A stretch of 64,000 bases of DNA, taken from an uncultured Lachnospiraceae bacterium (lineage in GTDB: Bacteria; Bacillota; Clostridia; Christensenellales; UBA1242). The translations under genes were made by a program, and so were the position numbers. Location: NCBI GenBank assembly GCA_964653635.1, contig CAZZGZ010000003.1, positions 8,438 to 72,437 on the forward strand, given 5' to 3'. The notes under the pieces were generated by a model. The model saw only the letters and a list, made by a program, of their open reading frames with translations, made no database searches and was not told where the DNA came from. Below, one piece after another: positions 1-64,000 of this stretch (position 1 is the stretch's first letter; every line of letters starts with the position of its first letter).

Positions 1-1594
1 GCCCCGTAGCGTATTTATAAACATAAAATGAGGAGTAAAAATGAGGTATTCTTGCCCACTCATACCTCATCTGAGGGATTTGCTTACATTTTTTTCCGTG
101 ATACTTACTATTTAATTTTTCATAAAGATTACAAAGTTTCTCTGCTGTGAGATTTTCACCATTTTCATACATAGCATGCACTTTTTCTTCAAACTCAGCA
201 AACATCGTTTGCCTAAAAATTGTCGATTTTACTTGTTTTAAAAAGTAATCGTAAAAGTATAATGACTCCTCTTTTGAGGTGGATTTTTTTAGAAAATAAT
301 TTAGCAAAAACATCTCATTTACTGTACTTGCAACTTCAGCAACAAATATTTCATAAGGCGAAGTTTCATATGGCTGTGCCTTTTCACTATGATAAGTATG
401 AAGTGCATGCCCTAGTTCATGAGCCAAAGTAAAGACTGAACCTATGTCCCCTTCAAAGTTTATAAGTACAACGGGATTTGCTCCATACGCCCCAGTCGAA
501 AAAGCCCCTGTTGCTTTATTATTGGTTGGCATGACGTCTACCCATCTTTGTTTTCGAGCCATCTTCAAAATATCCACGTAGTTTTTACCGAGTGGAGAAA
601 GAGCATCAATTATAATATCAAAAGCTTCATCATACGTAAATTTGTAGGAGAGATTTTTGGTAATTTTGGCGTAAGAGTCATAGATTGCGAACTGATCTAA
701 ATTTAAAATCTTACGCTTGATTTCAAAATATCTTTCCATAATATCAATGTTTTCGCTCACCTTTGATATTAAAAGTCTGTACACCTCTTCATCAGCTTCT
801 TCGTGAAAAATTGATGCTGATAATGCCGATTTGTACCCACGAATTTTGGCAAAAGTGCAGGTTTCTTTGACATCATTTATATAATTTGTAGCAAGGAAAT
901 TTATATATTCCCCATGTCGCCCATTGATTTCTTTAAAAGCATTGCGCCTTAAAACTCTGTCATCACTTTCGGCATAAACACTATATAATGACTGATTAAA
1001 AGCGTGACTTTTGCCATCCTTATCCTTTATTTTTCTAAATTTTAAATCAGCATCTTCAAATTTATCAAAACTATCAGAAAATCCGCCAAGAAAACTTCCT
1101 AAACTTGAAAGTAGTTTTTCCTCACTTCCTGATAGCATATGAGATTTTTCTCTTATAATCCCTTCAAAATATCTTTTATGATTTTTGAATTTTTCACTTT
1201 TTACAAGCTTATTTAAAGTGTCACAATCTAAACTTGAAATTTCGACGTCAATATAAGAAGCAAGCATGTTTATCTGTGTCGAAACGGAAGTAACCTTTTC
1301 GCACATTTCGTTTGCTAAAAAGTCTGTCATGTTTTCACACTCTCTAAGATGTGCATAAGTTGCAATTTTTGCATAAGCAATCATAAATTCATCAAGTCTA
1401 TCAAATAACTCTAAAATTTTATCTTCGTTTGGTACTTTCTTACCATTTACACTTTTAACGAGTCCCCCCTCATAATCTGAAATAAAAGTCGCCTGCTGTT
1501 GCAAAGTGTTTATCCTGTCTAAAAAGTCGTCATCGGACTTTGCATAGCTTGATAAATCCCATTTCAATCTATTTTCAACTTCGCTTCTTTCCAT
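1..1594 (-). CDS. pepF: Oligoendopeptidase F (M3B metallopeptidase). The C-terminus is cut by the window edge.
   Basis: The minus-strand ATG at 1594 follows an AAGGTAGGTG ribosome-binding site. The N-terminus reads MERSEVENRLKWDLSSYAKS. A zinc motif, TLAHELGHALH, is encoded around 400-430. The C-terminal YEWARIPHFYSSFYVYKYATG runs off position 1. This ORF is not in the ORF track because it is open at the edge. Confidence 0.85.
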   Translation of the reverse strand, partial: MERSEVENRLKWDLSSYAKSDDDFLDRINTLQQQATFISDYEGGLVKSVNGKKVPNEDKILELFDRLDEFMIAYAKIATYAHLRECENMTDFLANEMCEKVTSVSTQINMLASYIDVEISSLDCDTLNKLVKSEKFKNHKRYFEGIIREKSHMLSGSEEKLLSSLGSFLGGFSDSFDKFEDADLKFRKIKDKDGKSHAFNQSLYSVYAESDDRVLRRNAFKEINGRHGEYINFLATNYINDVKETCTFAKIRGYKSALSASIFHEEADEEVYRLLISKVSENIDIMERYFEIKRKILNLDQFAIYDSYAKITKNLSYKFTYDEAFDIIIDALSPLGKNYVDILKMARKQRWVDVMPTNNKATGAFSTGAYGANPVVLINFEGDIGSVFTLAHELGHALHTYHSEKAQPYETSPYEIFVAEVASTVNEMFLLNYFLKKSTSKEESLYFYDYFLKQVKSTIFRQTMFAEFEEKVHAMYENGENLTAEKLCNLYEKLNSKYHGKKCKQIPQMRYEWARIPHFYSSFYVYKYATG

Positions 1595-1601
1595 AACACA
1601 C

Positions 1602-2315
1602 CTACCTTACAAAATATTTTTGAATATTGAATTTATTCCATGGCAATGATTTGTCATCTGGAGCAACTAAAAATGTCATAATATCTTTACTTACAGGATG
1701 AATAAATGTAACTTTGCCCGCCCAAAGTGCTAAATTTGTTGTCCTACCCTTGTTACTCATACCATATTTAGCATCGCCATAAAGTGGACAGTTTATACTT
1801 GCCATTTGAACACGAATTTGATGACTTCTGCCCGTTTTTAGTTGAACCTCTATCAAGCACAAATTATTCACGCTTTCAAGGACTTTGTATTCAAGTTCGC
1901 ATCTTTTTGCACCATCTTCACTCATAGGCACAACCTTTACCAAATTCTCCTTTTCATCCTTTTTTAGATAGTCTAAAAGAGTGCCACTCTTAGCCTTTGG
2001 TATATTGTTACAAACAGCAAAATAAGTCTTTTTAAAAATATTATTTTTTATCTGATTTGATAAACGCTCGGCAGCCTTTGAAGTACGTGCAAACACCATT
2101 ATTCCCCCTGTTGGACGATCTAGCCGTTGGATAAGTCCTATGTAGACATTACCTTTTTTGTCATATTTTTCTTTTACATAGTTTTTTACAAGCGTTAGCA
2201 TATCAACATCTCCCGACTCATCCGCTTGACTTGGTACGTTTTGAGGTTTTATCACAACAATGATTTGATTATCTTCATATATCACCTTTAATTCTTCCAT
2301 AATTATACCCCCCAT
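1602..2315 (-). CDS. RluA-family pseudouridine synthase
   Basis: Contains the RLDRPTGGIMVFARTSKAAERL catalytic-Asp motif and a C-terminal HQIRVQ motif. The more likely start is the ATG at 2300 (MEELKV), which follows a GGGGGG SD-like run. Confidence 0.8.
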   Translation of the reverse strand: MGGIIMEELKVIYEDNQIIVVIKPQNVPSQADESGDVDMLTLVKNYVKEKYDKKGNVYIGLIQRLDRPTGGIMVFARTSKAAERLSNQIKNNIFKKTYFAVCNNIPKAKSGTLLDYLKKDEKENLVKVVPMSEDGAKRCELEYKVLESVNNLCLIEVQLKTGRSHQIRVQMASINCPLYGDAKYGMSNKGRTTNLALWAGKVTFIHPVSKDIMTFLVAPDDKSLPWNKFNIQKYFVR

Positions 2316-2359
2316 TTTTTACAGATTTTTCAATTTCTATCTTGATAAAATATCATATT

Positions 2360-3562
2360 TTACTCATTTATGAGTTCTCTTGCTATAATCTTGCCCTGTT
2401 CGTAGACTAGTCCGCCCTGAAAGAATGCAGTGAATGGTTTTTTTATAGGTGCGTCACAGGAAAGCTCAATCGATGCCCCTTCAACAAAAGTACCGGCAGC
2501 CATTATGACCTTACAATCATATCCCGCCATATCCCATGGTTGAGGAGTGACAAAACTATCAATCGGTGAGAAATATTGTATTTTTTGGACAAAAGAAATA
2601 AGTTGTTCTTTACTATCAAAAGCTATTGTCTTAACTATGTCGTAACTATTTTCTTGTGTTGCGGGCGAAACTTTGTAGCCCTTTTCTTCCATGACAGCAC
2701 CTACTAAATAGGCACACTTTAATGCCTCTTTCACAGTATGTGGAGCCATAAAAAAGCCTTGATAAAAACTGCGATAGCCATGCTCATACGAGCCTACTTC
2801 CTTTCCAAGTGAAGGGCAACAATACCTACAAGCAATCAAATCTATCGCCTTTTTAGTGCCGACAATATACCCACCTGTTTGAGCAAGTCCGCCACCTGCA
2901 TTTTTAATTAGTGAACCCATAATCACATCCGCTCCCACTTCAAGCGGTTCAACTTTTTCAGTGAACTCACCATAACAGTTATCTACCATGATGTAGCAAT
3001 CCTTTAAAATTTGTTTAATCTTAGGGAAAATTCGCCTCATTTCCTCGCAAGAAATGGCTGGACGAAGGGAATACCCTCTAGATTTTTGCAAATAGATTAC
3101 TTTCGGCTTAAGTTTCTTAACTTTTTTAAGTATTAACTTTTCATCAAGTTTGCCATCACAAAGATCCACCTGCTCATACTTGATACCAAGATCTTGCAAA
3201 CTTCCGTTATTGCATCCAAACAATGTACCTTGCAGAGTATCATAAAGAGTGCCACTTATACTTAACATGACGTCCTTCGGACGTAATAACCCCAAAAGTG
3301 CAACTGAAATTGTGTGAGTGCCAGACATCAAAAGGGGCGACACAATAGCATCTTCTCCACCAAAAACTTCACTATAAACTTTGCATAGTCCCTCTTTGCC
3401 CTTGTCAGTATACGCATAGCCGGTAGTCCCTGCAAAATGTGTTGTTGAAATTCTGTGTTTGCGATATGCGTCAAGCACTTTTTTTGTGTTAAATTCAGCA
3501 ATTTCATCAATTTGCTTAAATCTAATTTTCAAGTCATCTTCAATTTCTTCAATTGTTTTCAT
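2360..3562 (-). CDS. PLP-dependent methionine gamma-lyase-family protein (aluminium-resistance / YnbB-like)
   Basis: The N-terminal TTGYAYTDKGKE...VSPLLMSGTHTISVALLGLLRP...GTLYDTLQ resembles the recalled YnbB family pattern. Its position next to miaA is as in Bacillota. Confidence 0.65.
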   Translation of the reverse strand: MKTIEEIEDDLKIRFKQIDEIAEFNTKKVLDAYRKHRISTTHFAGTTGYAYTDKGKEGLCKVYSEVFGGEDAIVSPLLMSGTHTISVALLGLLRPKDVMLSISGTLYDTLQGTLFGCNNGSLQDLGIKYEQVDLCDGKLDEKLILKKVKKLKPKVIYLQKSRGYSLRPAISCEEMRRIFPKIKQILKDCYIMVDNCYGEFTEKVEPLEVGADVIMGSLIKNAGGGLAQTGGYIVGTKKAIDLIACRYCCPSLGKEVGSYEHGYRSFYQGFFMAPHTVKEALKCAYLVGAVMEEKGYKVSPATQENSYDIVKTIAFDSKEQLISFVQKIQYFSPIDSFVTPQPWDMAGYDCKVIMAAGTFVEGASIELSCDAPIKKPFTAFFQGGLVYEQGKIIARELINE

Positions 3563-4460
3563 TTAAAAATCTCCTCACTAAATCATTCACATTTTCAAGA
3601 GCATTTTCAACGTTTTCAACATCCACCCATACTGCATTATCAAGTTTTTTAAAGTATGTGATTTGCCTTTTTGCATAGTTGCGTGAGTGCTGTTTAATAA
3701 GTTCAACCATACGTTCTTCTGTCGTCTTGCCCTCTAAAAAATCTACACATTCCTTATATCCAATAAATCCTAATGGTCGACAACCACCATATCCTGCGTC
3801 AATAATTTCCTTTACCTCATTTACAAGCCCATTTTTTACCATGTCCTCTGTGCGAGCATTAATTCTTTGATACATCTTTTCCCTTTCAAGATTTAAAACT
3901 ACAACAAGGGCATTGATGTCGTTTGGCAATTTGCTCTTATGTCCACCATCACGTATTATTTCATATGCTCGTATAAGACGAGGGATATTTGAAGGGTCCA
4001 CACTTTTTGCCATTTCTGTGTCAAGGTCAAGAAGGCGGTCGTAAACATACTTTGTCCCTCGTTTTTCAATCATATTTTCAACTTCTTTGCGAAATTTTTC
4101 ATCTTTTTTGGCATTTCCGAAGTTAAAACCCTCAACTAAGGCTCGAATATAAAGTCCCGTTCCACCAACTACAATAGGAAGTTTCCCTCTACTATGTATA
4201 TCATCAATTTTACCGCTGGCATAATTAACAAAATCATAAACTGAAAACTCCTCATAAGGCTCTTTTATATCTATTCCATAATGTGGAATTTGCTCCATTT
4301 TTGCAAGTTGTATCTTATTAGTTCCAATGTTAAATTTTTTGTACACTTGTGCTGAGTCTGCCGAAATTATCTCACCATTGTAAACTTTGGCAATCTCAAT
4401 AGCAAACTCTGTCTTTCCTACGCCGGTGGCTCCTGTAATTACCACTATTTTTCTGTTCAT
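3549..4460 (-). CDS. miaA: tRNA dimethylallyltransferase
   Basis: P-loop ITGATGVGKTEFAIEIA, followed by ISADSAQVYK and GGTGLYIRAL. Confidence 0.9.
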   Translation of the reverse strand: MNRKIVVITGATGVGKTEFAIEIAKVYNGEIISADSAQVYKKFNIGTNKIQLAKMEQIPHYGIDIKEPYEEFSVYDFVNYASGKIDDIHSRGKLPIVVGGTGLYIRALVEGFNFGNAKKDEKFRKEVENMIEKRGTKYVYDRLLDLDTEMAKSVDPSNIPRLIRAYEIIRDGGHKSKLPNDINALVVVLNLEREKMYQRINARTEDMVKNGLVNEVKEIIDAGYGGCRPLGFIGYKECVDFLEGKTTEERMVELIKQHSRNYAKRQITYFKKLDNAVWVDVENVENALENVNDLVRRFLNENN

Positions 4461-6490
4461 CAGTTTACAACCCTTTGAAACATCTTTTCAAATTCTTTTT
4501 GAGATATTGCCACCACAGAAGGCCTGCCATGTGGACATTGTAACTTGCCCTTGCGCATTGTTTCAATAAGGTATGCAATGTCACTCTTTTGTAAGACATC
4601 GCCCGCTTTTATTGCATGTTTGCACGCATATTGACAAAGCCTTTCTCTCATTATATCAAGACTTGTACTTTTTTCGTTGATATTTCCCGCTAAGATATCC
4701 TGCGTAAAGGCTTCAAGATTTATATCTTTAAGTACCATTGGCACTGCACTTATCTTATATTTTTTGCCCTTTTGACGTGCTATCTCAAAGCCTAACTCTT
4801 GTAAAATCGGCATACTTTTTTCCATAATTTCAAATTCCGCAGTACTTACTTCGAATTCGTATGCAAACAAAAGTGGCTGTTTATATGTTTTGCAATTAGC
4901 AGTATTTTTAGTTATATTGTCAAAGAGTATCCTCTCGTGTGCAGCATGTTGGTCTATTATATAGATGTAGTCATCAAGTTCAACGATTATATATGTTTTA
5001 AAAGCAGTACCTATTATTTGCATTTGCTCTTGAACGCTTGCAGAGTAAAACTTTTGCAGTTTTTCTTCTTCTTGACATTTTTCATATTCATAAGACGATA
5101 ATTTTTTCTTCCTCTCATTTTCAACCATCATTTCATTTAACTTTTGACCAAAAAATTGAGCATTGTCGTTATCGAATATGATGGGGTCGTCTGAATCAAT
5201 ATCAACTGGCTTGTTTATCTTTATTGCCTTAAAATCTGGTACATCAAAAGCCTTATGAGTCTTTGCCCGTTTTGCTAAATTATCTTTGGCGATTTTTTCA
5301 TCTTCACCAAGTAACTTATTGCCATAGATTGGGTTGATGTACGTTTTACCTACTTTATCAGGCATAATGGAAGAAGTCTCTATTGAATCAGTGTAATAAT
5401 TACCGAGATTAACAGGGCGAAAACTTTTATCACTCAAAGGTGAACGAGCCTCATTTTCCTCAATTAGAGTATTTTCCATGACACTTTTGTGGTCGTAACT
5501 TAAAATCGGGTCATAATTTTCCATTGCTTTAGAAATAGCATTAAAAATCAAGTTAAATATAATTCTAGGATTTTGAAATTTCACTTGCATTTTTGACGGA
5601 TGAACATTGACATCAATATTACTAGGACTAGTTACAAGATTTAATACATAAACAGGAAACTTGCCTTTAAGCATTGCCCTTTCCATTACTGTGCTGACAG
5701 CGGATGAGACAAGATAATCTTCAACATATCGCCCATTGACAAAAAGACTTTGACAAGAACGATTTGACTTAAAAATCTTAGGACTTGCAATATATCCAAA
5801 AACTCTATAATTATTTGATGAATAATCAACCTGTAAAAGGCAATTATAGACATCTTTACCATATATAGTGTAAATTACTTCCTTTAAGTCACAAGATGTG
5901 GTGTTGTATTTTTCCTTACCATCAATAATATATTTAAAACTTATATGAGGATTGCCTAGTGCAATACGTTCTACAAAGTTCGTAATTTCATTTTCCTCTA
6001 TTTTAGGTTTACGCAAGAATTTAGCCCTTGCTGGAACATTATAAAATAAATCAGACGCCGTTATGCTTGTACCGACTTTACTTGCAATTTCTGTTGGAGC
6101 AGTAAATAGCCCTGCACTGCCTTGTGTCATATACCCCATTTCAGAGGAGTTATGTCTTGAGATTAACACCACATTTGTGACGGCAGAAATAGATGCAAGT
6201 GCTTCTCCTCGAAATCCCAAAGTAGCGATAGAATCAAGGTCATCTTCACTTTGAATTTTACTTGTGGCATGTGGCATAAAAACATTCTTGAAATCGTCCT
6301 TTTCTATTCCCGAACCATTATCTGAAACTCTAATTTTTTTTATGCCACCATTTTCGATTTCGATAGTGATGTTGGTCGCTTTAGCATCAATGCTATTTTC
6401 AACAAGTTCTTTAACTATTGAACATGGCTTTTCCACCACTTCACCTGCTGAAATTCGATTGTATATCTTAGGTGTTAAAACTCTAATCAT
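4460..6490 (-). CDS. mutL: DNA mismatch repair protein MutL
   Basis: GHKL ATPase motifs: ISAGEVVEKPCSIVKELVENSIDA, DNGSGI, LGFRGEAL. I place the start at the ATG at 6490 (MIRVL). It lies 10 nt after an AGGAG and just after the mutS stop. The track start at 6529 would overlap mutS. Confidence 0.9.
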   Translation of the reverse strand: MIRVLTPKIYNRISAGEVVEKPCSIVKELVENSIDAKATNITIEIENGGIKKIRVSDNGSGIEKDDFKNVFMPHATSKIQSEDDLDSIATLGFRGEALASISAVTNVVLISRHNSSEMGYMTQGSAGLFTAPTEIASKVGTSITASDLFYNVPARAKFLRKPKIEENEITNFVERIALGNPHISFKYIIDGKEKYNTTSCDLKEVIYTIYGKDVYNCLLQVDYSSNNYRVFGYIASPKIFKSNRSCQSLFVNGRYVEDYLVSSAVSTVMERAMLKGKFPVYVLNLVTSPSNIDVNVHPSKMQVKFQNPRIIFNLIFNAISKAMENYDPILSYDHKSVMENTLIEENEARSPLSDKSFRPVNLGNYYTDSIETSSIMPDKVGKTYINPIYGNKLLGEDEKIAKDNLAKRAKTHKAFDVPDFKAIKINKPVDIDSDDPIIFDNDNAQFFGQKLNEMMVENERKKKLSSYEYEKCQEEEKLQKFYSASVQEQMQIIGTAFKTYIIVELDDYIYIIDQHAAHERILFDNITKNTANCKTYKQPLLFAYEFEVSTAEFEIMEKSMPILQELGFEIARQKGKKYKISAVPMVLKDINLEAFTQDILAGNINEKSTSLDIMRERLCQYACKHAIKAGDVLQKSDIAYLIETMRKGKLQCPHGRPSVVAISQKEFEKMFQRVVN

Positions 6491-6494
6491 ATTT

Positions 6495-9107
6495 TTATAA
6501 CTCCTTTTTTGCTGTTTGACAAAGCTCATTTAATATTTCAAAAGCGGAAATAGGTGAAATTTTATTCATATCTAAATCTTTAAGTTCATTTACTATGCTT
6601 TGTGCTTTTTTCTGTTCGTACTCAATTTTGACACTCTCATTTGGTTCGATTAGTTTACCCACTTCAAGTTTTACATTAGTCTGTTCTAAATTTTTAGAAA
6701 TTTCCTTTGCACGCAGTATGACCTGTTTAGGCACACCTGCAAGTTCTGCTACTTCCACTCCAAAACTGCGATTACATTGACCACGCTCTATCTTTCTTAA
6801 AAAGATTATCTTATCTTCTCGCTCTCTAACGGTGACCTTGTAAGTTTTAACACCCTTTACAATTCCTTCTAATTCAGACAATTCATGATAATGAGTAGCA
6901 AACAAAGTCTTGGCATTTACGTTGTTAGACAAGTACTCAACGACTGAATAGGCAATAGCTAGTCCGTCAAAAGTTGAAGTGCCTCTGCCGATTTCGTCTA
7001 GGATGATAAGACTTTTTTTAGTAGCGTTTGCAAGGATGTTAGCCACTTCACTCATCTCCACCATAAAGGTACTTTGTCCAAACGCCAAATCGTCACTAGC
7101 ACCAACCCGTGTAAAAATTCGATCTAAAAGTGGAATTGTTGCTGATTGAGCAGGCACAAAACTTCCCATATGAGCCATAAAACTTATCAAAGCAACTTGC
7201 CTCATGTAAGTGGATTTCCCCGCCATATTTGGCCCTGTTATTATTGCCATGCAGGAATCAGTGGTATTAAGATGTGTATCATTTGGAATAAAGCTAACAT
7301 CCCTTAAAAAGGCTTCAACGATAGGATGTCTGCCCTCTTGTATTTCAAGTGTATCACCATTAGTTATGGTAGGTCTTACGTAATTGTATTTTTGTGCACT
7401 AATTGCAAGGGATAAATAGGTGTCAAGTTTAGCCACAGCCATAGCTGTATTTTGAATTTTTTCAATAAAATTCGAGGCGTATTTTTTAATTTCTTCAAAA
7501 AGTTGCAATTCTAATTGTATAGCACTTTCTTCATTCATAGAAACCATATTATTAATCTTTATAAGATCTTCATTTACATATCTTTCATTATTTGCAATAG
7601 TTTGTATACGCTTGTAATCAAAAGGGACTAAGCTTGCCTGACTTTTACTCACCTCTATGTAATATCCGATTATCTTATTGGAGGAAATTACAAGATTTTT
7701 TATGCCAGTTTGTTTTTGTTCTGAAACTTCAAGCTCTTTAACCCATTGCTCTGCTTTTAGTTTAGGATTTCTAAGCTCATCAAGATTTTCATTAAAACCA
7801 CTTTTAATAAAGCCCCCTTCTCTGATGATTAGCGGAGCGGGACAGACAAAGGCGTTATCGATAACTTTACAAAGGTCAGTAAAGTCGTCAATTTCATTAT
7901 ACACACTACTAATGAGTTTACTTTTACATGGCTTAATCACAGATTTTAGTGTTTTAAGCTTTTCAAGTGAACTTTTTAAAGATAGTAACTCCTTAGGCAT
8001 AACATTACCATAAGCAATTTTCCCAGCAAGTCGCTCAATGTCGAATATTTGTGACAAAACGTCCTTTAAATTATCCTTTAAAATGATATTTTTATAGATT
8101 TCCTCAACGGCAGAAAGTCGGTCATTTATTTCACTCACATTAGAAAGTGGCTTGTCAAAATATGTGCGAAAAAGCCTTGCCCCCATACTTGTGCAAGTCT
8201 TATCAAGTAGCCAAAGCAAAGACCCATATTTTTTGTGTTCTTTTACCGTTTCAACAAGTTCCAAATTACGCCTTGTGTTACTATCTAAAAATAAATACTT
8301 TTTTTCATCTTTTTCAATACGATTGATGTTACTCAAACTTCGTTTTTGAGTCTGCTCTAAATATGAAAGCAAAGCTCCCATAACTAGTACTTCATTGTCA
8401 TCTTTTATGCTGTACACATTTTTGAAATTTTCACCAAATTGTTTTTTTAAAAGCCCAGTGCATATACTTTCATTAAAAGAAGACACTAAAAGCTCATAAA
8501 ACTTTGGAAGAAGCCTGATATTATTAAGTGGCAAACTTTGGTATAAAAGTTTCGCCTCACTATTGCCTATTACCTCAGACGGACACACAACACTCAGAAG
8601 ATCTGCCAAAGATTGTTCGAGATTATTTTGATAGGATTTGATTGCGAATTTTCCTGTGGTGATGTCACTATAACAGGCATATAATGCGTTATTATTTTTG
8701 TAAACACACAATATGTAGTTGTTTTTTCGTTCATCAAGCAAACTATCCATAGTCACAGTACCCGCCGTTATGACCTGCACAACTTCTCTTGGTATTTGCT
8801 TTCGACTATCCGCAGGCATTTGCTCACATATTGCAACTTTATACCCTAAATCGACCAACTTTTTAATATAATTTTCACAACTATGAAATGGCACTCCACA
8901 CATCGGTGCACGCTCATCAGCAAGTCCGCAGTTTTTACCTGTCAGCGTTAAATCTAGTACCTTAGAGCATTCAATGGCATCCTCAAAAAACAACTCATAA
9001 AAGTCGCCTAATCTATAAAATAAAATACAATCCTTGTATTCCTCTTTTATGCGAATGTAAGTTTGAAATCCTGGAGAGTATTTTGATATATCTTCAATTC
9101 TACTCAT
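6495..9107 (-). CDS. mutS: DNA mismatch repair protein MutS
   Basis: 870 aa. Walker A ITGPNMAGKSTYMRQ, STFMVEM, DEIGRGTSTFDG, and THYHEL. Confidence 0.95.
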   Translation of the reverse strand: MSRIEDISKYSPGFQTYIRIKEEYKDCILFYRLGDFYELFFEDAIECSKVLDLTLTGKNCGLADERAPMCGVPFHSCENYIKKLVDLGYKVAICEQMPADSRKQIPREVVQVITAGTVTMDSLLDERKNNYILCVYKNNNALYACYSDITTGKFAIKSYQNNLEQSLADLLSVVCPSEVIGNSEAKLLYQSLPLNNIRLLPKFYELLVSSFNESICTGLLKKQFGENFKNVYSIKDDNEVLVMGALLSYLEQTQKRSLSNINRIEKDEKKYLFLDSNTRRNLELVETVKEHKKYGSLLWLLDKTCTSMGARLFRTYFDKPLSNVSEINDRLSAVEEIYKNIILKDNLKDVLSQIFDIERLAGKIAYGNVMPKELLSLKSSLEKLKTLKSVIKPCKSKLISSVYNEIDDFTDLCKVIDNAFVCPAPLIIREGGFIKSGFNENLDELRNPKLKAEQWVKELEVSEQKQTGIKNLVISSNKIIGYYIEVSKSQASLVPFDYKRIQTIANNERYVNEDLIKINNMVSMNEESAIQLELQLFEEIKKYASNFIEKIQNTAMAVAKLDTYLSLAISAQKYNYVRPTITNGDTLEIQEGRHPIVEAFLRDVSFIPNDTHLNTTDSCMAIITGPNMAGKSTYMRQVALISFMAHMGSFVPAQSATIPLLDRIFTRVGASDDLAFGQSTFMVEMSEVANILANATKKSLIILDEIGRGTSTFDGLAIAYSVVEYLSNNVNAKTLFATHYHELSELEGIVKGVKTYKVTVREREDKIIFLRKIERGQCNRSFGVEVAELAGVPKQVILRAKEISKNLEQTNVKLEVGKLIEPNESVKIEYEQKKAQSIVNELKDLDMNKISPISAFEILNELCQTAKKEL

Positions 9108-10266
9108 GTTCTTTTTGAATCCTTTTACTAAGTTTTAATAATCTATTCACCCTGTCTCGTTTTACTTCTTCATCTATTTGATTATCCATATTAGCCGCAA
9201 CAGTGCCTGATCGCTTAGAGTACATAAAGGCAAAAATACTATCATATCCCACACGCTCTACAAGGTCGAGAGTGTCGCAAAACTCTTCTTCTGTTTCACT
9301 AGGAAACCCGACAATAAAATCCGAGGTCAGTCTTACACCCTTAATTTTACTTTTTATTTCATCAATAATCTCAAGATATTTTTCACGAGTGTAGGACCTA
9401 TTCATGAGTTTTAAAATACGATTGTTTCCACTTTGTGCTGGAAGATGAATTTCTTTAAGAATTTTATCCTCTTTTGCAATAGTATCTATAACATCACTAG
9501 TCAAATCTTTTGGATGAGAAGTCATAAATGTCAGTTTAAAGTCCCCATCTATTTTGCAAATTTCTTCAAGAAGTTTTGCGAAACTGCTTCCATCTTTTAA
9601 GTCCTTGCCATACGAATTGACGTTCTGCCCAAGTAGAGTGATTTTGTGATATTTACCCTCACGAACAATATCACGGATTTCGGATAATATTTTTTCCATA
9701 TTTCTACTCTTTTCTCTGCCTCGAACATATGGCACGATACAATAAGTGCAAAAATTGTTACAACCTTGCATGATATTCACCCATGCGTTATCATCAAGAC
9801 TTGTACGATTATAAGGTGTTTCTTCGTCTATATCACCTTCGTCAAAAATTTCTTTAAGACGTGGAGAAAGTTTTTGACGTTTTAATTCAGTTTTACCCAA
9901 ATTTCTTCGCTCTTGAACAGCTTTAATATAACTTTCTATTAGTTTTAAGTTAAACGAACCCATGACAATATCAACAAAAGGATATTTTTGCATGATTAGT
10001 TTTGCCGTTTCATCCTTTTGAGTCATACATCCACACACGGCAATAATGAGATTTGGATTTTGTTTTTTAAGAGACTTTAAAGCTCCTATATTTCCAAAGA
10101 CTCTATCTTCTGCTCCTTCACGGACTGCACAAGTGTTAAAAACGATAATATCGGCATTTTCTCTCTTTTCACAAGGCTCATATCCCATATGTTCAAGTAT
10201 GTACGAAAGTTTCTCACTCTCATGTACATTCATTTGACACCCATAAGTGACAATAAAATATTTCAT
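9100..10266 (-). CDS. miaB: MiaB-like radical-SAM methylthiotransferase. It has no C-terminal TRAM domain.
   Basis: N-terminal MTTase domain TYGCQMNVHESE and radical-SAM cluster motif CNNFCTYCIVPYVRGRE. The protein ends at 388 aa, right after the radical-SAM core, and overlaps the mutS start. Confidence 0.75.
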   Translation of the reverse strand: MKYFIVTYGCQMNVHESEKLSYILEHMGYEPCEKRENADIIVFNTCAVREGAEDRVFGNIGALKSLKKQNPNLIIAVCGCMTQKDETAKLIMQKYPFVDIVMGSFNLKLIESYIKAVQERRNLGKTELKRQKLSPRLKEIFDEGDIDEETPYNRTSLDDNAWVNIMQGCNNFCTYCIVPYVRGREKSRNMEKILSEIRDIVREGKYHKITLLGQNVNSYGKDLKDGSSFAKLLEEICKIDGDFKLTFMTSHPKDLTSDVIDTIAKEDKILKEIHLPAQSGNNRILKLMNRSYTREKYLEIIDEIKSKIKGVRLTSDFIVGFPSETEEEFCDTLDLVERVGYDSIFAFMYSKRSGTVAANMDNQIDEEVKRDRVNRLLKLSKRIQKEHE

Positions 10267-10368
10267 AGTTATCCTTTAATTATTATCTATGTTTTCAATT
10301 ATACTAAAATCTGACAAAAAAAACAAGTATTTGGCATAAATTGAGTGATTTTGCGGAATAATAAAAAA

Positions 10369-12567
10369 ATGAAGAAATTTGTCAAGATAAGTCTGATTAG
10401 TATCTTTTTTGTCTTAGCGATTGCAATCTTCTCTATTTTCATATTTATTGGAGTAACCTACTACAAATATACAACTCTTGACATAAACACAGAGGTATTG
10501 CAAGGTGCAAGCGTTTCTGCTTGTGTGTATGATAGTGAAAATAGACTTATAAAATCGCAAAATATGTCAGGTACAAGTTATATTTCCCTTGAAAAACTAC
10601 CTTCTTTTTTGCAAGATTCCTTTATTTCAATCGAGGACAAAAGTTTTTATAGTCACAAAGGGGTCAACGCAAAACGTATGATTGGTGCTATGATAAAAAA
10701 CATTAAAAGCGGAAGTTTTAAAGAAGGTGCATCCACTATCACTCAACAACTTATAAAAAATACTCATTTATCATCTGAAAAAACATTAGAGCGAAAACTC
10801 AAAGAGATCGCTCTTGCCCGCAAGGTAGAAAAAAGATATACCAAAGAAGAAATTTTAGAATTTTATCTCAATGCTATCTATTTTGGAAACAATACCTATG
10901 GCATTAACGATGCAAGTAACTTTTATTTTTCTAAATCGGCAAGTAAACTTAACTTACAAGAAAGTGCCTTGCTTGCTGGCATGATTAAGTCGCCTAAAAA
11001 CTATGATCCCACAAAAAATAACGAAAAAGCAAAACTACGTCGTAATTTGGTACTTAGCGAAATGGTCAAGGATGGAAAAATAACTGAAAATGAGTACATT
11101 CTCGCTAAAAATACAGAAATAGAATTAAATCTCAACTTACAAAATGGTTCACACGAAAACACATACGAAAACTATGCTATTGAAGAAGCTTGTAGTGTGC
11201 TAGATATGACTCCAAAACAACTGGCACTATCTGGTGCAAAAATTTATACCTATAAAAATCAAGAAAATGAGAAGAAATTGCAAAACTTACTAAACTCTCA
11301 AAATTTCAATTCTGATTACGCCTCAATTGCAATCGATAACCATAAATTTGCCATAACCGCATTTGCTGGTAGGTCAGCATACAAACTTTTAGATGCCAAA
11401 CGCTCCCCTGCCTCATGTATAAAACCTATTTTAGTCTATGCCCCTGCTCTAAACGAGTGTGTGATATCTCCCGCCACTCAAATTCTAGACGAAAAGATAA
11501 ACATAGAAAATTATAGTCCTGAAAACGTAGATAAGAAGTTTCATGGCTATGTGTCAGTGGATGAAGCGTTGTCAAAATCATACAATATTCCTAGCATAAA
11601 AATACTATCATATGTTGGAATTGAAAAAGCTAAAAATTACGCCTCAAAAGTAGGTATCACGTTCGATGAAAGTGATGAGGGCTATGCTCTTGCACTCGGC
11701 GGTATGACTTATGGGGTGAGTTTAAAGGAGCTAACCTCTGCATATGTCCCTTTTGCAAGAGGTGGATATTACAATAAAACGTGTTTTGTCTCCCACATAA
11801 CTGATAATAGTGGTAAACTTTTATATGTTAGAAAAATTGAACAAAGACAGATTTTCCGAGATGACACAGCATTTCTTATTACAAGCATGCTACAAAATTG
11901 TGCAAAATATGGAACTGCTAAAAAATTAAACTCTTTAAGCCCATATATTGCCTCAAAAACTGGCACGAATGGAAATGGAAGTGGAATTTTGGATGCTTAC
12001 AATATCTCATATAGTACCGATGAAACATTGGGGGTATGGTGTGGCAATTTGGATAATACAAAAATACAGACGGCAGGAGGAAATGAACCAACAAAAATTG
12101 CACTTGCATACTTTAAAGACAAACCTCTAAAAGAGTTTGAAATGCCATCTTCTGTCTGCTATAAAGATATTGATTTGAGCGAACTTGACGAAAATCACAA
12201 AGTAGTACTTGCAAATAAATATACTCCAACAAGATACAAAAAGCAAGAATTATTTTCTCGCTTTAACCTGCCTGAACAAATTTCTGAAAATTTCACCAAA
12301 AAGCCTGAAATCAATGCCACATTAAAAGCTGATAAAAAAGAGGTACAAATAGAACTCTATCCAAATAAAATTTGTACCTATAAGATTTATTATGATAAAA
12401 TTCGAGAAGAAAATCTGCTAAATAGTATAAATGAAAAAAACACCAAATTAAAACTAAACTTTGATAACAAAGATTACGATAAAATTATAATAGTTGCCAC
12501 CTACACTGCTTGCGATAACCATCCGCAAAGCACCAAAGAATTTACTCTATATCACCCTGAAGAATAA
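10369..12567 (+). CDS. Bifunctional class A penicillin-binding protein (GT51 transglycosylase plus transpeptidase)
   Basis: GT51 motifs EDKSFYSHKGV and GASTITQQLIKN. Transpeptidase motifs SCIKP (SxxK) and SKTGT (KTG). N-terminal membrane anchor. The ATG at 10369 is preferred; the track uses the GTG at 10345. Confidence 0.85.
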   Translation: MKKFVKISLISIFFVLAIAIFSIFIFIGVTYYKYTTLDINTEVLQGASVSACVYDSENRLIKSQNMSGTSYISLEKLPSFLQDSFISIEDKSFYSHKGVNAKRMIGAMIKNIKSGSFKEGASTITQQLIKNTHLSSEKTLERKLKEIALARKVEKRYTKEEILEFYLNAIYFGNNTYGINDASNFYFSKSASKLNLQESALLAGMIKSPKNYDPTKNNEKAKLRRNLVLSEMVKDGKITENEYILAKNTEIELNLNLQNGSHENTYENYAIEEACSVLDMTPKQLALSGAKIYTYKNQENEKKLQNLLNSQNFNSDYASIAIDNHKFAITAFAGRSAYKLLDAKRSPASCIKPILVYAPALNECVISPATQILDEKINIENYSPENVDKKFHGYVSVDEALSKSYNIPSIKILSYVGIEKAKNYASKVGITFDESDEGYALALGGMTYGVSLKELTSAYVPFARGGYYNKTCFVSHITDNSGKLLYVRKIEQRQIFRDDTAFLITSMLQNCAKYGTAKKLNSLSPYIASKTGTNGNGSGILDAYNISYSTDETLGVWCGNLDNTKIQTAGGNEPTKIALAYFKDKPLKEFEMPSSVCYKDIDLSELDENHKVVLANKYTPTRYKKQELFSRFNLPEQISENFTKKPEINATLKADKKEVQIELYPNKICTYKIYYDKIREENLLNSINEKNTKLKLNFDNKDYDKIIIVATYTACDNHPQSTKEFTLYHPEE

Positions 12568-12708
12568 AATGACCTTTATTGATATCAAAATAAAGTTTTA
12601 AAATTTGAAGAAATTTCTTCTATATATACAAAATTATAATTTTTTTGTTAATATTATTTAAAAATTTAAAAAAATAAATACCTATATTAGTCTTTTTAAA
12701 TTCAATGT

Positions 12709-13353
12709 TTAATATTCTTCTCTCCAAGCATCAAGCCATTTTGTGTATACTTCTCTATAATCAATCTTATCTCTGGTAAAATTAATGTCAATACATCTTG
12801 TATCTTCATGTTTTTCAAGCATTGAGAGAGCTTCTGCTGTTATTTCAACACCTCTTGCATTTGTATTTTCTTTCGGTAGCTTTATATATCTATCTCGACC
12901 AATTTCATTTAATATCTTACATTGTGCCTCTTTTGAAAACAATAGTAATTTACCTTCACCACCCCAACAAATTTTTGCCACTAACATATCACAAGAAGGA
13001 GTATATGTATTTTTAAATTCCAAAGATTTTTTAGCATCGACAGTCCAAATCAATTTAACCCCGCTCCATTTTTCACCATTTGTTGTCGTTGTTTTAATTG
13101 ATAAAGGAGTGTTGTTAACAATTACATCAATTTCAGACGTCGTTATAGGAATATCAGGGTTAACAATGTCAATACCAAATTTATACATTAGCAGTGCAAT
13201 TAAAATTCTTTCTCTGACAGACCCTATTTCCATTCCTATTTTACCATTTCTAGAACTTTCTAATTCTGCTAACTGAAATAAATGTGGCAATTTATTTTTA
13301 ACTCTTTTCACTATTAGAGCATCATCAAACAATTTATTATATATACTATTCAT
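12709..13353 (-). CDS. Putative type II restriction endonuclease (partner of the adjacent m5C methyltransferase); specificity unknown
   Basis: A 214-aa ORF that overlaps the end of the methyltransferase gene by 8 nt and has no housekeeping motif. The call rests on gene context only. Confidence 0.5.
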   Translation of the reverse strand: MNSIYNKLFDDALIVKRVKNKLPHLFQLAELESSRNGKIGMEIGSVRERILIALLMYKFGIDIVNPDIPITTSEIDVIVNNTPLSIKTTTTNGEKWSGVKLIWTVDAKKSLEFKNTYTPSCDMLVAKICWGGEGKLLLFSKEAQCKILNEIGRDRYIKLPKENTNARGVEITAEALSMLEKHEDTRCIDINFTRDKIDYREVYTKWLDAWREEY

Positions 13354-14335
13354 TACATTTTTCTCCTGAATTTAAAATTTCCTGTAACATTTGAGATAAA
13401 TGCCACGCAAAAACTGGAGCAACAGCATTTCCAACTTGCCTATACGCATCAGTAGTAGATTTTACAAAGACAAAATTATCAGGAAACGATTGTATTCTTG
13501 CAGCTTCTCTTGCAGACAATCTTCGTGGCAAAGAATAATGAAATTCTATATTTCCATGATGTTCAGCTCTCATTGTTGGAGCAGGTTTATCTGGTTTAGT
13601 TATTGTATTTCCTTGTTTACCTTTAAAAAGTTTTGCTTTGGAATATCCATTATTAGGCAAAGAGTTGTGTACATTTTCATCTTCCAAATCACCAATAGCA
13701 TCTTTAATCGTTAGCCAAGGTTTTAAGTTTGCATCACTTATTGAGTGTGTTGGTTTTGGCCATTTTATATCAGCATTCAAGTCATTTCTAACACCTACAA
13801 TGATTACACGCTCTCTTATTTGTGGTACACCATAATCAGCAGTATTAAATAATTTATATTCTACTTTATAGCCAAGCTTTGAAAAATCTTCAATTATTGT
13901 TTTAATTGCTAAGCCCTTTTCCCAAGAAATTAAGCCTTTAACATTTTCTGCGAGAAAAACTTTTGGTTTTAATAAATCTATTACTTTCGCCATGCTTTGA
14001 TATAACTTACCTCTTTTAGCATTCAACCCTTGCCTTTTCCCCGCTAAACTAAAATCTTGACATGGAAAACCTCCAATAACAACATCAGCCGAATCGGGCA
14101 AGTTAAATTTACTGTTATCTTCATCTAAAATTTTTGTAATATCTTGACATACAACATTAATGCCATGAAAATTTAATTTTTGAGTTTGTGTTGCTTTTTC
14201 GTTTATATCGTTAGCCCAAATGATTTTAAATGGATTTTTATCATAATAGTTGTTTAGATATCTAAATCCACCTTCAATTCCCAAATCAAGCCCACCGCAA
14301 CCAGAAAATAAAGAAACAACTTTATAATCCTGCAT
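13346..14335 (-). CDS. DNA (cytosine-5)-methyltransferase
   Basis: Canonical m5C motifs: SLFSGCGGLDLG (I), GGFPCQDFSLAG (IV, catalytic Cys), ENVKGL (VI), QIRERVIIVG (VIII), and RQVGNAVAP (X). Confidence 0.92.
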   Translation of the reverse strand: MQDYKVVSLFSGCGGLDLGIEGGFRYLNNYYDKNPFKIIWANDINEKATQTQKLNFHGINVVCQDITKILDEDNSKFNLPDSADVVIGGFPCQDFSLAGKRQGLNAKRGKLYQSMAKVIDLLKPKVFLAENVKGLISWEKGLAIKTIIEDFSKLGYKVEYKLFNTADYGVPQIRERVIIVGVRNDLNADIKWPKPTHSISDANLKPWLTIKDAIGDLEDENVHNSLPNNGYSKAKLFKGKQGNTITKPDKPAPTMRAEHHGNIEFHYSLPRRLSAREAARIQSFPDNFVFVKSTTDAYRQVGNAVAPVFAWHLSQMLQEILNSGEKCNE

Positions 14336-14751
14336 TTTTTACTCCTAATTTTTTCTAATATAACTTGATTATAACACATACAACTTAAAATTGTGTCAAT
14401 ATAAAAAAGTTTTTTCAAAATATTTTTAAAATAATATTCGATATTTGCATGCTATTTGCAAAAACTAACCTATATTTACACAACAAAATAAGGTTATCTA
14501 AGAGAAAACGTATTCGTCACTACTCACTCTAAACAATGTTTTTGCATAGATAAAAATATGAAAAAGCAGAAGTTTGATATTCCACCAGAAAAACTCTGTT
14601 TATTAGCATCAAGTCTTGCGTGCTACATAGAAAATAACTTTTCAAATCCAGACATTTGTACTATCAAGGTTTTTTTATCCTTGCTCAGTTGCAATCTATC
14701 AAGTTATGAAGCACAGCACGAAATTTGTCGGCATATAAACAAGCCCAAAGA

Positions 14752-17700
14752 TTAATTTTTTCGTTTTTTCACTTTATTGACGATAAAAAGTATTAAAAGC
14801 AATCCTACTGCAACTATAATAACAGTGATAAGTATATTCTTATAGTTGTACGTAACTGCAATAGTAAGATAAATATTTTCGTTTATGTTATAGACTTTGA
14901 GTGTCTCCCCATCAAAAGTTGCATACATATTTTCAGTATCAATATCGAAGAGTGAAGTATCTGAGCCTAATTCAATTTTAACTCCATTCAGGTAAATATA
15001 GTCAATTGTTTTATATAGTCCAGTGTGTATTGGAATTGACAACACATCACCCTCAAACACATAATTATCAAAATAGAGTTCAATACCTGTAATGACACTT
15101 GCCACCTTGTAAGTGTTTGCAAATTCTACATATAAATCAATGTTTTCGCCCTTGCAAGCTGTCCTGCTCAAAAAATACCTAAAACTAGTTCTATTTGAAA
15201 TTTCCACACTTTGACCATTTACTAAAACTGACTTAATTTTTATGCTACTTGCCACAGTATCTAAAACATCTATAGCAATTTTATAATGACCTTGTAAATC
15301 ATAGTAACACTTGTAGGCATATTTTTCACTTTCAGAGTTAGCATTTGTAAGTGTTTCAGGTTCAGTTTCTACTTCATTAATAATACTTCTCACTACCTTC
15401 CCATAACTATCATTGACTATCTCGACAAATAGGTAAACAAAAGTTTTATCAAACGTTACAGAAATATCATAATTGTAAAGAGCAAAAACTTCAAATTCGA
15501 CCACAGCCTCATTACAATAAATGATTTTAGATTCAATATCTATGTCGCTGACTTGAAAATCACTATTTGTAATCACTATTTTATCGACTACATATCCCTC
15601 ATTTGCGGTAGCCGTGAATGTGAGGGTTTGATTTTGTGTGTATGACCTTGTAATCTCACCTGCTAAACTTAACGAACCATCAGAAAGTGTACCATTATCG
15701 CCAACATGAATGGTAAAATCCGCCGTGTATCTTGCAAAATACACCTTTACCACTAAATCTTCTTGCACATAGTCAATAACATACGCATTATTTTCAGTTT
15801 CACATAATTCTCCATTTACATACAAAGCATAAAATTTATACACTTCATCAAGCCCCACAAAGTACATTGTAAGCGTTGAATTTTTTATATAAGATTGATA
15901 CGCATTTTGAGTAAATGTATCTGTTCTATTACGCTCAAAAAACTCATTTTGATAACTTGTTACTATCTGCCCGTAACCTATAATTTCATACGTAACCTTA
16001 TAAGTAATTAGACTAAAAATTATACTAAGAACATGCATACTTGTGACATTTTCAAACACAATTTCATAAATATCTCCACCATTGTTATTTGTCCCCACAA
16101 GTGTTAGTGTTAGAGATAGACTAGAATCATTATCAAGTTCGTAATCAAGTTCAATCATAGCATTAGCAAGTTCAACTAAAATAACAAAATCCTCTCCATA
16201 ATTTACAAACTGTCCCTCAGTCGCACTACCTAAGTTCTCATCATTAATAGAGATGTCCACGAAAAATACATGGTAAATAAATTCCACACTCAACGATTGA
16301 TTAGATGTTACATTTTCAAAACTTACCATAGTTGTGATTTTAGAAAGTACTTCATCGTTTAGTGTTATGCTCAAAATTCCAAAACTAGTTTTTGGTTCAA
16401 TGTAAAGGTTACCATCTGTGATATCATCCACAAATACTCTACTTGCATATAAACTAGAATCATACCCCGTCACACTTCCACCAGTGCCACATGAAATATC
16501 CACATAATAATTCGTGGAATTAGCACTTAAAATATATATAGTGAAAAGCTTAGATTCTATTTTTTCAGTCCCATATATGCCAGTAAGAATTAAATATACT
16601 ACCATATCTTGTGTTATTTCCCCAAAATAGTCTTTAACATCTAGTGTTAAAATGTTGGAAGAAATATTTAAACTTTCAAAGGTTTCCCCGTCACTGCTTA
16701 TTTGCCAATCAAGTTCTTCTATATCACCTACAATAACAGTTTCAAGACTTAAAATCTCGTCTTTGGCAGTATCAATAATATGATAGTCTGATTCCTGTGT
16801 GATTATACCATATTTTGTATAGAAAGTGTACCCATTTTCAGTAGCATAGGTTTCAGCCTGCGTATCTTCATATCCATAGATTATTCCTCCATTTTGCAAG
16901 GTTAAACTTATACTATCTATGGATGAGCCAAATTCTATTACTAATCCCTCTTGTAGATTTGAGATGGTGTCAGAGACACTAGTCACATTTGTAAAATTGA
17001 CGCTCTCTAAATATGGGTAAACAGCATAATATGTGTAACTATCGTTTGTATTTAAAAAGAAGTTTGAAATTCCCTTAAAATTTCCAAAATCCACCACCTT
17101 GAGTTTACTCACCATGCTATCGTAGTACAATAAGTTGCTTGTAATACTCTTGCTATTTTTTGAAGTTGATAGGTATAGATATTGAAGATTTTCAAGGTTA
17201 TAAAGGGATTCGGATTCGTAGCTTTCAAGTTTTGTAAATGTTAATCGTCTGACACTAGAAAGGTTGTATAATGAGGCTTCGGAAAGGGATATTATATTTT
17301 CACTATCAATATATTCAAGTTTATCGCAGTTAAAGATTGCAAAGCTATCCAAAGAAATGGTCGAAGAAAACTTTATGCCAACAATATTTGAGTTACAACC
17401 GATGGCAGACTCTCCTAATTTTCCTACTATAATACCATTGACAGCACTTGGAATTGTGATATACTTATAGCCATTGTCGTAAATTTCATCAATACATATT
17501 CTTCGAGAATAGGAACTATAATAAATGGAATACGAAAAGTCATTTTCTGTCAAAAGTACATAAAAAGGTTCTCCCTCTACATCGTATGAAGTTACATAAT
17601 TATATAGTGCTGTGCTTTGATACTTTATGAGAAAGCCCTCTATTTTTTGCAGTGTTTCATCTACAAGCGTATAACCTAAAGCATACTCGCCAACACTTAA

Positions 17701-20700
17701 AAGTTGAATATTTTCCTCAAATTCACTTAGTGAGCATGCCACAAAGGCATACGAACCTATATTTTGTAAACTATCAGAATAAATTTCACTCAGATTTTGG
17801 CAGTTGTAAAAGGCATAAGATCCCACCACTTTGAGGTTTGGAGCATATATTGTAGTAAGATTTTCACAGCCTTTAAAACTACTATTCCCGATTTCTTCTA
17901 GGTACGCCATATTAATCGTTTGAATATATGTGTTACCTTCAAAAGCATTATCTGCAATCTTAACTATTCGATGATTTAAAATAGTGCTAGCAATAATACT
18001 TGCCGTGTAATTTTGTGCAGAAATAATCATTACAGCATCCAAACTTGTACCAACCGTTTCAAACACTATTCCACTTTCGGTCATTGATTGCACCTTGTAA
18101 TTGTTATCTGTACAGAAATCATATATCTTACTATTAGGACTTGCAACAAATGTAGCATTTGGCAAGTTAAATCCATAAAAATAGTTAAGACTTTCTGTAA
18201 ATATGATTTTTTCTAACATATCACATTTAAGATAGCCTACCATTGAGACAGATGATAGGTCAATTTCATAGGCATTTTCACAATCAAATTCTTGCGACCC
18301 TAAAACTAGTACACCACTAAAATCAATTTGGCTCAAATCTACATGATTAAAAGCGAAATCGTGTACAAATCTAAGCATGTTTGTGAATTTCAATTTTACT
18401 TCACTTTGTTGAAGAGTGCTATAAAAAGCATAGGAACCTACTTTTGTTGTGTTTGAAAAGTCAAAAGTGACCCCATCTGCAAAAGTACACTGTAAAAAAG
18501 CACCCTCACCAATTATACTCACACTTGGCAAATACACACTTTGTATTTCATTCTGTGCAAAAGCGTACATTGCAATTTCTGTTAAACAAGGTAAGTTAAT
18601 TGCAACAGTGCCAACCGCTCTAAATGCACCATAACCGAGAAAAGTTAAATTTTCTAGATTGATTTCGCAAATTGCAGTCCCCATGAATGCTTCCGCACCG
18701 ATAAATTCACACTTAGGCAACGTTATATTTTCAAGACTGGATCTATACAAAAATGCGAATTCATCAATTTTTGTAACGCTTGATAGTGTCAATGATTGCA
18801 AAACATTTGCCTCGTCATAGTCTACTGCAAAAGCCCACTTACCGACATATTCAAGTTTACTTAAATTCACATTTATTAATGAAGAACAATTATAAAAGGC
18901 GTAGTCTGATATAGTAGTTACATTTTCAAGATTTTCATCGGTAAGATTTTCTATTGCAGTACCACTAAATGAATATTCACCGATTTTTGTGACATTTTGT
19001 GCATAAACATAGCTCAAATTCACACAACCATAAAAAGCGTAAGATTCAATACTTATGCAGGCATCGGGGAGCGTAACACTTCGAAGTGATGTGTTGTTTA
19101 AAAACGCCTTACTATCAATACCTACAACCAAAATTTCTCCAATGCTATCTGGTACGCTTAATGTTTCTTCGTTTCCAAGATAGGAAGTTATATAACCCGA
19201 ATCTGAGATTTTAAAAAGTTTTTCATGGTCTAAGGCACCTATAAGATATTCTTGCGATACTATTTCTGTTGATGAAGCTATGTTTTCCCCGTTATATACC
19301 ACAGCATAAGCATTTACAGTGCAAGAGGCTGTAATTGTAATAGGCGAAGTGTAAATGTTTTCAGGGTCACCATCTATACCATAGTAAATAACCACATATT
19401 CGTTGCTATCAACTACTCCACTATATTCTAGTGTCAATTCAAAAGAATCTTCGTAATAACTTTGCGTATGATCAAATACCACAGTCCCCGACTTATAATT
19501 TACAATATTAGAAAGATTGACATAACCATAACCATAATATATATCGAACCCAGAAGTGCCTAGGTCGGTTAAGTTATTAAAAAGAGCATCTTCAACCATT
19601 TGCATATTCTTATAAATCGACGTCATGGAAGATATTAAAGCCACGACGGCAGAGATGTGAGGTGCTGCCATAGAAGTACCACTTTTATGTGTGGTAGTTC
19701 CATCAATACTAGCAGATAAGATATCTGTACCAGGGGCACATACATCAATCACACTTCCATAGTTAGAGTAAGAACTTGCAAATTTCAAGGTATCTCCAAC
19801 GGCGGATACAGTTATGGCACTTGAAATGTTTGCAGGTGAAACATCTGTAGCATTCGCATGTTCATTACCAGCCGCAACAACTGACAGCACATTAGCATCG
19901 TACAATTCGTCAATCACCTGCTCATATGCCTCTTTAACTTCACTAGAAGAACTGCCACCTAAACTTAAATTTGCAGCAACAATATTTACTCCCTCATTTT
20001 TAAGTGCTAAAATATATTCAAGTCCTGTAAGAATTGAAGAAACACTGCCCTTGCCCTCACTATTCATTACCTTGATTGGTATAATCTTGACATTGGATAA
20101 AGTTAAGTCGGTTATTATACCCGATACATGCGTGCCATGACCATGGTCATCTTCATATTTATATTCTGAAGAACTTGTAGTCACTGTTAACGCCTTGCCA
20201 TGTTCAAAATCAATTCTACCTGAAAACATGTAGTGGTCAGTATCTATTCCCGTGTCTATGACAGCAACATAAACATTATTAAGTGTTTGATTTGATAGGT
20301 AGGATGTTGCAGTGCTGATACTCATACTGCTCGCTCCCCATGATAAGTAAGATGAAGAAGTTTCGCTCACTGTATCTTCTTCAACCTCTTCTAACATGGT
20401 TACACTATCAAAAATCACGTTTGTAACAGCACTATTTGACTTGAAATGTTCATATGCTGATAACATTTCCTCTTCGGTGGAATATTTGAATATATGATAA
20501 TTTTTATAGCCAGAAACCTCCATTGTCGCACCATAACTATCAATGTTTTCATCACTAAAAACAATTAGCCGTTTCGTTTCATAAGGATTTGACAGAGTCA
20601 AGACATTTTCTGATATGCTATAAACAAGGTTATAGTCTGAAAAATCGCATAAGCTAACATATTCACTATCATTCACGTATGATATGTCAATATTTGAATT

Positions 20701-20982
20701 GTTTTTTGTCACCATGTTAGTTGTAGGGTCAACACTAATTATACTTGAAAATTTCTTCATGGTGTCAAGGTTGACTAATATATCATCTTCCAGTTCTATA
20801 TAATCCATAGTGGAAACTTCACCACATAAATCATCTTCACTTAGCATAGTTGCAAGTTTGTCTGAAAATGCAAGAATACTTTCAAGATTGCTTTGGTTAT
20901 CATTGCTGATATTAAAAAGATATAATGTTGAACTAAGTACCAGTCCAATAATTAAAAATACAATTAAAGATTTTTTGCTCAT
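14752..20982 (-). CDS. Giant surface protein with four parts: an N-terminal signal/anchor, an S8 subtilisin-like serine peptidase domain, BspA-type leucine-rich repeats, and beta-rich repeats ending in a C-terminal TM anchor
   Basis: Signal-like MSKKSLIVFLIIGLVLSSTLYLF. Catalytic triad motifs VAVIDTGIDTDH, HGHGTHVSGII, and SGTSMAAPHISA. There are many IGxxAFxxCxxL repeats. The C-terminal helix is ILITVIIVAVGLLLILFIV, followed by KVKKRKN. Confidence 0.85.
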   Translation of the reverse strand: MSKKSLIVFLIIGLVLSSTLYLFNISNDNQSNLESILAFSDKLATMLSEDDLCGEVSTMDYIELEDDILVNLDTMKKFSSIISVDPTTNMVTKNNSNIDISYVNDSEYVSLCDFSDYNLVYSISENVLTLSNPYETKRLIVFSDENIDSYGATMEVSGYKNYHIFKYSTEEEMLSAYEHFKSNSAVTNVIFDSVTMLEEVEEDTVSETSSSYLSWGASSMSISTATSYLSNQTLNNVYVAVIDTGIDTDHYMFSGRIDFEHGKALTVTTSSSEYKYEDDHGHGTHVSGIITDLTLSNVKIIPIKVMNSEGKGSVSSILTGLEYILALKNEGVNIVAANLSLGGSSSSEVKEAYEQVIDELYDANVLSVVAAGNEHANATDVSPANISSAITVSAVGDTLKFASSYSNYGSVIDVCAPGTDILSASIDGTTTHKSGTSMAAPHISAVVALISSMTSIYKNMQMVEDALFNNLTDLGTSGFDIYYGYGYVNLSNIVNYKSGTVVFDHTQSYYEDSFELTLEYSGVVDSNEYVVIYYGIDGDPENIYTSPITITASCTVNAYAVVYNGENIASSTEIVSQEYLIGALDHEKLFKISDSGYITSYLGNEETLSVPDSIGEILVVGIDSKAFLNNTSLRSVTLPDACISIESYAFYGCVNLSYVYAQNVTKIGEYSFSGTAIENLTDENLENVTTISDYAFYNCSSLINVNLSKLEYVGKWAFAVDYDEANVLQSLTLSSVTKIDEFAFLYRSSLENITLPKCEFIGAEAFMGTAICEINLENLTFLGYGAFRAVGTVAINLPCLTEIAMYAFAQNEIQSVYLPSVSIIGEGAFLQCTFADGVTFDFSNTTKVGSYAFYSTLQQSEVKLKFTNMLRFVHDFAFNHVDLSQIDFSGVLVLGSQEFDCENAYEIDLSSVSMVGYLKCDMLEKIIFTESLNYFYGFNLPNATFVASPNSKIYDFCTDNNYKVQSMTESGIVFETVGTSLDAVMIISAQNYTASIIASTILNHRIVKIADNAFEGNTYIQTINMAYLEEIGNSSFKGCENLTTIYAPNLKVVGSYAFYNCQNLSEIYSDSLQNIGSYAFVACSLSEFEENIQLLSVGEYALGYTLVDETLQKIEGFLIKYQSTALYNYVTSYDVEGEPFYVLLTENDFSYSIYYSSYSRRICIDEIYDNGYKYITIPSAVNGIIVGKLGESAIGCNSNIVGIKFSSTISLDSFAIFNCDKLEYIDSENIISLSEASLYNLSSVRRLTFTKLESYESESLYNLENLQYLYLSTSKNSKSITSNLLYYDSMVSKLKVVDFGNFKGISNFFLNTNDSYTYYAVYPYLESVNFTNVTSVSDTISNLQEGLVIEFGSSIDSISLTLQNGGIIYGYEDTQAETYATENGYTFYTKYGIITQESDYHIIDTAKDEILSLETVIVGDIEELDWQISSDGETFESLNISSNILTLDVKDYFGEITQDMVVYLILTGIYGTEKIESKLFTIYILSANSTNYYVDISCGTGGSVTGYDSSLYASRVFVDDITDGNLYIEPKTSFGILSITLNDEVLSKITTMVSFENVTSNQSLSVEFIYHVFFVDISINDENLGSATEGQFVNYGEDFVILVELANAMIELDYELDNDSSLSLTLTLVGTNNNGGDIYEIVFENVTSMHVLSIIFSLITYKVTYEIIGYGQIVTSYQNEFFERNRTDTFTQNAYQSYIKNSTLTMYFVGLDEVYKFYALYVNGELCETENNAYVIDYVQEDLVVKVYFARYTADFTIHVGDNGTLSDGSLSLAGEITRSYTQNQTLTFTATANEGYVVDKIVITNSDFQVSDIDIESKIIYCNEAVVEFEVFALYNYDISVTFDKTFVYLFVEIVNDSYGKVVRSIINEVETEPETLTNANSESEKYAYKCYYDLQGHYKIAIDVLDTVASSIKIKSVLVNGQSVEISNRTSFRYFLSRTACKGENIDLYVEFANTYKVASVITGIELYFDNYVFEGDVLSIPIHTGLYKTIDYIYLNGVKIELGSDTSLFDIDTENMYATFDGETLKVYNINENIYLTIAVTYNYKNILITVIIVAVGLLLILFIVNKVKKRKN

Positions 20983-21523
20983 AAGTTTATTGTATCACTT
21001 TTTAATATATTTACAAACTATTTGTCAAAATTATAATCTAAAATCTATTAGAATTATAACTTAAAAAAGTAAATTTTTATCTAAAATTTATAGCCATTAT
21101 ATTATTTAACATTCGCCTGCTCATTATATATACTAGGTTGTATATATATTAGTTCTGCTTTTGTTTTTAACTTATTTATTTACCATTTTTGTTTTTATGT
21201 AACTATTTTTCATATTTAAGAGATTTTTATAAGATACCCCCCCTCTCCTCCTTTTTGTTTGAATTTTAAATTAAAAATCTATTGTTTTGTTAACTTAGTT
21301 TTTTTGTTATTTTAGACTTAATTACACGTGTTATGTTTCATAGGTTATTTAACAAAATTTTAAAAAAATAATTATAAAAAAGAACTAAATTTGCTTTTTT
21401 ACCCTTCATTAATCTCAACCACAAACAACATTATTTCATGATTTCCATATGATTAATTAAAAAAATATACCATTTATAATGTTGTAAAACTATAAAAACA
21501 TCATGTATGGTATACTCTTACGT

Positions 21524-21597
21524 TGGCAGGGGTGGAAGGAATCGAACCCTCCTCTAAAGTTTTGGAGACTCTCATTCTACCGATGAACTACACCCCT
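21524..21597 (-). tRNA. trnW: tRNA-Trp (anticodon CCA), with encoded CCA end
   Basis: The reverse complement folds as a cloverleaf. The acceptor is AGGGGTG/CACCCCT, the anticodon stem AGAGT/ACTTT carries a CTCCAAA loop, and the T-loop is TTCGATT. It ends with discriminator G and CCA. Confidence 0.9.
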
Positions 21598-21904
21598 ATA
21601 TTAAAATTTAGGTAAATAATCTTCAAATTTTTAATCTAGTTTTAAGTAATCCATAAAGTCAACTCTATGTTCTTTGGCACAATTATTGATGAGCTTATAA
21701 AAACAAATCTTACTTCCCTTTACTTCTATATTGGCTTACATAATCAGAGTGATTTAATAGAATGTATATCTTTACATCAATGGTAGACATGCCTTAAAAC
21801 AGTATTATCATACTATATTTTTCGTATTTTGTCAAATATTTTTCCAAACATTGCAAAATTGCAGAATTTATATTTTAGAATAACTATTTATTAATAAAAA
21901 TAGT

Positions 21905-21932
21905 TGCATTTTGTTTTTGTTTAGTGTATAAT
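21905..21932 (+). promoter_or_regulatory. Sigma-70-type promoter for the SRP RNA
   Basis: TTGCAT (21905-21910), a 16-nt spacer, then an extended -10 TGTATAAT ending at 21932. This is about 7 nt upstream of the RNA 5' end. Confidence 0.5.
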
Positions 21933-21938
21933 AATAAA

Positions 21939-22207
21939 GTCAGACATAAGTGGGGAGTTTGCAGTGCCCTGTGACTCGCAATCTGCAATAGCGAGGCTGA
22001 CCACCTATCTAGGTGTATGTAAGTTGAATATGAACGTATGTGCAAAACGTTGAAATTAAGGTCTTATGCAACTTTCGCCCCCGAACCATGTCAGGTCTTG
22101 ACGGAAGCAGCATTAAAGGGATACGTGGGTGTGCCATAAGGTAGCTTTGATGGAGTTTTGCTTATGCGAGGCAGTCGGTTTATGTGCAACAAAATAGGCT
22201 GTCTGAC
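21939..22207 (+). ncRNA. ffs: Signal recognition particle RNA, long Bacillus-type (scRNA) with Alu domain
   Basis: The Alu-domain string GGGGAGTTTGCAGTGCCCTGTGACTCGCAATCTGCAATAGCGAGGCTGA and the helix-8 string GAACCATGTCAGGTCTTGACGGAAGCAGCATTAAAGG closely match the recalled B. subtilis scRNA. The 5' GTCAGACA pairs with the 3' TGTCTGAC. Confidence 0.85.
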
Positions 22208-22258
22208 ATGAAATTTCAAGGTATAACCTTTTTTAATAGTGGGTATAACTCACATAAA

Positions 22259-22287
22259 AGTAAAGACAAGTTCTTTACTTTTTTTTA
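22259..22287 (+). terminator. Intrinsic terminator after the SRP RNA
   Basis: Stem AGTAAAGA/TCTTTACT with a 5-nt loop, followed by a run of 8 T. Confidence 0.65.
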
Positions 22288-22616
22288 ATATTCCTCGCAA
22301 TAAATTAAGTATATTGAACGTAAATAATCCTCCTTCTTCATCTAAAATAAACATATATTAAATGTGTATGGAATATGCAACTTTAATGACATAAATTATA
22401 ATATCTTTTACATTGATACTCTCAATATTTACGTATATTATCTGCATAATACATACTAGATATAGTCAAAAATTTAAAATTATAGACACAGATACTCTGC
22501 TTTGCCATCTTTGTACTTGGTAAGTATTATTTAAAGTATTAAATATTTACCAAATAAAATATTATATTACAAATATCAAGTTATAATAATCTTTTAGTAT
22601 TATGCAAAAATTTATC

Positions 22617-23657
22617 TTAGCATATAAACATGGCATCACCAAAACTAAAAAATCTATAATTATTTGCTACGGCATAGTTGTAAAGTGAAAGTGTTTTGTC
22701 AATATCACCTATAAACGCTGAAACTAACATAATAAGCGTGCTTTCAGGTAAATGAAAATTAGTTATCAGTGCATCTACGACTTTAAACTTATATGGTGGA
22801 TAGATAAAGATATCCGTCTCCTTTACACACGGCAAAACTTTTCCATTCTCATCGGTAGAACTTTCAAGTGTCCGAACTGATGTCGTCCCCACTGCTATTA
22901 CTCTACCCCCATTTGAATGCGTTTCATTAATTATATCTGCCGTTTCTTGTGTAATTTCTATATGTTCGGTGTGCATTTTATGATTTAATATATTATCCTC
23001 ACTTACAGGTCTAAAAGTTCCTAACCCCACATGAAGCAATACTTTCACGATTTTAACGCCCATTTTTTCAATTTTGGCAAGTAAGTCATTTGTGAAATGT
23101 AACCCCGCTGTTGGTGCTGCTGATGAACCATCAACTTTGGCATAAACAGTCTGGTATCTACTACTATCTTTGAGTTTTTCTTTGATATAAGGTGGCAATG
23201 GCATAGTGCCTACTTTCAAAAGATTTTCTTCAAAAGAGCCGATATAACAAAACTCAATTTCACATTCTCCAAAATCGCCGATTTTTAATACACGCCCACT
23301 AAAACTTTCACTAAAATGAATTTTTGTCCCGACTTTTAAACGTTTTTGTGGTCTTGCTATGACACTCCATGTATTTAAGTTTAAACGTTTTTGAAGTAAT
23401 ATCTCAATCCTTGCTCCTGTCTGTTCTTTCACACCAAAAAGTCTTGCTGGCAGTACTTTGGTATCATTTATAACAAGACAATCGCCCTTTTTTAAATAAG
23501 TAGTTATGTCTTTAAAAATTTTATTTTCTCTTTTACCACTCGTTCTATCATACACCAAAAGTCTGGAACTATCTCTTGGCTCCACAGGTGTTTGAGCTAT
23601 TTGTCCCTCGGGTAAGTTATAAAAATAGGTCGAACGTAATAAATTTCTATTCTCCAT
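22617..23657 (-). CDS. queA: S-adenosylmethionine:tRNA ribosyltransferase-isomerase
   Basis: 346 aa. N-terminal YFYNLPEGQIAQTPVEPRDSSRLLV, TAGLHFT, and C-terminal YRFFSFGDAMFI. Confidence 0.95.
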   Translation of the reverse strand: MENRNLLRSTYFYNLPEGQIAQTPVEPRDSSRLLVYDRTSGKRENKIFKDITTYLKKGDCLVINDTKVLPARLFGVKEQTGARIEILLQKRLNLNTWSVIARPQKRLKVGTKIHFSESFSGRVLKIGDFGECEIEFCYIGSFEENLLKVGTMPLPPYIKEKLKDSSRYQTVYAKVDGSSAAPTAGLHFTNDLLAKIEKMGVKIVKVLLHVGLGTFRPVSEDNILNHKMHTEHIEITQETADIINETHSNGGRVIAVGTTSVRTLESSTDENGKVLPCVKETDIFIYPPYKFKVVDALITNFHLPESTLIMLVSAFIGDIDKTLSLYNYAVANNYRFFSFGDAMFIC

Positions 23658-23662
23658 AACTT

Positions 23663-24661
23663 TTAGTCCTTTTTAATATTTAGGTGCTTATAAGCAGGTT
23701 CAAGGCATACCCTACCTCTGGGAGTGCGTGCTACAAAACCTAGTTGCAAAAGATATGGCTCATAAACATCTTCAATAGTGCTTGCATCCTCTCCTATCAT
23801 AGCCGCCAAAGTATCTAATCCTACTGGTCCCCCCTTAAATCGATTTATCATACATAGTAGTATTTTTCTGTCTATTTGGTCAAGTCCGAGGTTATCAACA
23901 TCCATACGCTCAAGAGCATGACTTGCAAGTTCTTGAGAAATTACACCACTGCCCATAACCTGTGCATAATCACGCACCCGCTTTAAAAATCGATTTGCTA
24001 TCCTTGGTGTCCCCCGAGAACGCCTTGCAATTTCTTCACTAGCAGTTCTGTCAATATCTATGCGTAAAATACGTGCTGACCTTTCAACAATCATTCGAAG
24101 CTCTTCAATACTATATAGTTCTAGCCTTTCAATAACGCCAAATCTATCACGCAATGGACTAGTCAGCATACCCGCTTTTGTCGTTGCACCAATCAATGTA
24201 AATGGTTGTAGTTTAAGACGCATGTTCTTTGCTGAAGGTCCTTTTCCAACTATAAAATCAAGTGCAAAATCTTCCATGGCTGGATAGAGGACTTCTTCAA
24301 CAGTTTTATTAAGTCTGTGTATTTCATCGATAAATAAGACATCATTCGGTTGCAAATTAGTCAATATGGAAGCAAGATCAGCTGCATGTTCAATTGCAGG
24401 TCCAGATGTAATTTTAAATGATGACCCCATTTCATTCGCAATGATATGAGCAAGAGTAGTCTTGCCAAGTCCAGGTGGTCCATATAAAAGAACATGGTCA
24501 AGAGGTTCTTTTCGGTTCTTTGCTGCCTCTACATAAACTCCCAAACTTTCTTTTATCTTATCTTGTCCAATATAGTCCTCTAATACAACAGGACGAAGTG
24601 AGTTTTCAATTTCTGCGTCTGTTAATTTTTTAGTACTTGTTATAAAGCGATTATCTTCCAT
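23663..24661 (-). CDS. ruvB: Holliday junction branch migration helicase RuvB
   Basis: [33 protein letters not shown], and [16 protein letters not shown]. Confidence 0.95.
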
Positions 24662-24666
24662 AAAAC

Positions 24667-25266
24667 CTACCTATTTAAACTCTGTAATGCCTTGACAATT
24701 ATTTCTTCTGCTGTGGATACCTCTGTTGAGCATGTGCGTGCCAGTTTGTATGCTTCACCTTTTGATACCCCGAGAGAAATTAATGTTTCAGTAGCATCTT
24801 CAATTGCTGAAGTATTTTGTATCATATAATCATTAAGTGCATTTGATGATAAAAGTGGCAAGACATCTTCCACCTTATCCTTTAATTCAAGGCATATACG
24901 CTCTGCCGTCTTTTTGCCCAGCCCTTTTATCTTTGAAATAGTTTGAACATCCTCATGTCTAATCGCAGTAGCAAGATCTCCTGCCGTCAACCCAGATAAA
25001 ATACTGCTAGCCATTTTAGGTCCAACCCCTGACACTTCAATAAGTTTAAGAAACATAGCCTTCTCTTCTTGACTAGAAAAACCAAATAGTGCAAGTCCGT
25101 CTTCCTTTACCTGCAAATATGTATATATTTTAACATCTTCGCCAATATTACCTAAATGTGCCAAAGTAAAATTCGAGACACATATCTCATACCCAACTCC
25201 TGAAACGTTTAGTACCAGCAAGCCCTCTGTCTTTTCTTCTATCATACCATATAAAAAACCTATCAT
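24667..25266 (-). CDS. ruvA: Holliday junction DNA-binding protein RuvA
   Basis: N-terminal MIGFLYG...VGYEI, HhH motifs VSGVGPKMA and [12 protein letters not shown]. Confidence 0.9.
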
Positions 25267-25455
25267 ACAATCTCCTATACGCTAAGTACTTCTTATCTTA
25301 GTGTACAATAAAAAAAGCTTATAAGTCAAATAAAAAAAGAAAGGAAACTCTCTTTATTTTATCGTGTTTTTCATACAAATCAAAATAAGTCAATTATAGT
25401 TTTATATAAACACTTTGTGTCTTAAAATTATGCTTCATATTACACGTATATACTA

Positions 25456-26019
25456 TTAGTTTACTTCTTTTATAATCATGTCAGCACAAGATGATATGAT
25501 ATTGTCTTTCTTAACAACAAATCTCATATTCTTTGCCGTCATATATTTAAGATTTACATTTTTTGACTCTACAAGCTCTATAACACCCTGATTGATTAAT
25601 TCTTCAAAACACTTTTCAAGAAAATTAGATCCCTCGCTTTCAAATCTCGCCATATGGATTGCCGCCGTTTTCATCACGTATTCATTATATATCTTAATAA
25701 GATTTCTACCATACATACTTAAAATCTTTGACGTTTCTTTTTCTAGCAGTCTACACTCTGACATAATTTTATTGTGTAATATCAATCGCTGTTCTTCTCG
25801 TTCTTTTTCCTCAATATCCATGTCCGCAAGGTCGATACAATCTATGAGATCGTCCTCTATCATATCTTGAATATTTTCAATTACTGACTCTTGCTCAAAA
25901 GTAAAAATGTAAGTCTGTGAAAGATGCTCAGAGATAAAATTAATTATATCCAAACAACAATCACTAAGCGATTGCTTTTGATATTCGAATATACATCTGT
26001 CATCCTCTATCATACTCAT
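25456..26019 (-). CDS. Hypothetical acidic protein (187 aa). It is the second gene of a two-gene insert in the ruv cluster.
   Basis: A long ORF whose start overlaps the upstream ORF's stop by 4 nt. I recognise no motif. Confidence 0.5.
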   Translation of the reverse strand: MSMIEDDRCIFEYQKQSLSDCCLDIINFISEHLSQTYIFTFEQESVIENIQDMIEDDLIDCIDLADMDIEEKEREEQRLILHNKIMSECRLLEKETSKILSMYGRNLIKIYNEYVMKTAAIHMARFESEGSNFLEKCFEELINQGVIELVESKNVNLKYMTAKNMRFVVKKDNIISSCADMIIKEVN

Positions 26020-26687
26020 TGTTTATCAATACCTATTTCTAAATTACAAGAAGGGGTTATAGCCTTGTTATATGTATTATCTTGCTTCTCATTACTGATG
26101 AAACCGGTGGACACTTGATTATTAAGTACATCTGTAAGTTGATCATATCGATTTTTTAATAAATTGATTTTTAATATCGTATTATAATCATTAATTTTTT
26201 TTGCTAGCCCTTTAACACTTTCATCTTCTCCATGCCAATATAGTAAGCATGATAAATCTTCTGACACCTTTTTTTCTCTTCTATTAATCATTAAACTTTG
26301 AATATGTGCAGCATTTATCGCCATGCTAAAAACGTGCCCAACAAGACAAGCACAAAAAGCTAGTTTAAGTGGCAAATAATCAACATTAATGCCCGCAATT
26401 AAAAATCCAGCCCCTGCAAAAACATCACCTACAAGGTTTACGTCAGAAAAATTCACACTTTCTTCAAGCAAGTCATCAACATAACTATTTTCAGGTTTTA
26501 ATGGCTTGATTATATCAAGTGCCTTTTGTTTACATTCATCAAATTCAGCCATTTTTGCCAAATCTATTTCTGGAAAGTCATAGTCTGCATTTTTAATTTG
26601 ATTGTAAAAATATGTCAAAACATCCTTACGTAGTACACAATAATCATATTTTGTGTGGCCTGAATTCTTTTTATTACCCTTTCTCAT
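26016..26687 (-). CDS. Hypothetical protein with a central hydrophobic hairpin (223 aa)
   Basis: The hydrophobic segment GDVFAGAGFLIAGINVDYLPLKLAFCACLVGHVFSMAI suggests about 2 TM helices. A 190-nt AT-rich upstream region could hold its own promoter. Confidence 0.5.
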   Translation of the reverse strand: MRKGNKKNSGHTKYDYCVLRKDVLTYFYNQIKNADYDFPEIDLAKMAEFDECKQKALDIIKPLKPENSYVDDLLEESVNFSDVNLVGDVFAGAGFLIAGINVDYLPLKLAFCACLVGHVFSMAINAAHIQSLMINRREKKVSEDLSCLLYWHGEDESVKGLAKKINDYNTILKINLLKNRYDQLTDVLNNQVSTGFISNEKQDNTYNKAITPSCNLEIGIDKQ

Positions 26688-26877
26688 ATTTCTCCTTTTA
26701 TTTTATGTTAGTATACTACAAAAAAAAGTGCCTGTCAATAGCTAATTTCAAATAATTTTGAAAATTTTTTGATAGGCTAAATTAATAAAATTATCAAATT
26801 CTTTGCTCGCAAAATACCATTAACAATAAAATTGTGTGTATACCTTTCAAGGAAATAAATTACGTTAAATCCTAATT

Positions 26878-27369
26878 TCATACCTCATTTATATTAATTG
26901 CAGGATTGATTTGACTATGACAGATAGCGACTGCAAGTGCATCAGCAGCATCATCGGGCTTAGGTATAGAAGAAAGCCCTAATATGTTTTTGACCATGAA
27001 TTGAATCTGCTTCTTTTCTGCCCGCCCGTTACCAGTTAAAGCTTGTTTAATTTGCATGGGCGTATATTCGTATATCTTTGCATGATACTTATATCCAGTC
27101 AACAAAACAATTCCTCTTGCCTGAGCAACTGGAATAATAGTTGTTTGATTTCTAAAATAGAATAATTCCTCAACTGCTAAGGTGTCAGGTTTATACTTTT
27201 CAAATAGTGAGCATAAAGCACTTTCTATATTGAAAAGTCTTAATGGTAAACTATCCGTCTTTGGTGTTTCAATCACACCATAATCAATAGTGGTGATGTT
27301 GTAACCATCAAAATCAATAATCCCAAAACCAACAATCCCATACCCGGGATCTATACCTAAAATTCTCAT
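26878..27369 (-). CDS. ruvC: Crossover junction endodeoxyribonuclease RuvC
   Basis: MRILGIDPGYGIVGFGII, AVEELFYFRNQTT, and C-terminal DDAADALAVAICH. Confidence 0.9.
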   Translation of the reverse strand: MRILGIDPGYGIVGFGIIDFDGYNITTIDYGVIETPKTDSLPLRLFNIESALCSLFEKYKPDTLAVEELFYFRNQTTIIPVAQARGIVLLTGYKYHAKIYEYTPMQIKQALTGNGRAEKKQIQFMVKNILGLSSIPKPDDAADALAVAICHSQINPAININEV

Positions 27370-27378
27370 ATTTTTTCC

Positions 27379-28335
27379 TTAACATTTTATTGATGATAAA
27401 ATCGCAGAGATAGCCTCACTATATTTGTTACTTTGTGTTAGCTTGTCTTTGTAAATCGTTTGTAAACTTGCTATAGACTTGAATTTAGAAACATCTGAAA
27501 GTTTAATGTAATTTATACAATTTAAAAACACTTTCCTAATATCGCCGATAAAAAGTTCATCAGGTACATTATACAAAAGACTTTCAAGAAAAATTTGATT
27601 ACAATCATGACCAGTTTTTAAGCTATAAAGAGTGTTTAATATTTTTAAAACATTCACAAAATTAAATCCAACATTATTTTGTTTTGCAAAAAAATTTTCA
27701 TATCTTACATTTAGCGTAAATGGATAAAAACGACTCGTTTTAGCATTATATGCTTTTAGATTTTGATTACTATCACACAACATCAAATGTACTACCACAT
27801 TCGCATTTACACCTATATCCTCGCCAGTTATATAGAAAGAATTATCCTTTAAGGTAATAGAAGTTTTCGTAGTTAAAAAGAGTGGCAATGTCTTAAAAAT
27901 ATCAGAGCGTAAATCCATAAAATTATATTTTTTTGCATTAAAATTGCTATTTTTTGCATTTTTTTTATTATTTTTTCGTGTTTTTCTATTAGAATTTCGC
28001 TTTCGATTTTCTCTAGATGCCATATAACTTTCTTTAAGTTTCCTAAAAAAATTAACAAAAATATTTAAACTTTTCTGCGAATTTATTTCTATCTGCAAAT
28101 TACTAAACCCTAAAATATATTCATGTTTCACACTAGAAGAAAACGCTCTATTAAACGTCTCATTCACAGGAAGCAAACATACATTGTCAAGACTAATAAA
28201 GGAATTATTTTTTGCAAGTTCTAACACCACAAGTGAAAAGATGGCATTGACCTTATTATCAATGTCTATATTAATCTTCTCGTTTGAAGATGAGATTATG
28301 TTCTCAAGATTTGAAGTGGTTATATCTATTTTCAT
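27379..28335 (-). CDS. Hypothetical protein with an Arg/Lys/Asn-rich linker; weakly resembles a degenerate Pol-beta-type nucleotidyltransferase
   Basis: 318 aa. Its ATG overlaps the serS TGA as ATGA. The linker reads RENRKRNSNRKTRKNNKKNAKN. The C-terminal IFLESLLYNVPDELF resembles the helical domain of NTase-fold proteins, but the catalytic Asp residues are not evident. Confidence 0.5.
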   Translation of the reverse strand: MKIDITTSNLENIISSSNEKINIDIDNKVNAIFSLVVLELAKNNSFISLDNVCLLPVNETFNRAFSSSVKHEYILGFSNLQIEINSQKSLNIFVNFFRKLKESYMASRENRKRNSNRKTRKNNKKNAKNSNFNAKKYNFMDLRSDIFKTLPLFLTTKTSITLKDNSFYITGEDIGVNANVVVHLMLCDSNQNLKAYNAKTSRFYPFTLNVRYENFFAKQNNVGFNFVNVLKILNTLYSLKTGHDCNQIFLESLLYNVPDELFIGDIRKVFLNCINYIKLSDVSKFKSIASLQTIYKDKLTQSNKYSEAISAILSSIKC

Positions 28336-29636
28336 TTTGCTATTTTTTTCTTAGGCAAAATCCTTTCTTTGCCACCCATATAAGGTCTTAAAACTGGTGG
28401 AATATTTACACTGCCGTCAGCTTCAAGATTGTTCTCCATAAATGCAATAAGCATACGTGGTGGAGCAACCACAGTGTTATTTAGTGTGTGCGGATATACA
28501 TTTTTGCCATCCGCCGTTTTATATTTTATACCAAGACGCCTAGCTTGAGCATCGCCTAATGTGGAACATGAACCAAGCTCGCCAGTATACTTGTTTTGTC
28601 TCGGACTCCATGCGTTAATATCACATGACTTGACTTTAAGATCAGCCAAATCCCCCGAACAACACTCACGAACTTCATGAGGTATGTTAATACTTTTAAA
28701 GAAAGCTGAAGATGTTTGCCACAATTCGTCATAAAACTTCATAGAATCCTCTTGTTTACATATCACAACCATCTCTTGCTTTTCAAACTGATGCAAACGA
28801 TATATACCACGCTCTTCAATTCCGTGTGCTCCGACTTCTTTTCTAAAACATGGTGAATAAGAGGTTAATTTTAATGGTAAATCCTTTTCGCTTAAAAGTT
28901 GACCCTTAAAACGCCCTATCATAGAATGTTCACTCGTCCCTATAAGGTATAAATCCTCTCCTTCGATTTTATACATCATATTTTCCATTTCATCAAAACT
29001 CATAACTCCACTTACAACGTCACTTCGTATCATAAATGGAGGTATGCAGTATGTAAAACCATGGTCAATCATAAAATCCCTTGCATATGATAAAATCGCA
29101 GAGTGAAGACGTGCCACATCACCTGTAAGATAGTAAAAACCATTCCCACTTGTCCTTCTAGCACTATCTAAATCAAGCCCACCTAAACTTTCTAATATGT
29201 CAACATGGTAAGGAATCTCAAAATTTTTTGTATTAGCCTCACCGACAGTCAACCTTTGAACATTTTCTGATTCATCTTTGCCAATAGGAACTGAAACATC
29301 AATAATGTTTGGTATAAGCATCATACGCTTTTTAAGTTCGCAAGATAGTGTATTTTCTTGTTGCTCTATCACTGCAATACGTTCATTATTTTTTTTGACT
29401 TCCTCTTTTATTTGATTTGCCTTATCAATTTCTTTATTTTTCATAAGAGTGCCAATCTGTGTGCTTAAATTATTTCTAATCTGCCTTAAATCGTCACCCT
29501 CTTTTTTTAAAACTTTGAGTTTTTTGTCAATATCAATCACCTCGTCTACTAAAACGAGTTTTTGATCTTCGAACTTATTTTTGATATTTTGTTTAACAAG
29601 TTCGGGATTTTCTCTAATCAAGTTAATGTCAATCAT
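28332..29636 (-). CDS. serS: Seryl-tRNA synthetase
   Basis: 434 aa. N-terminal coiled coil MIDINLIRENPE, class II motifs FRKEVGAHG...GIYRLHQFEKQE and TLNNTVVAPPRMLIAFMEN. Confidence 0.95.
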   Translation of the reverse strand: MIDINLIRENPELVKQNIKNKFEDQKLVLVDEVIDIDKKLKVLKKEGDDLRQIRNNLSTQIGTLMKNKEIDKANQIKEEVKKNNERIAVIEQQENTLSCELKKRMMLIPNIIDVSVPIGKDESENVQRLTVGEANTKNFEIPYHVDILESLGGLDLDSARRTSGNGFYYLTGDVARLHSAILSYARDFMIDHGFTYCIPPFMIRSDVVSGVMSFDEMENMMYKIEGEDLYLIGTSEHSMIGRFKGQLLSEKDLPLKLTSYSPCFRKEVGAHGIEERGIYRLHQFEKQEMVVICKQEDSMKFYDELWQTSSAFFKSINIPHEVRECCSGDLADLKVKSCDINAWSPRQNKYTGELGSCSTLGDAQARRLGIKYKTADGKNVYPHTLNNTVVAPPRMLIAFMENNLEADGSVNIPPVLRPYMGGKERILPKKKIAK

Positions 29637-29709
29637 TCGTTACTCCTTATACTTCTTCATAATTATAAATTTTTTATTGACAATTTGTCAAACTTTTATC
29701 AAGATTATT

Positions 29710-29737
29710 TGCAAAAAACAAAAAAGATTGTTATAAT
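29710..29737 (+). promoter_or_regulatory. Candidate promoter for the recombinase gene, implying a leaderless or near-leaderless mRNA
   Basis: TTGCAA (29710-29715), a 16-nt spacer, then TATAAT (29732-29737). The ATG begins at 29743, only 5 nt after the -10 box, and there is no SD. Confidence 0.4.
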
Positions 29738-29742
29738 TTAGT

Positions 29743-30936
29743 ATGAGTAATAGTTATCTACAGAAACGTGACCTAAAAAATCTTCAAAGAGTGGCACAAT
29801 ATTTAGAGAATTTGCCCCCATACTGCACTGATTTCATGATCGCTATGGAAACACAGAGCAGTACTTTAACACGTCTAAACTATGCCATGGACCTTTGTAT
29901 ATTTTTTGATTACCTTGAAAAATATGTTGTAAAAAAGCCTGCAAAAACTATACTTCTTGTTGACCTTGATAACCTTTTAGCACGTGACATTGAAAATTAT
30001 CTTTCCTATCTTACGTATTTCGTTAAAGACGATAAAATTCACCAAAACAATGAAAGAGCAAAGGCTAGAAAGTTAGCTAGCATTAGAAGTTTTTTCAAAT
30101 TCTTATTTGCCAGAGACTTACTTTCAAAAAATGTTATCGATAAAGTCGCTACGCCTAAAATACACGACAAAGCAATAATCAGACTTGAAGAAAACGAACA
30201 AGACCAACTTCTAGGTTGTATAGAAAATCCTGCAAATTTTTCAGATCGGCAAATTGCTTACAACAAAAATACATTAGAACGTGATCTTGCCATTGTCACT
30301 CTATTTTTGGGTACTGGAATTAGAATTTCAGAACTTGTTGGACTAAATATTGAAGATTTCAATTTAAAGCAAAATGAATTTAAAGTGACTAGAAAGGGTG
30401 GCAATGAGGCAGTTTTATATTATAATGATGAGGTAAAAGATGCGTTAAAACTCTATCTTAAAAAACGTGAAAAACTCCCCATAGATCGTAACGAAAAAGC
30501 CATGTTTATCTCTTTGCAAAATAAAAGAATTAGCGTTAGAGCAGTAGAAAAACTCGTTCAAAAATTTGCAAAACAAGCAAGCCCCTTAAAAAATATTTCC
30601 CCTCACAAACTCAGGTCGACATTTGGTACAAACTTGTACCGCTCCACGAAGGATATTTATATTGTAGCAGATATTCTTGGTCATAAAGATGTAAATACCA
30701 CAAAAAAACATTATGCAGCAATTAGCGAAGATTTAAGAAAGAATGCAAAAGATATGGTACACATTTATAGTCAAGAACACGAAAAATTAAATAATTTTAG
30801 TGATATTTCTCAAAAAAACGAAAAAAATGATGATTTTTCCAATAAAAATGATAAAATAAATGAAAATAATAATGATACAAATTTATCAAAGCCTACTTAT
30901 TCATCTTTTGATGATAATGACCTATTTGATTACTAG
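29743..30936 (+). CDS. Tyrosine recombinase, XerS/XerC-like, with an Asn/Asp-rich C-terminal tail
   Basis: Catalytic-domain motifs LFLGTGIRISEL (Arg), HKLRSTFGTNLY (His-x-x-Arg), and LGHKDVNTTKKHY (His...Tyr). The N-terminal LPPYCTDFMIAMETQSSTLTRLNYAMDLCIFFDYL resembles XerS. The last ~60 aa are low complexity. Confidence 0.8.
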   Translation: MSNSYLQKRDLKNLQRVAQYLENLPPYCTDFMIAMETQSSTLTRLNYAMDLCIFFDYLEKYVVKKPAKTILLVDLDNLLARDIENYLSYLTYFVKDDKIHQNNERAKARKLASIRSFFKFLFARDLLSKNVIDKVATPKIHDKAIIRLEENEQDQLLGCIENPANFSDRQIAYNKNTLERDLAIVTLFLGTGIRISELVGLNIEDFNLKQNEFKVTRKGGNEAVLYYNDEVKDALKLYLKKREKLPIDRNEKAMFISLQNKRISVRAVEKLVQKFAKQASPLKNISPHKLRSTFGTNLYRSTKDIYIVADILGHKDVNTTKKHYAAISEDLRKNAKDMVHIYSQEHEKLNNFSDISQKNEKNDDFSNKNDKINENNNDTNLSKPTYSSFDDNDLFDY

Positions 30937-30968
30937 TAAGCTTTATAAATATAAAAAAGGAGAATAAT

Positions 30969-31388
30969 ATGAATAATTTAGAAAATGAAAAAATTGTAAC
31001 CCCACAAGAAAGTAAGCAAGATGCAGACAACAAAAAGGTTAAAAATTCCACAAGTAAAATCAAACCATTTATCTCTGGTGCCATCTTATTTGGATTATCA
31101 TTTGTATTCACACTGGCTCTGTGTATAATATATTTTACTATTGTGGCAACGGCAAATTCTGATAATTCTGATACTTTAGGGCTTGCAATAATTTTTACGG
31201 TCTATGGTTCAATTCTTATCATACCAATTTTTGCACTATGTATAATCAGTATGATACTTAATATAATTTCAATCAAGTCCGATAACAAAAAAATAAAAAT
31301 TGCTAGCATTGTAATGACAATAGTTGATATTTTATTTCTGATTGCTTTAATAACTGCACTAATTGTTATAAATTTACCAAATTCTTAA
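30969..31388 (+). CDS. Small multi-pass membrane protein (139 aa)
   Basis: A GGAGAATAAT ribosome-binding site precedes the ATG. There are three or four hydrophobic helices. No recognisable family. Confidence 0.55.
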   Translation: MNNLENEKIVTPQESKQDADNKKVKNSTSKIKPFISGAILFGLSFVFTLALCIIYFTIVATANSDNSDTLGLAIIFTVYGSILIIPIFALCIISMILNIISIKSDNKKIKIASIVMTIVDILFLIALITALIVINLPNS

Positions 31389-31460
31389 ATTTTTATGAAT
31401 AAACTAAAATTTTCTGCATATTATACTATTGTGAAGAAGAATTACTTCACAAGAAACTAA

Positions 31461-31509
31461 GAAGGCATAGGCATGTTGATAAGTACAATATGTGCCTTCT
31501 TTTTTTTTA
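31461..31509 (+). terminator. Intrinsic terminator after the membrane protein gene
   Basis: GAAGGCA...TGCCTTC stem followed by 10 T. A second hairpin, TTGTGAAG/CTTCACAA, lies at 31429-31452. Confidence 0.55.
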
Positions 31510-31751
31510 TTTACTACTATTCTTAATTGTGTGACTATCATTTATATGTATGCAACTTGCCAAACACAAATTTAAAAATAATAAAACTATAATAACTTAT
31601 AACTTTACTTTATTTAATTATAGGTTTATGCAAATATAACTTTGAGTATATTACTTGCAAATTTTATTTAAAAATTAAAAAAAATCGAAAATTTTGTGTC
31701 AATTTTGTTAAAAAAGTGATAAATTTTTTCAATTTTTAATATTTAAAAATT

Positions 31752-33431
31752 TTAGATTACTGTGAGGTAATCGTAAGCATATTCCCCAGATGAAGTTTCA
31801 TATGTTGGAGTTTTTCCAGTTGGACCAACCACCGAACAACCATTGAACATCAAATTATAACTATATCCTTCTTCACCATTATACATTATCCAGCCAGTTT
31901 GCGTCTCTTCGTCAAATTCAGACACATAAATTGTCTGCATGCTAGAACACAATCCAAACATATACTCCATATTAGTGACGTTTATTGTGTTAAATGAGGT
32001 CAAATCCAACTCTGTAAGCAAGCTACAATTATAGAACATATAACTCATATCTGTTACATTTGAAGTGTCAAAACGAGACAAATCAATGTCTGTTAATACA
32101 GGACAATTCCAAAACATATATTCCATGTTTGTTACATTTGAGGTATCCCAGCCATCGCCAAGAATTATTTGTTTAAGCTTGCTACATTCTGCAAACATAC
32201 CACCACGTATGCTCCAATATAAATTCCCCATTCTAAGACAACTTGACGTATTAAAATAGGTCAAGTCTATAACCTCAAGAGAATAGCACCTTGAAAACAT
32301 ACCCGCCATATCAGTAACATTTTCACAAGTGAAGTCTTTATCAAAAGTGACACTCATCAAGTTCTTGCACTCTCTAAACATCCTATGTGTGGATAAAAGA
32401 CTTGCTGAGCTCCAACCTGTTAAATCTATATTTATAAAACCTGTATTTTGAAATATTCCATTTGATGTGTTGCCTGAACCTAAATACGTACCAAAATATT
32501 TAACTTTGGAAGTGTTAAACAAAGCTAGATCAATTCCGTTCTCGTTAAGACTTGTGCAATTTGCAAACATCCCAGACATATCTGTGACGTTAGATGTGTC
32601 CCATTCACTGCCAAGAATAATAGATGTTAAATTAGAACAACCATAAAACATTGCAGACATACTAGTTACATTTGAGGTATTGAAACTTGACAAATCTATA
32701 CTTGTTAAATTAGAACATACGGAAAACATCCCAAATTCAACCCAAGATTGCGTCCCCATATTTGTTACTTTTGATGTGTTAAAAGAAGTCATATTAAGGC
32801 TAGTAAGAGCTGTGCAGTTAGAAAACATTCCAACCATATTTGTAACATTAGATGTATCAAAATTTGTCCACTTAGTAAAATCTAGTGAAGTCAGTTTTTT
32901 ACAACTGGCAAACATATACCTCATATTCGTAACATTGTGAGTGTCAAAATTAGATAAATCTATACTTTCCAAAGAAGAAAGCCCACCAAACATCCCTTTG
33001 CAGGTGTATACACCTAAGATTTTCCCTGTATCCCCACCCATATTAGTAACATTAGATGTATCAAAGGTTGAAACATTAAGTGTTGTAAGTGAAATGCAAT
33101 TACCAAACATGGACTCCATATTGGTAACTTTTGAGGTGATAAAATTTGGAAATTTAGTAAAATCTAACGAAGTAAGAGTTTGACAAGAAAAGAACATCTC
33201 CCCCATGTTTGTTACATTTGACGTGTCAAAACTAGATAAATCTAAGGATGATAGCGAAGAACAACCTGTAAAGAGGTATGTCATGTTTGTTACGTTTGAC
33301 GTATTAAAACTAGATAAATCTAAAAATTCTAACATAGAACAAGAATAAAACATATAGCGCATACTGGTGACGTTTTCAGTGTCAAAGTTACTCAAATTTA
33401 AAGAAGTTAACATAGAACAACCATAAAACAT
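31752..33431 (-). CDS. DUF285 / 26-residue-repeat (BspA-family) surface-protein repeat ORF. It lacks a signal peptide and any non-repeat N-terminus, so it may be a gene fragment.
   Basis: About 20 copies of the 26-aa unit LDLSxFNTSNVTNMxxMFxGCSSLTS. The ORF begins inside a repeat (MFYGCSMLTSLNLSNFDTENVT). An in-frame TAA lies 6 codons upstream. Confidence 0.65.
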   Translation of the reverse strand: MFYGCSMLTSLNLSNFDTENVTSMRYMFYSCSMLEFLDLSSFNTSNVTNMTYLFTGCSSLSSLDLSSFDTSNVTNMGEMFFSCQTLTSLDFTKFPNFITSKVTNMESMFGNCISLTTLNVSTFDTSNVTNMGGDTGKILGVYTCKGMFGGLSSLESIDLSNFDTHNVTNMRYMFASCKKLTSLDFTKWTNFDTSNVTNMVGMFSNCTALTSLNMTSFNTSKVTNMGTQSWVEFGMFSVCSNLTSIDLSSFNTSNVTSMSAMFYGCSNLTSIILGSEWDTSNVTDMSGMFANCTSLNENGIDLALFNTSKVKYFGTYLGSGNTSNGIFQNTGFINIDLTGWSSASLLSTHRMFRECKNLMSVTFDKDFTCENVTDMAGMFSRCYSLEVIDLTYFNTSSCLRMGNLYWSIRGGMFAECSKLKQIILGDGWDTSNVTNMEYMFWNCPVLTDIDLSRFDTSNVTDMSYMFYNCSLLTELDLTSFNTINVTNMEYMFGLCSSMQTIYVSEFDEETQTGWIMYNGEEGYSYNLMFNGCSVVGPTGKTPTYETSSGEYAYDYLTVI

Positions 33432-33453
33432 AAAGCAAATGCAAACAATTTAA

Positions 33454-33490
33454 AATAAAAAAACAACCGAGAGTTTGTTATTCGGTTGTT
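33454..33490 (-). terminator. Intrinsic terminator after the 3143-aa gene
   Basis: AACAACCGA/TCGGTTGTT stem with an 11-nt loop, followed on the minus strand by TTTTTTTATTTT. Confidence 0.7.
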
Positions 33491-33647
33491 TTTATACTAA
33501 ATTTTATTCTTCATCTTTTAAAGTAGTTTTAATATTTATTGTTAGCAGTTATTTTTGGCTTGCATTTGTAACTAGTAATAATTTGATACCAGTTAAAATC
33601 GTGGTATTGTTTCGTGGATTGGTATTTTAAATATGGCTACATCCTTC

Positions 33648-36600
33648 CTATTCGGACATGTTACTGCTGTTATCCATAGTTTTCATCTTCTTTCTTCTTA
33701 TTATACCAGAAACAGCTAATATCACAATAATATCCGACAAAACTGCTATGAGTGTAATGTAAATCCATTTATTTCCGCCCTCGTCTTTAACTTTTGCGAC
33801 TACAAGAGTGATTTGACTACCACTTTCCAAGTTTATTTTGCCATTAGAAACATTGAGTTTGACCAATTCGCCATTTTGCAAAATGTAGAATGCGGTGTCG
33901 TCTTCATACTCTGAAACATCGAAAGATATGCTTAGTCCTTCCAGTTGTTGAGTTGTGCCATCGTCACTTTGCAAGGTTGCAACGATAACCTTTTCAATGT
34001 TTTTGATTTTGTTGTAATTTTCTCCCAGCGTTTCATAAATTTCAATACCATCTGTGATTTCTTGTACAACAAGTTGAACATCGTTAGCAAAACCATCTGT
34101 GTTTTCAAAAGTGAACTCCCCTTGAGTAATCGTTCTTCTCAAAACTTCCAAAGAGCATTCATATGTTCTTTCTGTAGCAGTGTTGGTGTATGAAATTATC
34201 AAATCTTGTTGTAATGACAAAGTTTCCCCATCTGCAACATTTGTAGAAAAGTTGATAATGTCTTCGGTGTCCCCATTGTTATAAATTGCTTTAACGGAAA
34301 TTGTACTAATATTAAATGCGTTGCCATCGACAAGATTTTCTGAACTTGTCGCCTCAATCCTATCAATTACAATGTTAATTCCCTCAATTGTGACTGAGCC
34401 TGTAATAGTGTTATAGTTGTTCCTGTCGGTTGGCGTGAAGATGTATGAATAGGAATTGCTCCCTGCGGTGATTTTGTTTGGAGTGAAAGTAAATTCTCCT
34501 TCAGTATCCCCACTTGCAAGTGTAATCGAAACGCTCGTTCCAACAAATGCAGATAAATCTTCGCCTATTGTCAAAATTGGATCTGCTTTTGTGATTGTGA
34601 ATTCTTTTGTTATTGAGCCAATTATATTCTCGTTATTTGAAGAAACTGTCATTGTAGCTGTACCTGCGTTTAAGTTGTCTACATAAGTCACTATATAATT
34701 TGCAACCTCAATTTCCACTTCATCCATTGAAAGAGAAATTTCTTGTGTCACATAATCGCCATAATTATAGGTTAAACTTTCCTCAAAACCCGAAATGGTT
34801 GCCTCTGACAAATCAATTTTGTTCACAACGAAAGTAATCGATTTTAAATCCTTAAAATTCCCTTGACCTGTGATTGTAATTGTCTTTTCTCCAGCATTTA
34901 AGCAGTCCTCTGAATATCCCACAATATAATCGACACCACTTGTCAGTTTTTTCTGTGTCTGTCCGTCTTCTTCGAAATATCCAAAAACATGAACCTCAAT
35001 TTCAGGGTTGATTTCATGACCTGAAAAGTAATATGAATTTTCAACGCCGGTGATAGTTGCATTGACAAGAGAAAGCCTTAAAATGTTGAATTGTGCATTA
35101 AAAGTCCCATAATAGTTGCCGTTCGCACAAGCGGTAACAACGACTGTTGCAACACCATAATCAATGTTGTTAGAATAGGTCGCCTCGTAGTCAGTCCCGC
35201 TTTCAAGTGTAATACTTCCATAAATTATAGTTAAATCTGGTTTGATTTCATATCCAGTGTAAGTTTGACTTGAAATTTCTGTAAGCATAGAATATTCCAA
35301 AGTTTTCTTAGCAATTTCAAAAGTTATATTTTTTTGAGAGTCTCCAACAAAATTTGAGGATTTTGCTGTTATCGTTAAAGTCCCCGTACCAGCATTTATG
35401 TTATTTGCATATGATACTGTGAAGTCAACACCATTTTCCAGTGTGATATAACCATATTTAACTGTAAATGAAGGTTGAATTTCACTACCGGTGTAGACGA
35501 TTTTGCTGTCTGTTATTGTCACAACGATGTCGCTATCTGCCAAAGATTTCGCCAATATCGAATAGGTTCTTTCCGTTGTCCCACTAAAGTTGTTTGTCCC
35601 CTTAATCGTGATTGTGATAGTTTGAACATCCACAAATGATGAAGTGGAATATGAGCAAACAAAATCATTTGAAGTTAAAACATAACTATTGAGTTTAATT
35701 TCAGGAGTTACAATATGACTTTGCCCGTCATATGTGATGTCGTCAATGGTGCTGATGCTTACACTCGTGTCATCTATATCTCGTGCGGAAATTGTGAATG
35801 AGCTACTCATAGTGCCAACATAATTTTCCTTAAACACAACAATAATGCGTGCTGTGTCCACACCTGCTGAGATGTTATTTTCATAGGACACATCATAATA
35901 ATCAGCAGAAAGTTCGCTTTCTGAGCCCACAAACTTCACGGTCACATTTGGTTTGATTGCACTGCCCGTGAAAATATACTCTCCACTTTCCACAACAATT
36001 TCAAAGGATGTTGTTGAGGCAACCGATTGAGAGATTTTGAAGGTTGTGGAAGTTTGCTCGCAGAAATTACCACATCCATTGATTATCACCGTTGCAGTGC
36101 CATAGTTTGTGTTATTTGAATAACTCAAAGTGAAAGGCGTTGTGGCATCAGTGTTTGTATATAAGATTGAATTGTAAACGATTATAACATTTGGTGTGAC
36201 TTCTCCGCCCGTGTATCCCTGTTCTGCAATTGGACGGATAGATATATCGCTGTCTGCAAGGGATTTTGGAGTAATGGTGAAGTTTTGAGTTATACTTCCA
36301 GTATAGTTTCCCTTCCCTGTGATTGTTATAGATGCGCCACTAGTCACAACCTCATTTTCATATGCAACATTGATATTGTTTAAATAACTGATATCAAAGT
36401 TGGCAGTACTGAGTGATACATTTCGTGTTTTGTCAACAATTTCAAACGACAAAGTGATTTCATTTCCAGTGTAAACAAAACTCAAATTATCAAAAGTCGT
36501 TGTAAAGCGTGTTGAATCGTCAATACTTGCAGGAGTGATTGAATATGAATATGTATTAATCGTTCCAGAAAAATTACCACATCCTGTGACTACTATATAA

Positions 36601-39600
36601 ATTGTTCCAACATTGATGAAATCTGTTGTGGCAACGTAATTTTCACCATCCAAACACTTGTATGCAATGGTAAAATCAGTGTTTTCAACCAAAGTTACTT
36701 CGCCAAGTGTGAGGATAGGAACAAGTTTGCGTTCAAGCCCGTTATAGACAACATCTGAAATTGTGCCTTTTGTAACTGTATCACTTGTTATAGTTAGAGG
36801 TGTTATTTTGAAACTTCGTGACACCGTTCCAGTGTAATTGCCAGTTCCAGTGATTGTCACATATGCCCCTGCAATAACCTCTCCGTCTGAATAGGTGACA
36901 TTTATATTGTTTAAATAGGTTGTCGAAAATGACGAAATTGAGGTTTCCCCGTCTTTGATGGTGATAGTTGTAGTGATTTCACTTCCAGTGTAGACGAATT
37001 CAGTTTGTGCAAGTGAAATTTCAAAGCGTGAAGTGTCGGAGATATCCGCTGTGACAATTTGATAAACAAAACTCAAATCATCGGCAAAATTTCCAAGTCC
37101 AGACACTGTGATAGTCACCGTTCCAACATTTATCCTATCACTTGAATATGAAACGCTGTAATCCGTGTTTTCGATTAAAGATGTGCTGTTGAATGTTAAA
37201 GTTATGCTCTTTGAGGTGATGGAACCTGTGTATGTTTCATCGGTGAGAACATATTTTCCACCAGACAGGGTCCCATTTTTAGTGATGGTTGACGAGGTAA
37301 GTGAAAGCGGAGTAATACTATATTCGATGGAAGTCGTGTTTTTAAAATTCCCTATGCCAGTAATTACAATCCTTATTCTGCCAACATTGACAAAATCTGA
37401 AGTTTCGTTGTAGTCACTTCCCTCATAACGCTGATATTGTATCGTGTAATCACTGCTAAGGACAAGCCCCAACCCATTAAACGAAAGATTTACATCTTGC
37501 TTTCTTGAACTTGCGTTGTAAACTAAATCTGCAAGGGTAACAACACTTGCCTCACTGATATCTCTTTGTTCAATCGTGAATGTTGCAGTTACTGTGCCGG
37601 TATAATTGTTCACACCGGTTATTGTCACAAGTGCATTTTCGCCAGCATTTACGTTGTTTGAATATGTGATTGAGTATTCCAAATTAACAGTTAGCATCTT
37701 GCTATCCAAAACAACACTTAAAACGGCAGGAGTTTTTTCAGTTCCGTCATAGGTGAGGGTTGTGTCGTCCAAAGTCACAACTGCATCAGTTATTGGTGCA
37801 GGATTGATGGTGAAAATCAAGCTGACGACACTCGTGAAGTTATTTATACCTTTAAAGAAAACGTTTGCCTTTCCAGCGTCAGTGTTAGCATAGTAGCCAT
37901 CGGTTACCTCCAAAATATTGGTTGCTCCCGCCTCTTTTGCCTCTTCTTCTGAATCATATCCTATCTCATTGTCAAGGTCATAATAGCCTGTAAAAATTGC
38001 AAAATCAGTACCCCAGCTAAGAGTTTGATAGCCTGTGATTCCATCTTTGTCTGACATATAAATTTGCAAAGTTAAATCGCTTGAAGTAAGTTCGATTGCA
38101 CTGCCGGTGTAAGTTTTGTCAGTGATTGTATATTTCATCTCACTACCTATAAGCTCTCTTGCAACGACCTTATAGGTTTTAGTAACAACACCTGTGAAGT
38201 TTCCAGTTCCAGTTGTGGTCACAACATAATCTCCCACCTCGCTGAAAATTTCAAGAGAAAGTCCGTTGGCATTAGAAATACCAAAAGTGTAGTCAGTTGT
38301 TACAGTCAATTCAACTTTCTCGTTTGCATGATTTACAAAAGTGATGATTGGTTTCACGCTGTGCCCAACATAAGTTTGGTCGCCGTTATTAATTTCTTTT
38401 GAAATGGCATCATAATAATCAATCGTAAGGTCGTTGATGTTCACTGTGGAAATTGAGAAATTCACTGCAATTTCGCCATCTCCGTTCTTAAAGTTGGAGT
38501 TTTCCGTAGCGTTGATTTTCACGGTTATCGTTCCAGCAGAGGTGTAATCAGTTGTTTGCGAATTACCACGATAATACGAAACATCATACTCATTTACTCC
38601 TAGCACAAGTCCACCCTCTGCCAAAACTCTTGAAATAGTTGGCTGATGAGTGTTGCCGTCATAGGTTGCCGATATACTTACAAGGCTGACTGCCAAAATC
38701 TCCGCCTTATTAATGACAAATTTGCAAGTTGCAGTTCCTTCGAAATTGCCAGTGGCAGAAGAAATTGTGATTGTGATTGTTCCCGCATTGACAAGACTTG
38801 CAGAGTAGCCCACTCTGTATTCGTTTTCCAAAACAGTAAGCCCGCCTTTGCTTGTCACACTTGTGATTTTCACCTCATGTGCTTGTGCGTTGTATGTTGC
38901 AGAGTAACTTTCCAGCGTGACAGAAGAAATTGTGTCAGCAATAATGGTAAACTGCTCGCTTACTGTACCAGTGTAGTTGCCCTTTCCTGTCAAAGTCAAG
39001 GTTGCACTGCCAGCATTTATGTTATTTAGATATGAAACAGAATAATCGTCTGTGTCAAGTGTGTAGTTTAAATCCTCATCGGTTGCAGTGAAAGTTGGAG
39101 TTTTCTCTTTGCGGTCAAAAGTGTATGTTCCAGAAATTGTAAGTGTGACATTTGAGAGGTTTCTTGCTGTGATTTGATATGTAACCACCTTCAAGCCCGT
39201 ATAACTTCCCATACCGGTTATGGTCACAGACACAACGCCAACGTTAATCAAATCGTCTGAAAAGACAAGCGTGTAATCAGTGTTTTCAATCAAAGTTGTT
39301 CCACCCAAAACAACGGAAATTGTTGTCTTGTTTGTTTCGCCGTTATATACAACATCAGGAGCGTTGACAACAGCGGAAGCAAGTGTTTGTGAAGTGATGT
39401 TAAATGTTATTTCTTTTGTCCCTTGATAGTTTCCACTGCCGGTAATTGTCACACTGCCATTGCCAACAGAAATATTTTCGCCATAAGAAGTGATGGTGTA
39501 ATCCGTGCCACTTGTCAAAAGGGTTTTTACTGAATTGATATTGTCATAAACGGAAACACTAGGCTTGATTTGACTGCCAGTATACTCATAATCTGCAACT

Positions 39601-42600
39601 TCCACCGTGGTAAGAGAAATATCTTTCTTTAAAATGGTGAAAGTTTGTGTGAATGAGCCAGTGAAATTGCCAGTAAAGGTTATCAAAATCTTAGCAGAAT
39701 CGCTTGCGTTGACGTTGTCGGAGCAAGAATATGTGTAGTCCGTTCCGCTGACAAGTTCATTACCATTATAAGAAACTGTAAATGTTGGAATTTGTGACGT
39801 GCCGTCATAGGTGTGAGTTGAAGTCACCGAGGCCGTGGCAGAAGTGGAGATATCCAGTGCTTTGATTGTGATTGAGCCAGCAAGACTTCCAGAATAATTA
39901 TAACTGCTCCCGTTCTGCTTTGCATAAATTGAAACGCCAACAAAACCTGCATTGACAAAATCGGAAGGGGAATATGTGACGGAATAATCATCAGCTGAAA
40001 CGACTTTTCCGTTTGCGTCAAATACTTGAATGATAGGACTAATTGCCGTGCCAGAGTATTCAACTTCTAGTGCCGTGCCAGAATTTTCACCGATTGTGAT
40101 AGTAAATGATGAAAGTACGCCCGGTGAGATGACAAAGTTTTTAGAAATTGTGCCTTGATAGTTTCCAACGCCCGTCAAAACGATTGTGGCAGTGCCAGCA
40201 CTTGTGTTATTAGAATAGGTGCAAGTGTAACCCTCACTTTCCACAACGACTGAGCCATTTGAATAACTTGTCACCACACTTTGTATGGTCAAAGTTACCG
40301 CTTCCCCTGCATAGAAAATTTCCGTGCTTGCGTCACCTTCATAAGTGATACTCCCGCCGGTGATATCAAGTTTTGAAATTGTGAAGATTTTTGTTGCCGT
40401 GCCGGTGTAACTTCCACAGCCCGTTATAACAAGATAATATGTCCCTGCATCACGAAGTGAAGTCACAACATCTCCACTTGTCGAGCCTAAGTACCAAGCA
40501 TATGTAAAATCGGTGGTCTGTTCAAGGGTTCTACCCTCAACAGAAACAGAAAATGTTGGAGTTTGCTCCTCTTTGTTGTAAATAGTGGCACTTGACGACA
40601 TAGTAATGCTGTCAGCCGTGATTGTACCTTTGTTAATTGAGAAAGTTGCTGATTTAGATGAAGTGTAGTTTCCAATACCCGTCAAAATCACATAATATGT
40701 GCCTACTTCAGTTGGATTTGTCACAACTTCGCCGTCAGCGGTTGAGAAGTGATATGTAAGAGTATAATCTTTACCCTCTGTCAAAGTTGTACCACCAGCA
40801 ACCATTGTCACTGTTGGAATGTTTTCCTCACCATTGTACACAAACGAAGTGTCACTTAGAGTCAGTGTTCCACTTGACAAACTTATAGGTGCGATATAGA
40901 AAGTTGTGGACCTTGTGCCAGTGTAGTTTCCAAGCCCAGTGATAGTCAGTGTGGCAGTGCCAGCATTTGTGTTCTCTGAGAATAGATATGTGTAATCCGT
41001 CCCTGTCAAAGTCGTCTTACTTGCCCCGGTGTCCGTCACAGTGAATGATGGTGTGATTGCACTTCCGGTGTAACTTTGGTCAGCGATGTTTGAAATTGAG
41101 ATGGTTTCACCTGTAATATCCCTCTGTGTAATCGTGAAAGTAGACGTTGCAGAGCCATAATAACATCCCATACCGGCGATTGTAATTGTCACTGTTGAAC
41201 CAGCAGCTGTGTTAGATGAGAAAGCAAGTGTATAATCTGTATTCTCGGTCAAAGTCAAATCTGTGTCAACATCTTTCACGGTCACATCGACTATAAAAGT
41301 ACTTCCCGTCCACTGCACACTGCTCACGTGGGCAAATTCGAAATGGTCGGCGGTGATTTCCTTGATTATTCTAAATTCAAAAGATAGTGTACTATAATAA
41401 TCTCCATCACCAGTTATTGTCACACTTACAATGCCAACTGAAACGTTATCACCTATTTTTGTGATTGTGTAATCAGTGCCCTCGGTTAAAACGTAGTTTC
41501 CAAAGACGATTACTGGGCTAACTTCTTCACCTGTCCAATCCACATCTTCAAAAACTAGATCCACACTTTCCAAATCACGTTCATCAGCATCTTCCACTGC
41601 TGCATTTAAATTGAGATGAAGTGCAGGACGTACTGCGTAGGCAATATTTACATTACTTGAAGTGTAAGATGCGCCACCTAAATCCAAATAATAAGTTGTG
41701 CTTGCACTGTTATAAACTGCTGAGCGGAGCCATGAAGAATATGTGACATTTGACCTTTGCGACGTGGAAGTCCCCCAAAGTCCAACATAAGAGGAGCTGT
41801 ACCCAGTTTCTGCCACACTTGGAAGCCAAAGATAATCATTTGCCCATGTGTCACTTCCGAGAATACTTGCATAGTTGTAAGTTGAAGAATAAAATCCTGT
41901 ATCTGCCATACTAGTGGAGTAGGCATCATTAGAATAGTTGTATGTGGTGTTTTGAATGGTCTTAGAACTTTGTGTTTCCTGCCATGAAATCTTGCTAGGA
42001 GTGACAAGATATTTTGTCAAACTGCCTGCAATGTCCGTCATAGTGAATTTTGCAAACTCATTTGTCTCTGATTGAGTTGCTGTTAAAGTTTCAGTGTTAG
42101 AAGTTGCATACTCTCCACCCCCATTCAAAGTCACTGCACGAATATACGAGGTGCCATACATGTTAGATGGATATGTCACACCTGTTGAAGTGGAATACCA
42201 TCCACTTGACCAAGTTGAAGTGGAAGTGCTATTTGCAAGCCAAAGGGTGAGAATATCGTTGCCGTCAGAGTCCTTTGAAAGATACATCACCTGCCAAACA
42301 AGTCCGCCAAAGGTCACCAAAATATCGTTGTCAGAGGTCTTTCCCGCATAATCATTTTCCCTTATACCTGTCGCATTTAGGGTGCTTTCTGCCAAAGTGG
42401 AAATTGCACTCATATTGTCAACTGTCACAGTGGAATCATTAGAGATGACTTTTAAAAGTTTGCTTAAATTTGCCTTGTCAAATTTGTTTTGAGAGCTTAG
42501 ATATATATCGCCCACCGTGGTGATTGTGTAAAGAATTCTTACCGTGCCGGAGTAGTTTCCCGTGCCTTTTACCACAACATAATATACCCCTGCGTCCGAT

Positions 42601-43079
42601 GGTGTCGATATCGTGCTTTTGCTAGTGTTTTCATAGTGGTCAAAAACATAATCCTGCCCTTTGACTAGGGTTGTGCCATTTGCTTTTAAAACAAAACTTG
42701 GAGTAATCGCTGTGCCTGTGTACTCAAAATAATTTTGACTTGTGGTCAAGGTATATTTAGAAATATCACTTGTTATTGAAAAATATGCCGTTTTACTTCC
42801 CGTGTAACCACTTCCCTCTACTGCCGTGATCGTCACACTTGCTGTGCCGATATCCGTGTTGTCAGAATATTCAATGGTGTAATCGGTTCCAAGGGTGAGG
42901 ACTGCGTCGTCATATTTCACAACGACATTTGGAAGTATTTCACTCCCTGTATACAATTGCTCCTCAATCCCAACTGATGCAAACGACAAGTTTTTCTCAG
43001 TGTCCGAGTCGCCAGAGGCGACAGATTTTGCCGCACTAAGTGCGGCAGAGTTTAGATTGAGGTGAAGCGCAGGACGCAC
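33648..43079 (-). CDS. Giant (3143 aa as called) surface adhesin-like protein. From N- to C-terminus it has two Ig-like modules, a DUF6273/C-type-lectin-like WLRS...VRPAL domain, about 28 further Ig-like modules, and a C-terminal TM anchor. Its 5' end is contiguous with the DGR template repeat.
   Basis: The module consensus is YTG..I.P.V.....L..GTDYT..YSNN.N.GTA.VTITG.GNY.GT. The C-terminal helix is WIYITLIAVLSDIIVILAVSGII, followed by RRKK. The called GTG start at 43079 lies inside the TR. There is no signal peptide, and the first ATG codon is residue 223. The true start is uncertain. Confidence 0.75.
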   Translation of the reverse strand: MRPALHLNLNSAALSAAKSVASGDSDTEKNLSFASVGIEEQLYTGSEILPNVVVKYDDAVLTLGTDYTIEYSDNTDIGTASVTITAVEGSGYTGSKTAYFSITSDISKYTLTTSQNYFEYTGTAITPSFVLKANGTTLVKGQDYVFDHYENTSKSTISTPSDAGVYYVVVKGTGNYSGTVRILYTITTVGDIYLSSQNKFDKANLSKLLKVISNDSTVTVDNMSAISTLAESTLNATGIRENDYAGKTSDNDILVTFGGLVWQVMYLSKDSDGNDILTLWLANSTSTSTWSSGWYSTSTGVTYPSNMYGTSYIRAVTLNGGGEYATSNTETLTATQSETNEFAKFTMTDIAGSLTKYLVTPSKISWQETQSSKTIQNTTYNYSNDAYSTSMADTGFYSSTYNYASILGSDTWANDYLWLPSVAETGYSSSYVGLWGTSTSQRSNVTYSSWLRSAVYNSASTTYYLDLGGASYTSSNVNIAYAVRPALHLNLNAAVEDADERDLESVDLVFEDVDWTGEEVSPVIVFGNYVLTEGTDYTITKIGDNVSVGIVSVTITGDGDYYSTLSFEFRIIKEITADHFEFAHVSSVQWTGSTFIVDVTVKDVDTDLTLTENTDYTLAFSSNTAAGSTVTITIAGMGCYYGSATSTFTITQRDITGETISISNIADQSYTGSAITPSFTVTDTGASKTTLTGTDYTYLFSENTNAGTATLTITGLGNYTGTRSTTFYIAPISLSSGTLTLSDTSFVYNGEENIPTVTMVAGGTTLTEGKDYTLTYHFSTADGEVVTNPTEVGTYYVILTGIGNYTSSKSATFSINKGTITADSITMSSSATIYNKEEQTPTFSVSVEGRTLEQTTDFTYAWYLGSTSGDVVTSLRDAGTYYLVITGCGSYTGTATKIFTISKLDITGGSITYEGDASTEIFYAGEAVTLTIQSVVTSYSNGSVVVESEGYTCTYSNNTSAGTATIVLTGVGNYQGTISKNFVISPGVLSSFTITIGENSGTALEVEYSGTAISPIIQVFDANGKVVSADDYSVTYSPSDFVNAGFVGVSIYAKQNGSSYNYSGSLAGSITIKALDISTSATASVTSTHTYDGTSQIPTFTVSYNGNELVSGTDYTYSCSDNVNASDSAKILITFTGNFTGSFTQTFTILKKDISLTTVEVADYEYTGSQIKPSVSVYDNINSVKTLLTSGTDYTITSYGENISVGNGSVTITGSGNYQGTKEITFNITSQTLASAVVNAPDVVYNGETNKTTISVVLGGTTLIENTDYTLVFSDDLINVGVVSVTITGMGSYTGLKVVTYQITARNLSNVTLTISGTYTFDRKEKTPTFTATDEDLNYTLDTDDYSVSYLNNINAGSATLTLTGKGNYTGTVSEQFTIIADTISSVTLESYSATYNAQAHEVKITSVTSKGGLTVLENEYRVGYSASLVNAGTITITISSATGNFEGTATCKFVINKAEILAVSLVSISATYDGNTHQPTISRVLAEGGLVLGVNEYDVSYYRGNSQTTDYTSAGTITVKINATENSNFKNGDGEIAVNFSISTVNINDLTIDYYDAISKEINNGDQTYVGHSVKPIITFVNHANEKVELTVTTDYTFGISNANGLSLEIFSEVGDYVVTTTGTGNFTGVVTKTYKVVARELIGSEMKYTITDKTYTGSAIELTSSDLTLQIYMSDKDGITGYQTLSWGTDFAIFTGYYDLDNEIGYDSEEEAKEAGATNILEVTDGYYANTDAGKANVFFKGINNFTSVVSLIFTINPAPITDAVVTLDDTTLTYDGTEKTPAVLSVVLDSKMLTVNLEYSITYSNNVNAGENALVTITGVNNYTGTVTATFTIEQRDISEASVVTLADLVYNASSRKQDVNLSFNGLGLVLSSDYTIQYQRYEGSDYNETSDFVNVGRIRIVITGIGNFKNTTSIEYSITPLSLTSSTITKNGTLSGGKYVLTDETYTGSITSKSITLTFNSTSLIENTDYSVSYSSDRINVGTVTITVSGLGNFADDLSFVYQIVTADISDTSRFEISLAQTEFVYTGSEITTTITIKDGETSISSFSTTYLNNINVTYSDGEVIAGAYVTITGTGNYTGTVSRSFKITPLTITSDTVTKGTISDVVYNGLERKLVPILTLGEVTLVENTDFTIAYKCLDGENYVATTDFINVGTIYIVVTGCGNFSGTINTYSYSITPASIDDSTRFTTTFDNLSFVYTGNEITLSFEIVDKTRNVSLSTANFDISYLNNINVAYENEVVTSGASITITGKGNYTGSITQNFTITPKSLADSDISIRPIAEQGYTGGEVTPNVIIVYNSILYTNTDATTPFTLSYSNNTNYGTATVIINGCGNFCEQTSTTFKISQSVASTTSFEIVVESGEYIFTGSAIKPNVTVKFVGSESELSADYYDVSYENNISAGVDTARIIVVFKENYVGTMSSSFTISARDIDDTSVSISTIDDITYDGQSHIVTPEIKLNSYVLTSNDFVCSYSTSSFVDVQTITITIKGTNNFSGTTERTYSILAKSLADSDIVVTITDSKIVYTGSEIQPSFTVKYGYITLENGVDFTVSYANNINAGTGTLTITAKSSNFVGDSQKNITFEIAKKTLEYSMLTEISSQTYTGYEIKPDLTIIYGSITLESGTDYEATYSNNIDYGVATVVVTACANGNYYGTFNAQFNILRLSLVNATITGVENSYYFSGHEINPEIEVHVFGYFEEDGQTQKKLTSGVDYIVGYSEDCLNAGEKTITITGQGNFKDLKSITFVVNKIDLSEATISGFEESLTYNYGDYVTQEISLSMDEVEIEVANYIVTYVDNLNAGTATMTVSSNNENIIGSITKEFTITKADPILTIGEDLSAFVGTSVSITLASGDTEGEFTFTPNKITAGSNSYSYIFTPTDRNNYNTITGSVTIEGINIVIDRIEATSSENLVDGNAFNISTISVKAIYNNGDTEDIINFSTNVADGETLSLQQDLIISYTNTATERTYECSLEVLRRTITQGEFTFENTDGFANDVQLVVQEITDGIEIYETLGENYNKIKNIEKVIVATLQSDDGTTQQLEGLSISFDVSEYEDDTAFYILQNGELVKLNVSNGKINLESGSQITLVVAKVKDEGGNKWIYITLIAVLSDIIVILAVSGIIRRKKMKTMDNSSNMSE
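34700..41600 (-). repeat. Tandem array of about 28 divergent ~85-95-aa Ig-like coding modules (approximate bounds)
   Basis: The G(T/V/K)DY(T/S)..Y..N...G.A and ITG.GNY.G signatures recur through the translated ORF. Confidence 0.7.
41604..41732 (-). repeat. VR-like segment homologous to the DGR template repeat (residues W450-N492 of the giant ORF); not a clean cognate VR
   Basis: It aligns without gaps to 43050..43178, codon for codon over 43 codons. 12 of the 15 TR Asn codons in the 25-codon variable core are replaced (V,Y,S,S,T,Y,D,Y,T,S,S,I). However, 33 of the 49 nucleotide mismatches are not at TR adenines. Confidence 0.6.
41604..42332 (-). other. DUF6273 / DUF1566-like (C-type-lectin-fold-like) domain whose C-terminal strands carry the VR-like segment
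   Basis: FGGLVWQVMYL...ILTLWLAN...DYLWLPSVAE...SWLRSA...YAVRPALHLNL. This pattern matches the W.vL / FLLS.xE / WWLRS / GVRPAL layout I recall for that family. Confidence 0.5.
43030..43046 (-). other. GC-rich hairpin 3 nt downstream of the TR
   Basis: GCCGCAC-TTA-GTGCGGC on the coding strand: a 7-bp perfect stem (6 G:C pairs) with a 3-nt loop, extendable by an A:T pair. It is not followed by a T run. It stands out in an AT-rich genome. Confidence 0.6.
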
Positions 43080-43178
43080 GGCGTAGGAATTATTGACATT
43101 ATTATTGTTGTTACTTGAGCCGGAAGGGTTGAGATTATAACTATTATTGTAGTTATTGTTGTTGGCGGAGCGCAGCCA
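43050..43178 (-). repeat. DGR template repeat (TR), 129 nt
   Basis: Conceptual translation: WLRSANNNNYNNSYNLNPSGSSNNNNNVNNSYAVRPALHLNLN. 15 of the 25 core codons are AAC or AAT. It lies 112 nt downstream of avd and is homologous to 41604..41732. Confidence 0.8.
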
Positions 43179-43216
43179 AGGACCCTCGCATTGATAAAAA
43201 GTCTTTATCCACTCCT

Positions 43217-43246
43217 ATCTTAACACAAAGGTCATACTTTTTGCAA
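43217..43246 (-). promoter_or_regulatory. Possible promoter in the avd-TR spacer, followed by an AGGAG with no usable start codon
   Basis: On the minus strand: TTGCAA (43246-43241), an 18-nt spacer, then TAAGAT (43222-43217). AGGAG follows at 43216-43212, overlapping the in-frame TAG at 43217-43215. Confidence 0.3.
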
Positions 43247-43290
43247 CAAAATTTATCCCTACATATTTAATTTTATAGTATGTACTTAAT

Positions 43291-43725
43291 TTATTTTGCT
43301 TCCATCTGTTTTTTCGTGCTTCTTGCCCATCCCATCAAAAGTCTTCTGCATTCTTCGATTTGTGTAGCCATGACTGTCATTTGATGTAAGTTTATAGCCT
43401 GCATTTTCTTCGCCGTTTCAGCATAAAAATTGAGAAGACTGAGATTGACCGCCACTTTCTTTTGATATTCTAGTCGCATTTCGTTTCTCTCAAAATTTGC
43501 ACGATATAAATCTTCAATTATTTGTGTGGAACAATTTTGCAATCTTGCCACTATGCTCCATCTCAGTTTTTTTGGCGACTTTTCCGTGATAATAAAGATG
43601 TATTCGCTCAACTTTTTTGCATGAGTGAACACTGCAAGTTCTCTGTCACCCGTCATCGGTACTGCAACCTTAAAAGGCTTTCTTGCCACCTTGTTAGCGT
43701 CTATTTGTTTTTCTTCCATAATCAT
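43291..43725 (-). CDS. avd: DGR accessory variability determinant (Avd-like four-helix-bundle protein), 144 aa
   Basis: The ATG at 43725 overlaps the RT stop (ATGA). The sequence is helical: FTHAKKLSEYIFIITEKSPKKLRWSIVARLQNCSTQIIEDLYRAN...LLMGWARSTKK. This fits the recalled Avd / 23S-IVS four-helix-bundle family pattern. The track's 5' extension to 43842 lies inside the RT gene. Confidence 0.8.
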   Translation of the reverse strand: MIMEEKQIDANKVARKPFKVAVPMTGDRELAVFTHAKKLSEYIFIITEKSPKKLRWSIVARLQNCSTQIIEDLYRANFERNEMRLEYQKKVAVNLSLLNFYAETAKKMQAINLHQMTVMATQIEECRRLLMGWARSTKKQMEAK

Positions 43726-44915
43726 TCTCCTTTTTGTTTTTCCGTTTTGTTTAACGGCTTTAAAATCTCTTTTAATGGCTCTTGCAACTCTCTTTCCAAC
43801 TTGAAACAATTTGCGTGTTTCAAATGTCCATGAAATGCACAAAGTGATGCTTTTACTCTCTCTTTATCAATCGTACCATCTGCATACGCCCTTTTTAAAA
43901 GTCTTACCCGCCATCGCATCCTTTTCTTTGTCTTTTTTGCAACCTGCTTGATAAGTTTCCCACTCGGTGTTATATAGTAGCGAAATCCCAAGTATTTTAC
44001 CCCGTTTCGAAGGGGAAAAATTTGCGTTTTGGAGTTTAATTCTAGTCCAAGTTCGCTTACTTTTTTCTTAATCTCATCATATGCCCTCTCAATCACCGCT
44101 TTGTCTTTATCGATGAGTATAAAATCGTCCATATACCTTGAATATATCTTGATTTTAAGTTTTTCTTTTATAAAACAATCCAAACTATCCAAATAAAACA
44201 TCCCAAAAATTTGGCTCGTCTGATTGCCTATCGGAATACCTCTGCCAGTGCTGACAATTTTTTCATGTTGATTTTTCTTAGACTCACTTTTTGAATTTTG
44301 ATTAATTATAATCACATCATTGTTTTTATTTTCAGTCAAGGGTTTTATGTTGTTTTTTGCTAGATATTCTGGATTTGTATGATAACTGTCAATCACGTCC
44401 TCAATGAGTGTCCTTATATCCTTATCCTTTATGTGTTTGCAAATCACTTTTTTAAGTTTTTCATGCGGAATACTTGCAAAATATTTTTTTATGTCACATT
44501 TAAGCACCCATACGTCATCACCATTTTGTCGTATGTAAGTTCGTAGCATTTTTTCAAAACGAGCAAGGGCAAAATGCAGGCCTTTGCCTTTTTGACATAC
44601 ACAATTATCAAGTATCACCTTTTTTGTAAAATATGGTGCTAGAATGTCGTCACACAAAATATGTTGGACAATCCTGACATTATAATCTAGTGTTTGGATT
44701 TCCCGTTTCTTTGGCTCAAAAACTACAAAACTATGATACCTTCTTATCTTGAATTCCCGCTGTTTCAACTCCAAAAACAACTTTCTCAAATTTTCAAGCA
44801 TATTAAATTCAAATTTAACTATCGGTTTTTTATCCCTCTTGGCAAGTCTTGCCCTTAGGTGTGCTTTATAAATGTTTTCAAAAGAAAAAACATCGTCATA
44901 TTTGCAATCAATCAC
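43722..44915 (-). CDS. DGR-type reverse transcriptase
   Basis: RT motifs in order: FEPKKREIQ, ILDNCVCQKGKG, LKCDIKKYFASI, GIPIGNQTSQIFGMFYL (the DGR hallmark [ILV]GxxxSQ), and YSRYMDDFILI (YMDD). GTG start. An Asn/Lys-rich insertion precedes motif 4. Confidence 0.9.
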   Translation of the reverse strand: MIDCKYDDVFSFENIYKAHLRARLAKRDKKPIVKFEFNMLENLRKLFLELKQREFKIRRYHSFVVFEPKKREIQTLDYNVRIVQHILCDDILAPYFTKKVILDNCVCQKGKGLHFALARFEKMLRTYIRQNGDDVWVLKCDIKKYFASIPHEKLKKVICKHIKDKDIRTLIEDVIDSYHTNPEYLAKNNIKPLTENKNNDVIIINQNSKSESKKNQHEKIVSTGRGIPIGNQTSQIFGMFYLDSLDCFIKEKLKIKIYSRYMDDFILIDKDKAVIERAYDEIKKKVSELGLELNSKTQIFPLRNGVKYLGFRYYITPSGKLIKQVAKKTKKRMRWRVRLLKRAYADGTIDKERVKASLCAFHGHLKHANCFKLERELQEPLKEILKPLNKTEKQKGE

Positions 44916-45114
44916 AAAAATTTTTTACTCCATTACAATTTTAACATAAAACATATAAAATCAAAAATTTTTTAAATTCTTGACGTAAAAATGCGTATTT
45001 ACAATTAAAAACTTACAATTTTCAATTTAAAATCATGATATGTGCTTGTCTGAAAACAAGGGCAATTTGGTAGAAAACTAAATTTAGTAATGTTTTTAAA
45101 TTTGACAAATTCAC

Positions 45115-45140
45115 AAAAAAAGACTCCTATATAAGAGTCC
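45115..45140 (-). terminator. Weak intrinsic terminator after ORF 45160..45549
   Basis: On the minus strand: GGACTC-TTATATAG-GAGTCT (6 bp including one G:U pair), followed by TTTTTTT. Confidence 0.4.
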
Positions 45141-45159
45141 TTAAATTATTATACTAGAC

Positions 45160-45549
45160 TTAAAAGTCTTGAGTTTTTTCATTTAAAAATTCTGCCTCGA
45201 TAGCTTCTGCTCTATCAACAATGTCCCTAAGTTGCAAATGACTTACGGTCGATTTAGAAATATTGAATACATTTACTGGATAATAATACTGAGCAAAATC
45301 TGTCAATGAATATATCCTAAAATCATCTGTCCCTAAAAAATTACGTATTGGATTGCGTAAATCACCGCTTACATCCAAAATTATCTGTTCTGGATAGAGG
45401 ATTTTTATTTTCTCTTTGTTATTGTTGTATATGTATGGATAAACTCTCCCTCGCATCCTATCAATTATCCAAAAAATTTTGTAAATACTATAATTCATTT
45501 CATCTCCTTGTATGTAGCCTATTATATCAAAGCTTGTTTTATTTGTCAA
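45160..45549 (-). CDS. Hypothetical protein (129 aa)
   Basis: An ORF between ftsY and the DGR RT. No recognisable motif. Confidence 0.45.
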   Translation of the reverse strand: MTNKTSFDIIGYIQGDEMNYSIYKIFWIIDRMRGRVYPYIYNNNKEKIKILYPEQIILDVSGDLRNPIRNFLGTDDFRIYSLTDFAQYYYPVNVFNISKSTVSHLQLRDIVDRAEAIEAEFLNEKTQDF

Positions 45550-45583
45550 GGATAAAAAATAACAATTTCAAAACTTTATGCCA

Positions 45584-46483
45584 TTATTCAAACAACCCAT
45601 CCACAAAATCTGTGGCTGAAAATAGCTCTAAATCTTCCTCTTGCTCCCCAACACCTATAAACACAACGGGCTTGTTATACTCTTTCTCTATGGAAATAAT
45701 CACTCCCCCTTTTGCCGTTCCATCAAGTTTTGTCAATATGATACCATCTATGTTTACTGCACTATCAAATGCGGAAATCTGATTGAGTGCATTTTGACCT
45801 GTGGTTGCATCTAGCACAATGAAAGTGTAGTGATGAGCTTCTTTATATTCACGATGTGAAATCTTCTCTATCTTTTTAAGTTCTTCCATTAAATTAGTCT
45901 TTGTGTGCAATCTTCCTGCAGTGTCCACAATCAAAACGTCAGTCCCTTTGGCTTTGGCACTTGAAATACCATCAAACACAACAGAGGCAGAATCTGCCCC
46001 TTCTTCATGCTTGATAATGCGGGATTTTGTACGCTTTGCCCATTCAGCTAACTGATTTGAAGCTGCTGCACGAAAGGTATCACCTGCAACAAGTGTCACG
46101 CTTTTGCCTTTATCCTTGAAAAATCTTGCAAGCTTGCCAATAGTGGTAGTCTTGCCAACACCATTTACTCCAACAATGGTGATAATAGCTGGATACTCTA
46201 TTTCTACTTTTGGAGCATTTTCAAGCATTTCTGTTAGTACCTTTTTTAGTGCTAACTTGACATCATTTGAAGTTCGCAGTTTTTCCTTATGTGCCTGTGT
46301 GCGTAAACTCTCTACTATTTCAAAACTGACTTGGCCACCTATATCAGAAGAAATCAGTATCTCTTCAAGTTCCTCATAAAATTCGTCATTTAATTCACCA
46401 TGACTTAGTAGCGAATCTATCTTTCTACTAAAACTATCCTTTGTCTTTTTTAGTGCCTCTTTAAATTTTTTAAATAATCCCAT
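45584..46483 (-). CDS. ftsY: Signal recognition particle receptor FtsY (short form, NG domain only)
   Basis: GVNGVGKTTTIGKLA, LVAGDTFRAAA, LIVDTAGRLH, and TKLDGTAKGG. Confidence 0.95.
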   Translation of the reverse strand: MGLFKKFKEALKKTKDSFSRKIDSLLSHGELNDEFYEELEEILISSDIGGQVSFEIVESLRTQAHKEKLRTSNDVKLALKKVLTEMLENAPKVEIEYPAIITIVGVNGVGKTTTIGKLARFFKDKGKSVTLVAGDTFRAAASNQLAEWAKRTKSRIIKHEEGADSASVVFDGISSAKAKGTDVLIVDTAGRLHTKTNLMEELKKIEKISHREYKEAHHYTFIVLDATTGQNALNQISAFDSAVNIDGIILTKLDGTAKGGVIISIEKEYNKPVVFIGVGEQEEDLELFSATDFVDGLFE

Positions 46484-46622
46484 TTTCTACTTCCACTCCA
46501 TAAATGATAAAATTTTAAAATTTTGCCTAAAAATTCGTTAAAAAATTGAATAAAATCTCACTTTTCTTGCATTTTTGCACAAAAAAGTTATAAAGCGTCA
46601 TTTTTTTTGTCGTCAATTTTAT

Positions 46623-49600
46623 TTAACCTTCTGTCTGCGTCTCAGCCTGAGTGATTGCCTCTGCAAGTTTAACAGAGACTACTTTTGACACACCCTTTTC
46701 TTGCATCGTAACACCAAAAAGGTTGTCAGCAAGTTCCATTGTTGGTTTTCTGTGTGTTATGACAATAAACTGTGTAGTGTTTGATAGACGTTTCAAATAT
46801 TGAGCAAATCTTTCAATATTAGCATCGTCAAGTGCCGCCTCAATTTCGTCTAGGAAGGAAAATGGCAGTGGCTTTAATCTTAATATCGCAAATAAAAGTG
46901 AAATTGCAGTTAAAGTCTTTTCTCCGCCTGAGAGCAGAGAGAGTTTATTCGCCGCCTTGCCTGGAAGTTGTACAATAATTTCAACGCCTGCTTCTAGTTC
47001 GTCCTCAGCTTCGGTCAATTCAAGTCTAGCTGTGCCACCCCCAAAAAGTTCACGGAAAACGATTTTGAAACTTTCATTTATTGCGTCAAAACTTTCATTG
47101 AATTTAGTGAGCATTTCTCCTGACAAATCCTTGATAATCTTTACTAAATCTTCCTCAGCCTTGTGCAAATCCTCGCTCTGTGATGACATTTCACTATACC
47201 TTTCATACAACACTTTAACGTCTTCAATCGCATGTACGTTGACATACCCAAGTGCTTGAATATCTTTTTTGAGGCGACTGATATCTTTCATGCCTTCCAC
47301 GATATCAAAATTTGCCCTCTTGTAAGCAAGGCAGTCATTATAGGTCATGGAGTATTCCTCGTATATACGTTCTTGCATCTGTTCAAGTTCAATATCAACT
47401 CTTTCAAGTCCTGCCTCTTCTTTGACTTTCCTATCGTTTAAGGAAGTGAGGTTGTCCATGAGTTTAGTTTTTTGCTCATCCAAATTTTTTATACTACTTG
47501 ATACCCCACTCTTAGTAGTTTCTATTTCAGTGCGTTTAGCCTTTAATTTTTCAAGTTTATTTTTAACTTCACTTTGTGGTGCATTTTCTAGTTTAAGTTT
47601 AATCATACTTTCCAAACTTAAAACTGTTTTTTCATTTTCTTCTATTTCAGATTCGTACGTCTTTATAAGCCCTTGCTGATTTTCAAGGTCGGAAGTATAG
47701 CGCTCTGCATCCTGTTTATAACTTTCAAGATTGGCGGTAACACTTGCTATCTCCACTTTGACCGTTGTCATGTTTGCCACAACCTCTTCACGTTTTGCAC
47801 GAAGTTCTTCATTTTTCTGCCGTTTCTCACGTATGATTTCGTCAGCATCATTAGTGTTTCCAGACAATGCACTTTCAAGTTTTGACTTTTCATTCAAGTC
47901 ACTATCGATAAGCTTCAATTTGTTATTTATTGTCTCTTGTTCTTTTTCTAGCACTTCAAGGTCATAAAGCACGCCACTATCTTCTTTTGCTAGATTTTCT
48001 TTACTTTCCAAAAGTTTTGCAAGTTCAACTTCACTCTGACTTTTATTATTTTGACAGGATTCTAAAAGTGCTTTACTTTGTGATAAGAGTTCGATATTTT
48101 TTTGCAAGTCGATATCACATTTTTTAAGTTCTTCATTTTGCCTTACAATCTCCTCTTTTAAAGACTTAATCTCTCTGTCACGACTAATCAAGTTGACAGC
48201 TTCTTCCTTTCTCGAACCACCCGTGAATGAACCTTGCGTGCTTAAAATGTCGCCTTCCAAAGTTACAATTCTAAATGAGTAACCCTTTTCACCTGCAAGA
48301 GTGATTGCGTGTTGCATATTGTCCACAATAACAGTCGTGCCTAGAAGGTTTGAGATGATATTAGCAATTTTGCTATCATATGAAATCAGCTCACTTGCAA
48401 GTCCCATAACACCTATCCTGCCAGAAATCTGTTTGATGTCAAAATATCGTGCTTTCATAGTTGTAATAGGTAAAAATGTGGCACGACCAAACTTGTTTTG
48501 TTTTAGGTATGAAATCAAGTCTTTTGCACCATTTTCATCAAATGTGACTATGTTCTGTACTGCCGACCCAAGTGCGACTTCAATGGCTGTTTCGTACTTT
48601 TCTGGCACTTTGATAAGGTTAGCAAGTACGCCCACAATCTTATTTTTAATACCTAAATTATTTTCACATTCCTTCAAAAGTTTACGTATGGCATAGTTAT
48701 AACCTTCATAACTTGCTTGCATCTCCGTCAATAACTTTGTTCGATTTTCACAAACTTTAATTTGCGTGGAAAGGGTGGTTTTTCTATTTTCTACTTCCTT
48801 TATCTGCCTTTCTAATATAAAAATCTTGCCCGATAAGTCTTTTAATAGCTCACTGGTCGTTTCAAGGTTAGTTTTACACTTTGCAATACGCTTTGTATTA
48901 TCTTCAATCAACGAGGAAATAACACTCTTACGATTCTGTGCTTCCTTTATGCTACTTACAATCTTTTCTTGTCTGTCTATGAGTATATTTTTTTCGGTCG
49001 CAAGACTTGACACATCACTTTTTATATCTGACAAATTGCCAAGTGTTTGAATAAATTCCTGTTGACTCTTACCTGCCTCATTTTCAGAAGCGGTCACCTT
49101 GTCAATAAGTTCAAGGTTTGCTCTTTCTAATTGCTCATACGAACTTTTAAGAGTTTCAAGTTTTTGATTAGCACTCTCAATGAGTTTACGCTTATTCTCT
49201 AAGGCTCTCGTACAATTCTCAATAAAAATTTTAGCATTTGTCACATTTGAATTAAGTCTGTCGTTTTCTCTTTGTGTGTAATTGATTTTTTCCCGAGCTA
49301 TTTTAGTTTCACCCTCTTGCTTTTCAAGGTTTACTGTAAGTTTTAAAATCTCTTCATTTATTTCCTGATTTTCTTGGTCGAAAGCAGATAGTTTTTCCAT
49401 CTGCTTGTTATACTCCATTGTGGCACAAGAAAGTTCGTCTTGTCTATTTTGTATCTCCTCAGAAATTGCTTTGAGTTTTACACCTATTTGAGATTTGACT
49501 GTACTTGCATTATCATATTGAAATACATATGCGTTCACTTCTAAATCTTTTAATTGTCCTTTGTAGTCTAGATATAACTTAGCATTTTCCGCCTGTTTTT

Positions 49601-50216
49601 TTAGCGGTCCCATCTGTTTGTCAATCTCACCACAAATATCATCTATTCGTGTGAGGTTATCACGAGTTTTTGCAAGTTTGTTTTCCGCCTCAGTCTTACG
49701 TGACTTAAATTTTGCAATCCCCGCTGCTTCTTCAAACATAGCACGCCTATCTTCTGGCTTTTCATCAACTATCTCAGAAACTTTACCCTGTCCGATTACA
49801 GAATAACCTTTTTTGCCTATACCACTATCAAAAAGTATGGAGTTGATATCCATAAGACGACATGTGTTTCTGTTGATAAGGTACTCACTTTCTCCCGAGC
49901 GGTATAGTTTACGTGTGATTACTAACTCATCATAAGGGAAGTCAAAAAATCTGTCTGTATTATCAAATGTCAGTGATACTTCACAATAAGAAAGACTTTT
50001 TCGCTTCTCTGTCCCTTTAAAAATAACATCCTGCATATTATCACCACGCAGTGATTTCGCACTTTGTTCTCCAAGCACCCATCGTATTGCATCTGAAACA
50101 TTACTCTTTCCGCACCCATTAGGTCCTACTATGGCAGTGAACCCGCCATTAAATTCTATAACTGTCTTATCGGCAAAGGATTTAAACCCCACCATTTCTA
50201 TTTTTTTAAAATACAT
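46623..50216 (-). CDS. smc: Chromosome segregation protein SMC
   Basis: 1197 aa. N-terminal FKSFADKT...GPNGCGKSNVSDAIRWVLGEQS, long coiled coils, a hinge, and a C-terminal LSGGEKTLTAISLLFAI...LDEIEAALD. Confidence 0.95.
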   Translation of the reverse strand: MYFKKIEMVGFKSFADKTVIEFNGGFTAIVGPNGCGKSNVSDAIRWVLGEQSAKSLRGDNMQDVIFKGTEKRKSLSYCEVSLTFDNTDRFFDFPYDELVITRKLYRSGESEYLINRNTCRLMDINSILFDSGIGKKGYSVIGQGKVSEIVDEKPEDRRAMFEEAAGIAKFKSRKTEAENKLAKTRDNLTRIDDICGEIDKQMGPLKKQAENAKLYLDYKGQLKDLEVNAYVFQYDNASTVKSQIGVKLKAISEEIQNRQDELSCATMEYNKQMEKLSAFDQENQEINEEILKLTVNLEKQEGETKIAREKINYTQRENDRLNSNVTNAKIFIENCTRALENKRKLIESANQKLETLKSSYEQLERANLELIDKVTASENEAGKSQQEFIQTLGNLSDIKSDVSSLATEKNILIDRQEKIVSSIKEAQNRKSVISSLIEDNTKRIAKCKTNLETTSELLKDLSGKIFILERQIKEVENRKTTLSTQIKVCENRTKLLTEMQASYEGYNYAIRKLLKECENNLGIKNKIVGVLANLIKVPEKYETAIEVALGSAVQNIVTFDENGAKDLISYLKQNKFGRATFLPITTMKARYFDIKQISGRIGVMGLASELISYDSKIANIISNLLGTTVIVDNMQHAITLAGEKGYSFRIVTLEGDILSTQGSFTGGSRKEEAVNLISRDREIKSLKEEIVRQNEELKKCDIDLQKNIELLSQSKALLESCQNNKSQSEVELAKLLESKENLAKEDSGVLYDLEVLEKEQETINNKLKLIDSDLNEKSKLESALSGNTNDADEIIREKRQKNEELRAKREEVVANMTTVKVEIASVTANLESYKQDAERYTSDLENQQGLIKTYESEIEENEKTVLSLESMIKLKLENAPQSEVKNKLEKLKAKRTEIETTKSGVSSSIKNLDEQKTKLMDNLTSLNDRKVKEEAGLERVDIELEQMQERIYEEYSMTYNDCLAYKRANFDIVEGMKDISRLKKDIQALGYVNVHAIEDVKVLYERYSEMSSQSEDLHKAEEDLVKIIKDLSGEMLTKFNESFDAINESFKIVFRELFGGGTARLELTEAEDELEAGVEIIVQLPGKAANKLSLLSGGEKTLTAISLLFAILRLKPLPFSFLDEIEAALDDANIERFAQYLKRLSNTTQFIVITHRKPTMELADNLFGVTMQEKGVSKVVSVKLAEAITQAETQTEG

Positions 50217-50310
50217 ATAACTTCCTATTTTTTTATTTTTTTGCTAAAAAAACTTAAAAAATCGCAAAAAAAGTAGATTTTTTGTAGTTTTTTTTAAAAT
50301 TTTTGTAATT

Positions 50311-50934
50311 TTAATCCATGTTGAACAATTTGTTAAGTGCTACATATGCACAATTTTGTTCGGCACTTTGTTTGCTTTTACCATATCCTTTTGCAATCAT
50401 ATCATCATCCATAAAGAACTTTGCTTCGAAAGTACTATCACTTACTTTTTCAGTTAAGTATTTCATTGAACATTTAAAATTTGCTTGCAAAAGTTCTTGA
50501 AGTTGAGATTTGTAATTGTCGTCTTGTACCTCTTCAAAATTCTCGATGTGCAAAATATTTATAACAAAATCAGAGGTAGTTTTTAAATCTTCACTATCCA
50601 AATATATGCCCGCAATAACCGCCTCTACCATATCTGCCTTTATTGCTTGTGAAAGTTCTCCTTTCAAAGACTTGCCAAGTTTGACATATTTTTCTAGTCC
50701 TAATTCATCAAATATCTTTGAAAGATATGGTTCTGAAACATAGTGAGCTCGCAATGGCGTAAGCTTGCCTTCGTCCATACTTGAGTTTTTATACAAATAT
50801 TCGCCAGTGATAAAGTCTAGTATGCTATCGCCTAAAAATTCCATTCGCTCATAATTCAATTTAGACTTTGAGGAATGTGTTACCGCCCTTTCAAAGAGTG
50901 CTGGATTTGTAAATTCATAATTTAGTATTTTCAT
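50311..50934 (-). CDS. rnc: Ribonuclease III
   Basis: Signature ERMEFLGDSILDF and a C-terminal dsRBD (GYGKSKQSAEQNCAYVAL). Confidence 0.9.
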   Translation of the reverse strand: MKILNYEFTNPALFERAVTHSSKSKLNYERMEFLGDSILDFITGEYLYKNSSMDEGKLTPLRAHYVSEPYLSKIFDELGLEKYVKLGKSLKGELSQAIKADMVEAVIAGIYLDSEDLKTTSDFVINILHIENFEEVQDDNYKSQLQELLQANFKCSMKYLTEKVSDSTFEAKFFMDDDMIAKGYGKSKQSAEQNCAYVALNKLFNMD

Positions 50935-51941
50935 TCCTGCACCTCAAGATTAAGTGATTGCACAGACTCTGTTATCTTTTCGATTAATTTCTGCTCGTGT
51001 AAAAAGATTGCATTTTCAACAGTTGCCACAATATTACTTCGCTTTGAAGTTCCATGATTTTTCATAATCAATTTCTTAACACCTAAAAATGGTGACCCAC
51101 CATGTGTATTTATATCAATTTTGGATTTGAGTTTATTAAATGCACCTTTCATAAATAGATAACCTATCTTAGCCGAAAAACTGGATTTTATTGAAGATTT
51201 AAGTTGTGAAAGAAGCGCAGCAACGGCACCCTCTGTACCCTTTAAAAGAACATTGCCTGCAAAACCATCTGCAACCATTACATCCACATCACCAGACATA
51301 TATTCACGCCCCTCAACGTTGCCTATGAAATTGATTGGTAGTTGTTTCATAAGCGGATAAGTAGCCCTGACAAGTTCACACCCTTTATGCTCCTCTGTCC
51401 CGTTGTTTAATAGCGCAACACGTGGAGATTTTTCACCATACATAATTGAATAATATGCCGAACCCATAATTGCAAAGTGACAAAGATTTATAGGTTTACA
51501 ATCGATGTTTGCACCACTATCTGCTAGCATCACTTTCCTATCCCCTTTTTTAGTTGGCAAAATTGGAGCAAGGCAAGGTCTTGATATACCCTTTATTCGT
51601 CCTATTTTCATAATTGCACCAGTAAGTATTGCACCAGTTGACCCAGCAGATATCATAGCAATTACATCATCATTTTCCTTCAAAATATCAAACGCTTTAA
51701 CAAGTGATGATTCTTTTTTGTGCCTAATTGCCTCTGTTGGCACATCGTCATTTGTTATAACGTCCTTAGCATCAACCACTGTAATACGTTCTGACCTTCC
51801 TGCAAGTAAATTATTCAATTTGTCTTGATCTCCAGTGAGTATTATTTCAAGGTTTTCAAACTTCTTTATAGCAAGAACAGCTCCCTCAACAATTTCCAAA
51901 GGTGCATAATCCCCACCAAAAGCATCAATTACTATTTTCAT
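50931..51941 (-). CDS. plsX: Phosphate acyltransferase PlsX
   Basis: MKIVIDAFGGDYAP... begins at the ATG at 51941, which follows an AGGAGAAAAAAT ribosome-binding site. The track start at 52028 adds an implausible 29-aa extension. Confidence 0.9.
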   Translation of the reverse strand: MKIVIDAFGGDYAPLEIVEGAVLAIKKFENLEIILTGDQDKLNNLLAGRSERITVVDAKDVITNDDVPTEAIRHKKESSLVKAFDILKENDDVIAMISAGSTGAILTGAIMKIGRIKGISRPCLAPILPTKKGDRKVMLADSGANIDCKPINLCHFAIMGSAYYSIMYGEKSPRVALLNNGTEEHKGCELVRATYPLMKQLPINFIGNVEGREYMSGDVDVMVADGFAGNVLLKGTEGAVAALLSQLKSSIKSSFSAKIGYLFMKGAFNKLKSKIDINTHGGSPFLGVKKLIMKNHGTSKRSNIVATVENAIFLHEQKLIEKITESVQSLNLEVQE

Positions 51942-52330
51942 ATTTTTTCTCCTAAATATCAAGAATATTCTATCAAAAATATAAATTTTTTCCAAACAAA
52001 TTACACACTTTATAGAAATAGTGAACATAATAAAATCTTAGCATATAAAGTAATACTAAAAAAACTAGCAAATAACCAAATAAATAACAAGTTTCTAAAC
52101 AAAATTTATATTTTAATTTTGAAAAATGATATATTAAAGGTTGTGATGTAAAATTTCATATATGTAGTTATAATATGTACATACTACTTACTACATATAG
52201 TGCATAATTTTTATTAATAAGCAAGCAATACAAAGCTTATACTAGATAAAAAAGCGTCATCTAAAAATTGGCACTTTCTTTCACACTTATAAAAAAACTT
52301 AAAGGTTTTGCCTTTAAGTTTATATAGTTT

Positions 52331-52852
52331 TTATTTTTCGATTATATACTTAGATTGTAAATCTATGAAGAATGATTGAATAAGTTTAATTTGATTTCTA
52401 ATTGTTACACCAGTGTATGTTTTTGACAGAAGTTTTACTGATTCCTCCGCTCTATCGGTGTAATATTGTTCGGCTTCACGAAGATAATTATCTCTTTCTT
52501 CGTATTTATCCTGTTTATCAAGCATATCAGCAACAGATTCTATAAAGACTTTTGAACTTTGCGAAATTGGTGCGGTTTCTTCATAATAGTAAATTTCACT
52601 AGATAAGTTACATGGAGTACAGCCATAATCCATAATCTCATAATCGTTAAAGTAAATAGGACGATGAGGAACGTTATCATCCAAAAATTCTAATTGTACT
52701 AACCCATTCCTTGCATTGAAACTTATGCTATAATCACTTTCAGGATTAACGCCCTTGCCAAAATTGTCCATGAATTTTTTAACACGAACCAGAGAATGAA
52801 TATTTGCCGTATTTGAAAAAATTGATAAATTATTTTCTTCTTTTGTTTGCAT
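52331..52852 (-). CDS. Hypothetical protein (173 aa from MQTKEEN)
   Basis: The ATG at 52852 lies directly after the nifU-like stop. The longer track ORF would overlap the nifU-like gene. No motif recognised. Confidence 0.45.
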   Translation of the reverse strand: MQTKEENNLSIFSNTANIHSLVRVKKFMDNFGKGVNPESDYSISFNARNGLVQLEFLDDNVPHRPIYFNDYEIMDYGCTPCNLSSEIYYYEETAPISQSSKVFIESVADMLDKQDKYEERDNYLREAEQYYTDRAEESVKLLSKTYTGVTIRNQIKLIQSFFIDLQSKYIIEK

Positions 52853-52853
52853 T

Positions 52854-53288
52854 TTAATCCTCACTATTACTATTTTGTAATGCCCTTGCTTTAGCTGCTT
52901 TTTTAGCTTCTTTTGCCTTAATATCGTAGTAATTTGCAATAACTTCTTTAATAGCCTCTTGAGCAAGCGATGCACTATAAATCTTATGAGCAGGAAGTTC
53001 CTCTAAAACTTCAAAAATATCTTTGTTAGTGACAAGTAGTGCATCATCAAGAGATTTGTTCATGATAAGTTCACACATCACATCGGCACATGCAATAGTT
53101 GCCACCGAGCCAAACACTTTGAATTTAGCGTCACGAATAACTTCATCTCCATCGATACGCAAAAACACTTTAATTATATCACCACAAATAGGGCTTATCA
53201 CCTCTGCTACTGCATCTGGTTTTATAACTTTGCCCGCATATGTAGGATTTGAAAAACGTGCAATAACTTTTTTATTATACATCTTCAT
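52854..53288 (-). CDS. IscU/NifU-like scaffold homologue with non-canonical ligand set
   Basis: It aligns to the recalled E. coli IscU. PICGD (Cys37/Asp39 equivalent) is kept. GCGS becomes GSVA, and HCS becomes YSAS. Confidence 0.7.
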   Translation of the reverse strand: MKMYNKKVIARFSNPTYAGKVIKPDAVAEVISPICGDIIKVFLRIDGDEVIRDAKFKVFGSVATIACADVMCELIMNKSLDDALLVTNKDIFEVLEELPAHKIYSASLAQEAIKEVIANYYDIKAKEAKKAAKARALQNSNSED

Positions 53289-54468
53289 TCCCTCCTACTT
53301 TTTTAGGTTTGATTGGTGAAATACTTCTAAGGCTTTCAACAGCTTTAACAAGCTCTTCAATAACAATATCCAAATCTTGTTTTGTGGTAGTCTTTCCAAA
53401 GGAAATACGAATTGAACTTTGAGCTACATCAACTGGTATCCCCATCGCTTGAAGAACATGAGATGGTAAAGATGATTTAGCAGTACATGCCGAACCCGTC
53501 GACACAGCAATTCCAGCAAGGTCAAGCAACATCAAAAGTGATTCACCATCCACGCCATAGACAGACATATTTAAAATTGAGTTTGCTTTCTGTTGTGGAT
53601 GACCATTTATTTTGAAAAACTCTAACTTATTTTTGATTTCCCGTACAAAATATGTTCGAAGTGACTTGTAATGTTTATTGAGTTGTGTAAGATTTCGACT
53701 TGTAAGTTCGCATGCCTTACCAAATCCAACAATCCCAGGCACGTTTAATGTGCCACCACGCAAATTTCGTTCTTGTGAACCACCAACATGTAAAGGTGAA
53801 ATCCTTACGCCATTTCTAACATAAAGCGCTCCAACGCCCTTAGGGCCATATATTTTATGAGAAGAAATTGACAAAGCATCTATTTCCATATCTTGAACAT
53901 CCATTTTTAAGACACCAACCGCTTGCACGGCATCAGTGTGGAATATTACGTCATATTCACGACAAATCTTGCCTATTGTTTTAATGTTTTGTATAGTTCC
54001 AACTTCGTTATTTACAGACATAATTGATACTAAAATCGTGTCATTTCTCAAATAGTGTAGAAGCTCACTAATCTTTACAAGCCCATTAGCGTCAACATCA
54101 AGATAGGTAATTTCAAAACCCTCTTTTTCAAGTTGTGAACATGCTTCTAGCACTGCATGATGTTCAATTTTACTTGTAATGATATGCTTGCCCTTAGTGG
54201 CATTTGCCCTTGCAAGTCCAATTATTGCCCAGTTATCAGCCTCTGTACCACCACTTGTAAAGTAAATTTCACTCGAACTTTTGGCATTTATAAGCCCTGC
54301 CACTCTGTCCCTTGCACGATCTACAAGCCCCTCAGCATTTCGACCATATGTATGAACAGAAGATGGATTTCCAAAAAAGGTGTGAAAACAAGGCATCATC
54401 TCTTGCAAAACTTCATTTGCAACGTAAGTGGTTGAAGCATAATCTAAGTATATGTTTTTCTTTTCCAT
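53275..54468 (-). CDS. nifS: Cysteine desulfurase (NifS/IscS family)
   Basis: PLP lysine motif SSHKIYGPKG and active-site loop STGSACTAKS. 397 aa. Confidence 0.9.
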   Translation of the reverse strand: MEKKNIYLDYASTTYVANEVLQEMMPCFHTFFGNPSSVHTYGRNAEGLVDRARDRVAGLINAKSSSEIYFTSGGTEADNWAIIGLARANATKGKHIITSKIEHHAVLEACSQLEKEGFEITYLDVDANGLVKISELLHYLRNDTILVSIMSVNNEVGTIQNIKTIGKICREYDVIFHTDAVQAVGVLKMDVQDMEIDALSISSHKIYGPKGVGALYVRNGVRISPLHVGGSQERNLRGGTLNVPGIVGFGKACELTSRNLTQLNKHYKSLRTYFVREIKNKLEFFKINGHPQQKANSILNMSVYGVDGESLLMLLDLAGIAVSTGSACTAKSSLPSHVLQAMGIPVDVAQSSIRISFGKTTTKQDLDIVIEELVKAVESLRSISPIKPKKVGGNEDV

Positions 54469-54562
54469 TTCGTCTTCCTTTTAATTATGAGTATTTTAAC
54501 ACTTTATTCACACTTTGTCAATAGCAAAATAAAAATTTTGTAAAAAACATCGAGAAAATGAG

Positions 54563-54868
54563 TTATTTGTACTTATCTATTGTGTCGAGTAAATCTTCAA
54601 TTTGCCATATCCCAACATGTTTCTCACAAACACTGCCATTTTTCATCAAAAGCAAAGTAGGTATCATCATAACACCATATTGCTTTGACAAATTTTCTGC
54701 CTCATCTACATTGACTTTGACTATTTTGATATCAGATAAACTCTCCTCATTTTCTTCAAGAATCTGCCCCATCATAGAACAAGGACCACACCAACTTGCA
54801 TAAAAATCCACAAGTACCAGTCCCGATTTTGTTTCACTTTCAAAATCTTTCTCATCAATCACTTTCAT
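54563..54868 (-). CDS. trxA: Thioredoxin
   Basis: 101 aa with the WCGPC active site. Confidence 0.9.
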   Translation of the reverse strand: MKVIDEKDFESETKSGLVLVDFYASWCGPCSMMGQILEENEESLSDIKIVKVNVDEAENLSKQYGVMMIPTLLLMKNGSVCEKHVGIWQIEDLLDTIDKYK

Positions 54869-55595
54869 TTTTACTCTCCTTTAAAATTTCATTCACAAGA
54901 TAACCCGCCATCACACATGCACATGCAGGCGGATAATAACTTATACTCCCTGTGACTTTCTGTCCATGTTTAATCGGTAAACTTTTTGCAATGACAACAG
55001 GTAGATGTTTTATTTTCATACGCAACTTTTTTCGCAAAACTTTAGCAAGCCCATCCCCACTAGTTTTGAATAAGTCTTTGACTTCAAAACAAGGAATGTC
55101 AATTCGATTTCCTGCTCCACATGCGGTTATGATTTTCTTTCCTTTTTCATGAGCATATAAAATAAGGTCTATCTTGTTCGTGACGTTATCTATGCAGTCA
55201 GCAATATATTCGCAATCACATAGCAGTTTATCAAAGGTATCCTTTGAAGCTCTTTGCAAATATGCTCTAATTATAGCCTCTTGGTTGATGCTTAAAAGTT
55301 GCGATTTCAAAACTTCGGTTTTTGCCATGCCCACAGTGTTAGTATTGGCAATAATTTGTCTATTTATGTTACTTTGCGAAACTATATCAAAATCTATTAT
55401 TGTCAAATTTGTAACACCTGCTCGCACTAAAAAGTGTGCAACATATGCCCCTACTCCCCCACAGCCTACCACAGCGACCTTTACAGAGGATAAAGCCTTT
55501 AACCCACTCTCACCTATTAATAGTTGTGTTCTTTCACAAAAGGCGGGAATTTTGTCACATCCTGCATGCTTTAACTCATCTTCTCGTGCATTCAT
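54855..55595 (-). CDS. tcdA: ThiF/MoeB-family E1-like enzyme, probably tRNA threonylcarbamoyladenosine dehydratase TcdA
   Basis: VAVVGCGGVGAYVAHFLVRAGVTNLTIIDFDIVSQSNINRQ. The size (246 aa) and pattern fit TcdA/CsdL. Confidence 0.7.
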   Translation of the reverse strand: MNAREDELKHAGCDKIPAFCERTQLLIGESGLKALSSVKVAVVGCGGVGAYVAHFLVRAGVTNLTIIDFDIVSQSNINRQIIANTNTVGMAKTEVLKSQLLSINQEAIIRAYLQRASKDTFDKLLCDCEYIADCIDNVTNKIDLILYAHEKGKKIITACGAGNRIDIPCFEVKDLFKTSGDGLAKVLRKKLRMKIKHLPVVIAKSLPIKHGQKVTGSISYYPPACACVMAGYLVNEILKESKNESD

Positions 55596-55609
55596 CTCAT
55601 TTTTTTGCC

Positions 55610-56905
55610 TTACAGCACATACTTTTTAAGGTCCTGATTTGCAGGTTTAACTTTAAGTGCTTTTTTAACATACTCTTTATCAATTTTTACGGTGGTTAAA
55701 GGATGCTCACCACTTGCATTGAAGGAAATATCTTCAAGCAAGGCCTCCATTATCGTATGCAATCTTCTTGCACCTATATCCTCACCCATTTCATTTTCTT
55801 GTGCTGTGATTTCTGCAATTTCTCTAAATGCACCATCATCAAATTCTAGTTCTATGTTGTCGACTAAAAGAAGATTTTTATATTGAACAGCGAGGGCATT
55901 TTTAGGCGTTTTTAATATATTATAAAAGTCCTCTTTTGTTAGAGAGTTTAAGTCTACTATTATAGGAAAACGACCTTGAAGCTCTGGTATCATGTCCTCT
56001 ATTTTTGCAATATGAAAGGCACCAGACGCAATAAATAGTATGAAATCAGTTTTTACATTACCATATTTAGTAGCAACAGTAGAACCTTCCACGATTGGCA
56101 AGATATCCCTTTGCACCCCTTCACGTGATACGTCTTGACTTGAAGAACTTTGACTATTGCCTATGATTTTATCTATTTCATCTATGAAAATGATACCTTG
56201 TTCTTCGGCAAGCATAATTGCCTCTTCATTTACATTGTCAAGGTCGATTAATTTTTCACTCTCCTGACTCATGAGTTTTTCACGTGCAGATTTAACAGTG
56301 AGTTTTTTCTTTTTCTGATGTTTAGGAATTACTCCATCAAGCATAGTACCGATATTTATCTCACCCATTCCGAGTGGCATAATGTTTTTATGTTCTTCAA
56401 GGACAGTGATTTCAATTATTTCATCTTCACATTTTCCCAGTCGCAACTCTTCTAGCACGTTTTCTCGTACAACATCAACAATTGTCACCCTACGATTTTC
56501 AACAAGTGCATCCACCAGTTTGTTTTCGACGATTGGAATTACCTTACTTTCTACTTCACGTTTTTTGTTGTCCTTAACTAGTCTTACTGCCACCTCAACT
56601 AAGTCACGAACCATACTTTCAACATCTCTCCCAACATATCCAACTTCTGTATATTTTGTTGCTTCGACCTTGACAAAAGGAGCACCGACAAGTTTTGCAA
56701 GTCTGCGGGCAATCTCGGTTTTCCCCACACCAGTAGGTCCTCGCAAAACGATATTTTTAGGAGTGATTTCATCACGTAGTTCCTTTGGTAATTTGCTTCT
56801 ACGATATCTATTTCTAAGTGCCACTGCAACAGCTTTTTTGGCATTTTCTTGACCTATAATATATTTGTCAAGTTCTGCAACAATTTCTCTTGGTGATAAA
56901 TTCAT
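55610..56905 (-). CDS. hslU: ATP-dependent protease ATPase subunit HslU
   Basis: PREIVAELDKYIIGQENAKKAVAVALRNR, GPTGVGKTEIARRLA, and IIFIDEIDKI. Confidence 0.95.
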   Translation of the reverse strand: MNLSPREIVAELDKYIIGQENAKKAVAVALRNRYRRSKLPKELRDEITPKNIVLRGPTGVGKTEIARRLAKLVGAPFVKVEATKYTEVGYVGRDVESMVRDLVEVAVRLVKDNKKREVESKVIPIVENKLVDALVENRRVTIVDVVRENVLEELRLGKCEDEIIEITVLEEHKNIMPLGMGEINIGTMLDGVIPKHQKKKKLTVKSAREKLMSQESEKLIDLDNVNEEAIMLAEEQGIIFIDEIDKIIGNSQSSSSQDVSREGVQRDILPIVEGSTVATKYGNVKTDFILFIASGAFHIAKIEDMIPELQGRFPIIVDLNSLTKEDFYNILKTPKNALAVQYKNLLLVDNIELEFDDGAFREIAEITAQENEMGEDIGARRLHTIMEALLEDISFNASGEHPLTTVKIDKEYVKKALKVKPANQDLKKYVL

Positions 56906-56909
56906 TTTT

Positions 56910-57449
56910 TTATACCTCCTCTACTATGATGTGGTCATTTGTAAATACACAAATTTCACTTGCAATATTTAGAGCCTTATTTGCTATTTCTTTTGCTGAT
57001 AAATCAGTATTTTCGCTAAGCGCTTTTGCCGCCGCATAGGCATAGTTTCCACCTGATCCGATTGCACATATGCCATCTGAAGGCTCAATGACATCTCCCA
57101 CACCAGAAATCATCAAAAGTGTGTCCTTGTTTGCAACTATCATAAGTGCATCAAGTTTACGCCCGAGTTTATCCTGACGCCATAATTTAGCAAGTTCAAC
57201 ACTAGCACGTAGTAGATTGCCCGAAAACTTTTTAAGCATATCCTCAAAACGTTCTTCTAAGGAAAAGGCATCAGCTACTGCCCCTGCAAATCCAATCACC
57301 ACTTCTCCATTATAAATTCGTCTAACTTTGCGTGCATTATTTTTAAAAATTACACTGTTTTGCATGGTGACTTGTCCATCACCTGCAATCGCTGTTACAC
57401 CATTTTTCTTTACTGCACAAATGGTTGTGCCTCGAAATATTTCTTCCAT
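56910..57449 (-). CDS. hslV: ATP-dependent protease subunit HslV (CodW-like N-terminus)
   Basis: [13 protein letters not shown]...GDGQVT. A short propeptide precedes the TT, as in Bacillus CodW. Confidence 0.9.
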
Positions 57450-57484
57450 TTTTGCTCCTTGTTTTATTATTTTTGCTTTTTTGT

Positions 57485-59539
57485 CTATTTTATTTTGTGA
57501 TTTTCACAATCCTTGTTCATACATATGATTTTTTCACCCTTACGTACAAGTGGCATATGACACTTTTCGCACTTATCTCCAGTTGGAATATCCCAGCACA
57601 TAAAGTTGCACCCCTCACGATCCTCACAAGCAAAAAAGGTCTTGCCTGTCTTACTCTTGACGGGGTAAACTTTCTTGCCACAATTTGGACATTTACCAAC
57701 AGGCTTAGGTCTTTCTGCCTCATATTTTTGAATGTTTTTACACTTAGGAAAATTTGAACATCCTAAAAACTTTCCAAATCGTCCTTCACGCAAAAGCATT
57801 TTTGCCCCACACTTATCACACACAATATCCGTTTCAATAGGTGCAGGTTTCATTGAGATATTGCTATCCCCTGCTTTTTCAAGTAATTCTTTAAATCCAT
57901 TCCAAAAACTTTCCACCACTTCATGCCAGTCCTCGTTCGTTTCAACAATATCATCAAGGCGGTTTTCAAGACTTGCTGTAAATTTGACATTTATAACCGA
58001 ACTAAAAAACTTTGCAATATAATCGGATACATTACGACCGAGTGTTGTCGGAACTAAAGCCTTACCCTCTTTCAGTACATAATGACGATATGGTAACACC
58101 GAAATGATAGAGGCATATGTTGCAGGACGTCCGATTTCTTTCTCTTCAAGTGCTTTTACCAGACTTGCTTCCGTGTAGCGTGCAGGTGGTTTAGTAAACT
58201 TCTGCTCACCCGTGATATTTTCACACTGTACCATCTCTTTTGGCTCAACGTTTGGTAAATTGCCCGCTTCCTGTTTCTCTTCATTGTACTCTTTATATAC
58301 CTTAGTGTACCCCGGAAAGAGCATAACTCGTCCTGTCGCTTTAAAACTATAATCACATGCACCGAGTTTTAAAGTCGTGCTTGCATATTGTGCATCTGCC
58401 ATCTGACTTGCTAAAAATCTCTCATAAATAAGTTTGTATAACTTGTAATTGTCAGAACTTAGAGAGTCTTTAAGTAATTCAGGCTTATACTTCATTGAAA
58501 TCGGTCTAATGGCTTCATGTGCATCTTGTGCAGATTTTTTTGCAACATATATATTTGGCTTTTCTGGTACATAGTCTTTTCCATAAGTATTAGATATATA
58601 TTCTAGACATGCCTTTTGTGCCTCAGCGGAAACACGAGTGGAGTCTGTTCTTATATACGTGATAAGTGCAATCTTTCCCTCTCCCGCCACCTCAACACCT
58701 TGATACAACTCTTGAGCGGCTGTCGTCGTCTTATTTAAACTCATGTTAAGTTTATTTAAAGCATCTTGTTGCATAGTCGACGTTGTAAATGGTGCAGGAG
58801 CATGTGACTTAGTCTTAGTCTTTTTAGCTTCCAAACAAACAAGGTTTTTTCCTTTAACACATTCAAGTATTTTATCAACTTCTTGTTTACTTTTTAGTTC
58901 GAGTTTTTTGTCCTTATATTTTTCTAGACTTGCCTTAAATTTTTCACCATTTTTTTCGCAAATAGCTGTTACAGTCCAGTACTCTTCGGGTTTAAAGTTT
59001 TCAATTTCTTTTTCTCTATCAACAACGAGTTTTAACGCCACAGACTGCACACGCCCTGCTGACAATTTTGGTGCAATCTTCTTACATAGAAGAGGGGAGA
59101 GTTTATATCCCACTATTCTATCTAGCACACGTCTTGCCTGTTGTGCATCTACAAGTTTTAAATCAATTGCTCTTGGATTTTTTATAGCATTTTGAACAGC
59201 TGACTTCGTGATTTCGTTGTACTCTATCCTGCACTTTTTGTCTTTTGGAATGCCTAGTACAGTAGCTACATGCCAACCGATTGCCTCACCTTCACGGTCA
59301 GGGTCAGTTGCAATGAGTATTTGTTCTGCCGTCTTAGCTTTCTTCTGCATATCGAGTATTAGTTGCTTTTTGTCTGGCATGGTCACATATTCAGGGTCAA
59401 AAGTCTGCATATCCACTCCAAAGGATTTTGCTGGTAAATCCCTGATATGTCCCTTTGTTGCAAAAACTTCGTACTCACTTCCTAGGTATTTCTTTAATGT
59501 TTCCCGCTTAGCAGGAGCTTCTATTATTACTAACTTCAC
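57485..59539 (-). CDS. topA: DNA topoisomerase I
   Basis: Toprim domain [15 protein letters not shown]...[11 protein letters not shown], active-site region YIRTDSTR, and C-terminal Cys4 zinc ribbons. Confidence 0.95.
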
Positions 59540-59552
59540 TTGTTTCTCCTTT

Positions 59553-60629
59553 TTAACACAAGGCTATTCTATTTCCCGCAAGTCTTTTTATTATGCCATT
59601 TATTTCTAAAGTTGTCAAATTTGTATTAAGATTTTGTGCATTTAAACCAACTTTTTGTGCTAATTTATCATATTCTAATTCACCACTTGCAAGACAATCT
59701 ACTATTTTCTGTTCATTTTCACTTAGTGCTAGACTTTCTTCTACTTTTTCAGCACTTTTAACAGCGATGTCTAAACGTGATAGTATCATCTCTGCATTTA
59801 ATACACAAATCCCTTCACCATTTGCAATAATAGAATTAGTAAGTTCACTGCGTATATTATTGATATTTCCTGGCACTGCAAACACTGGAATTAAACTATC
59901 ATCAGCATAGTTTTTAGTATATCTTGTCCCACTTTTAAGCGTTGCCTGAGTGATAAGTACTCCTTGCGAAATGTTAGCAACTATGCGATTTCTCATAGGA
60001 AATGTATATGGTGTCTGCTTAAAACTAGGATGATATTCAGACAAAAGCAACCCATATTTAGCAATCTGTCTTGCTAAGTCGAGATGAGCCGCAGGGTAAA
60101 TACTAAATAGTCCCCCTGCCAAAACGGCTATGGTTTTCCCACCGACTTCCAAAGCCCCTGTATGTGCTATACCATCCACACCAAGTGCTAGTCCGCTAAC
60201 TATGGTAACCCCTGCTCTTGCAAGCTCTTTTGCAAAACGGGTTGTAACGATTTGACCATAACTATCTGTATCTCTTGAACCCACAATCGCAACACATGGC
60301 GTTTTTAAAAGGTTAATATCGCCAATAAAATAAATTATCGCCACAGCTTCATCTATATACTTTAATCGCTCTGGAAATTCTGCACTATCATAGGTTATAA
60401 ATTCTATACCTTTCTCATACATTTTTGATAAAGTCTTATCTAATTTCTCTTCGCTAAATGCTTCTAACAACTTTTGCTCATGTGAGGAAAGTTTAAATTG
60501 TTCCACATCACACTCCAAAAAATTATCTATTGTCGCATTCTGCCCTAACTTTTCTACAATTTCAATGATTTTTTTCCCAGACATTTCCAAAGAGGAAAGC
60601 ATAAATATCAATCTTTCTTTTTCGCTCAT
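59553..60629 (-). CDS. dprA: DNA processing protein DprA
   Basis: VAIVGSRDTDSYG...VSGLALGVDGIAH...GTRYT, plus a C-terminal winged-helix-like tail. Confidence 0.9.
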   Translation of the reverse strand: MSEKERLIFMLSSLEMSGKKIIEIVEKLGQNATIDNFLECDVEQFKLSSHEQKLLEAFSEEKLDKTLSKMYEKGIEFITYDSAEFPERLKYIDEAVAIIYFIGDINLLKTPCVAIVGSRDTDSYGQIVTTRFAKELARAGVTIVSGLALGVDGIAHTGALEVGGKTIAVLAGGLFSIYPAAHLDLARQIAKYGLLLSEYHPSFKQTPYTFPMRNRIVANISQGVLITQATLKSGTRYTKNYADDSLIPVFAVPGNINNIRSELTNSIIANGEGICVLNAEMILSRLDIAVKSAEKVEESLALSENEQKIVDCLASGELEYDKLAQKVGLNAQNLNTNLTTLEINGIIKRLAGNRIALC

Positions 60630-60732
60630 ACAAGGCCATTATAACACAAAAAAAATATTTTTCAAATCAAACACACAAAAAAATGAAGAGTAATTTAAAC
60701 TAGGATATTTCAAAATGTTTACAAGTTATAAT

Positions 60733-60773
60733 AAAAAAATCTTACCGCCTACACTAAGTTACACGTAAGATTT
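60733..60773 (-). terminator. Intrinsic terminator after proS
   Basis: On the minus strand: AAATCTTAC...GTAAGATTT stem followed by TTTTTTT. Confidence 0.55.
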
Positions 60774-60782
60774 TATCATCAT

Positions 60783-62498
60783 TTATTGCCACTGCAATTC
60801 ACTTTTTATAAGTTCGGATACAAATGGCACAAGTTTTTCAAATGCCAATCTAAAAGTTTCACCATTTTTACGTATAGTAAGTTCCACTTCCCCAACCTCA
60901 ATCGTCTTTGGACTTACAACCACTCTTATCGGCATTCCCATCAGTTCGGAATCGGAAAGTTTGACCCCCGCCGAGACATTTCTATCATCAAATAACACCA
61001 TAATTCCCGCTTTTTCAAGTTCAACACATAGGTCATCTGCAATAGTTGCCACATTCAAATTATCATATCTAAGAGGACATAGATATACGTGCCAAGGTGC
61101 AATACTCATAGGCCAAACAAGTCCTTTATCATCAGAACTTTCTTCCGCCACCGACGCCATAGCTCTGCCAATACCAATCCCATAGCAACCCATAATAGGT
61201 TCTCTCATCTGACCATCAGGCATTTGTACACGTAGTCCCATGGTATGAGAATACTTCGTGCCAAGTTTGAAGATATTGCCAATTTCTATGCCTCGTTTTA
61301 TGGATAGTGGACATCCGCAATCTGGACATAAGTCACCCTCTTGAACTGAAGAAACATCGTCATATTTTTCAGGATTTATATCCCTTGACATACTAACACC
61401 GCTTATGTGATAATCCCTCTTATTCGCTCCCATCACAAAATTTTCAAGTCCCATTAAGGATTTATCATAGATAACTTTGACATTTGGTGCGTTAAGATTT
61501 AACATACCAATGTTGCCCGCAATCAGACTCGTGTTTTCAAGGTCACAAACTCCAACATTGCCACCAAGTAGATTTGTAAGTTTCACTTCGTTTACTTCAC
61601 GATCGCCACGCAAAAAGACGAGGTAAACATTTTCAGAATTCCCCTCTTTATAATATGCAACCGCCTTAGCCGTCCTAGATGCTGGTATGTTTAGAAAGTT
61701 GCACACTTGTTCTATCGTTTTAGCATTGCCAGTAAATACCTCTTTCATATCTTCCATTTGACTAAAATTGTCAAGTGCTTTCGCTGTTGCGACTTCAAGG
61801 TTTTTGGCAGTTTGACAATTTTCACAAACTATAATAGTATCTTCCCCCGCAGGAGTCAGAAGTTGAAATTCATCTGCACCAGCTCCGCCCATCATACCAG
61901 TATCACTTGCTACAGACATGAAATTTTTAAGTCCTATCCTTTTATATATACGTACATAGGCATCATACATCTTTTTATAATAGGAATCTAAATCCTCTTG
62001 CGAAAGGTGGAATGAGTAAGCATCCTTCATAGTAAATTCACGCACACGTATAAGTCCGCCACGAGGTCGAGGCTCATCTCTATATTTGGTTTGAATTTGA
62101 TATATCATAAATGGATACTGATCATATGACGTGGCAGTGTTTAAGCACGCCTGAACGGACGCTTCTTCGTGAGTCATTCCAAGCACCATATCATGCCCTG
62201 TTCGATCTTTAAATCTTAAAAGCTCTTTGCCTACACTTTTATATCTGCCCGAAAGTTCCCACATTTCACGAGGCATAACAACTGGAAAAAGAACCTCTTG
62301 CCCACCAACTTTGTCCATTTCTTCCCGAACAATGTTTTGTATATTTTGCACTACTTTTAATGCTGGAGGCATAAGGGTATAAATTCCAGCTGAGACTTGC
62401 TTTATATACCCCGCACGAATTAGATATATATGACTTTTTAAACTTGCATCTTTCGGTACTTCCTTAATTCTACGCCCTAACATTTTTGAGATGTACAT
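60783..62498 (-). CDS. proS: Prolyl-tRNA synthetase (bacterial type with INS editing domain)
   Basis: 571 aa. LIRAGYIKQVSAGIYTLMP, REFTMKDAYSF, and GCYGIGIGR. Confidence 0.95.
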   Translation of the reverse strand: MYISKMLGRRIKEVPKDASLKSHIYLIRAGYIKQVSAGIYTLMPPALKVVQNIQNIVREEMDKVGGQEVLFPVVMPREMWELSGRYKSVGKELLRFKDRTGHDMVLGMTHEEASVQACLNTATSYDQYPFMIYQIQTKYRDEPRPRGGLIRVREFTMKDAYSFHLSQEDLDSYYKKMYDAYVRIYKRIGLKNFMSVASDTGMMGGAGADEFQLLTPAGEDTIIVCENCQTAKNLEVATAKALDNFSQMEDMKEVFTGNAKTIEQVCNFLNIPASRTAKAVAYYKEGNSENVYLVFLRGDREVNEVKLTNLLGGNVGVCDLENTSLIAGNIGMLNLNAPNVKVIYDKSLMGLENFVMGANKRDYHISGVSMSRDINPEKYDDVSSVQEGDLCPDCGCPLSIKRGIEIGNIFKLGTKYSHTMGLRVQMPDGQMREPIMGCYGIGIGRAMASVAEESSDDKGLVWPMSIAPWHVYLCPLRYDNLNVATIADDLCVELEKAGIMVLFDDRNVSAGVKLSDSELMGMPIRVVVSPKTIEVGEVELTIRKNGETFRLAFEKLVPFVSELIKSELQWQ

Positions 62499-62500
62499 TA

Positions 62501-62719
62501 TTAAATCTCCTCCTCATAAGTTTCGCCAGAAAGACTCTTTTTTATTTCAAACACTTTCCCTGAAAAATCTTCTTGCTTTTTTTTAAGCAATAGAGCAAGT
62601 TCTTTCCCCCTTTGTAAACATTTTAAACTTTCATCAAACGTTATATCTGAGGAAAGCTTATTTATAATTTGTTCAAATTCTTGTATTGCTTCTTCGTAAG
62701 AAATTTCTAAATTTTCCAT
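62501..62719 (-). CDS. xseB: Exodeoxyribonuclease VII small subunit
   Basis: MENLEISYEEAIQEFEQIINKL starts at the ATG at 62719, which follows a TGGAG. The track start at 62782 would overlap xseA. Confidence 0.85.
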   Translation of the reverse strand: MENLEISYEEAIQEFEQIINKLSSDITFDESLKCLQRGKELALLLKKKQEDFSGKVFEIKKSLSGETYEEEI

Positions 62720-62738
62720 TTTTTCTCCATTTTTTTTG

Positions 62739-63917
62739 TTAAATTTTAGTAATTTTTTCAATTTTTGCATCAATTTTTGCAAAATTTGTAATAATTTTTA
62801 TTTTTTCGTCAACCTTGACATCCTGTATCGACTTGACTGGGAATTGATCTTTTTCAAGCTTTGCATAACCACGATCCAAAGTTTCAAGAGGATTGAGATG
62901 TTTAAATTTTTCAAGCATAATTGCAAAGTTAAACGAAAATTGTTGTGCCTTGTTTTGTACCACTTTTTCAAAATCTAAAAATAAAATCTTTTGTCTAGTT
63001 ATATCTTCCTTAGCACGATTTTCAAGTTGAAGTTTGAAGTCATCTATAAGTCTTTTCTGCTTTTCTAAAAATTCACTTTCCTTTGAAAAAAGAAATCTTT
63101 TGTAAGTACTATATAAAAGTTCAAATTTTTCTTGCCTTGCACTAAAATCTTTTGTCACAATCTCTGCCGCCGCAGACGGAGTAGGCGCTCTTAGGTCTGC
63201 CACAAAATCAATTATAGTAAAGTCCGTCTCGTGTCCTACTGCCGACACAATAGGTTTTTGACAATTATATGTAGCACGTGCAACAATTTCAGTGTTAAAC
63301 GGCCACAAATCCTGCAAACTACCACCACCTCGTGCGACAATAATTATATCAACCTTATCATAATTATCTAAAAATTCTATCCCTTTTGCTATCTCATTTT
63401 CAGCTAGATTTCCTTGCACTTTGACATCATAAAGGACTATATCTACACTTTTGTTTCTTCGCTTGGTAACATTGATTATATCACGTATAACCGCTCCCTC
63501 ACGTGATGAGACAACACCAATTCGCTTGATATCACTCGGAATTTTAATTTTATGAGTTTCGTCAAACAACCCCTCATTTTTTAGTTTTTCTTTCAGTTCG
63601 ATAAACTTCTTAAAAAGGTCTCCCTCGCCCGATTTTTCATATTTACTAACAACAAAATTAAAAATTCCCGCCTTGTTATAGTAGTTAGGTCTACCTGTGA
63701 TTACTACTTTTTCCCCCTCAGTAACTTCAATATCCATAAAACTTACACATGATAGACTCGCTTCACTATCTTTTACTTTAAAATAAACACTATTTCGTCT
63801 TTTTGAGACATCATAAACTTCCCCTTCGATACTTATATTATGAAGGAGTTCTTCTGCATCAAAAATTTGTTTGATGTAATTATTAAATTGTGAAACAGTT
63901 ATTGCATTTTGAACCAT
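62739..63917 (-). CDS. xseA: Exodeoxyribonuclease VII large subunit
   Basis: 392 aa. An N-terminal OB fold (ISIEGEV...VYFKVKD) and IGVVSS..GA..RDI. Confidence 0.9.
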   Translation of the reverse strand: MVQNAITVSQFNNYIKQIFDAEELLHNISIEGEVYDVSKRRNSVYFKVKDSEASLSCVSFMDIEVTEGEKVVITGRPNYYNKAGIFNFVVSKYEKSGEGDLFKKFIELKEKLKNEGLFDETHKIKIPSDIKRIGVVSSREGAVIRDIINVTKRRNKSVDIVLYDVKVQGNLAENEIAKGIEFLDNYDKVDIIIVARGGGSLQDLWPFNTEIVARATYNCQKPIVSAVGHETDFTIIDFVADLRAPTPSAAAEIVTKDFSARQEKFELLYSTYKRFLFSKESEFLEKQKRLIDDFKLQLENRAKEDITRQKILFLDFEKVVQNKAQQFSFNFAIMLEKFKHLNPLETLDRGYAKLEKDQFPVKSIQDVKVDEKIKIITNFAKIDAKIEKITKI

Positions 63918-63918
63918 A

Positions 63919-64000
63919 TTATTTATCGCTTAAAATCTTTGATAATGTACCATGAATAAATTTTGGACTTTTTTCTTCAGAGTAGGTTTTTGCTATCTCT
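63919..64000 (-). CDS. nusB: Transcription antitermination factor NusB, C-terminal fragment only (cut by the window edge)
   Basis: The reverse complement reads ...EIAKTYSEEKSPKFIHGTLSKILSDK*. This matches the NusB C-terminal (F[VI].G.L..I) pattern, and the nusB-xseA order is typical. Confidence 0.6.
   Translation of the reverse strand, partial: EIAKTYSEEKSPKFIHGTLSKILSDK

Follow-up and report, generated by a model that had tools for sequence, protein, structure and literature searches.

A probable template/variable repeat hybrid at the 5' end of a giant DUF6273 gene next to a DGR

The analysed window, a stretch of DNA of 64,000 nucleotides, contains a diversity-generating retroelement (DGR) whose template repeat (TR) is continuous in frame with a gene encoding a 3143-aa protein. 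This arrangement raises the question of whether a TR is translated here as the beginning of a surface protein, or whether the gene has lost its own beginning. Judging by the sequences on the two sides of the TR, the segment 43178-43029 is most probably a TR/VR hybrid, in which the TR is joined to the downstream end of its cognate variable repeat (VR). All coordinates are positions of the window, and all features described are on the minus strand.

Locus layout and the long reading frame

The DGR is represented by genes of the reverse transcriptase (RT; 43722..44915, 397 aa, GTG start; Pfam RVT_1, E 5e-19) and the accessory protein Avd (43291..43719, 142 aa; Pfam bAvd PF22296, E 7e-11). The comparison set comprised 22 related loci (L001-L022), in which RT is 50-55% and Avd 54-65% identical to those of the window; Avd was found in all of them, downstream of RT on the same strand, and TR and VR in most, with adenine-specific TR/VR pairs where seen. 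Integration of a circular DGR into the target gene as an island was rejected, the housekeeping genes ftsY-smc-rnc-plsX being located directly upstream of RT and no reciprocal junction being present.

The Avd gene is followed by a non-coding spacer (43179..43290), which is a TR-type 5' flank and whose translation, EWIKTFYQCEGP, is unrelated to DUF6273. The TR body, WLRSA...YAVRPALH (43062..43178), begins 112 nt past the Avd stop, about as far as in relatives, e.g., L002 (~100 nt). It contains 37 adenines in the 120 nt compared and runs of AAY codons, and its motif is that of the relatives' TRs; an adenine-rich TR adjoining RT and Avd is thus present, as expected of a DGR. On Pfam DUF6273, the TR body covers positions 132-171 of 172.

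The long frame opens, as the earlier note had described, directly after a TAG in the spacer (43217-43215). It extends from 43214 as far as the stop at 33650-33648, i.e., over 3189 codons, and runs through the TR; frame residues 13-55 are WLRSANNNNYNNSYNLNPSGSSNNNNNVNNSYAVRPALHLNLN. An explanation by a variant genetic code is ruled out, the frame-opening stop being TAG, not TGA. The GTG called as the start of the 3143-aa product (43077..43079) is indeed the Val of YAVRPAL, within the TR, and lacks a ribosome-binding site. The AGGAG of the spacer (43216-43212) is not followed by any in-frame ATG, GTG or TTG before 43079. The first in-frame ATG (42411..42413), residue 223 counted from GTG 43079, lies within the second DUF6273 module, with neither a ribosome-binding site nor a signal peptide. 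Over the first 520 residues, the Kyte-Doolittle value stays at or below 1.73 in every window of 15 residues, in agreement with the reported absence of a signal peptide, and the sole membrane-like segment is the C-terminal anchor at frame residues ~3150-3173, with nothing hydrophobic before residue 3150. A promoter and terminator scan of 42300-45600 gave no hits between Avd and the ORF, and counts were at the level of shuffled sequence.

Behind the TR, the frame encodes a linker and two MBG/Ig-like modules (42519..43028) of a kind normally found 3' of the first DUF6273 module; these give weak Pfam MBG_3 matches and are collinear with residues 385-465 of a 3545-aa homologue, P0258. Two such modules also follow the second copy of the motif, as had been noted (30-40% identity, BLASTP E 2e-17). 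The second DUF6273 module (41604..42518) is 35-45% identical to DUF6273 modules of relatives, and the remainder of the giant ORF (33648..41603) consists of ~30 MBG-like repeats, the C-terminal membrane helix (33767-33696) and RRKKMK. The domain itself (PF19789) was detected in the ORF in two stretches (E 1.5e-9). PF19789, MBG_3 and the alignments with P0258 and others place the protein in a target family in which a DUF6273 module with the ending WLRS...AVRPALHLNL precedes MBG/Ig-like repeats; the N-terminal signal peptide or anchor that precedes DUF6273 in this family is absent from the window protein.

The segment 41732-41604, which closes the second DUF6273 module, had been proposed as VR-like. 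The two copies are, as described, unrelated upstream of WLRSA, and remain similar from there through ...HLNLN (84% over 51 nt, E 1e-10). As a partner of the TR, this segment was rejected: 31 of 83 non-adenine positions differ (37%), many by synonymous third-position changes, versus 0-8% in 6/7 cognate-candidate TR/VR pairs of relatives. In its flank, the hairpin is not significant (z -0.7), and only 10-14/20 positions match VR flanks. No other partner of the TR was found in the 64-kb window, either by BLAST with word size 7 or by an adenine-tolerant offset scan of both strands, i.e., no VR differing essentially only at TR adenines is present there.

Flanks of the TR, the RNA element and the gene start

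In relatives, the homology between TR and VR ends right after CTTCAC. Past this point, their TRs continue with TC, a hairpin and TTTCCCGAATTTGAC...GATGAAGGGGCTT, while their VRs continue with CTCAATCTAAACTCTGCCGC-loop-GCGGC, coding for LNLNSAA. In the window, CTTCAC is followed by CTCAATCTAAACTCTGCCGC, i.e., by sequence of the VR type, so that the TR body directly precedes CTCAATCTAAAC and a hairpin. The VR-type flank, CTCAATCTAAACTCTGCCGCAC at 43061, together with the hairpin spans 43029..43061 (CTCAATCTAAACTC), and corresponds to the target-recognition end of a VR, an end that in a DGR is expected 3' of the VR but not of the TR. Over its first 20 nt, the window flank is identical to the L009b VR flank (20/20) and matches those of six others at 16-18/20, which makes 7/8 relatives, versus only 1-8/20 for relatives' TR flanks. 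The hairpin, TGCCGCAC-TTA-GTGCGGCA (43047-43029), is GC-rich, has 8 bp and a DNA dG of -9.7 kcal/mol (z -7.3), and begins 15 nt past the end of homology; target hairpins of VRs are reported at 4-34 bp (PMC3240598), so the spacing fits a VR target hairpin.

A conserved RNA element of ~135 nt was found 3' of the TR in 20/22 related loci. By extrapolation from the phage BPP-1, in which the region 3' of the TR primes cDNA synthesis (PMC5703328), this element probably is the cDNA-priming region. Its covariance model, R1, scores 43-114 bits in 19/22 relatives, six of which were outside model building, and 22-24 bits in L007. Over the whole 64-kb window, with filters off, R1 reaches 12.7 bits at best, in a match limited to the shared 14 nt, i.e., no such putative priming region was detected 3' of the TR. 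Since the element of L007 is weak or displaced, its absence from the window is strong, not absolute, evidence of loss. A search of Rfam with the locus and the TR 3' element gave no matching family.

The earlier note had suggested two possible histories of the TR: descent from the C-terminal end of a lectin-fold module belonging to this gene family, or recombination with it. The second part of this suggestion is borne out by the TR-type sequence 5' of the junction and the VR-type sequence with the target hairpin 3' of it; the first part, an origin in situ, is not. If the TR had evolved in place from the end of a first lectin module that decayed, the arrangement of the window would be ancestral. 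In favour of this, VR-like sequence must be the ultimate source of any TR, and the 3' flank in the window still resembles coding sequence. However, relatives keep RT-Avd-TR as a separate, non-coding unit; this unit, with TR-specific flanks and an RNA element of its own, is common to 20/22 relatives of the RT clade, so the separate TR is the ancestral state. In addition, the flank identical at 20/20 positions to the functional VR flank of another species, together with the retained hairpin, indicates that the sequence served as a target end until recently and is not an old relic. An origin in situ is accordingly very improbable.

In every TR found in relatives, the frame stops 5-82 codons after AVRPALH; fusion of a TR to an ORF was not detected among them, the longest downstream open frame being 82 codons (48 in a scan of 80 loci). 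Their targets start separately, with a Lys-rich N-terminus, a hydrophobic signal, (V)GDIW/EIY and DUF6273 with the VR. Multi-module DUF6273/MBG homologues are common, and one of them, P0258, is an intact counterpart with a signal peptide, a lectin-type module and Ig modules. Frame residues 13-132 of the window align with P0258 residues 348-463 (47% identity), which means that the counterpart of the first 347 residues of P0258 is missing. Thus, the proposal that the gene is 5'-truncated holds: in homologues, the place taken in the window by Avd and the TR is occupied by a signal peptide and about 300 aa of DUF6273. As written, the 3143-aa protein would not be exportable.

The alternative offered in the earlier note, expression from an unconventional start, fared worse. 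In such a functional fusion, translation would begin within the TR or next to it (at GTG 43079, TTG 42989 or TTG 42956), and the protein would reach the surface without a signal peptide, the TR being template and coding sequence at once. The 3189 open codons, a GAGGAG located 3 nt before TTG 42956 and the C-terminal anchor are in its favour, but a well-spaced ribosome-binding site and a signal peptide or hydrophobic N-terminus do not occur together at any candidate start. Among 23 motif-bearing homologues, 18 exceed the cut-off used for N-terminal hydrophobicity, unlike the window protein, and only the latter and the fragmentary P0316 have a clearly non-hydrophobic N-terminus. No relative shows a comparable fusion, and the DGR would have to operate with no conserved RNA element and no cognate VR, so that nothing would be left to diversify. 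We consider this reading scarcely credible.

The preferred reading, a TR/VR hybrid, would account for the locus as follows. The 5' flank and the adenine-rich body would be the template repeat of the DGR, and the sequence from about 43088-43062 onward would be the 3' end of the cognate VR (VR1), with its flank, hairpin and following coding sequence. VR1 would have formed the end of the first DUF6273 module in the target gene downstream. The join may have occurred within about 27 nt common to TR and VR; the putative crossover interval 43062..43088, TCCTACGCCGTGCGTCCTGCGCTTCAC, extends from the last intact AAY codon to the point at which TR and VR flanks diverge in relatives, the true VR1 sequence not being at hand. 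The join would have removed the ~135-nt RNA element, the intergenic region, the start codon of the target with its ribosome-binding site, and a signal peptide and about 300-350 aa, about 300 of these from the first DUF6273 module. The interval that normally separates TR and VR is 1.3-2.4 kb long (about 1.8-2.4 kb in relatives with this gene order). TR and VR are homologous in register, so the frame is kept automatically and the TR appears fused in frame.

As written, the element would be unable to prime cDNA and would have no VR to rewrite. The DGR and the giant surface-protein gene thus both look disabled, or else the assembly collapsed; in either case, the fused arrangement would be a dead end and not a mechanism for translating a TR. 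The state before the join is reconstructed from distant relatives and not observed, there being no close relative in the collections searched: RT is matched in genome and metagenome collections at identities of at most 55% and 54%, with no orthologous locus found; the protein search with the target gave at most 47% identity (DUF6273); and the adenine-masked TR pattern had 0 matches in metagenome contigs.

Possible origins of the junction

The hybrid could have been made in the cell, by recombination or slippage, or by collapse of a repeat during assembly, and we lean slightly to the latter. If the assembly collapsed, the genome contains the TR, followed by its RNA element, and separately the complete target gene, including VR1. 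The assembly path, having entered the shared 3' stretch from the TR body, left it by way of the VR1 flank and dropped a loop of ~2 kb; hypervariable VR1 in the population could have helped, variant k-mers being pruned. The chance of this we put at somewhat below even. The contig, 114,375 bp long, comes from an NCBI assembly, and its protein clusters are all singletons, as is typical of metagenome-assembled genomes (MAGs).

Logan, an independent assembly of public reads, provides a comparison. Exact look-ups showed 11 proteins of the window in both NCBI and Logan, including RT, Avd and the 2076-aa and 1197-aa proteins, while the 3143-aa product is present in NCBI only, and 16 variants with alternative starts or edges are absent from the collection. 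These look-ups mildly favour an assembly error at 43080-43220, which the earlier note had named as a ground for refuting its reading. No repeated 21-mer in the window could alone break an assembly with k=31, and Logan does hold giant proteins of the same family (P0258 on L163). The intact state of the ORFs and of the TR adenines is also as expected if nothing was broken in the cell. Against this, the Logan discrepancy could sit anywhere in 9.4 kb, the chance of an unrelated break being estimated at 0.2-0.3. The perfectly shared TR/VR stretch is probably ~27-45 nt, less than the k with which common assemblers finish; at branch points, contigs are as a rule broken and not mis-joined, and no such collapse was seen in 22 related MAG loci.

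A Logan version of the giant protein was sought by searches with the middle of the gene and with representatives, which gave only distant proteins or the NCBI protein; in the word-indexed protein search, only proteins of <=1400 aa were among the matches listed, so that longer versions were invisible. A 9-mer scan of all fetched proteins against the giant protein gave conserved motifs only. The exact look-up of contigs encoding RT and Avd returned no record, though both proteins are in the cluster table.

A deletion in the cell is a tentative alternative, to which we give a slightly lower probability. Recombination, slippage or aberrant retrohoming between the directly repeated TR and VR1 would have killed the DGR and decapitated the target gene in the sampled lineage. 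In L002, L003, L006 and L011, which have the same gene order, TR and VR are directly repeated at a distance of 1.8-2.4 kb; repeats so arranged are a standard substrate for deletions. The crossover would lie within the longest invariant stretch. Tandem arrays of 2-4 copies of TR with the element in relatives indicate that the region rearranges often, and selection can be indifferent to the loss of a giant surface protein, or even favour it. However, the event would have to be very recent, as the AT-rich 9.4-kb ORF, RT and Avd are all intact, with no stop or frameshift. The hybrid has a VR-type target end beside the TR body, yet its adenines are all unmutated; in the case of retrohoming, adenine substitutions would be expected, and none are evident. 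The product is, moreover, missing from the Logan assembly.

Implications and comparison with known systems

If the junction is real, which is possible but short of probable, it would represent recent self-destruction of a DGR and loss of its target via TR x VR recombination or misdirected retrohoming. A TR body with a VR-type homing end would be donor and recipient alike. The locus would document a decay route for DGRs with the TR upstream of, and co-oriented with, the target, and would be a clean example of self-inactivation of RT-Avd-TR-target DGRs through their own repeats. If the junction is an assembly artefact, DGR loci in MAGs can collapse silently, the true VR and the N-terminus of the target being lost, and surveys of 'orphan' DGRs and of target architecture would be biased. 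In-frame continuity of a TR with an ORF beside a DGR should be read as a TR/VR join, for which the type of the 3' flank is the test, and not as evidence of TR translation or an unconventional start. The model R1 is usable for an RNA element, conserved and as yet uncurated, that follows the TR on its 3' side in the RT clade of the window.

Among the closest known systems are the 22 related loci of uncultured Christensenellales-like Clostridia (e.g., L002, JAFLVM010000003.1, and L009, CASLXJ010000001.1). They share with the window the order RT-Avd-TR, the TR type WLRS[AG]NNNN...AVRPALH and a DUF6273 target with a C-terminal VR, LNLNSAA, a GC hairpin and MBG repeats; the target of L002 also has the same kind of C-terminal membrane anchor. 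Unlike the window, they have a TR frame closed within 82 codons, the ~135-nt RNA element after the TR, a separate target start with a signal peptide and TR/VR pairs with, at best, 0-8% non-adenine mismatches; the window lacks the RNA element, gene start, signal peptide and cognate VR.

P0258, present in ENA and Logan contigs (L161-L163), has the order signal peptide-DUF6273-MBG-DUF6273-MBGn and is collinear with the window frame: the VR1-type motif, LHLNLNSA, linker, MBG and second DUF6273 align at 35-47% identity, and its VR1, YNLSPSGSS, is of the same type as the window TR, YNLNPSGSS. Unlike the window protein, it retains the signal peptide and a complete first DUF6273 module, and, unlike the window gene, it has no adjacent RT in the contigs seen.

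The DGR of the Bordetella phage BPP-1 (mtd-VR, avd, TR, spacer, brt), the experimental prototype, has the same parts as the window, namely, RT, Avd, an adenine-rich TR and a lectin-type fold, the latter assigned in the window by family. In BPP-1, the VR is located at the C-terminal end of the lectin-type fold, and homing requires a GC-rich inverted repeat that lies downstream of the VR (PMC3240598). The systems differ in gene order, the target of BPP-1 being upstream and RT downstream of the TR, and in the hairpin loop, which is GRNA (4 nt) in BPP-1 and TTA (3 nt) in the window. The VR-type hairpin of the window stands directly behind the TR body, and by the rules of BPP-1 such a repeat is a recipient, not a donor.

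Organization of the locus and the open frame

The diversity-generating retroelement (DGR) lies on the minus strand, downstream of the housekeeping genes plsX, rnc, smc and ftsY, and includes genes of the reverse transcriptase (RT; 44915-43722, Pfam RVT_1) and the accessory protein Avd (43719-43291, Pfam bAvd), followed by a non-coding stretch of 112 nt and the adenine-rich template repeat (TR; 43178-43062), translated as WLRSANNNNYNNSYNLNPSGSSNNNNNVNNSYAVRPALH. Beginning after a TAG at 43217-43215, an open frame of 3189 codons crosses the repeat and extends down to 33648. The in-frame continuity of the TR with the giant ORF, reported in the earlier note, was confirmed, as were its particulars: the annotated GTG 43079 is located inside YAVRPAL of the TR, the earliest ATG is at 42413, there is no usable start behind AGGAG at 43216-43212, no candidate start is followed by a hydrophobic N-terminal segment that could serve as a signal peptide, the single membrane helix is C-terminal, and the two modules after the TR are paralogous to the modules behind the second copy.

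Between ftsY and RT, a small unannotated ORF (ATG 45497, minus strand) has its own perfect sigma-70-type promoter (TTGACA-17-TATAAT with upstream TG, 45549-45521, minus strand) and a strong terminator-like hairpin (45142-45119, minus strand). Directly downstream of the giant ORF, a DUF285/BspA-type leucine-rich-repeat protein (31752-33431, minus strand) is encoded, and further a tyrosine integrase with Phage_integrase and SAM-like N domains (29743-30936, plus strand); the RT-to-integrase block may be an island inserted beside ftsY. A second giant surface protein of 2076 aa (14752-20982, minus strand) contains a subtilase domain (Peptidase_S8) and BspA-type LRR repeats, with no DUF6273 match and no similarity to the TR. 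Bacterial large SRP RNA (21941-22201, plus strand) and a tRNA (21527-21597, minus strand) are the sole Rfam gathering-threshold matches in the window.

Related loci and the RNA element 3′ of the TR

An RT scan of species-representative genomes revealed 22 related loci (50-55% identity), all of them from MAGs of uncultured Clostridia or Christensenella-like bacteria, with Avd after RT on the same strand in every case. In each relative with a recognised TR, a stop closes the TR frame 5-82 codons past AVRPALH, and no N-rich repeat running into a long ORF was found among 80 genome-collection loci. In the relatives, the target gene has a start of its own, preceded by a ribosome-binding site; the protein begins with a Lys-rich N-terminus and a hydrophobic signal and continues with a ...YVKVGDIW..NNLNKL...-like stretch, a DUF6273 module with the variable repeat (VR) at its end, LHLNLNSAA and MBG repeats. 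Many relatives (L003 at 11700-12750, L004, L005, L008, L010, L011, L013, L014, L015 and L020) carry 2-4 tandem copies of the TR with its RNA element. The three TR paralogues of L003 differ at non-adenine sites, and only TRb fits the VR of the locus (6% non-adenine mismatch; 18% for TRc). This suggests either several TRs for different targets or frequent duplication.

In this clade of RTs, a conserved element of ~135 nt directly follows the TR on its 3′ side (e.g., L003:11811-11944, L022:11845-11979 and L009:11994-11860, minus strand). The 135 nt after the TRs of 14 relatives were aligned, covarying stems were identified and a covariance model, R1, was built; its scores were 43-114 bits for 19 of the 22 loci, six of them outside the building set, and L007 scored 22-24 bits. 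No family of Rfam 15 covers this element. In the BPP-1 prototype, priming of cDNA synthesis occurs from the spacer immediately 3′ of the TR (PMC5703328), and by analogy the element is probably the counterpart of this spacer. With filters off, the best R1 score on both strands of the window was 12.7 bits, covering only the 14 nt common to TR and VR; by inference, the TR RNA of the window would have lost its priming region.

Flanks, partner and homologues of the repeat

In the relatives, TR and VR are identical through CTTCAC and diverge right after it. Their TRs continue with TC, a small covarying hairpin and TTTCCCGAATTTGAC...CGAACAG...GAGATGAAGGGGCTT..GTCCTGCC, and their VRs with CTCAATCTAAACTCTGCCGC-loop-GCGGC; the repeat of the window continues as CTCAATCTAAACTCTGCCGCACTTAGTGCGGCA. 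The first 20 nt of this flank match the flank of one VR of the relatives (L009b) at 20/20 and six other VR flanks at 16-18/20, versus only 1-8/20 for TR flanks. An 8-bp GC-rich hairpin (43047-43029; DNA dG -9.7 kcal/mol, z -7.3) lies 15 nt beyond the end of homology, matching its placement in the relatives' VRs. Guo et al. showed that inverted repeats of this kind, GC-rich and 4-34 bp beyond a VR, act as a target-recognition element in retrohoming (PMC3240598). In the assembled sequence, the target-recognition end is found on the TR. The repeat at 43178-43062 is a TR/VR hybrid, with a TR-type 5′ flank and body and a VR-type 3′ flank.

The second-copy segment (41732-41604), aligned in register with the TR at an offset of 1446 nt, differs at 16 of 37 adenines and at 31 of 83 non-adenine positions, many of the latter being synonymous third positions (GTC/GTA, GCC/GCA, GTG/GTA, GCG/GCA, CAC/CAT, CTA/TTA). 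Since cognate TR/VR pairs of relatives differ at 0-8% of non-adenine positions, this segment was ruled out as the partner VR, and the two are old coding paralogues rather than a donor with its recipient. Its flank has drifted (10-14/20 versus relatives' VR flanks) and contains no significant hairpin. Neither BLAST nor a scan tolerant of adenine differences revealed a further TR partner in the 64-kb window.

A HMMER search against 1.84 billion representatives revealed many giant homologues, multi-module forms being common. In most of them, the counterpart of the second DUF6273 module (window frame residues ~231-540) occupies residues ~45-380, straight behind a hydrophobic N-terminus. The homologue P0258 (3545 aa) has the architecture SP-DUF6273-MBG-DUF6273-MBGn. 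Window frame residues 13-132 (TR, LHLNLNSAALSAA, linker and first MBG) are 47% identical to P0258 348-463, and residues 163-539 align to 417-841; the frame is therefore collinear with P0258 from the last ~40 residues of the first module onward. Outside its Asn positions, the TR (YNLNPSGSS) fits the first-module VR of P0258 (YNLSPSGSS), not the second-module type. The window frame has no equivalent of the first ~347 residues of a P0258-type protein. P0258 is present as an identical sequence on 7 ENA and Logan contigs (L161-L163), Logan being an independent assembly of public reads; the 6 kb on each side of its gene contain no RT, and the protein is either a target served in trans or a family member no longer diversified.

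Origin of the junction and the state of the element

The crossover would fall in a 27-nt stretch that follows the last intact AAY codon (43091-43089) and ends at the divergence point, 43062. All that should separate the TR from VR1, the inferred cognate VR at the end of the first module, is absent, from the RNA element and intergenic region to the gene start, the signal peptide and the greater part of module 1; in relatives of the same gene order, the TR-VR interval is 1.8-2.4 kb. The frame is kept across the junction automatically, two homologous sequences having been joined in register. Translation through the TR, considered in the earlier note, was not borne out: the layout is no device for translating a TR and is read here as a hybrid junction.

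Exact look-ups found 11 window proteins, among them RT and Avd, which lie immediately upstream of the giant ORF, the 1197-aa SMC and a protein of 2076 aa, in both NCBI and Logan, whereas the 3143-aa product appeared only in NCBI, where its contig measures 114,375 bp, and 16 alternative forms of it were absent. The window contains no repeated 21-mer and Logan does contain a 3545-aa relative; therefore, an independent k=31 assembly should have reproduced the product, unless k-mers are shared with something outside the window or the region is polymorphic. This indirect clue is given a likelihood ratio of roughly 3 favouring collapse or heterogeneity. Against collapse, a contig usually ends at a branch point instead of being mis-joined there, and collapse was seen at none of the 22 related MAG loci. 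Assembly collapse as the origin of the junction is given a little less than an even chance, and a real deletion is only slightly less probable; no orthologous locus was found in the collections searched. All other explanations together are unlikely.

The analysis provides a flank-based diagnostic for TR/VR hybrids and an RNA-element model, and a caution for DGR surveys built on MAGs. The target of one relative (L002) has a C-terminal membrane anchor, as does the giant ORF. As written, the DGR is without a priming element and without a VR, and the giant protein has no export signal. The DGR of the window belongs to a known general type but is broken or mis-assembled: of the features that define a DGR, a cognate VR for the TR and the clade's TR 3′ element are missing from the assembled sequence, and the target-recognition end is placed on the TR.

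Follow-up and report, generated by a model that had tools for sequence, protein, structure and literature searches.

Gene content and layout of the locus

The window analysed here is a 64,000-nucleotide stretch from a 114-kb contig of an uncultured Lachnospiraceae bacterium. It carries a reverse transcriptase (RT), an Avd accessory protein, a segment resembling the template repeat (TR) of a diversity-generating retroelement (DGR) and a very large open reading frame, all on the minus strand. Every sequence feature listed in a first-pass annotation of this DNA was found at its reported position; the features that the argument needs are as follows.

44915..43722, minus strand: DGR reverse transcriptase, 397 aa, GTG start (Pfam RVT_1, 5e-19; solved-structure match; alignment)
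43725..43291, minus strand: Avd accessory protein, 144 aa (Pfam bAvd, 43 bits)
43290..43179, minus strand: non-coding spacer from the Avd stop to the template, positioned as the Avd-to-TR spacer of L013 and L018
43183..43062, minus strand: template-repeat body (WLRSANNNNYNNSYNLNPSGSSNNNNNVNNSYAVRPALH), the TR-derived half of a hybrid (AAY codons, design of relatives' TRs)
43061..43029, minus strand: flank of variable-repeat (VR) type, CTCAATCTAAAC followed by the hairpin TGCCGCAC-tta-GTGCGGCA (matches VR flanks of L013 and L019)
43214..33648, minus strand: candidate truncated target gene, open frame of 3188 codons (frame, MBG/Ig-like repeats, C-terminal anchor)
42488..41595, minus strand: internal DUF6273-like (C-type-lectin-like) domain (homology to the L013 target)
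41744..41601, minus strand: VR-like end of the internal domain (SWLRSAVYNSASTTYYLDLGGASYTSSNVNIAYAVRPALHLNLN), homologous to the template, not cognate
33773..33699, minus strand: C-terminal transmembrane anchor, WIYITLIAVLSDIIVILAVSGII followed by RRKK (from the sequence of the large ORF)
33490..33454, minus strand: intrinsic terminator after the large ORF (visible in the sequence)

The RT contains the annotated PIGNQTSQ and YMDD motifs, of the I/LGxxxSQ (motif 4) and YxDD types typical of the DGR clade, and its catalytic motifs are intact in an alignment with 14 relatives. Its best match among solved structures is the 328-aa chain 8ub7_A (E 5e-32), which is listed as "Reverse transcriptase" and which we take to be the bRT of Bordetella phage BPP-1; retron and group II RTs follow at about 1e-10. 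The assignment to the DGR clade made in the first-pass annotation agrees with this match and with a profile check, in which the protein scores far below the cutoffs of the non-DGR models: 84 bits against 300 for group II RTs, 60 against 200 for Drt3a, 51 against 390 for Drt2, and 37 against 235 for retron St85. PADLOC returned only generic RT and DRT matches of at most 109 bits. The GTG start, with GGAG 12 nt upstream, is as previously described and aligns with the Met-Ile start of the 14 relatives. Also as described, an insertion precedes motif 4; it is rich in Asn, Lys and Ser, spans 24 aa just before PIGNQTSQ, occurs in none of the 14 aligned relatives and is lineage-specific. A further change, R247C, affects an arginine that is invariant among the aligned relatives. 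A total of 2985 RT homologues were found at E<=1e-20, the nearest being 62% identical; identity to the RTs of L013 and L014 (P0037), loci with canonical TR/VR pairs, is 55%.

The stop codon of the RT overlaps the start of the 144-aa ORF in an ATGA junction (gagaATGAtt). The identification of this ORF as Avd holds: it scores 43 bits with Pfam bAvd (cutoff 40) and shares 60% identity with its counterpart in L013, an actively diversifying relative, while NCBIfam DivGenRetAVD gives 52 bits, under its cutoff of 80. The layout had been called non-classical, a description we do not retain, as each related locus examined follows the order RT-Avd-TR with the target downstream, Avd coming after RT and TR after Avd in 19 of 19. 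The locus is a genuine DGR cassette belonging to a large gut-Clostridia family. Intact members of this family have the order RT, Avd, TR with a 3' RNA element, and then the target, sometimes after a few unrelated genes. In an intact target, a signal peptide precedes a DUF6273/C-type-lectin-like domain that ends, at its C terminus, in the VR; a conserved hairpin comes directly behind the VR, and Ig-like MBG repeats and a membrane anchor complete the gene. In these members RT and Avd act as a complex that copies TR RNA into adenine-mutagenised cDNA, which replaces the VR.

A template body joined to a VR-type flank

The adenine-rich segment starts at 43178, 112 nt beyond the Avd stop, and AAC or AAT makes up 15 of the 25 codons in its core, as had been reported. 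The runner-up among 25-codon windows in six frames of the 64 kb holds nine such codons, and the enrichment is far beyond chance. The segment follows the design of the TRs of L002, L005, L009, L013 and L018. Its earlier reading as a template repeat stands for the 5' flank and body, which are TR-like; it fails for the 3' flank, which is of VR type and lacks the RNA element.

This flank (43061..43029) reads HLNLNSAALSAA, encodes LNLNSAALSAA and, in a comparison with L013 and L019, matches the sequence after their VRs rather than that after their TRs. A tblastn comparison gave 94% identity over 16 aa to residues 355-370 of the L013 target. The VR 3' flanks of L013, L014 and L019 share the pattern HLNL(K/S)SAAL.AA with a GCCGC..GCGGC hairpin, and the hairpin in the window, GCCGCAC-tta-GTGCGGC (43047..43029, minus strand; 8 bp, -9.7 kcal/mol, z -4.5), falls on the same codons as the post-VR hairpins of L013 and L019; a synonymous change between them is compensatory. 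It sits after the template body, not after a VR. Past the body, the order of HLNL-SAAL coding sequence, conserved hairpin and MBG repeats is that of the relatives' post-VR sequence, and the flank would correspond to the target-recognition flank of a lost VR.

True TRs are followed by something else. Their 3' flanks are non-coding in L002, L005, L009, L011, L013, L018 and L019 (HHTL*, HSPAI*, HSLTTKD*), and the intact relatives carry a structured RNA element of about 110 nt on the 3' side of the TR, conserved with 13 of 21 pairs covarying and without a match in Rfam. A covariance model built from the relatives (R1) scores 100-132 bits on true TR flanks, with three TR-flank matches outside its build set (one in L018, two in L019), and 12.8-16.8 bits on the relatives' VR flanks. 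Its best score in the window is 18.1 bits, a value whose reading assumes that this lineage shares the relatives' element, and there is no copy of the element elsewhere in the window. For the Bordetella phage DGR, processive cDNA synthesis needs the non-coding RNA located 3' of the TR (PMC6182149; 10.1101/2023.10.23.563531), and a post-VR hairpin favours efficient retrohoming (PMC3240598).

The large frame lacks an N-terminal end

Two features of the adenine-rich segment went unnoticed in the first-pass annotation: it is in frame and continuous with the large ORF from 43214, and the GTG at 43079, from which the 3143-aa ORF is mechanically called, lies inside it. An in-frame stop in the spacer (43217..43215) closes the frame upstream of the template; from 43214 the frame runs open through the template, and its first start codon, inside the template, has no ribosome-binding site. 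The description of the product as a surface protein is not borne out at the 5' end, where there is neither a start codon with a ribosome-binding site nor a signal peptide. Hydrophobicity peaks at 1.28 within the first 700 aa, whereas the signal peptide of L013 reaches 2.69, yet the ORF has a C-terminal membrane anchor; the targets of the intact relatives L013 and L009 both begin with signal peptides. We interpret the large ORF as an N-terminally truncated target gene, and the missing N-terminal domain has no further copy in the window. The strong terminator annotated at 33490..33454 can be seen in the sequence; a consensus scan missed it because its 11-nt loop exceeds 8 nt.

Downstream, the large ORF contains an internal domain (42488..41595) that is 39% identical to residues 109-367 of the L013 target (E 6e-39). 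Pfam DUF6273 (PF19789) gives it 18.7 bits over model positions 80-171, below the cutoff of 23.5, and scores the L013 and L001 homologues above it (33.9 and 25.1 bits). The domain is a paralogue of the relatives' VR-bearing domain. Its end (41744..41601) is the segment that had been noted as homologous to the template, and this homology inside the 3143-aa ORF is real. The segment is not the cognate VR of the template: mismatches fall at template adenines in 16 cases and elsewhere in 44, only 57 of 101 non-A positions match, and the 3' end differs at seven synonymous third positions and at no adenine. This lack of adenine specificity had not been noticed before. In L013 and L014, by comparison, all TR/VR mismatches lie at TR adenines (15/15 and 18/18), and the VR differs between these two samples.

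The 64-kb window contains no TR/VR pair that differs (almost) exclusively at TR adenines. The scanner for adenine-biased pairs used here was validated on L013 and L014 and on outgroup loci, where it recovers canonical pairs in 58 of 74; the search for a remote VR covered 64 kb of the 114-kb contig. No conspecific sequence was found, the RT cluster having one member, and an exact-pattern scan across 185,579 species genomes returned a single unrelated homologue, L001.

Origin of the junction

The TR body is thus joined in frame to post-VR sequence, so that the RNA element, the TR-VR interval, the 5' end of the target and the VR are missing. Because the adenine-rich template is fused to its own target gene, both the VR and the required RNA signal are gone, and the element is therefore probably dead or mis-assembled; as sequenced, it is probably an orphan, inactive DGR that would be unable to prime cDNA synthesis or to diversify anything. 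We consider this hybrid of TR and VR flank likely as a whole, whether a deletion or an assembly collapse made the junction. From the anatomy we infer that recombination between TR and VR did so: a crossover between the two direct repeats, near their shared 3' end (..GCCGTGCGTCCTGCGCTTCAC), would yield the hybrid junction and would have removed the TR 3' RNA element, the TR-VR interval, the VR and the target 5' end, the last comprising start, signal peptide and lectin-like domain. The lineage's own TR 3' element and its state before the deletion are presumed from cousins, of which the nearest has an RT 62% identical.

The intact RT, Avd and 3188-codon frame imply that a real deletion would be very recent or else that the junction is an assembly artefact, and on balance we favour the former. 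Under the latter, the genome would have an intact DGR, with RT-Avd-TR-3' element followed by a target with signal peptide and VR, and the assembler would have jumped from the TR to the VR flank and dropped a few kb. This account is unlikely but deserves serious consideration: the junction falls exactly at the repeat, a classic signature of collapse; every ORF is intact; and relatives' contigs tend to end directly past Avd or the TR, indicating a region that is hard to assemble. Against it, the exact sequence common to TR and VR at the 3' end in relatives amounts to only about 20-22 nt, presumably not enough for an assembler to join paths at its customary final k-mer length, and the contig runs 114 kb through the site. 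Against a recombination event, uninterrupted TR/VR identity at the presumed crossover is only about 20-25 nt, which is short for RecA-type recombination.

An active DGR with a VR outside the window, its in-frame continuity with the large ORF being incidental, has precedent in remote DGR targets such as those of Treponema (summarised in PMC5758913) and would suit the intact RT and Avd and the visibility of only 64 kb of the genome; it is improbable, given that the template's 3' flank is of VR type and lacks an element conserved in all TR-bearing relatives, that the scan of species genomes yielded only the unrelated L001, and that a fused, target-like ORF without an N-terminus is left unexplained. 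Very improbable is an aberrant retrohoming scar, in which the DGR acted on itself: a cDNA anchored at the VR 3' end would have extended past the TR 5' end and been resolved against the donor, deleting the DNA between TR and VR. The same hybrid anatomy would result, and TAC, AGT, TAT, AGT and TAC codons where relatives have AAY/GCN could be single A-to-N changes from AAY, a weak hint; yet 43 adenines are kept in the 144 nt scored, losses being far below the roughly 40% of real VRs, ordinary recombination is the simpler account of the junction, and no precedent was found in the literature searched. We give least credence, and very little at all, to the model in the first-pass annotation, an intact, active DGR whose TR diversifies the co-transcribed 3143-aa protein at 41744..41601. 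Protein-level homology with a shared WLRS...YAVRPALHLNLN frame is real, the variable residues of that segment (Y, S, T, A, V, D, G, I, N) should be reachable from AAY codons, and the scan for terminators gave none from the RT as far as 33490. The mismatch spectrum contradicts the model, with 44 of 60 mismatches at non-adenine template positions where active relatives have none; the flank of 41601 also lacks the conserved hairpin (none significant, z -0.5), and the RNA element after the TR is absent.

Implications

An RT, an Avd and an adenine-rich repeat beside a homologous protein resemble a complete DGR, a trap for annotation; here the mismatch spectrum and the flanks show that there is no working TR/VR pair. 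The covarying RNA element could serve to separate templates from variable repeats and to reveal orphan or broken cassettes. With RT-Avd-TR-target on one strand, deletion between the TR and VR direct repeats becomes possible and is a plausible natural route of DGR loss. Were the retrohoming scar true instead, same-strand DGRs upstream of their targets would carry a built-in risk of self-destruction, which could account for the opposite-strand TR, or the genes between TR and target, of close relatives.

Comparison with known systems

Gut Clostridia share a very large DGR family in which this layout is normal and the VR, of the N-terminal DUF6273 type, lies in giant surface proteins with MBG repeats. 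The nearest members (L013/L014, RT P0037; L009, P0002; L005, P0004; L018; L019) have RTs 51-62% and Avds 56-68% identical to those of the window, with the same RT-to-Avd order, target type and VR flank and a common TR design (WLRSGNNNNANNA.NLN.SGS.NNNNNVNNS.AVRPALH). These relatives keep a TR 3' RNA element, a separate VR with adenine-only mismatches and a target with a signal peptide, whereas the window lacks all three and has the additional 24-aa RT insertion.

The DGR of Bordetella phage BPP-1 (mtd-VR, avd, TR, brt) has a homologous RT, Avd and adenine-loaded template. It carries a hairpin after its VR (PMC3240598), as the window does just after its VR-type flank, and a structured non-coding RNA after its TR (PMC6182149; 10.1101/2023.10.23.563531), as do the window's intact relatives. 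The BPP-1 order is target-avd-TR-RT rather than RT-Avd-TR-target, its host is a phage whereas the element in the window is chromosomal, and its target has a C-terminal Mtd lectin fold instead of an N-terminal DUF6273-like domain in a giant repeat protein; the VR and TR 3' RNA element of BPP-1 have no counterpart in the window.

Closer in target architecture are the tentaclin-type/DUF6273 targets of gut phages and Faecalibacterium prophages (PMC10743442, PMC11792537), in which, as in the intact L013 target, Ig-like repeats come after an N-terminal DUF6273/C-type-lectin-like domain that has the VR at its C-terminal end. The gene in the window differs in being chromosomal, in its much longer MBG-repeat stalk and membrane anchor, and in the apparent deletion of the VR-bearing N-terminal domain, its internal domain remaining under the DUF6273 cutoff (18.7 against 23.5 bits).

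Reverse transcriptase and accessory protein

All features of the diversity-generating retroelement (DGR) lie on the minus strand, and its two protein-coding genes are arranged as follows.

Protein-coding features of the DGR in the window
44915..43722, minus strand: reverse transcriptase (RT) ORF, 397 aa, with PIGNQTSQ and YMDD; GTG start 12 nt after GGAG
44243-44314: insertion NDVIIINQNSKSESKKNQHEKIVS in the RT, residues about 201-224
43725..43291, minus strand: 144-aa accessory protein (Avd) ORF, its ATG overlapping the TGA stop of the RT

The DGR-type hallmarks, the start signal and the stop-start overlap named by the first-pass annotation are all present. The RT matches Pfam RVT_1, and its best match among solved structures is the 328-aa chain 8ub7_A (E 5e-32, both protein halves covered), which we take to be the Bordetella phage DGR RT, whereas retron and group II RTs reach only ~1e-10. 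It also falls far under the cutoffs of the curated group II, Drt and retron RT models, confirming an enzyme of the DGR kind. About 3000 homologues were found at E<=1e-20, gut metagenomes and Clostridia MAGs being their main sources; the closest is 62% identical. Alignment with 14 homologues showed all catalytic motifs intact, confirmed the GTG start and found the Asn/Lys-rich insertion before motif 4, noticed earlier, to be a 24-aa low-complexity Asn/Lys/Ser-rich stretch unique to the window RT. Residue 247 is Cys, a position held by Arg (..VDR..) in the matched solved RT and in each of the 14 relatives. As a gauge of relaxed selection, deviations at columns invariant in relatives were counted: eight in the window RT, and seven and six in two other divergent members.

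The 144-aa protein passes the Pfam bAvd model (43 bits, cutoff 40), scores 52 bits with the NCBIfam Avd model, under its cutoff of 80, and is 60% identical to the Avd of L013, a related locus that is visibly diversifying; its proposed Avd-like nature thus holds. It has no sequence match among solved structures and is itself absent from the searched protein collection, where the RT cluster has a single member.

Cassette order in related loci

In each of the 19 related loci examined (RT 51-62% identical), Avd is 3' of the RT in the same orientation and frequently overlaps it, so that the layout described as non-classical is so only by comparison with the Bordetella phage. Where the contig runs on past Avd, a template repeat (TR) of the design WLRSGNNNNANNA.NLN.SGS.NNNNNVNNS.AVRPALH is present, and a lectin-like-domain gene of the same type is found downstream on the RT strand. 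The order RT-Avd-TR-target is the norm of the window's DGR family. A published survey counts 48 cassette architectures (PMC5758913), which may include this one; we found no literal description of the RT-avd-TR core order in the literature. The TR lies on the RT strand in L005, L013, L018 and the window but is inverted in L002, L009 and L019; because its orientation relative to RT-Avd flips between close relatives, some of these must use a separate promoter for the TR. A deletion against a same-strand variable repeat (VR) is impossible for an inverted TR.

The intact state is represented by L013 and L014, two samples of one relative with the order RT, Avd, TR, integrase, GIY-YIG gene and then a target of >2439 aa. 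This target starts with the signal peptide MKCFNQKQQRIRTAAIGFLSLLLCAVLSVFAVG, followed by a DUF6273-type domain with the VR as its C-terminal end (residues about 323-362), by HLNLKSAALAAGL and by MBG repeats, and the VR sequence differs between the two samples. The VR is also downstream of the RT in the outgroup clade (L021-L094, RT 38% identical). In this very common human-gut clade the TR immediately precedes the RT, and the VR follows the RT by ~660 nt (in L030: TR 7735-7836, RT 8001-9056, VR 9722-9823).

Some related loci vary in their number of parts. Three tandem TR-like copies follow Avd in L011 (11940-12603), only the third bearing the 3' RNA element described below. L019 has four matches to this element on the strand opposite the RT (10236-13535, minus strand), three of which adjoin detected TR copies, and a single VR (16126-16275). 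The RT-Avd pair of L020 (8001-10300; RT 52% identical) is directly followed by a terminator-like hairpin and housekeeping-type ORFs, with no TR-like segment, RNA element or lectin-domain gene in the 7.4 kb downstream; this cassette may likewise be incomplete, or its other parts may be remote.

A structured RNA distinguishes TR from VR flanks

Immediately 3' of true TRs in relatives comes non-coding sequence (HSPAI*, HHTL*, HSLTTKD*, HSPVNI*), which in this family forms a conserved structured RNA element of about 110-150 nt. Compensatory changes support 13 of its 21 predicted pairs, and it comprises two hairpins, TTYCCGTATTC and GAGRTGAAGGG, the last complementary to the TR end CTTCACC. It matches no Rfam family; its probable Bordetella counterpart is the 'Sp' RNA, which binds Avd and primes synthesis.

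TR 3' elements in related loci
L002: 11715-11860, minus strand
L005: 12280-12425
L009: 2780-2925, minus strand
L013: 11554-11699
L018: 5334-5486
L019: 11885-12030, minus strand

True VRs in relatives continue as HLNL(K/S)SAAL.AA, whose SAAL codons are spanned by a small GC hairpin (GCCGC-ttta-GCGGC in L013, GCCGCGC-tga-GCGCGGC in L019).

The template segment of the window

The A-rich segment starts at 43178, 112 nt past the Avd stop codon, and encodes WLRSANNNNYNNSYNLNPSGSSNNNNNVNNSYAVRPALHLNLN; the template body (43183..43062) spans TGGCTGCGCTCCGCC...TCCTNCGCCGTGCGTCCTGCGCTTCNC. AAC or AAT make up 15 of its 25 core codons, and only 9 in the next-best 25-codon stretch of the whole 64 kb in all frames. 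Because of this margin, and because the features lie where they had been placed, the observations of the first-pass annotation, including that of an adenine-loaded segment, are correct and beyond chance.

The two flanks of the segment differ in kind. Its 5' flank is TR-like, non-coding and directly after Avd, with a stop 12 codons upstream of WLRS. The 3' flank is of the VR kind, HLNLNSAALSAAKS with the hairpin GCCGCAC-tta-GTGCGGC (-9.7 kcal/mol, z -4.5), whose pairing is kept relative to L019 via two synonymous changes (GCA/AGT to GCG/AGC). R1, a covariance model built from the TR 3' elements of relatives, scored at best 18.1 bits in the window, compared with 12.8-16.8 on VR flanks of relatives and 100-132 on their TR flanks, three matches from outside the building set (one in L018, two in L019) included. 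Rfam gave nothing within 40000..46000, and the Sp-like motif GATTTGAGRTGAAGGG occurs within the window at chance level only, its near-matches being the reverse complement of TR and VR ends. We consider it likely that the window "TR" is a hybrid, a TR-like 5' flank and body joined to a VR-type 3' flank; in the intact arrangement, the N-terminus with signal peptide and lectin domain would join ..CTCAATCTAAACTCTGCCGCAC.

The large ORF and candidate recipients

The large frame, that of the MBG-repeat surface protein, begins its 3188 open codons at 43214 and runs through the template. Its earliest ATG/GTG/TTG is a GTG inside the template without a ribosome-binding site, and among the possible starts TTG 42956 alone has a Shine-Dalgarno-like sequence. 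The first 700 residues contain no hydrophobic segment (maximum 1.28; L013 2.69), while the L013 and L009 targets begin with signal peptides; the C-terminal end has a membrane anchor followed by RRKK. The missing N-terminal domain has no other copy in the window, the best match in a search for an intact allele, run with the N-terminal 326 aa of the open frame, is only 36% identical, and the product itself is absent from the searched protein collection. The ORF is headless, lacking a proper start and signal peptide. Its G+C is 0.36-0.42 (34000-44000) and that of the flanks, including the RT gene, 0.28-0.35, which suggests a different origin or a strong composition bias of the repeat protein.

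The sole other DNA in the window similar to the template is 41744..41601, inside this ORF. The similarity to part of the adjacent protein noted earlier is thus real, but the stretch is not the cognate VR: 44 of 60 mismatches fall at non-adenine bases and 16 at template adenines, non-adenine positions agree in only 57 of 101 cases, and all seven differences at the conserved 3' end are non-adenine, mostly at synonymous third positions. It is a diverged paralogue and not a present recipient of the template. A scan of the whole window found no adenine-biased repeat pairs. The same scanner did pick up canonical pairs elsewhere: every mismatch is at an adenine in L013 (15/15) and L014 (18/18), and 58 of 74 outgroup loci yielded pairs with mismatches almost purely at adenines.

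An exact-pattern scan with the template 3' end (N at adenines, one genome per species) had a sole match, L001, a 619-aa protein of a rabbit-gut Clostridia MAG (324-2183, minus strand); its C-terminal DUF6273 end ..YSCAVRPALHLNLTAIANSL* and the template end are identical over 27 nt. We rejected this VR-like end as the cognate VR; its 9-kb contig carries no RT, and it probably serves a different DGR of this family as VR.

Genomic neighbourhood

Upstream of the DGR lie plsX, rnc, smc and ftsY (45584-52028), a typical low-GC Bacillota chromosomal context.

Other features of the window
45549..45521, minus strand: perfect sigma-70 consensus promoter, TTGACA-17-TATAAT with TG, driving the small ORF
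45498 (ATG) to 45160, minus strand: small ORF of about 112 aa with good ribosome-binding site, between ftsY and the DGR
45142..45119, minus strand: terminator ending the small ORF
33431..31752, minus strand: 559-aa DUF285/LRR protein whose repeats have a 78-nt period, just downstream of the large ORF
29743-30936, plus strand: tyrosine integrase gene, just downstream of the large ORF
21941-22201: large SRP RNA (129 bits)
21597..21527, minus strand: tRNA-Trp
20982..14752, minus strand: 2076-aa S8 peptidase/BspA-LRR protein

The small ORF has no Pfam match and was rejected as a cassette part, since each relative has different genes upstream of the RT. The region 29743-33431 may be an island; an integrase also lies between TR and target in L013.

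Origin of the junction and comparison with known systems

The simplest account is a crossover between TR and VR, which are direct repeats, close to the 3' end that they have in common. Such an event would take out the TR 3' element together with any genes in between, the target's 5' end and the VR; RT-Avd-TR body-VR flank-rest of target would remain. A VR may instead lie elsewhere in the genome, which leaves both the VR-type flank and the headless ORF unexplained. With the RT, Avd and the 9.5-kb frame all uninterrupted, either the event must be recent or the assembler made the junction; an assembly artefact would fit these open frames, but exact TR/VR identity at the junction is only ~20 nt, which we infer to be short for graph collapse, and a real deletion is therefore favoured. 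TR-VR recombination is discussed in the literature as a background event in engineered systems, and we found no description there of a natural TR::VR fusion.

In the Bordetella phage, processive, self-primed cDNA synthesis depends on the RNA that follows the TR (PMC6182149; 10.1101/2023.10.23.563531), and a hairpin after the VR promotes efficient homing (PMC3240598). As sequenced, the window element has lost its recipient and probably also its ability to make cDNA. The locus is a DGR of a known kind in a large, uncharacterised but clearly canonical family, and its unusual point is its broken state. The target type of this family matches the tentaclin architecture, in which an N-terminal DUF6273/C-type-lectin-like domain precedes Ig-like repeats (PMC10743442), and the DUF6273 targets of Faecalibacterium prophages (PMC11792537).
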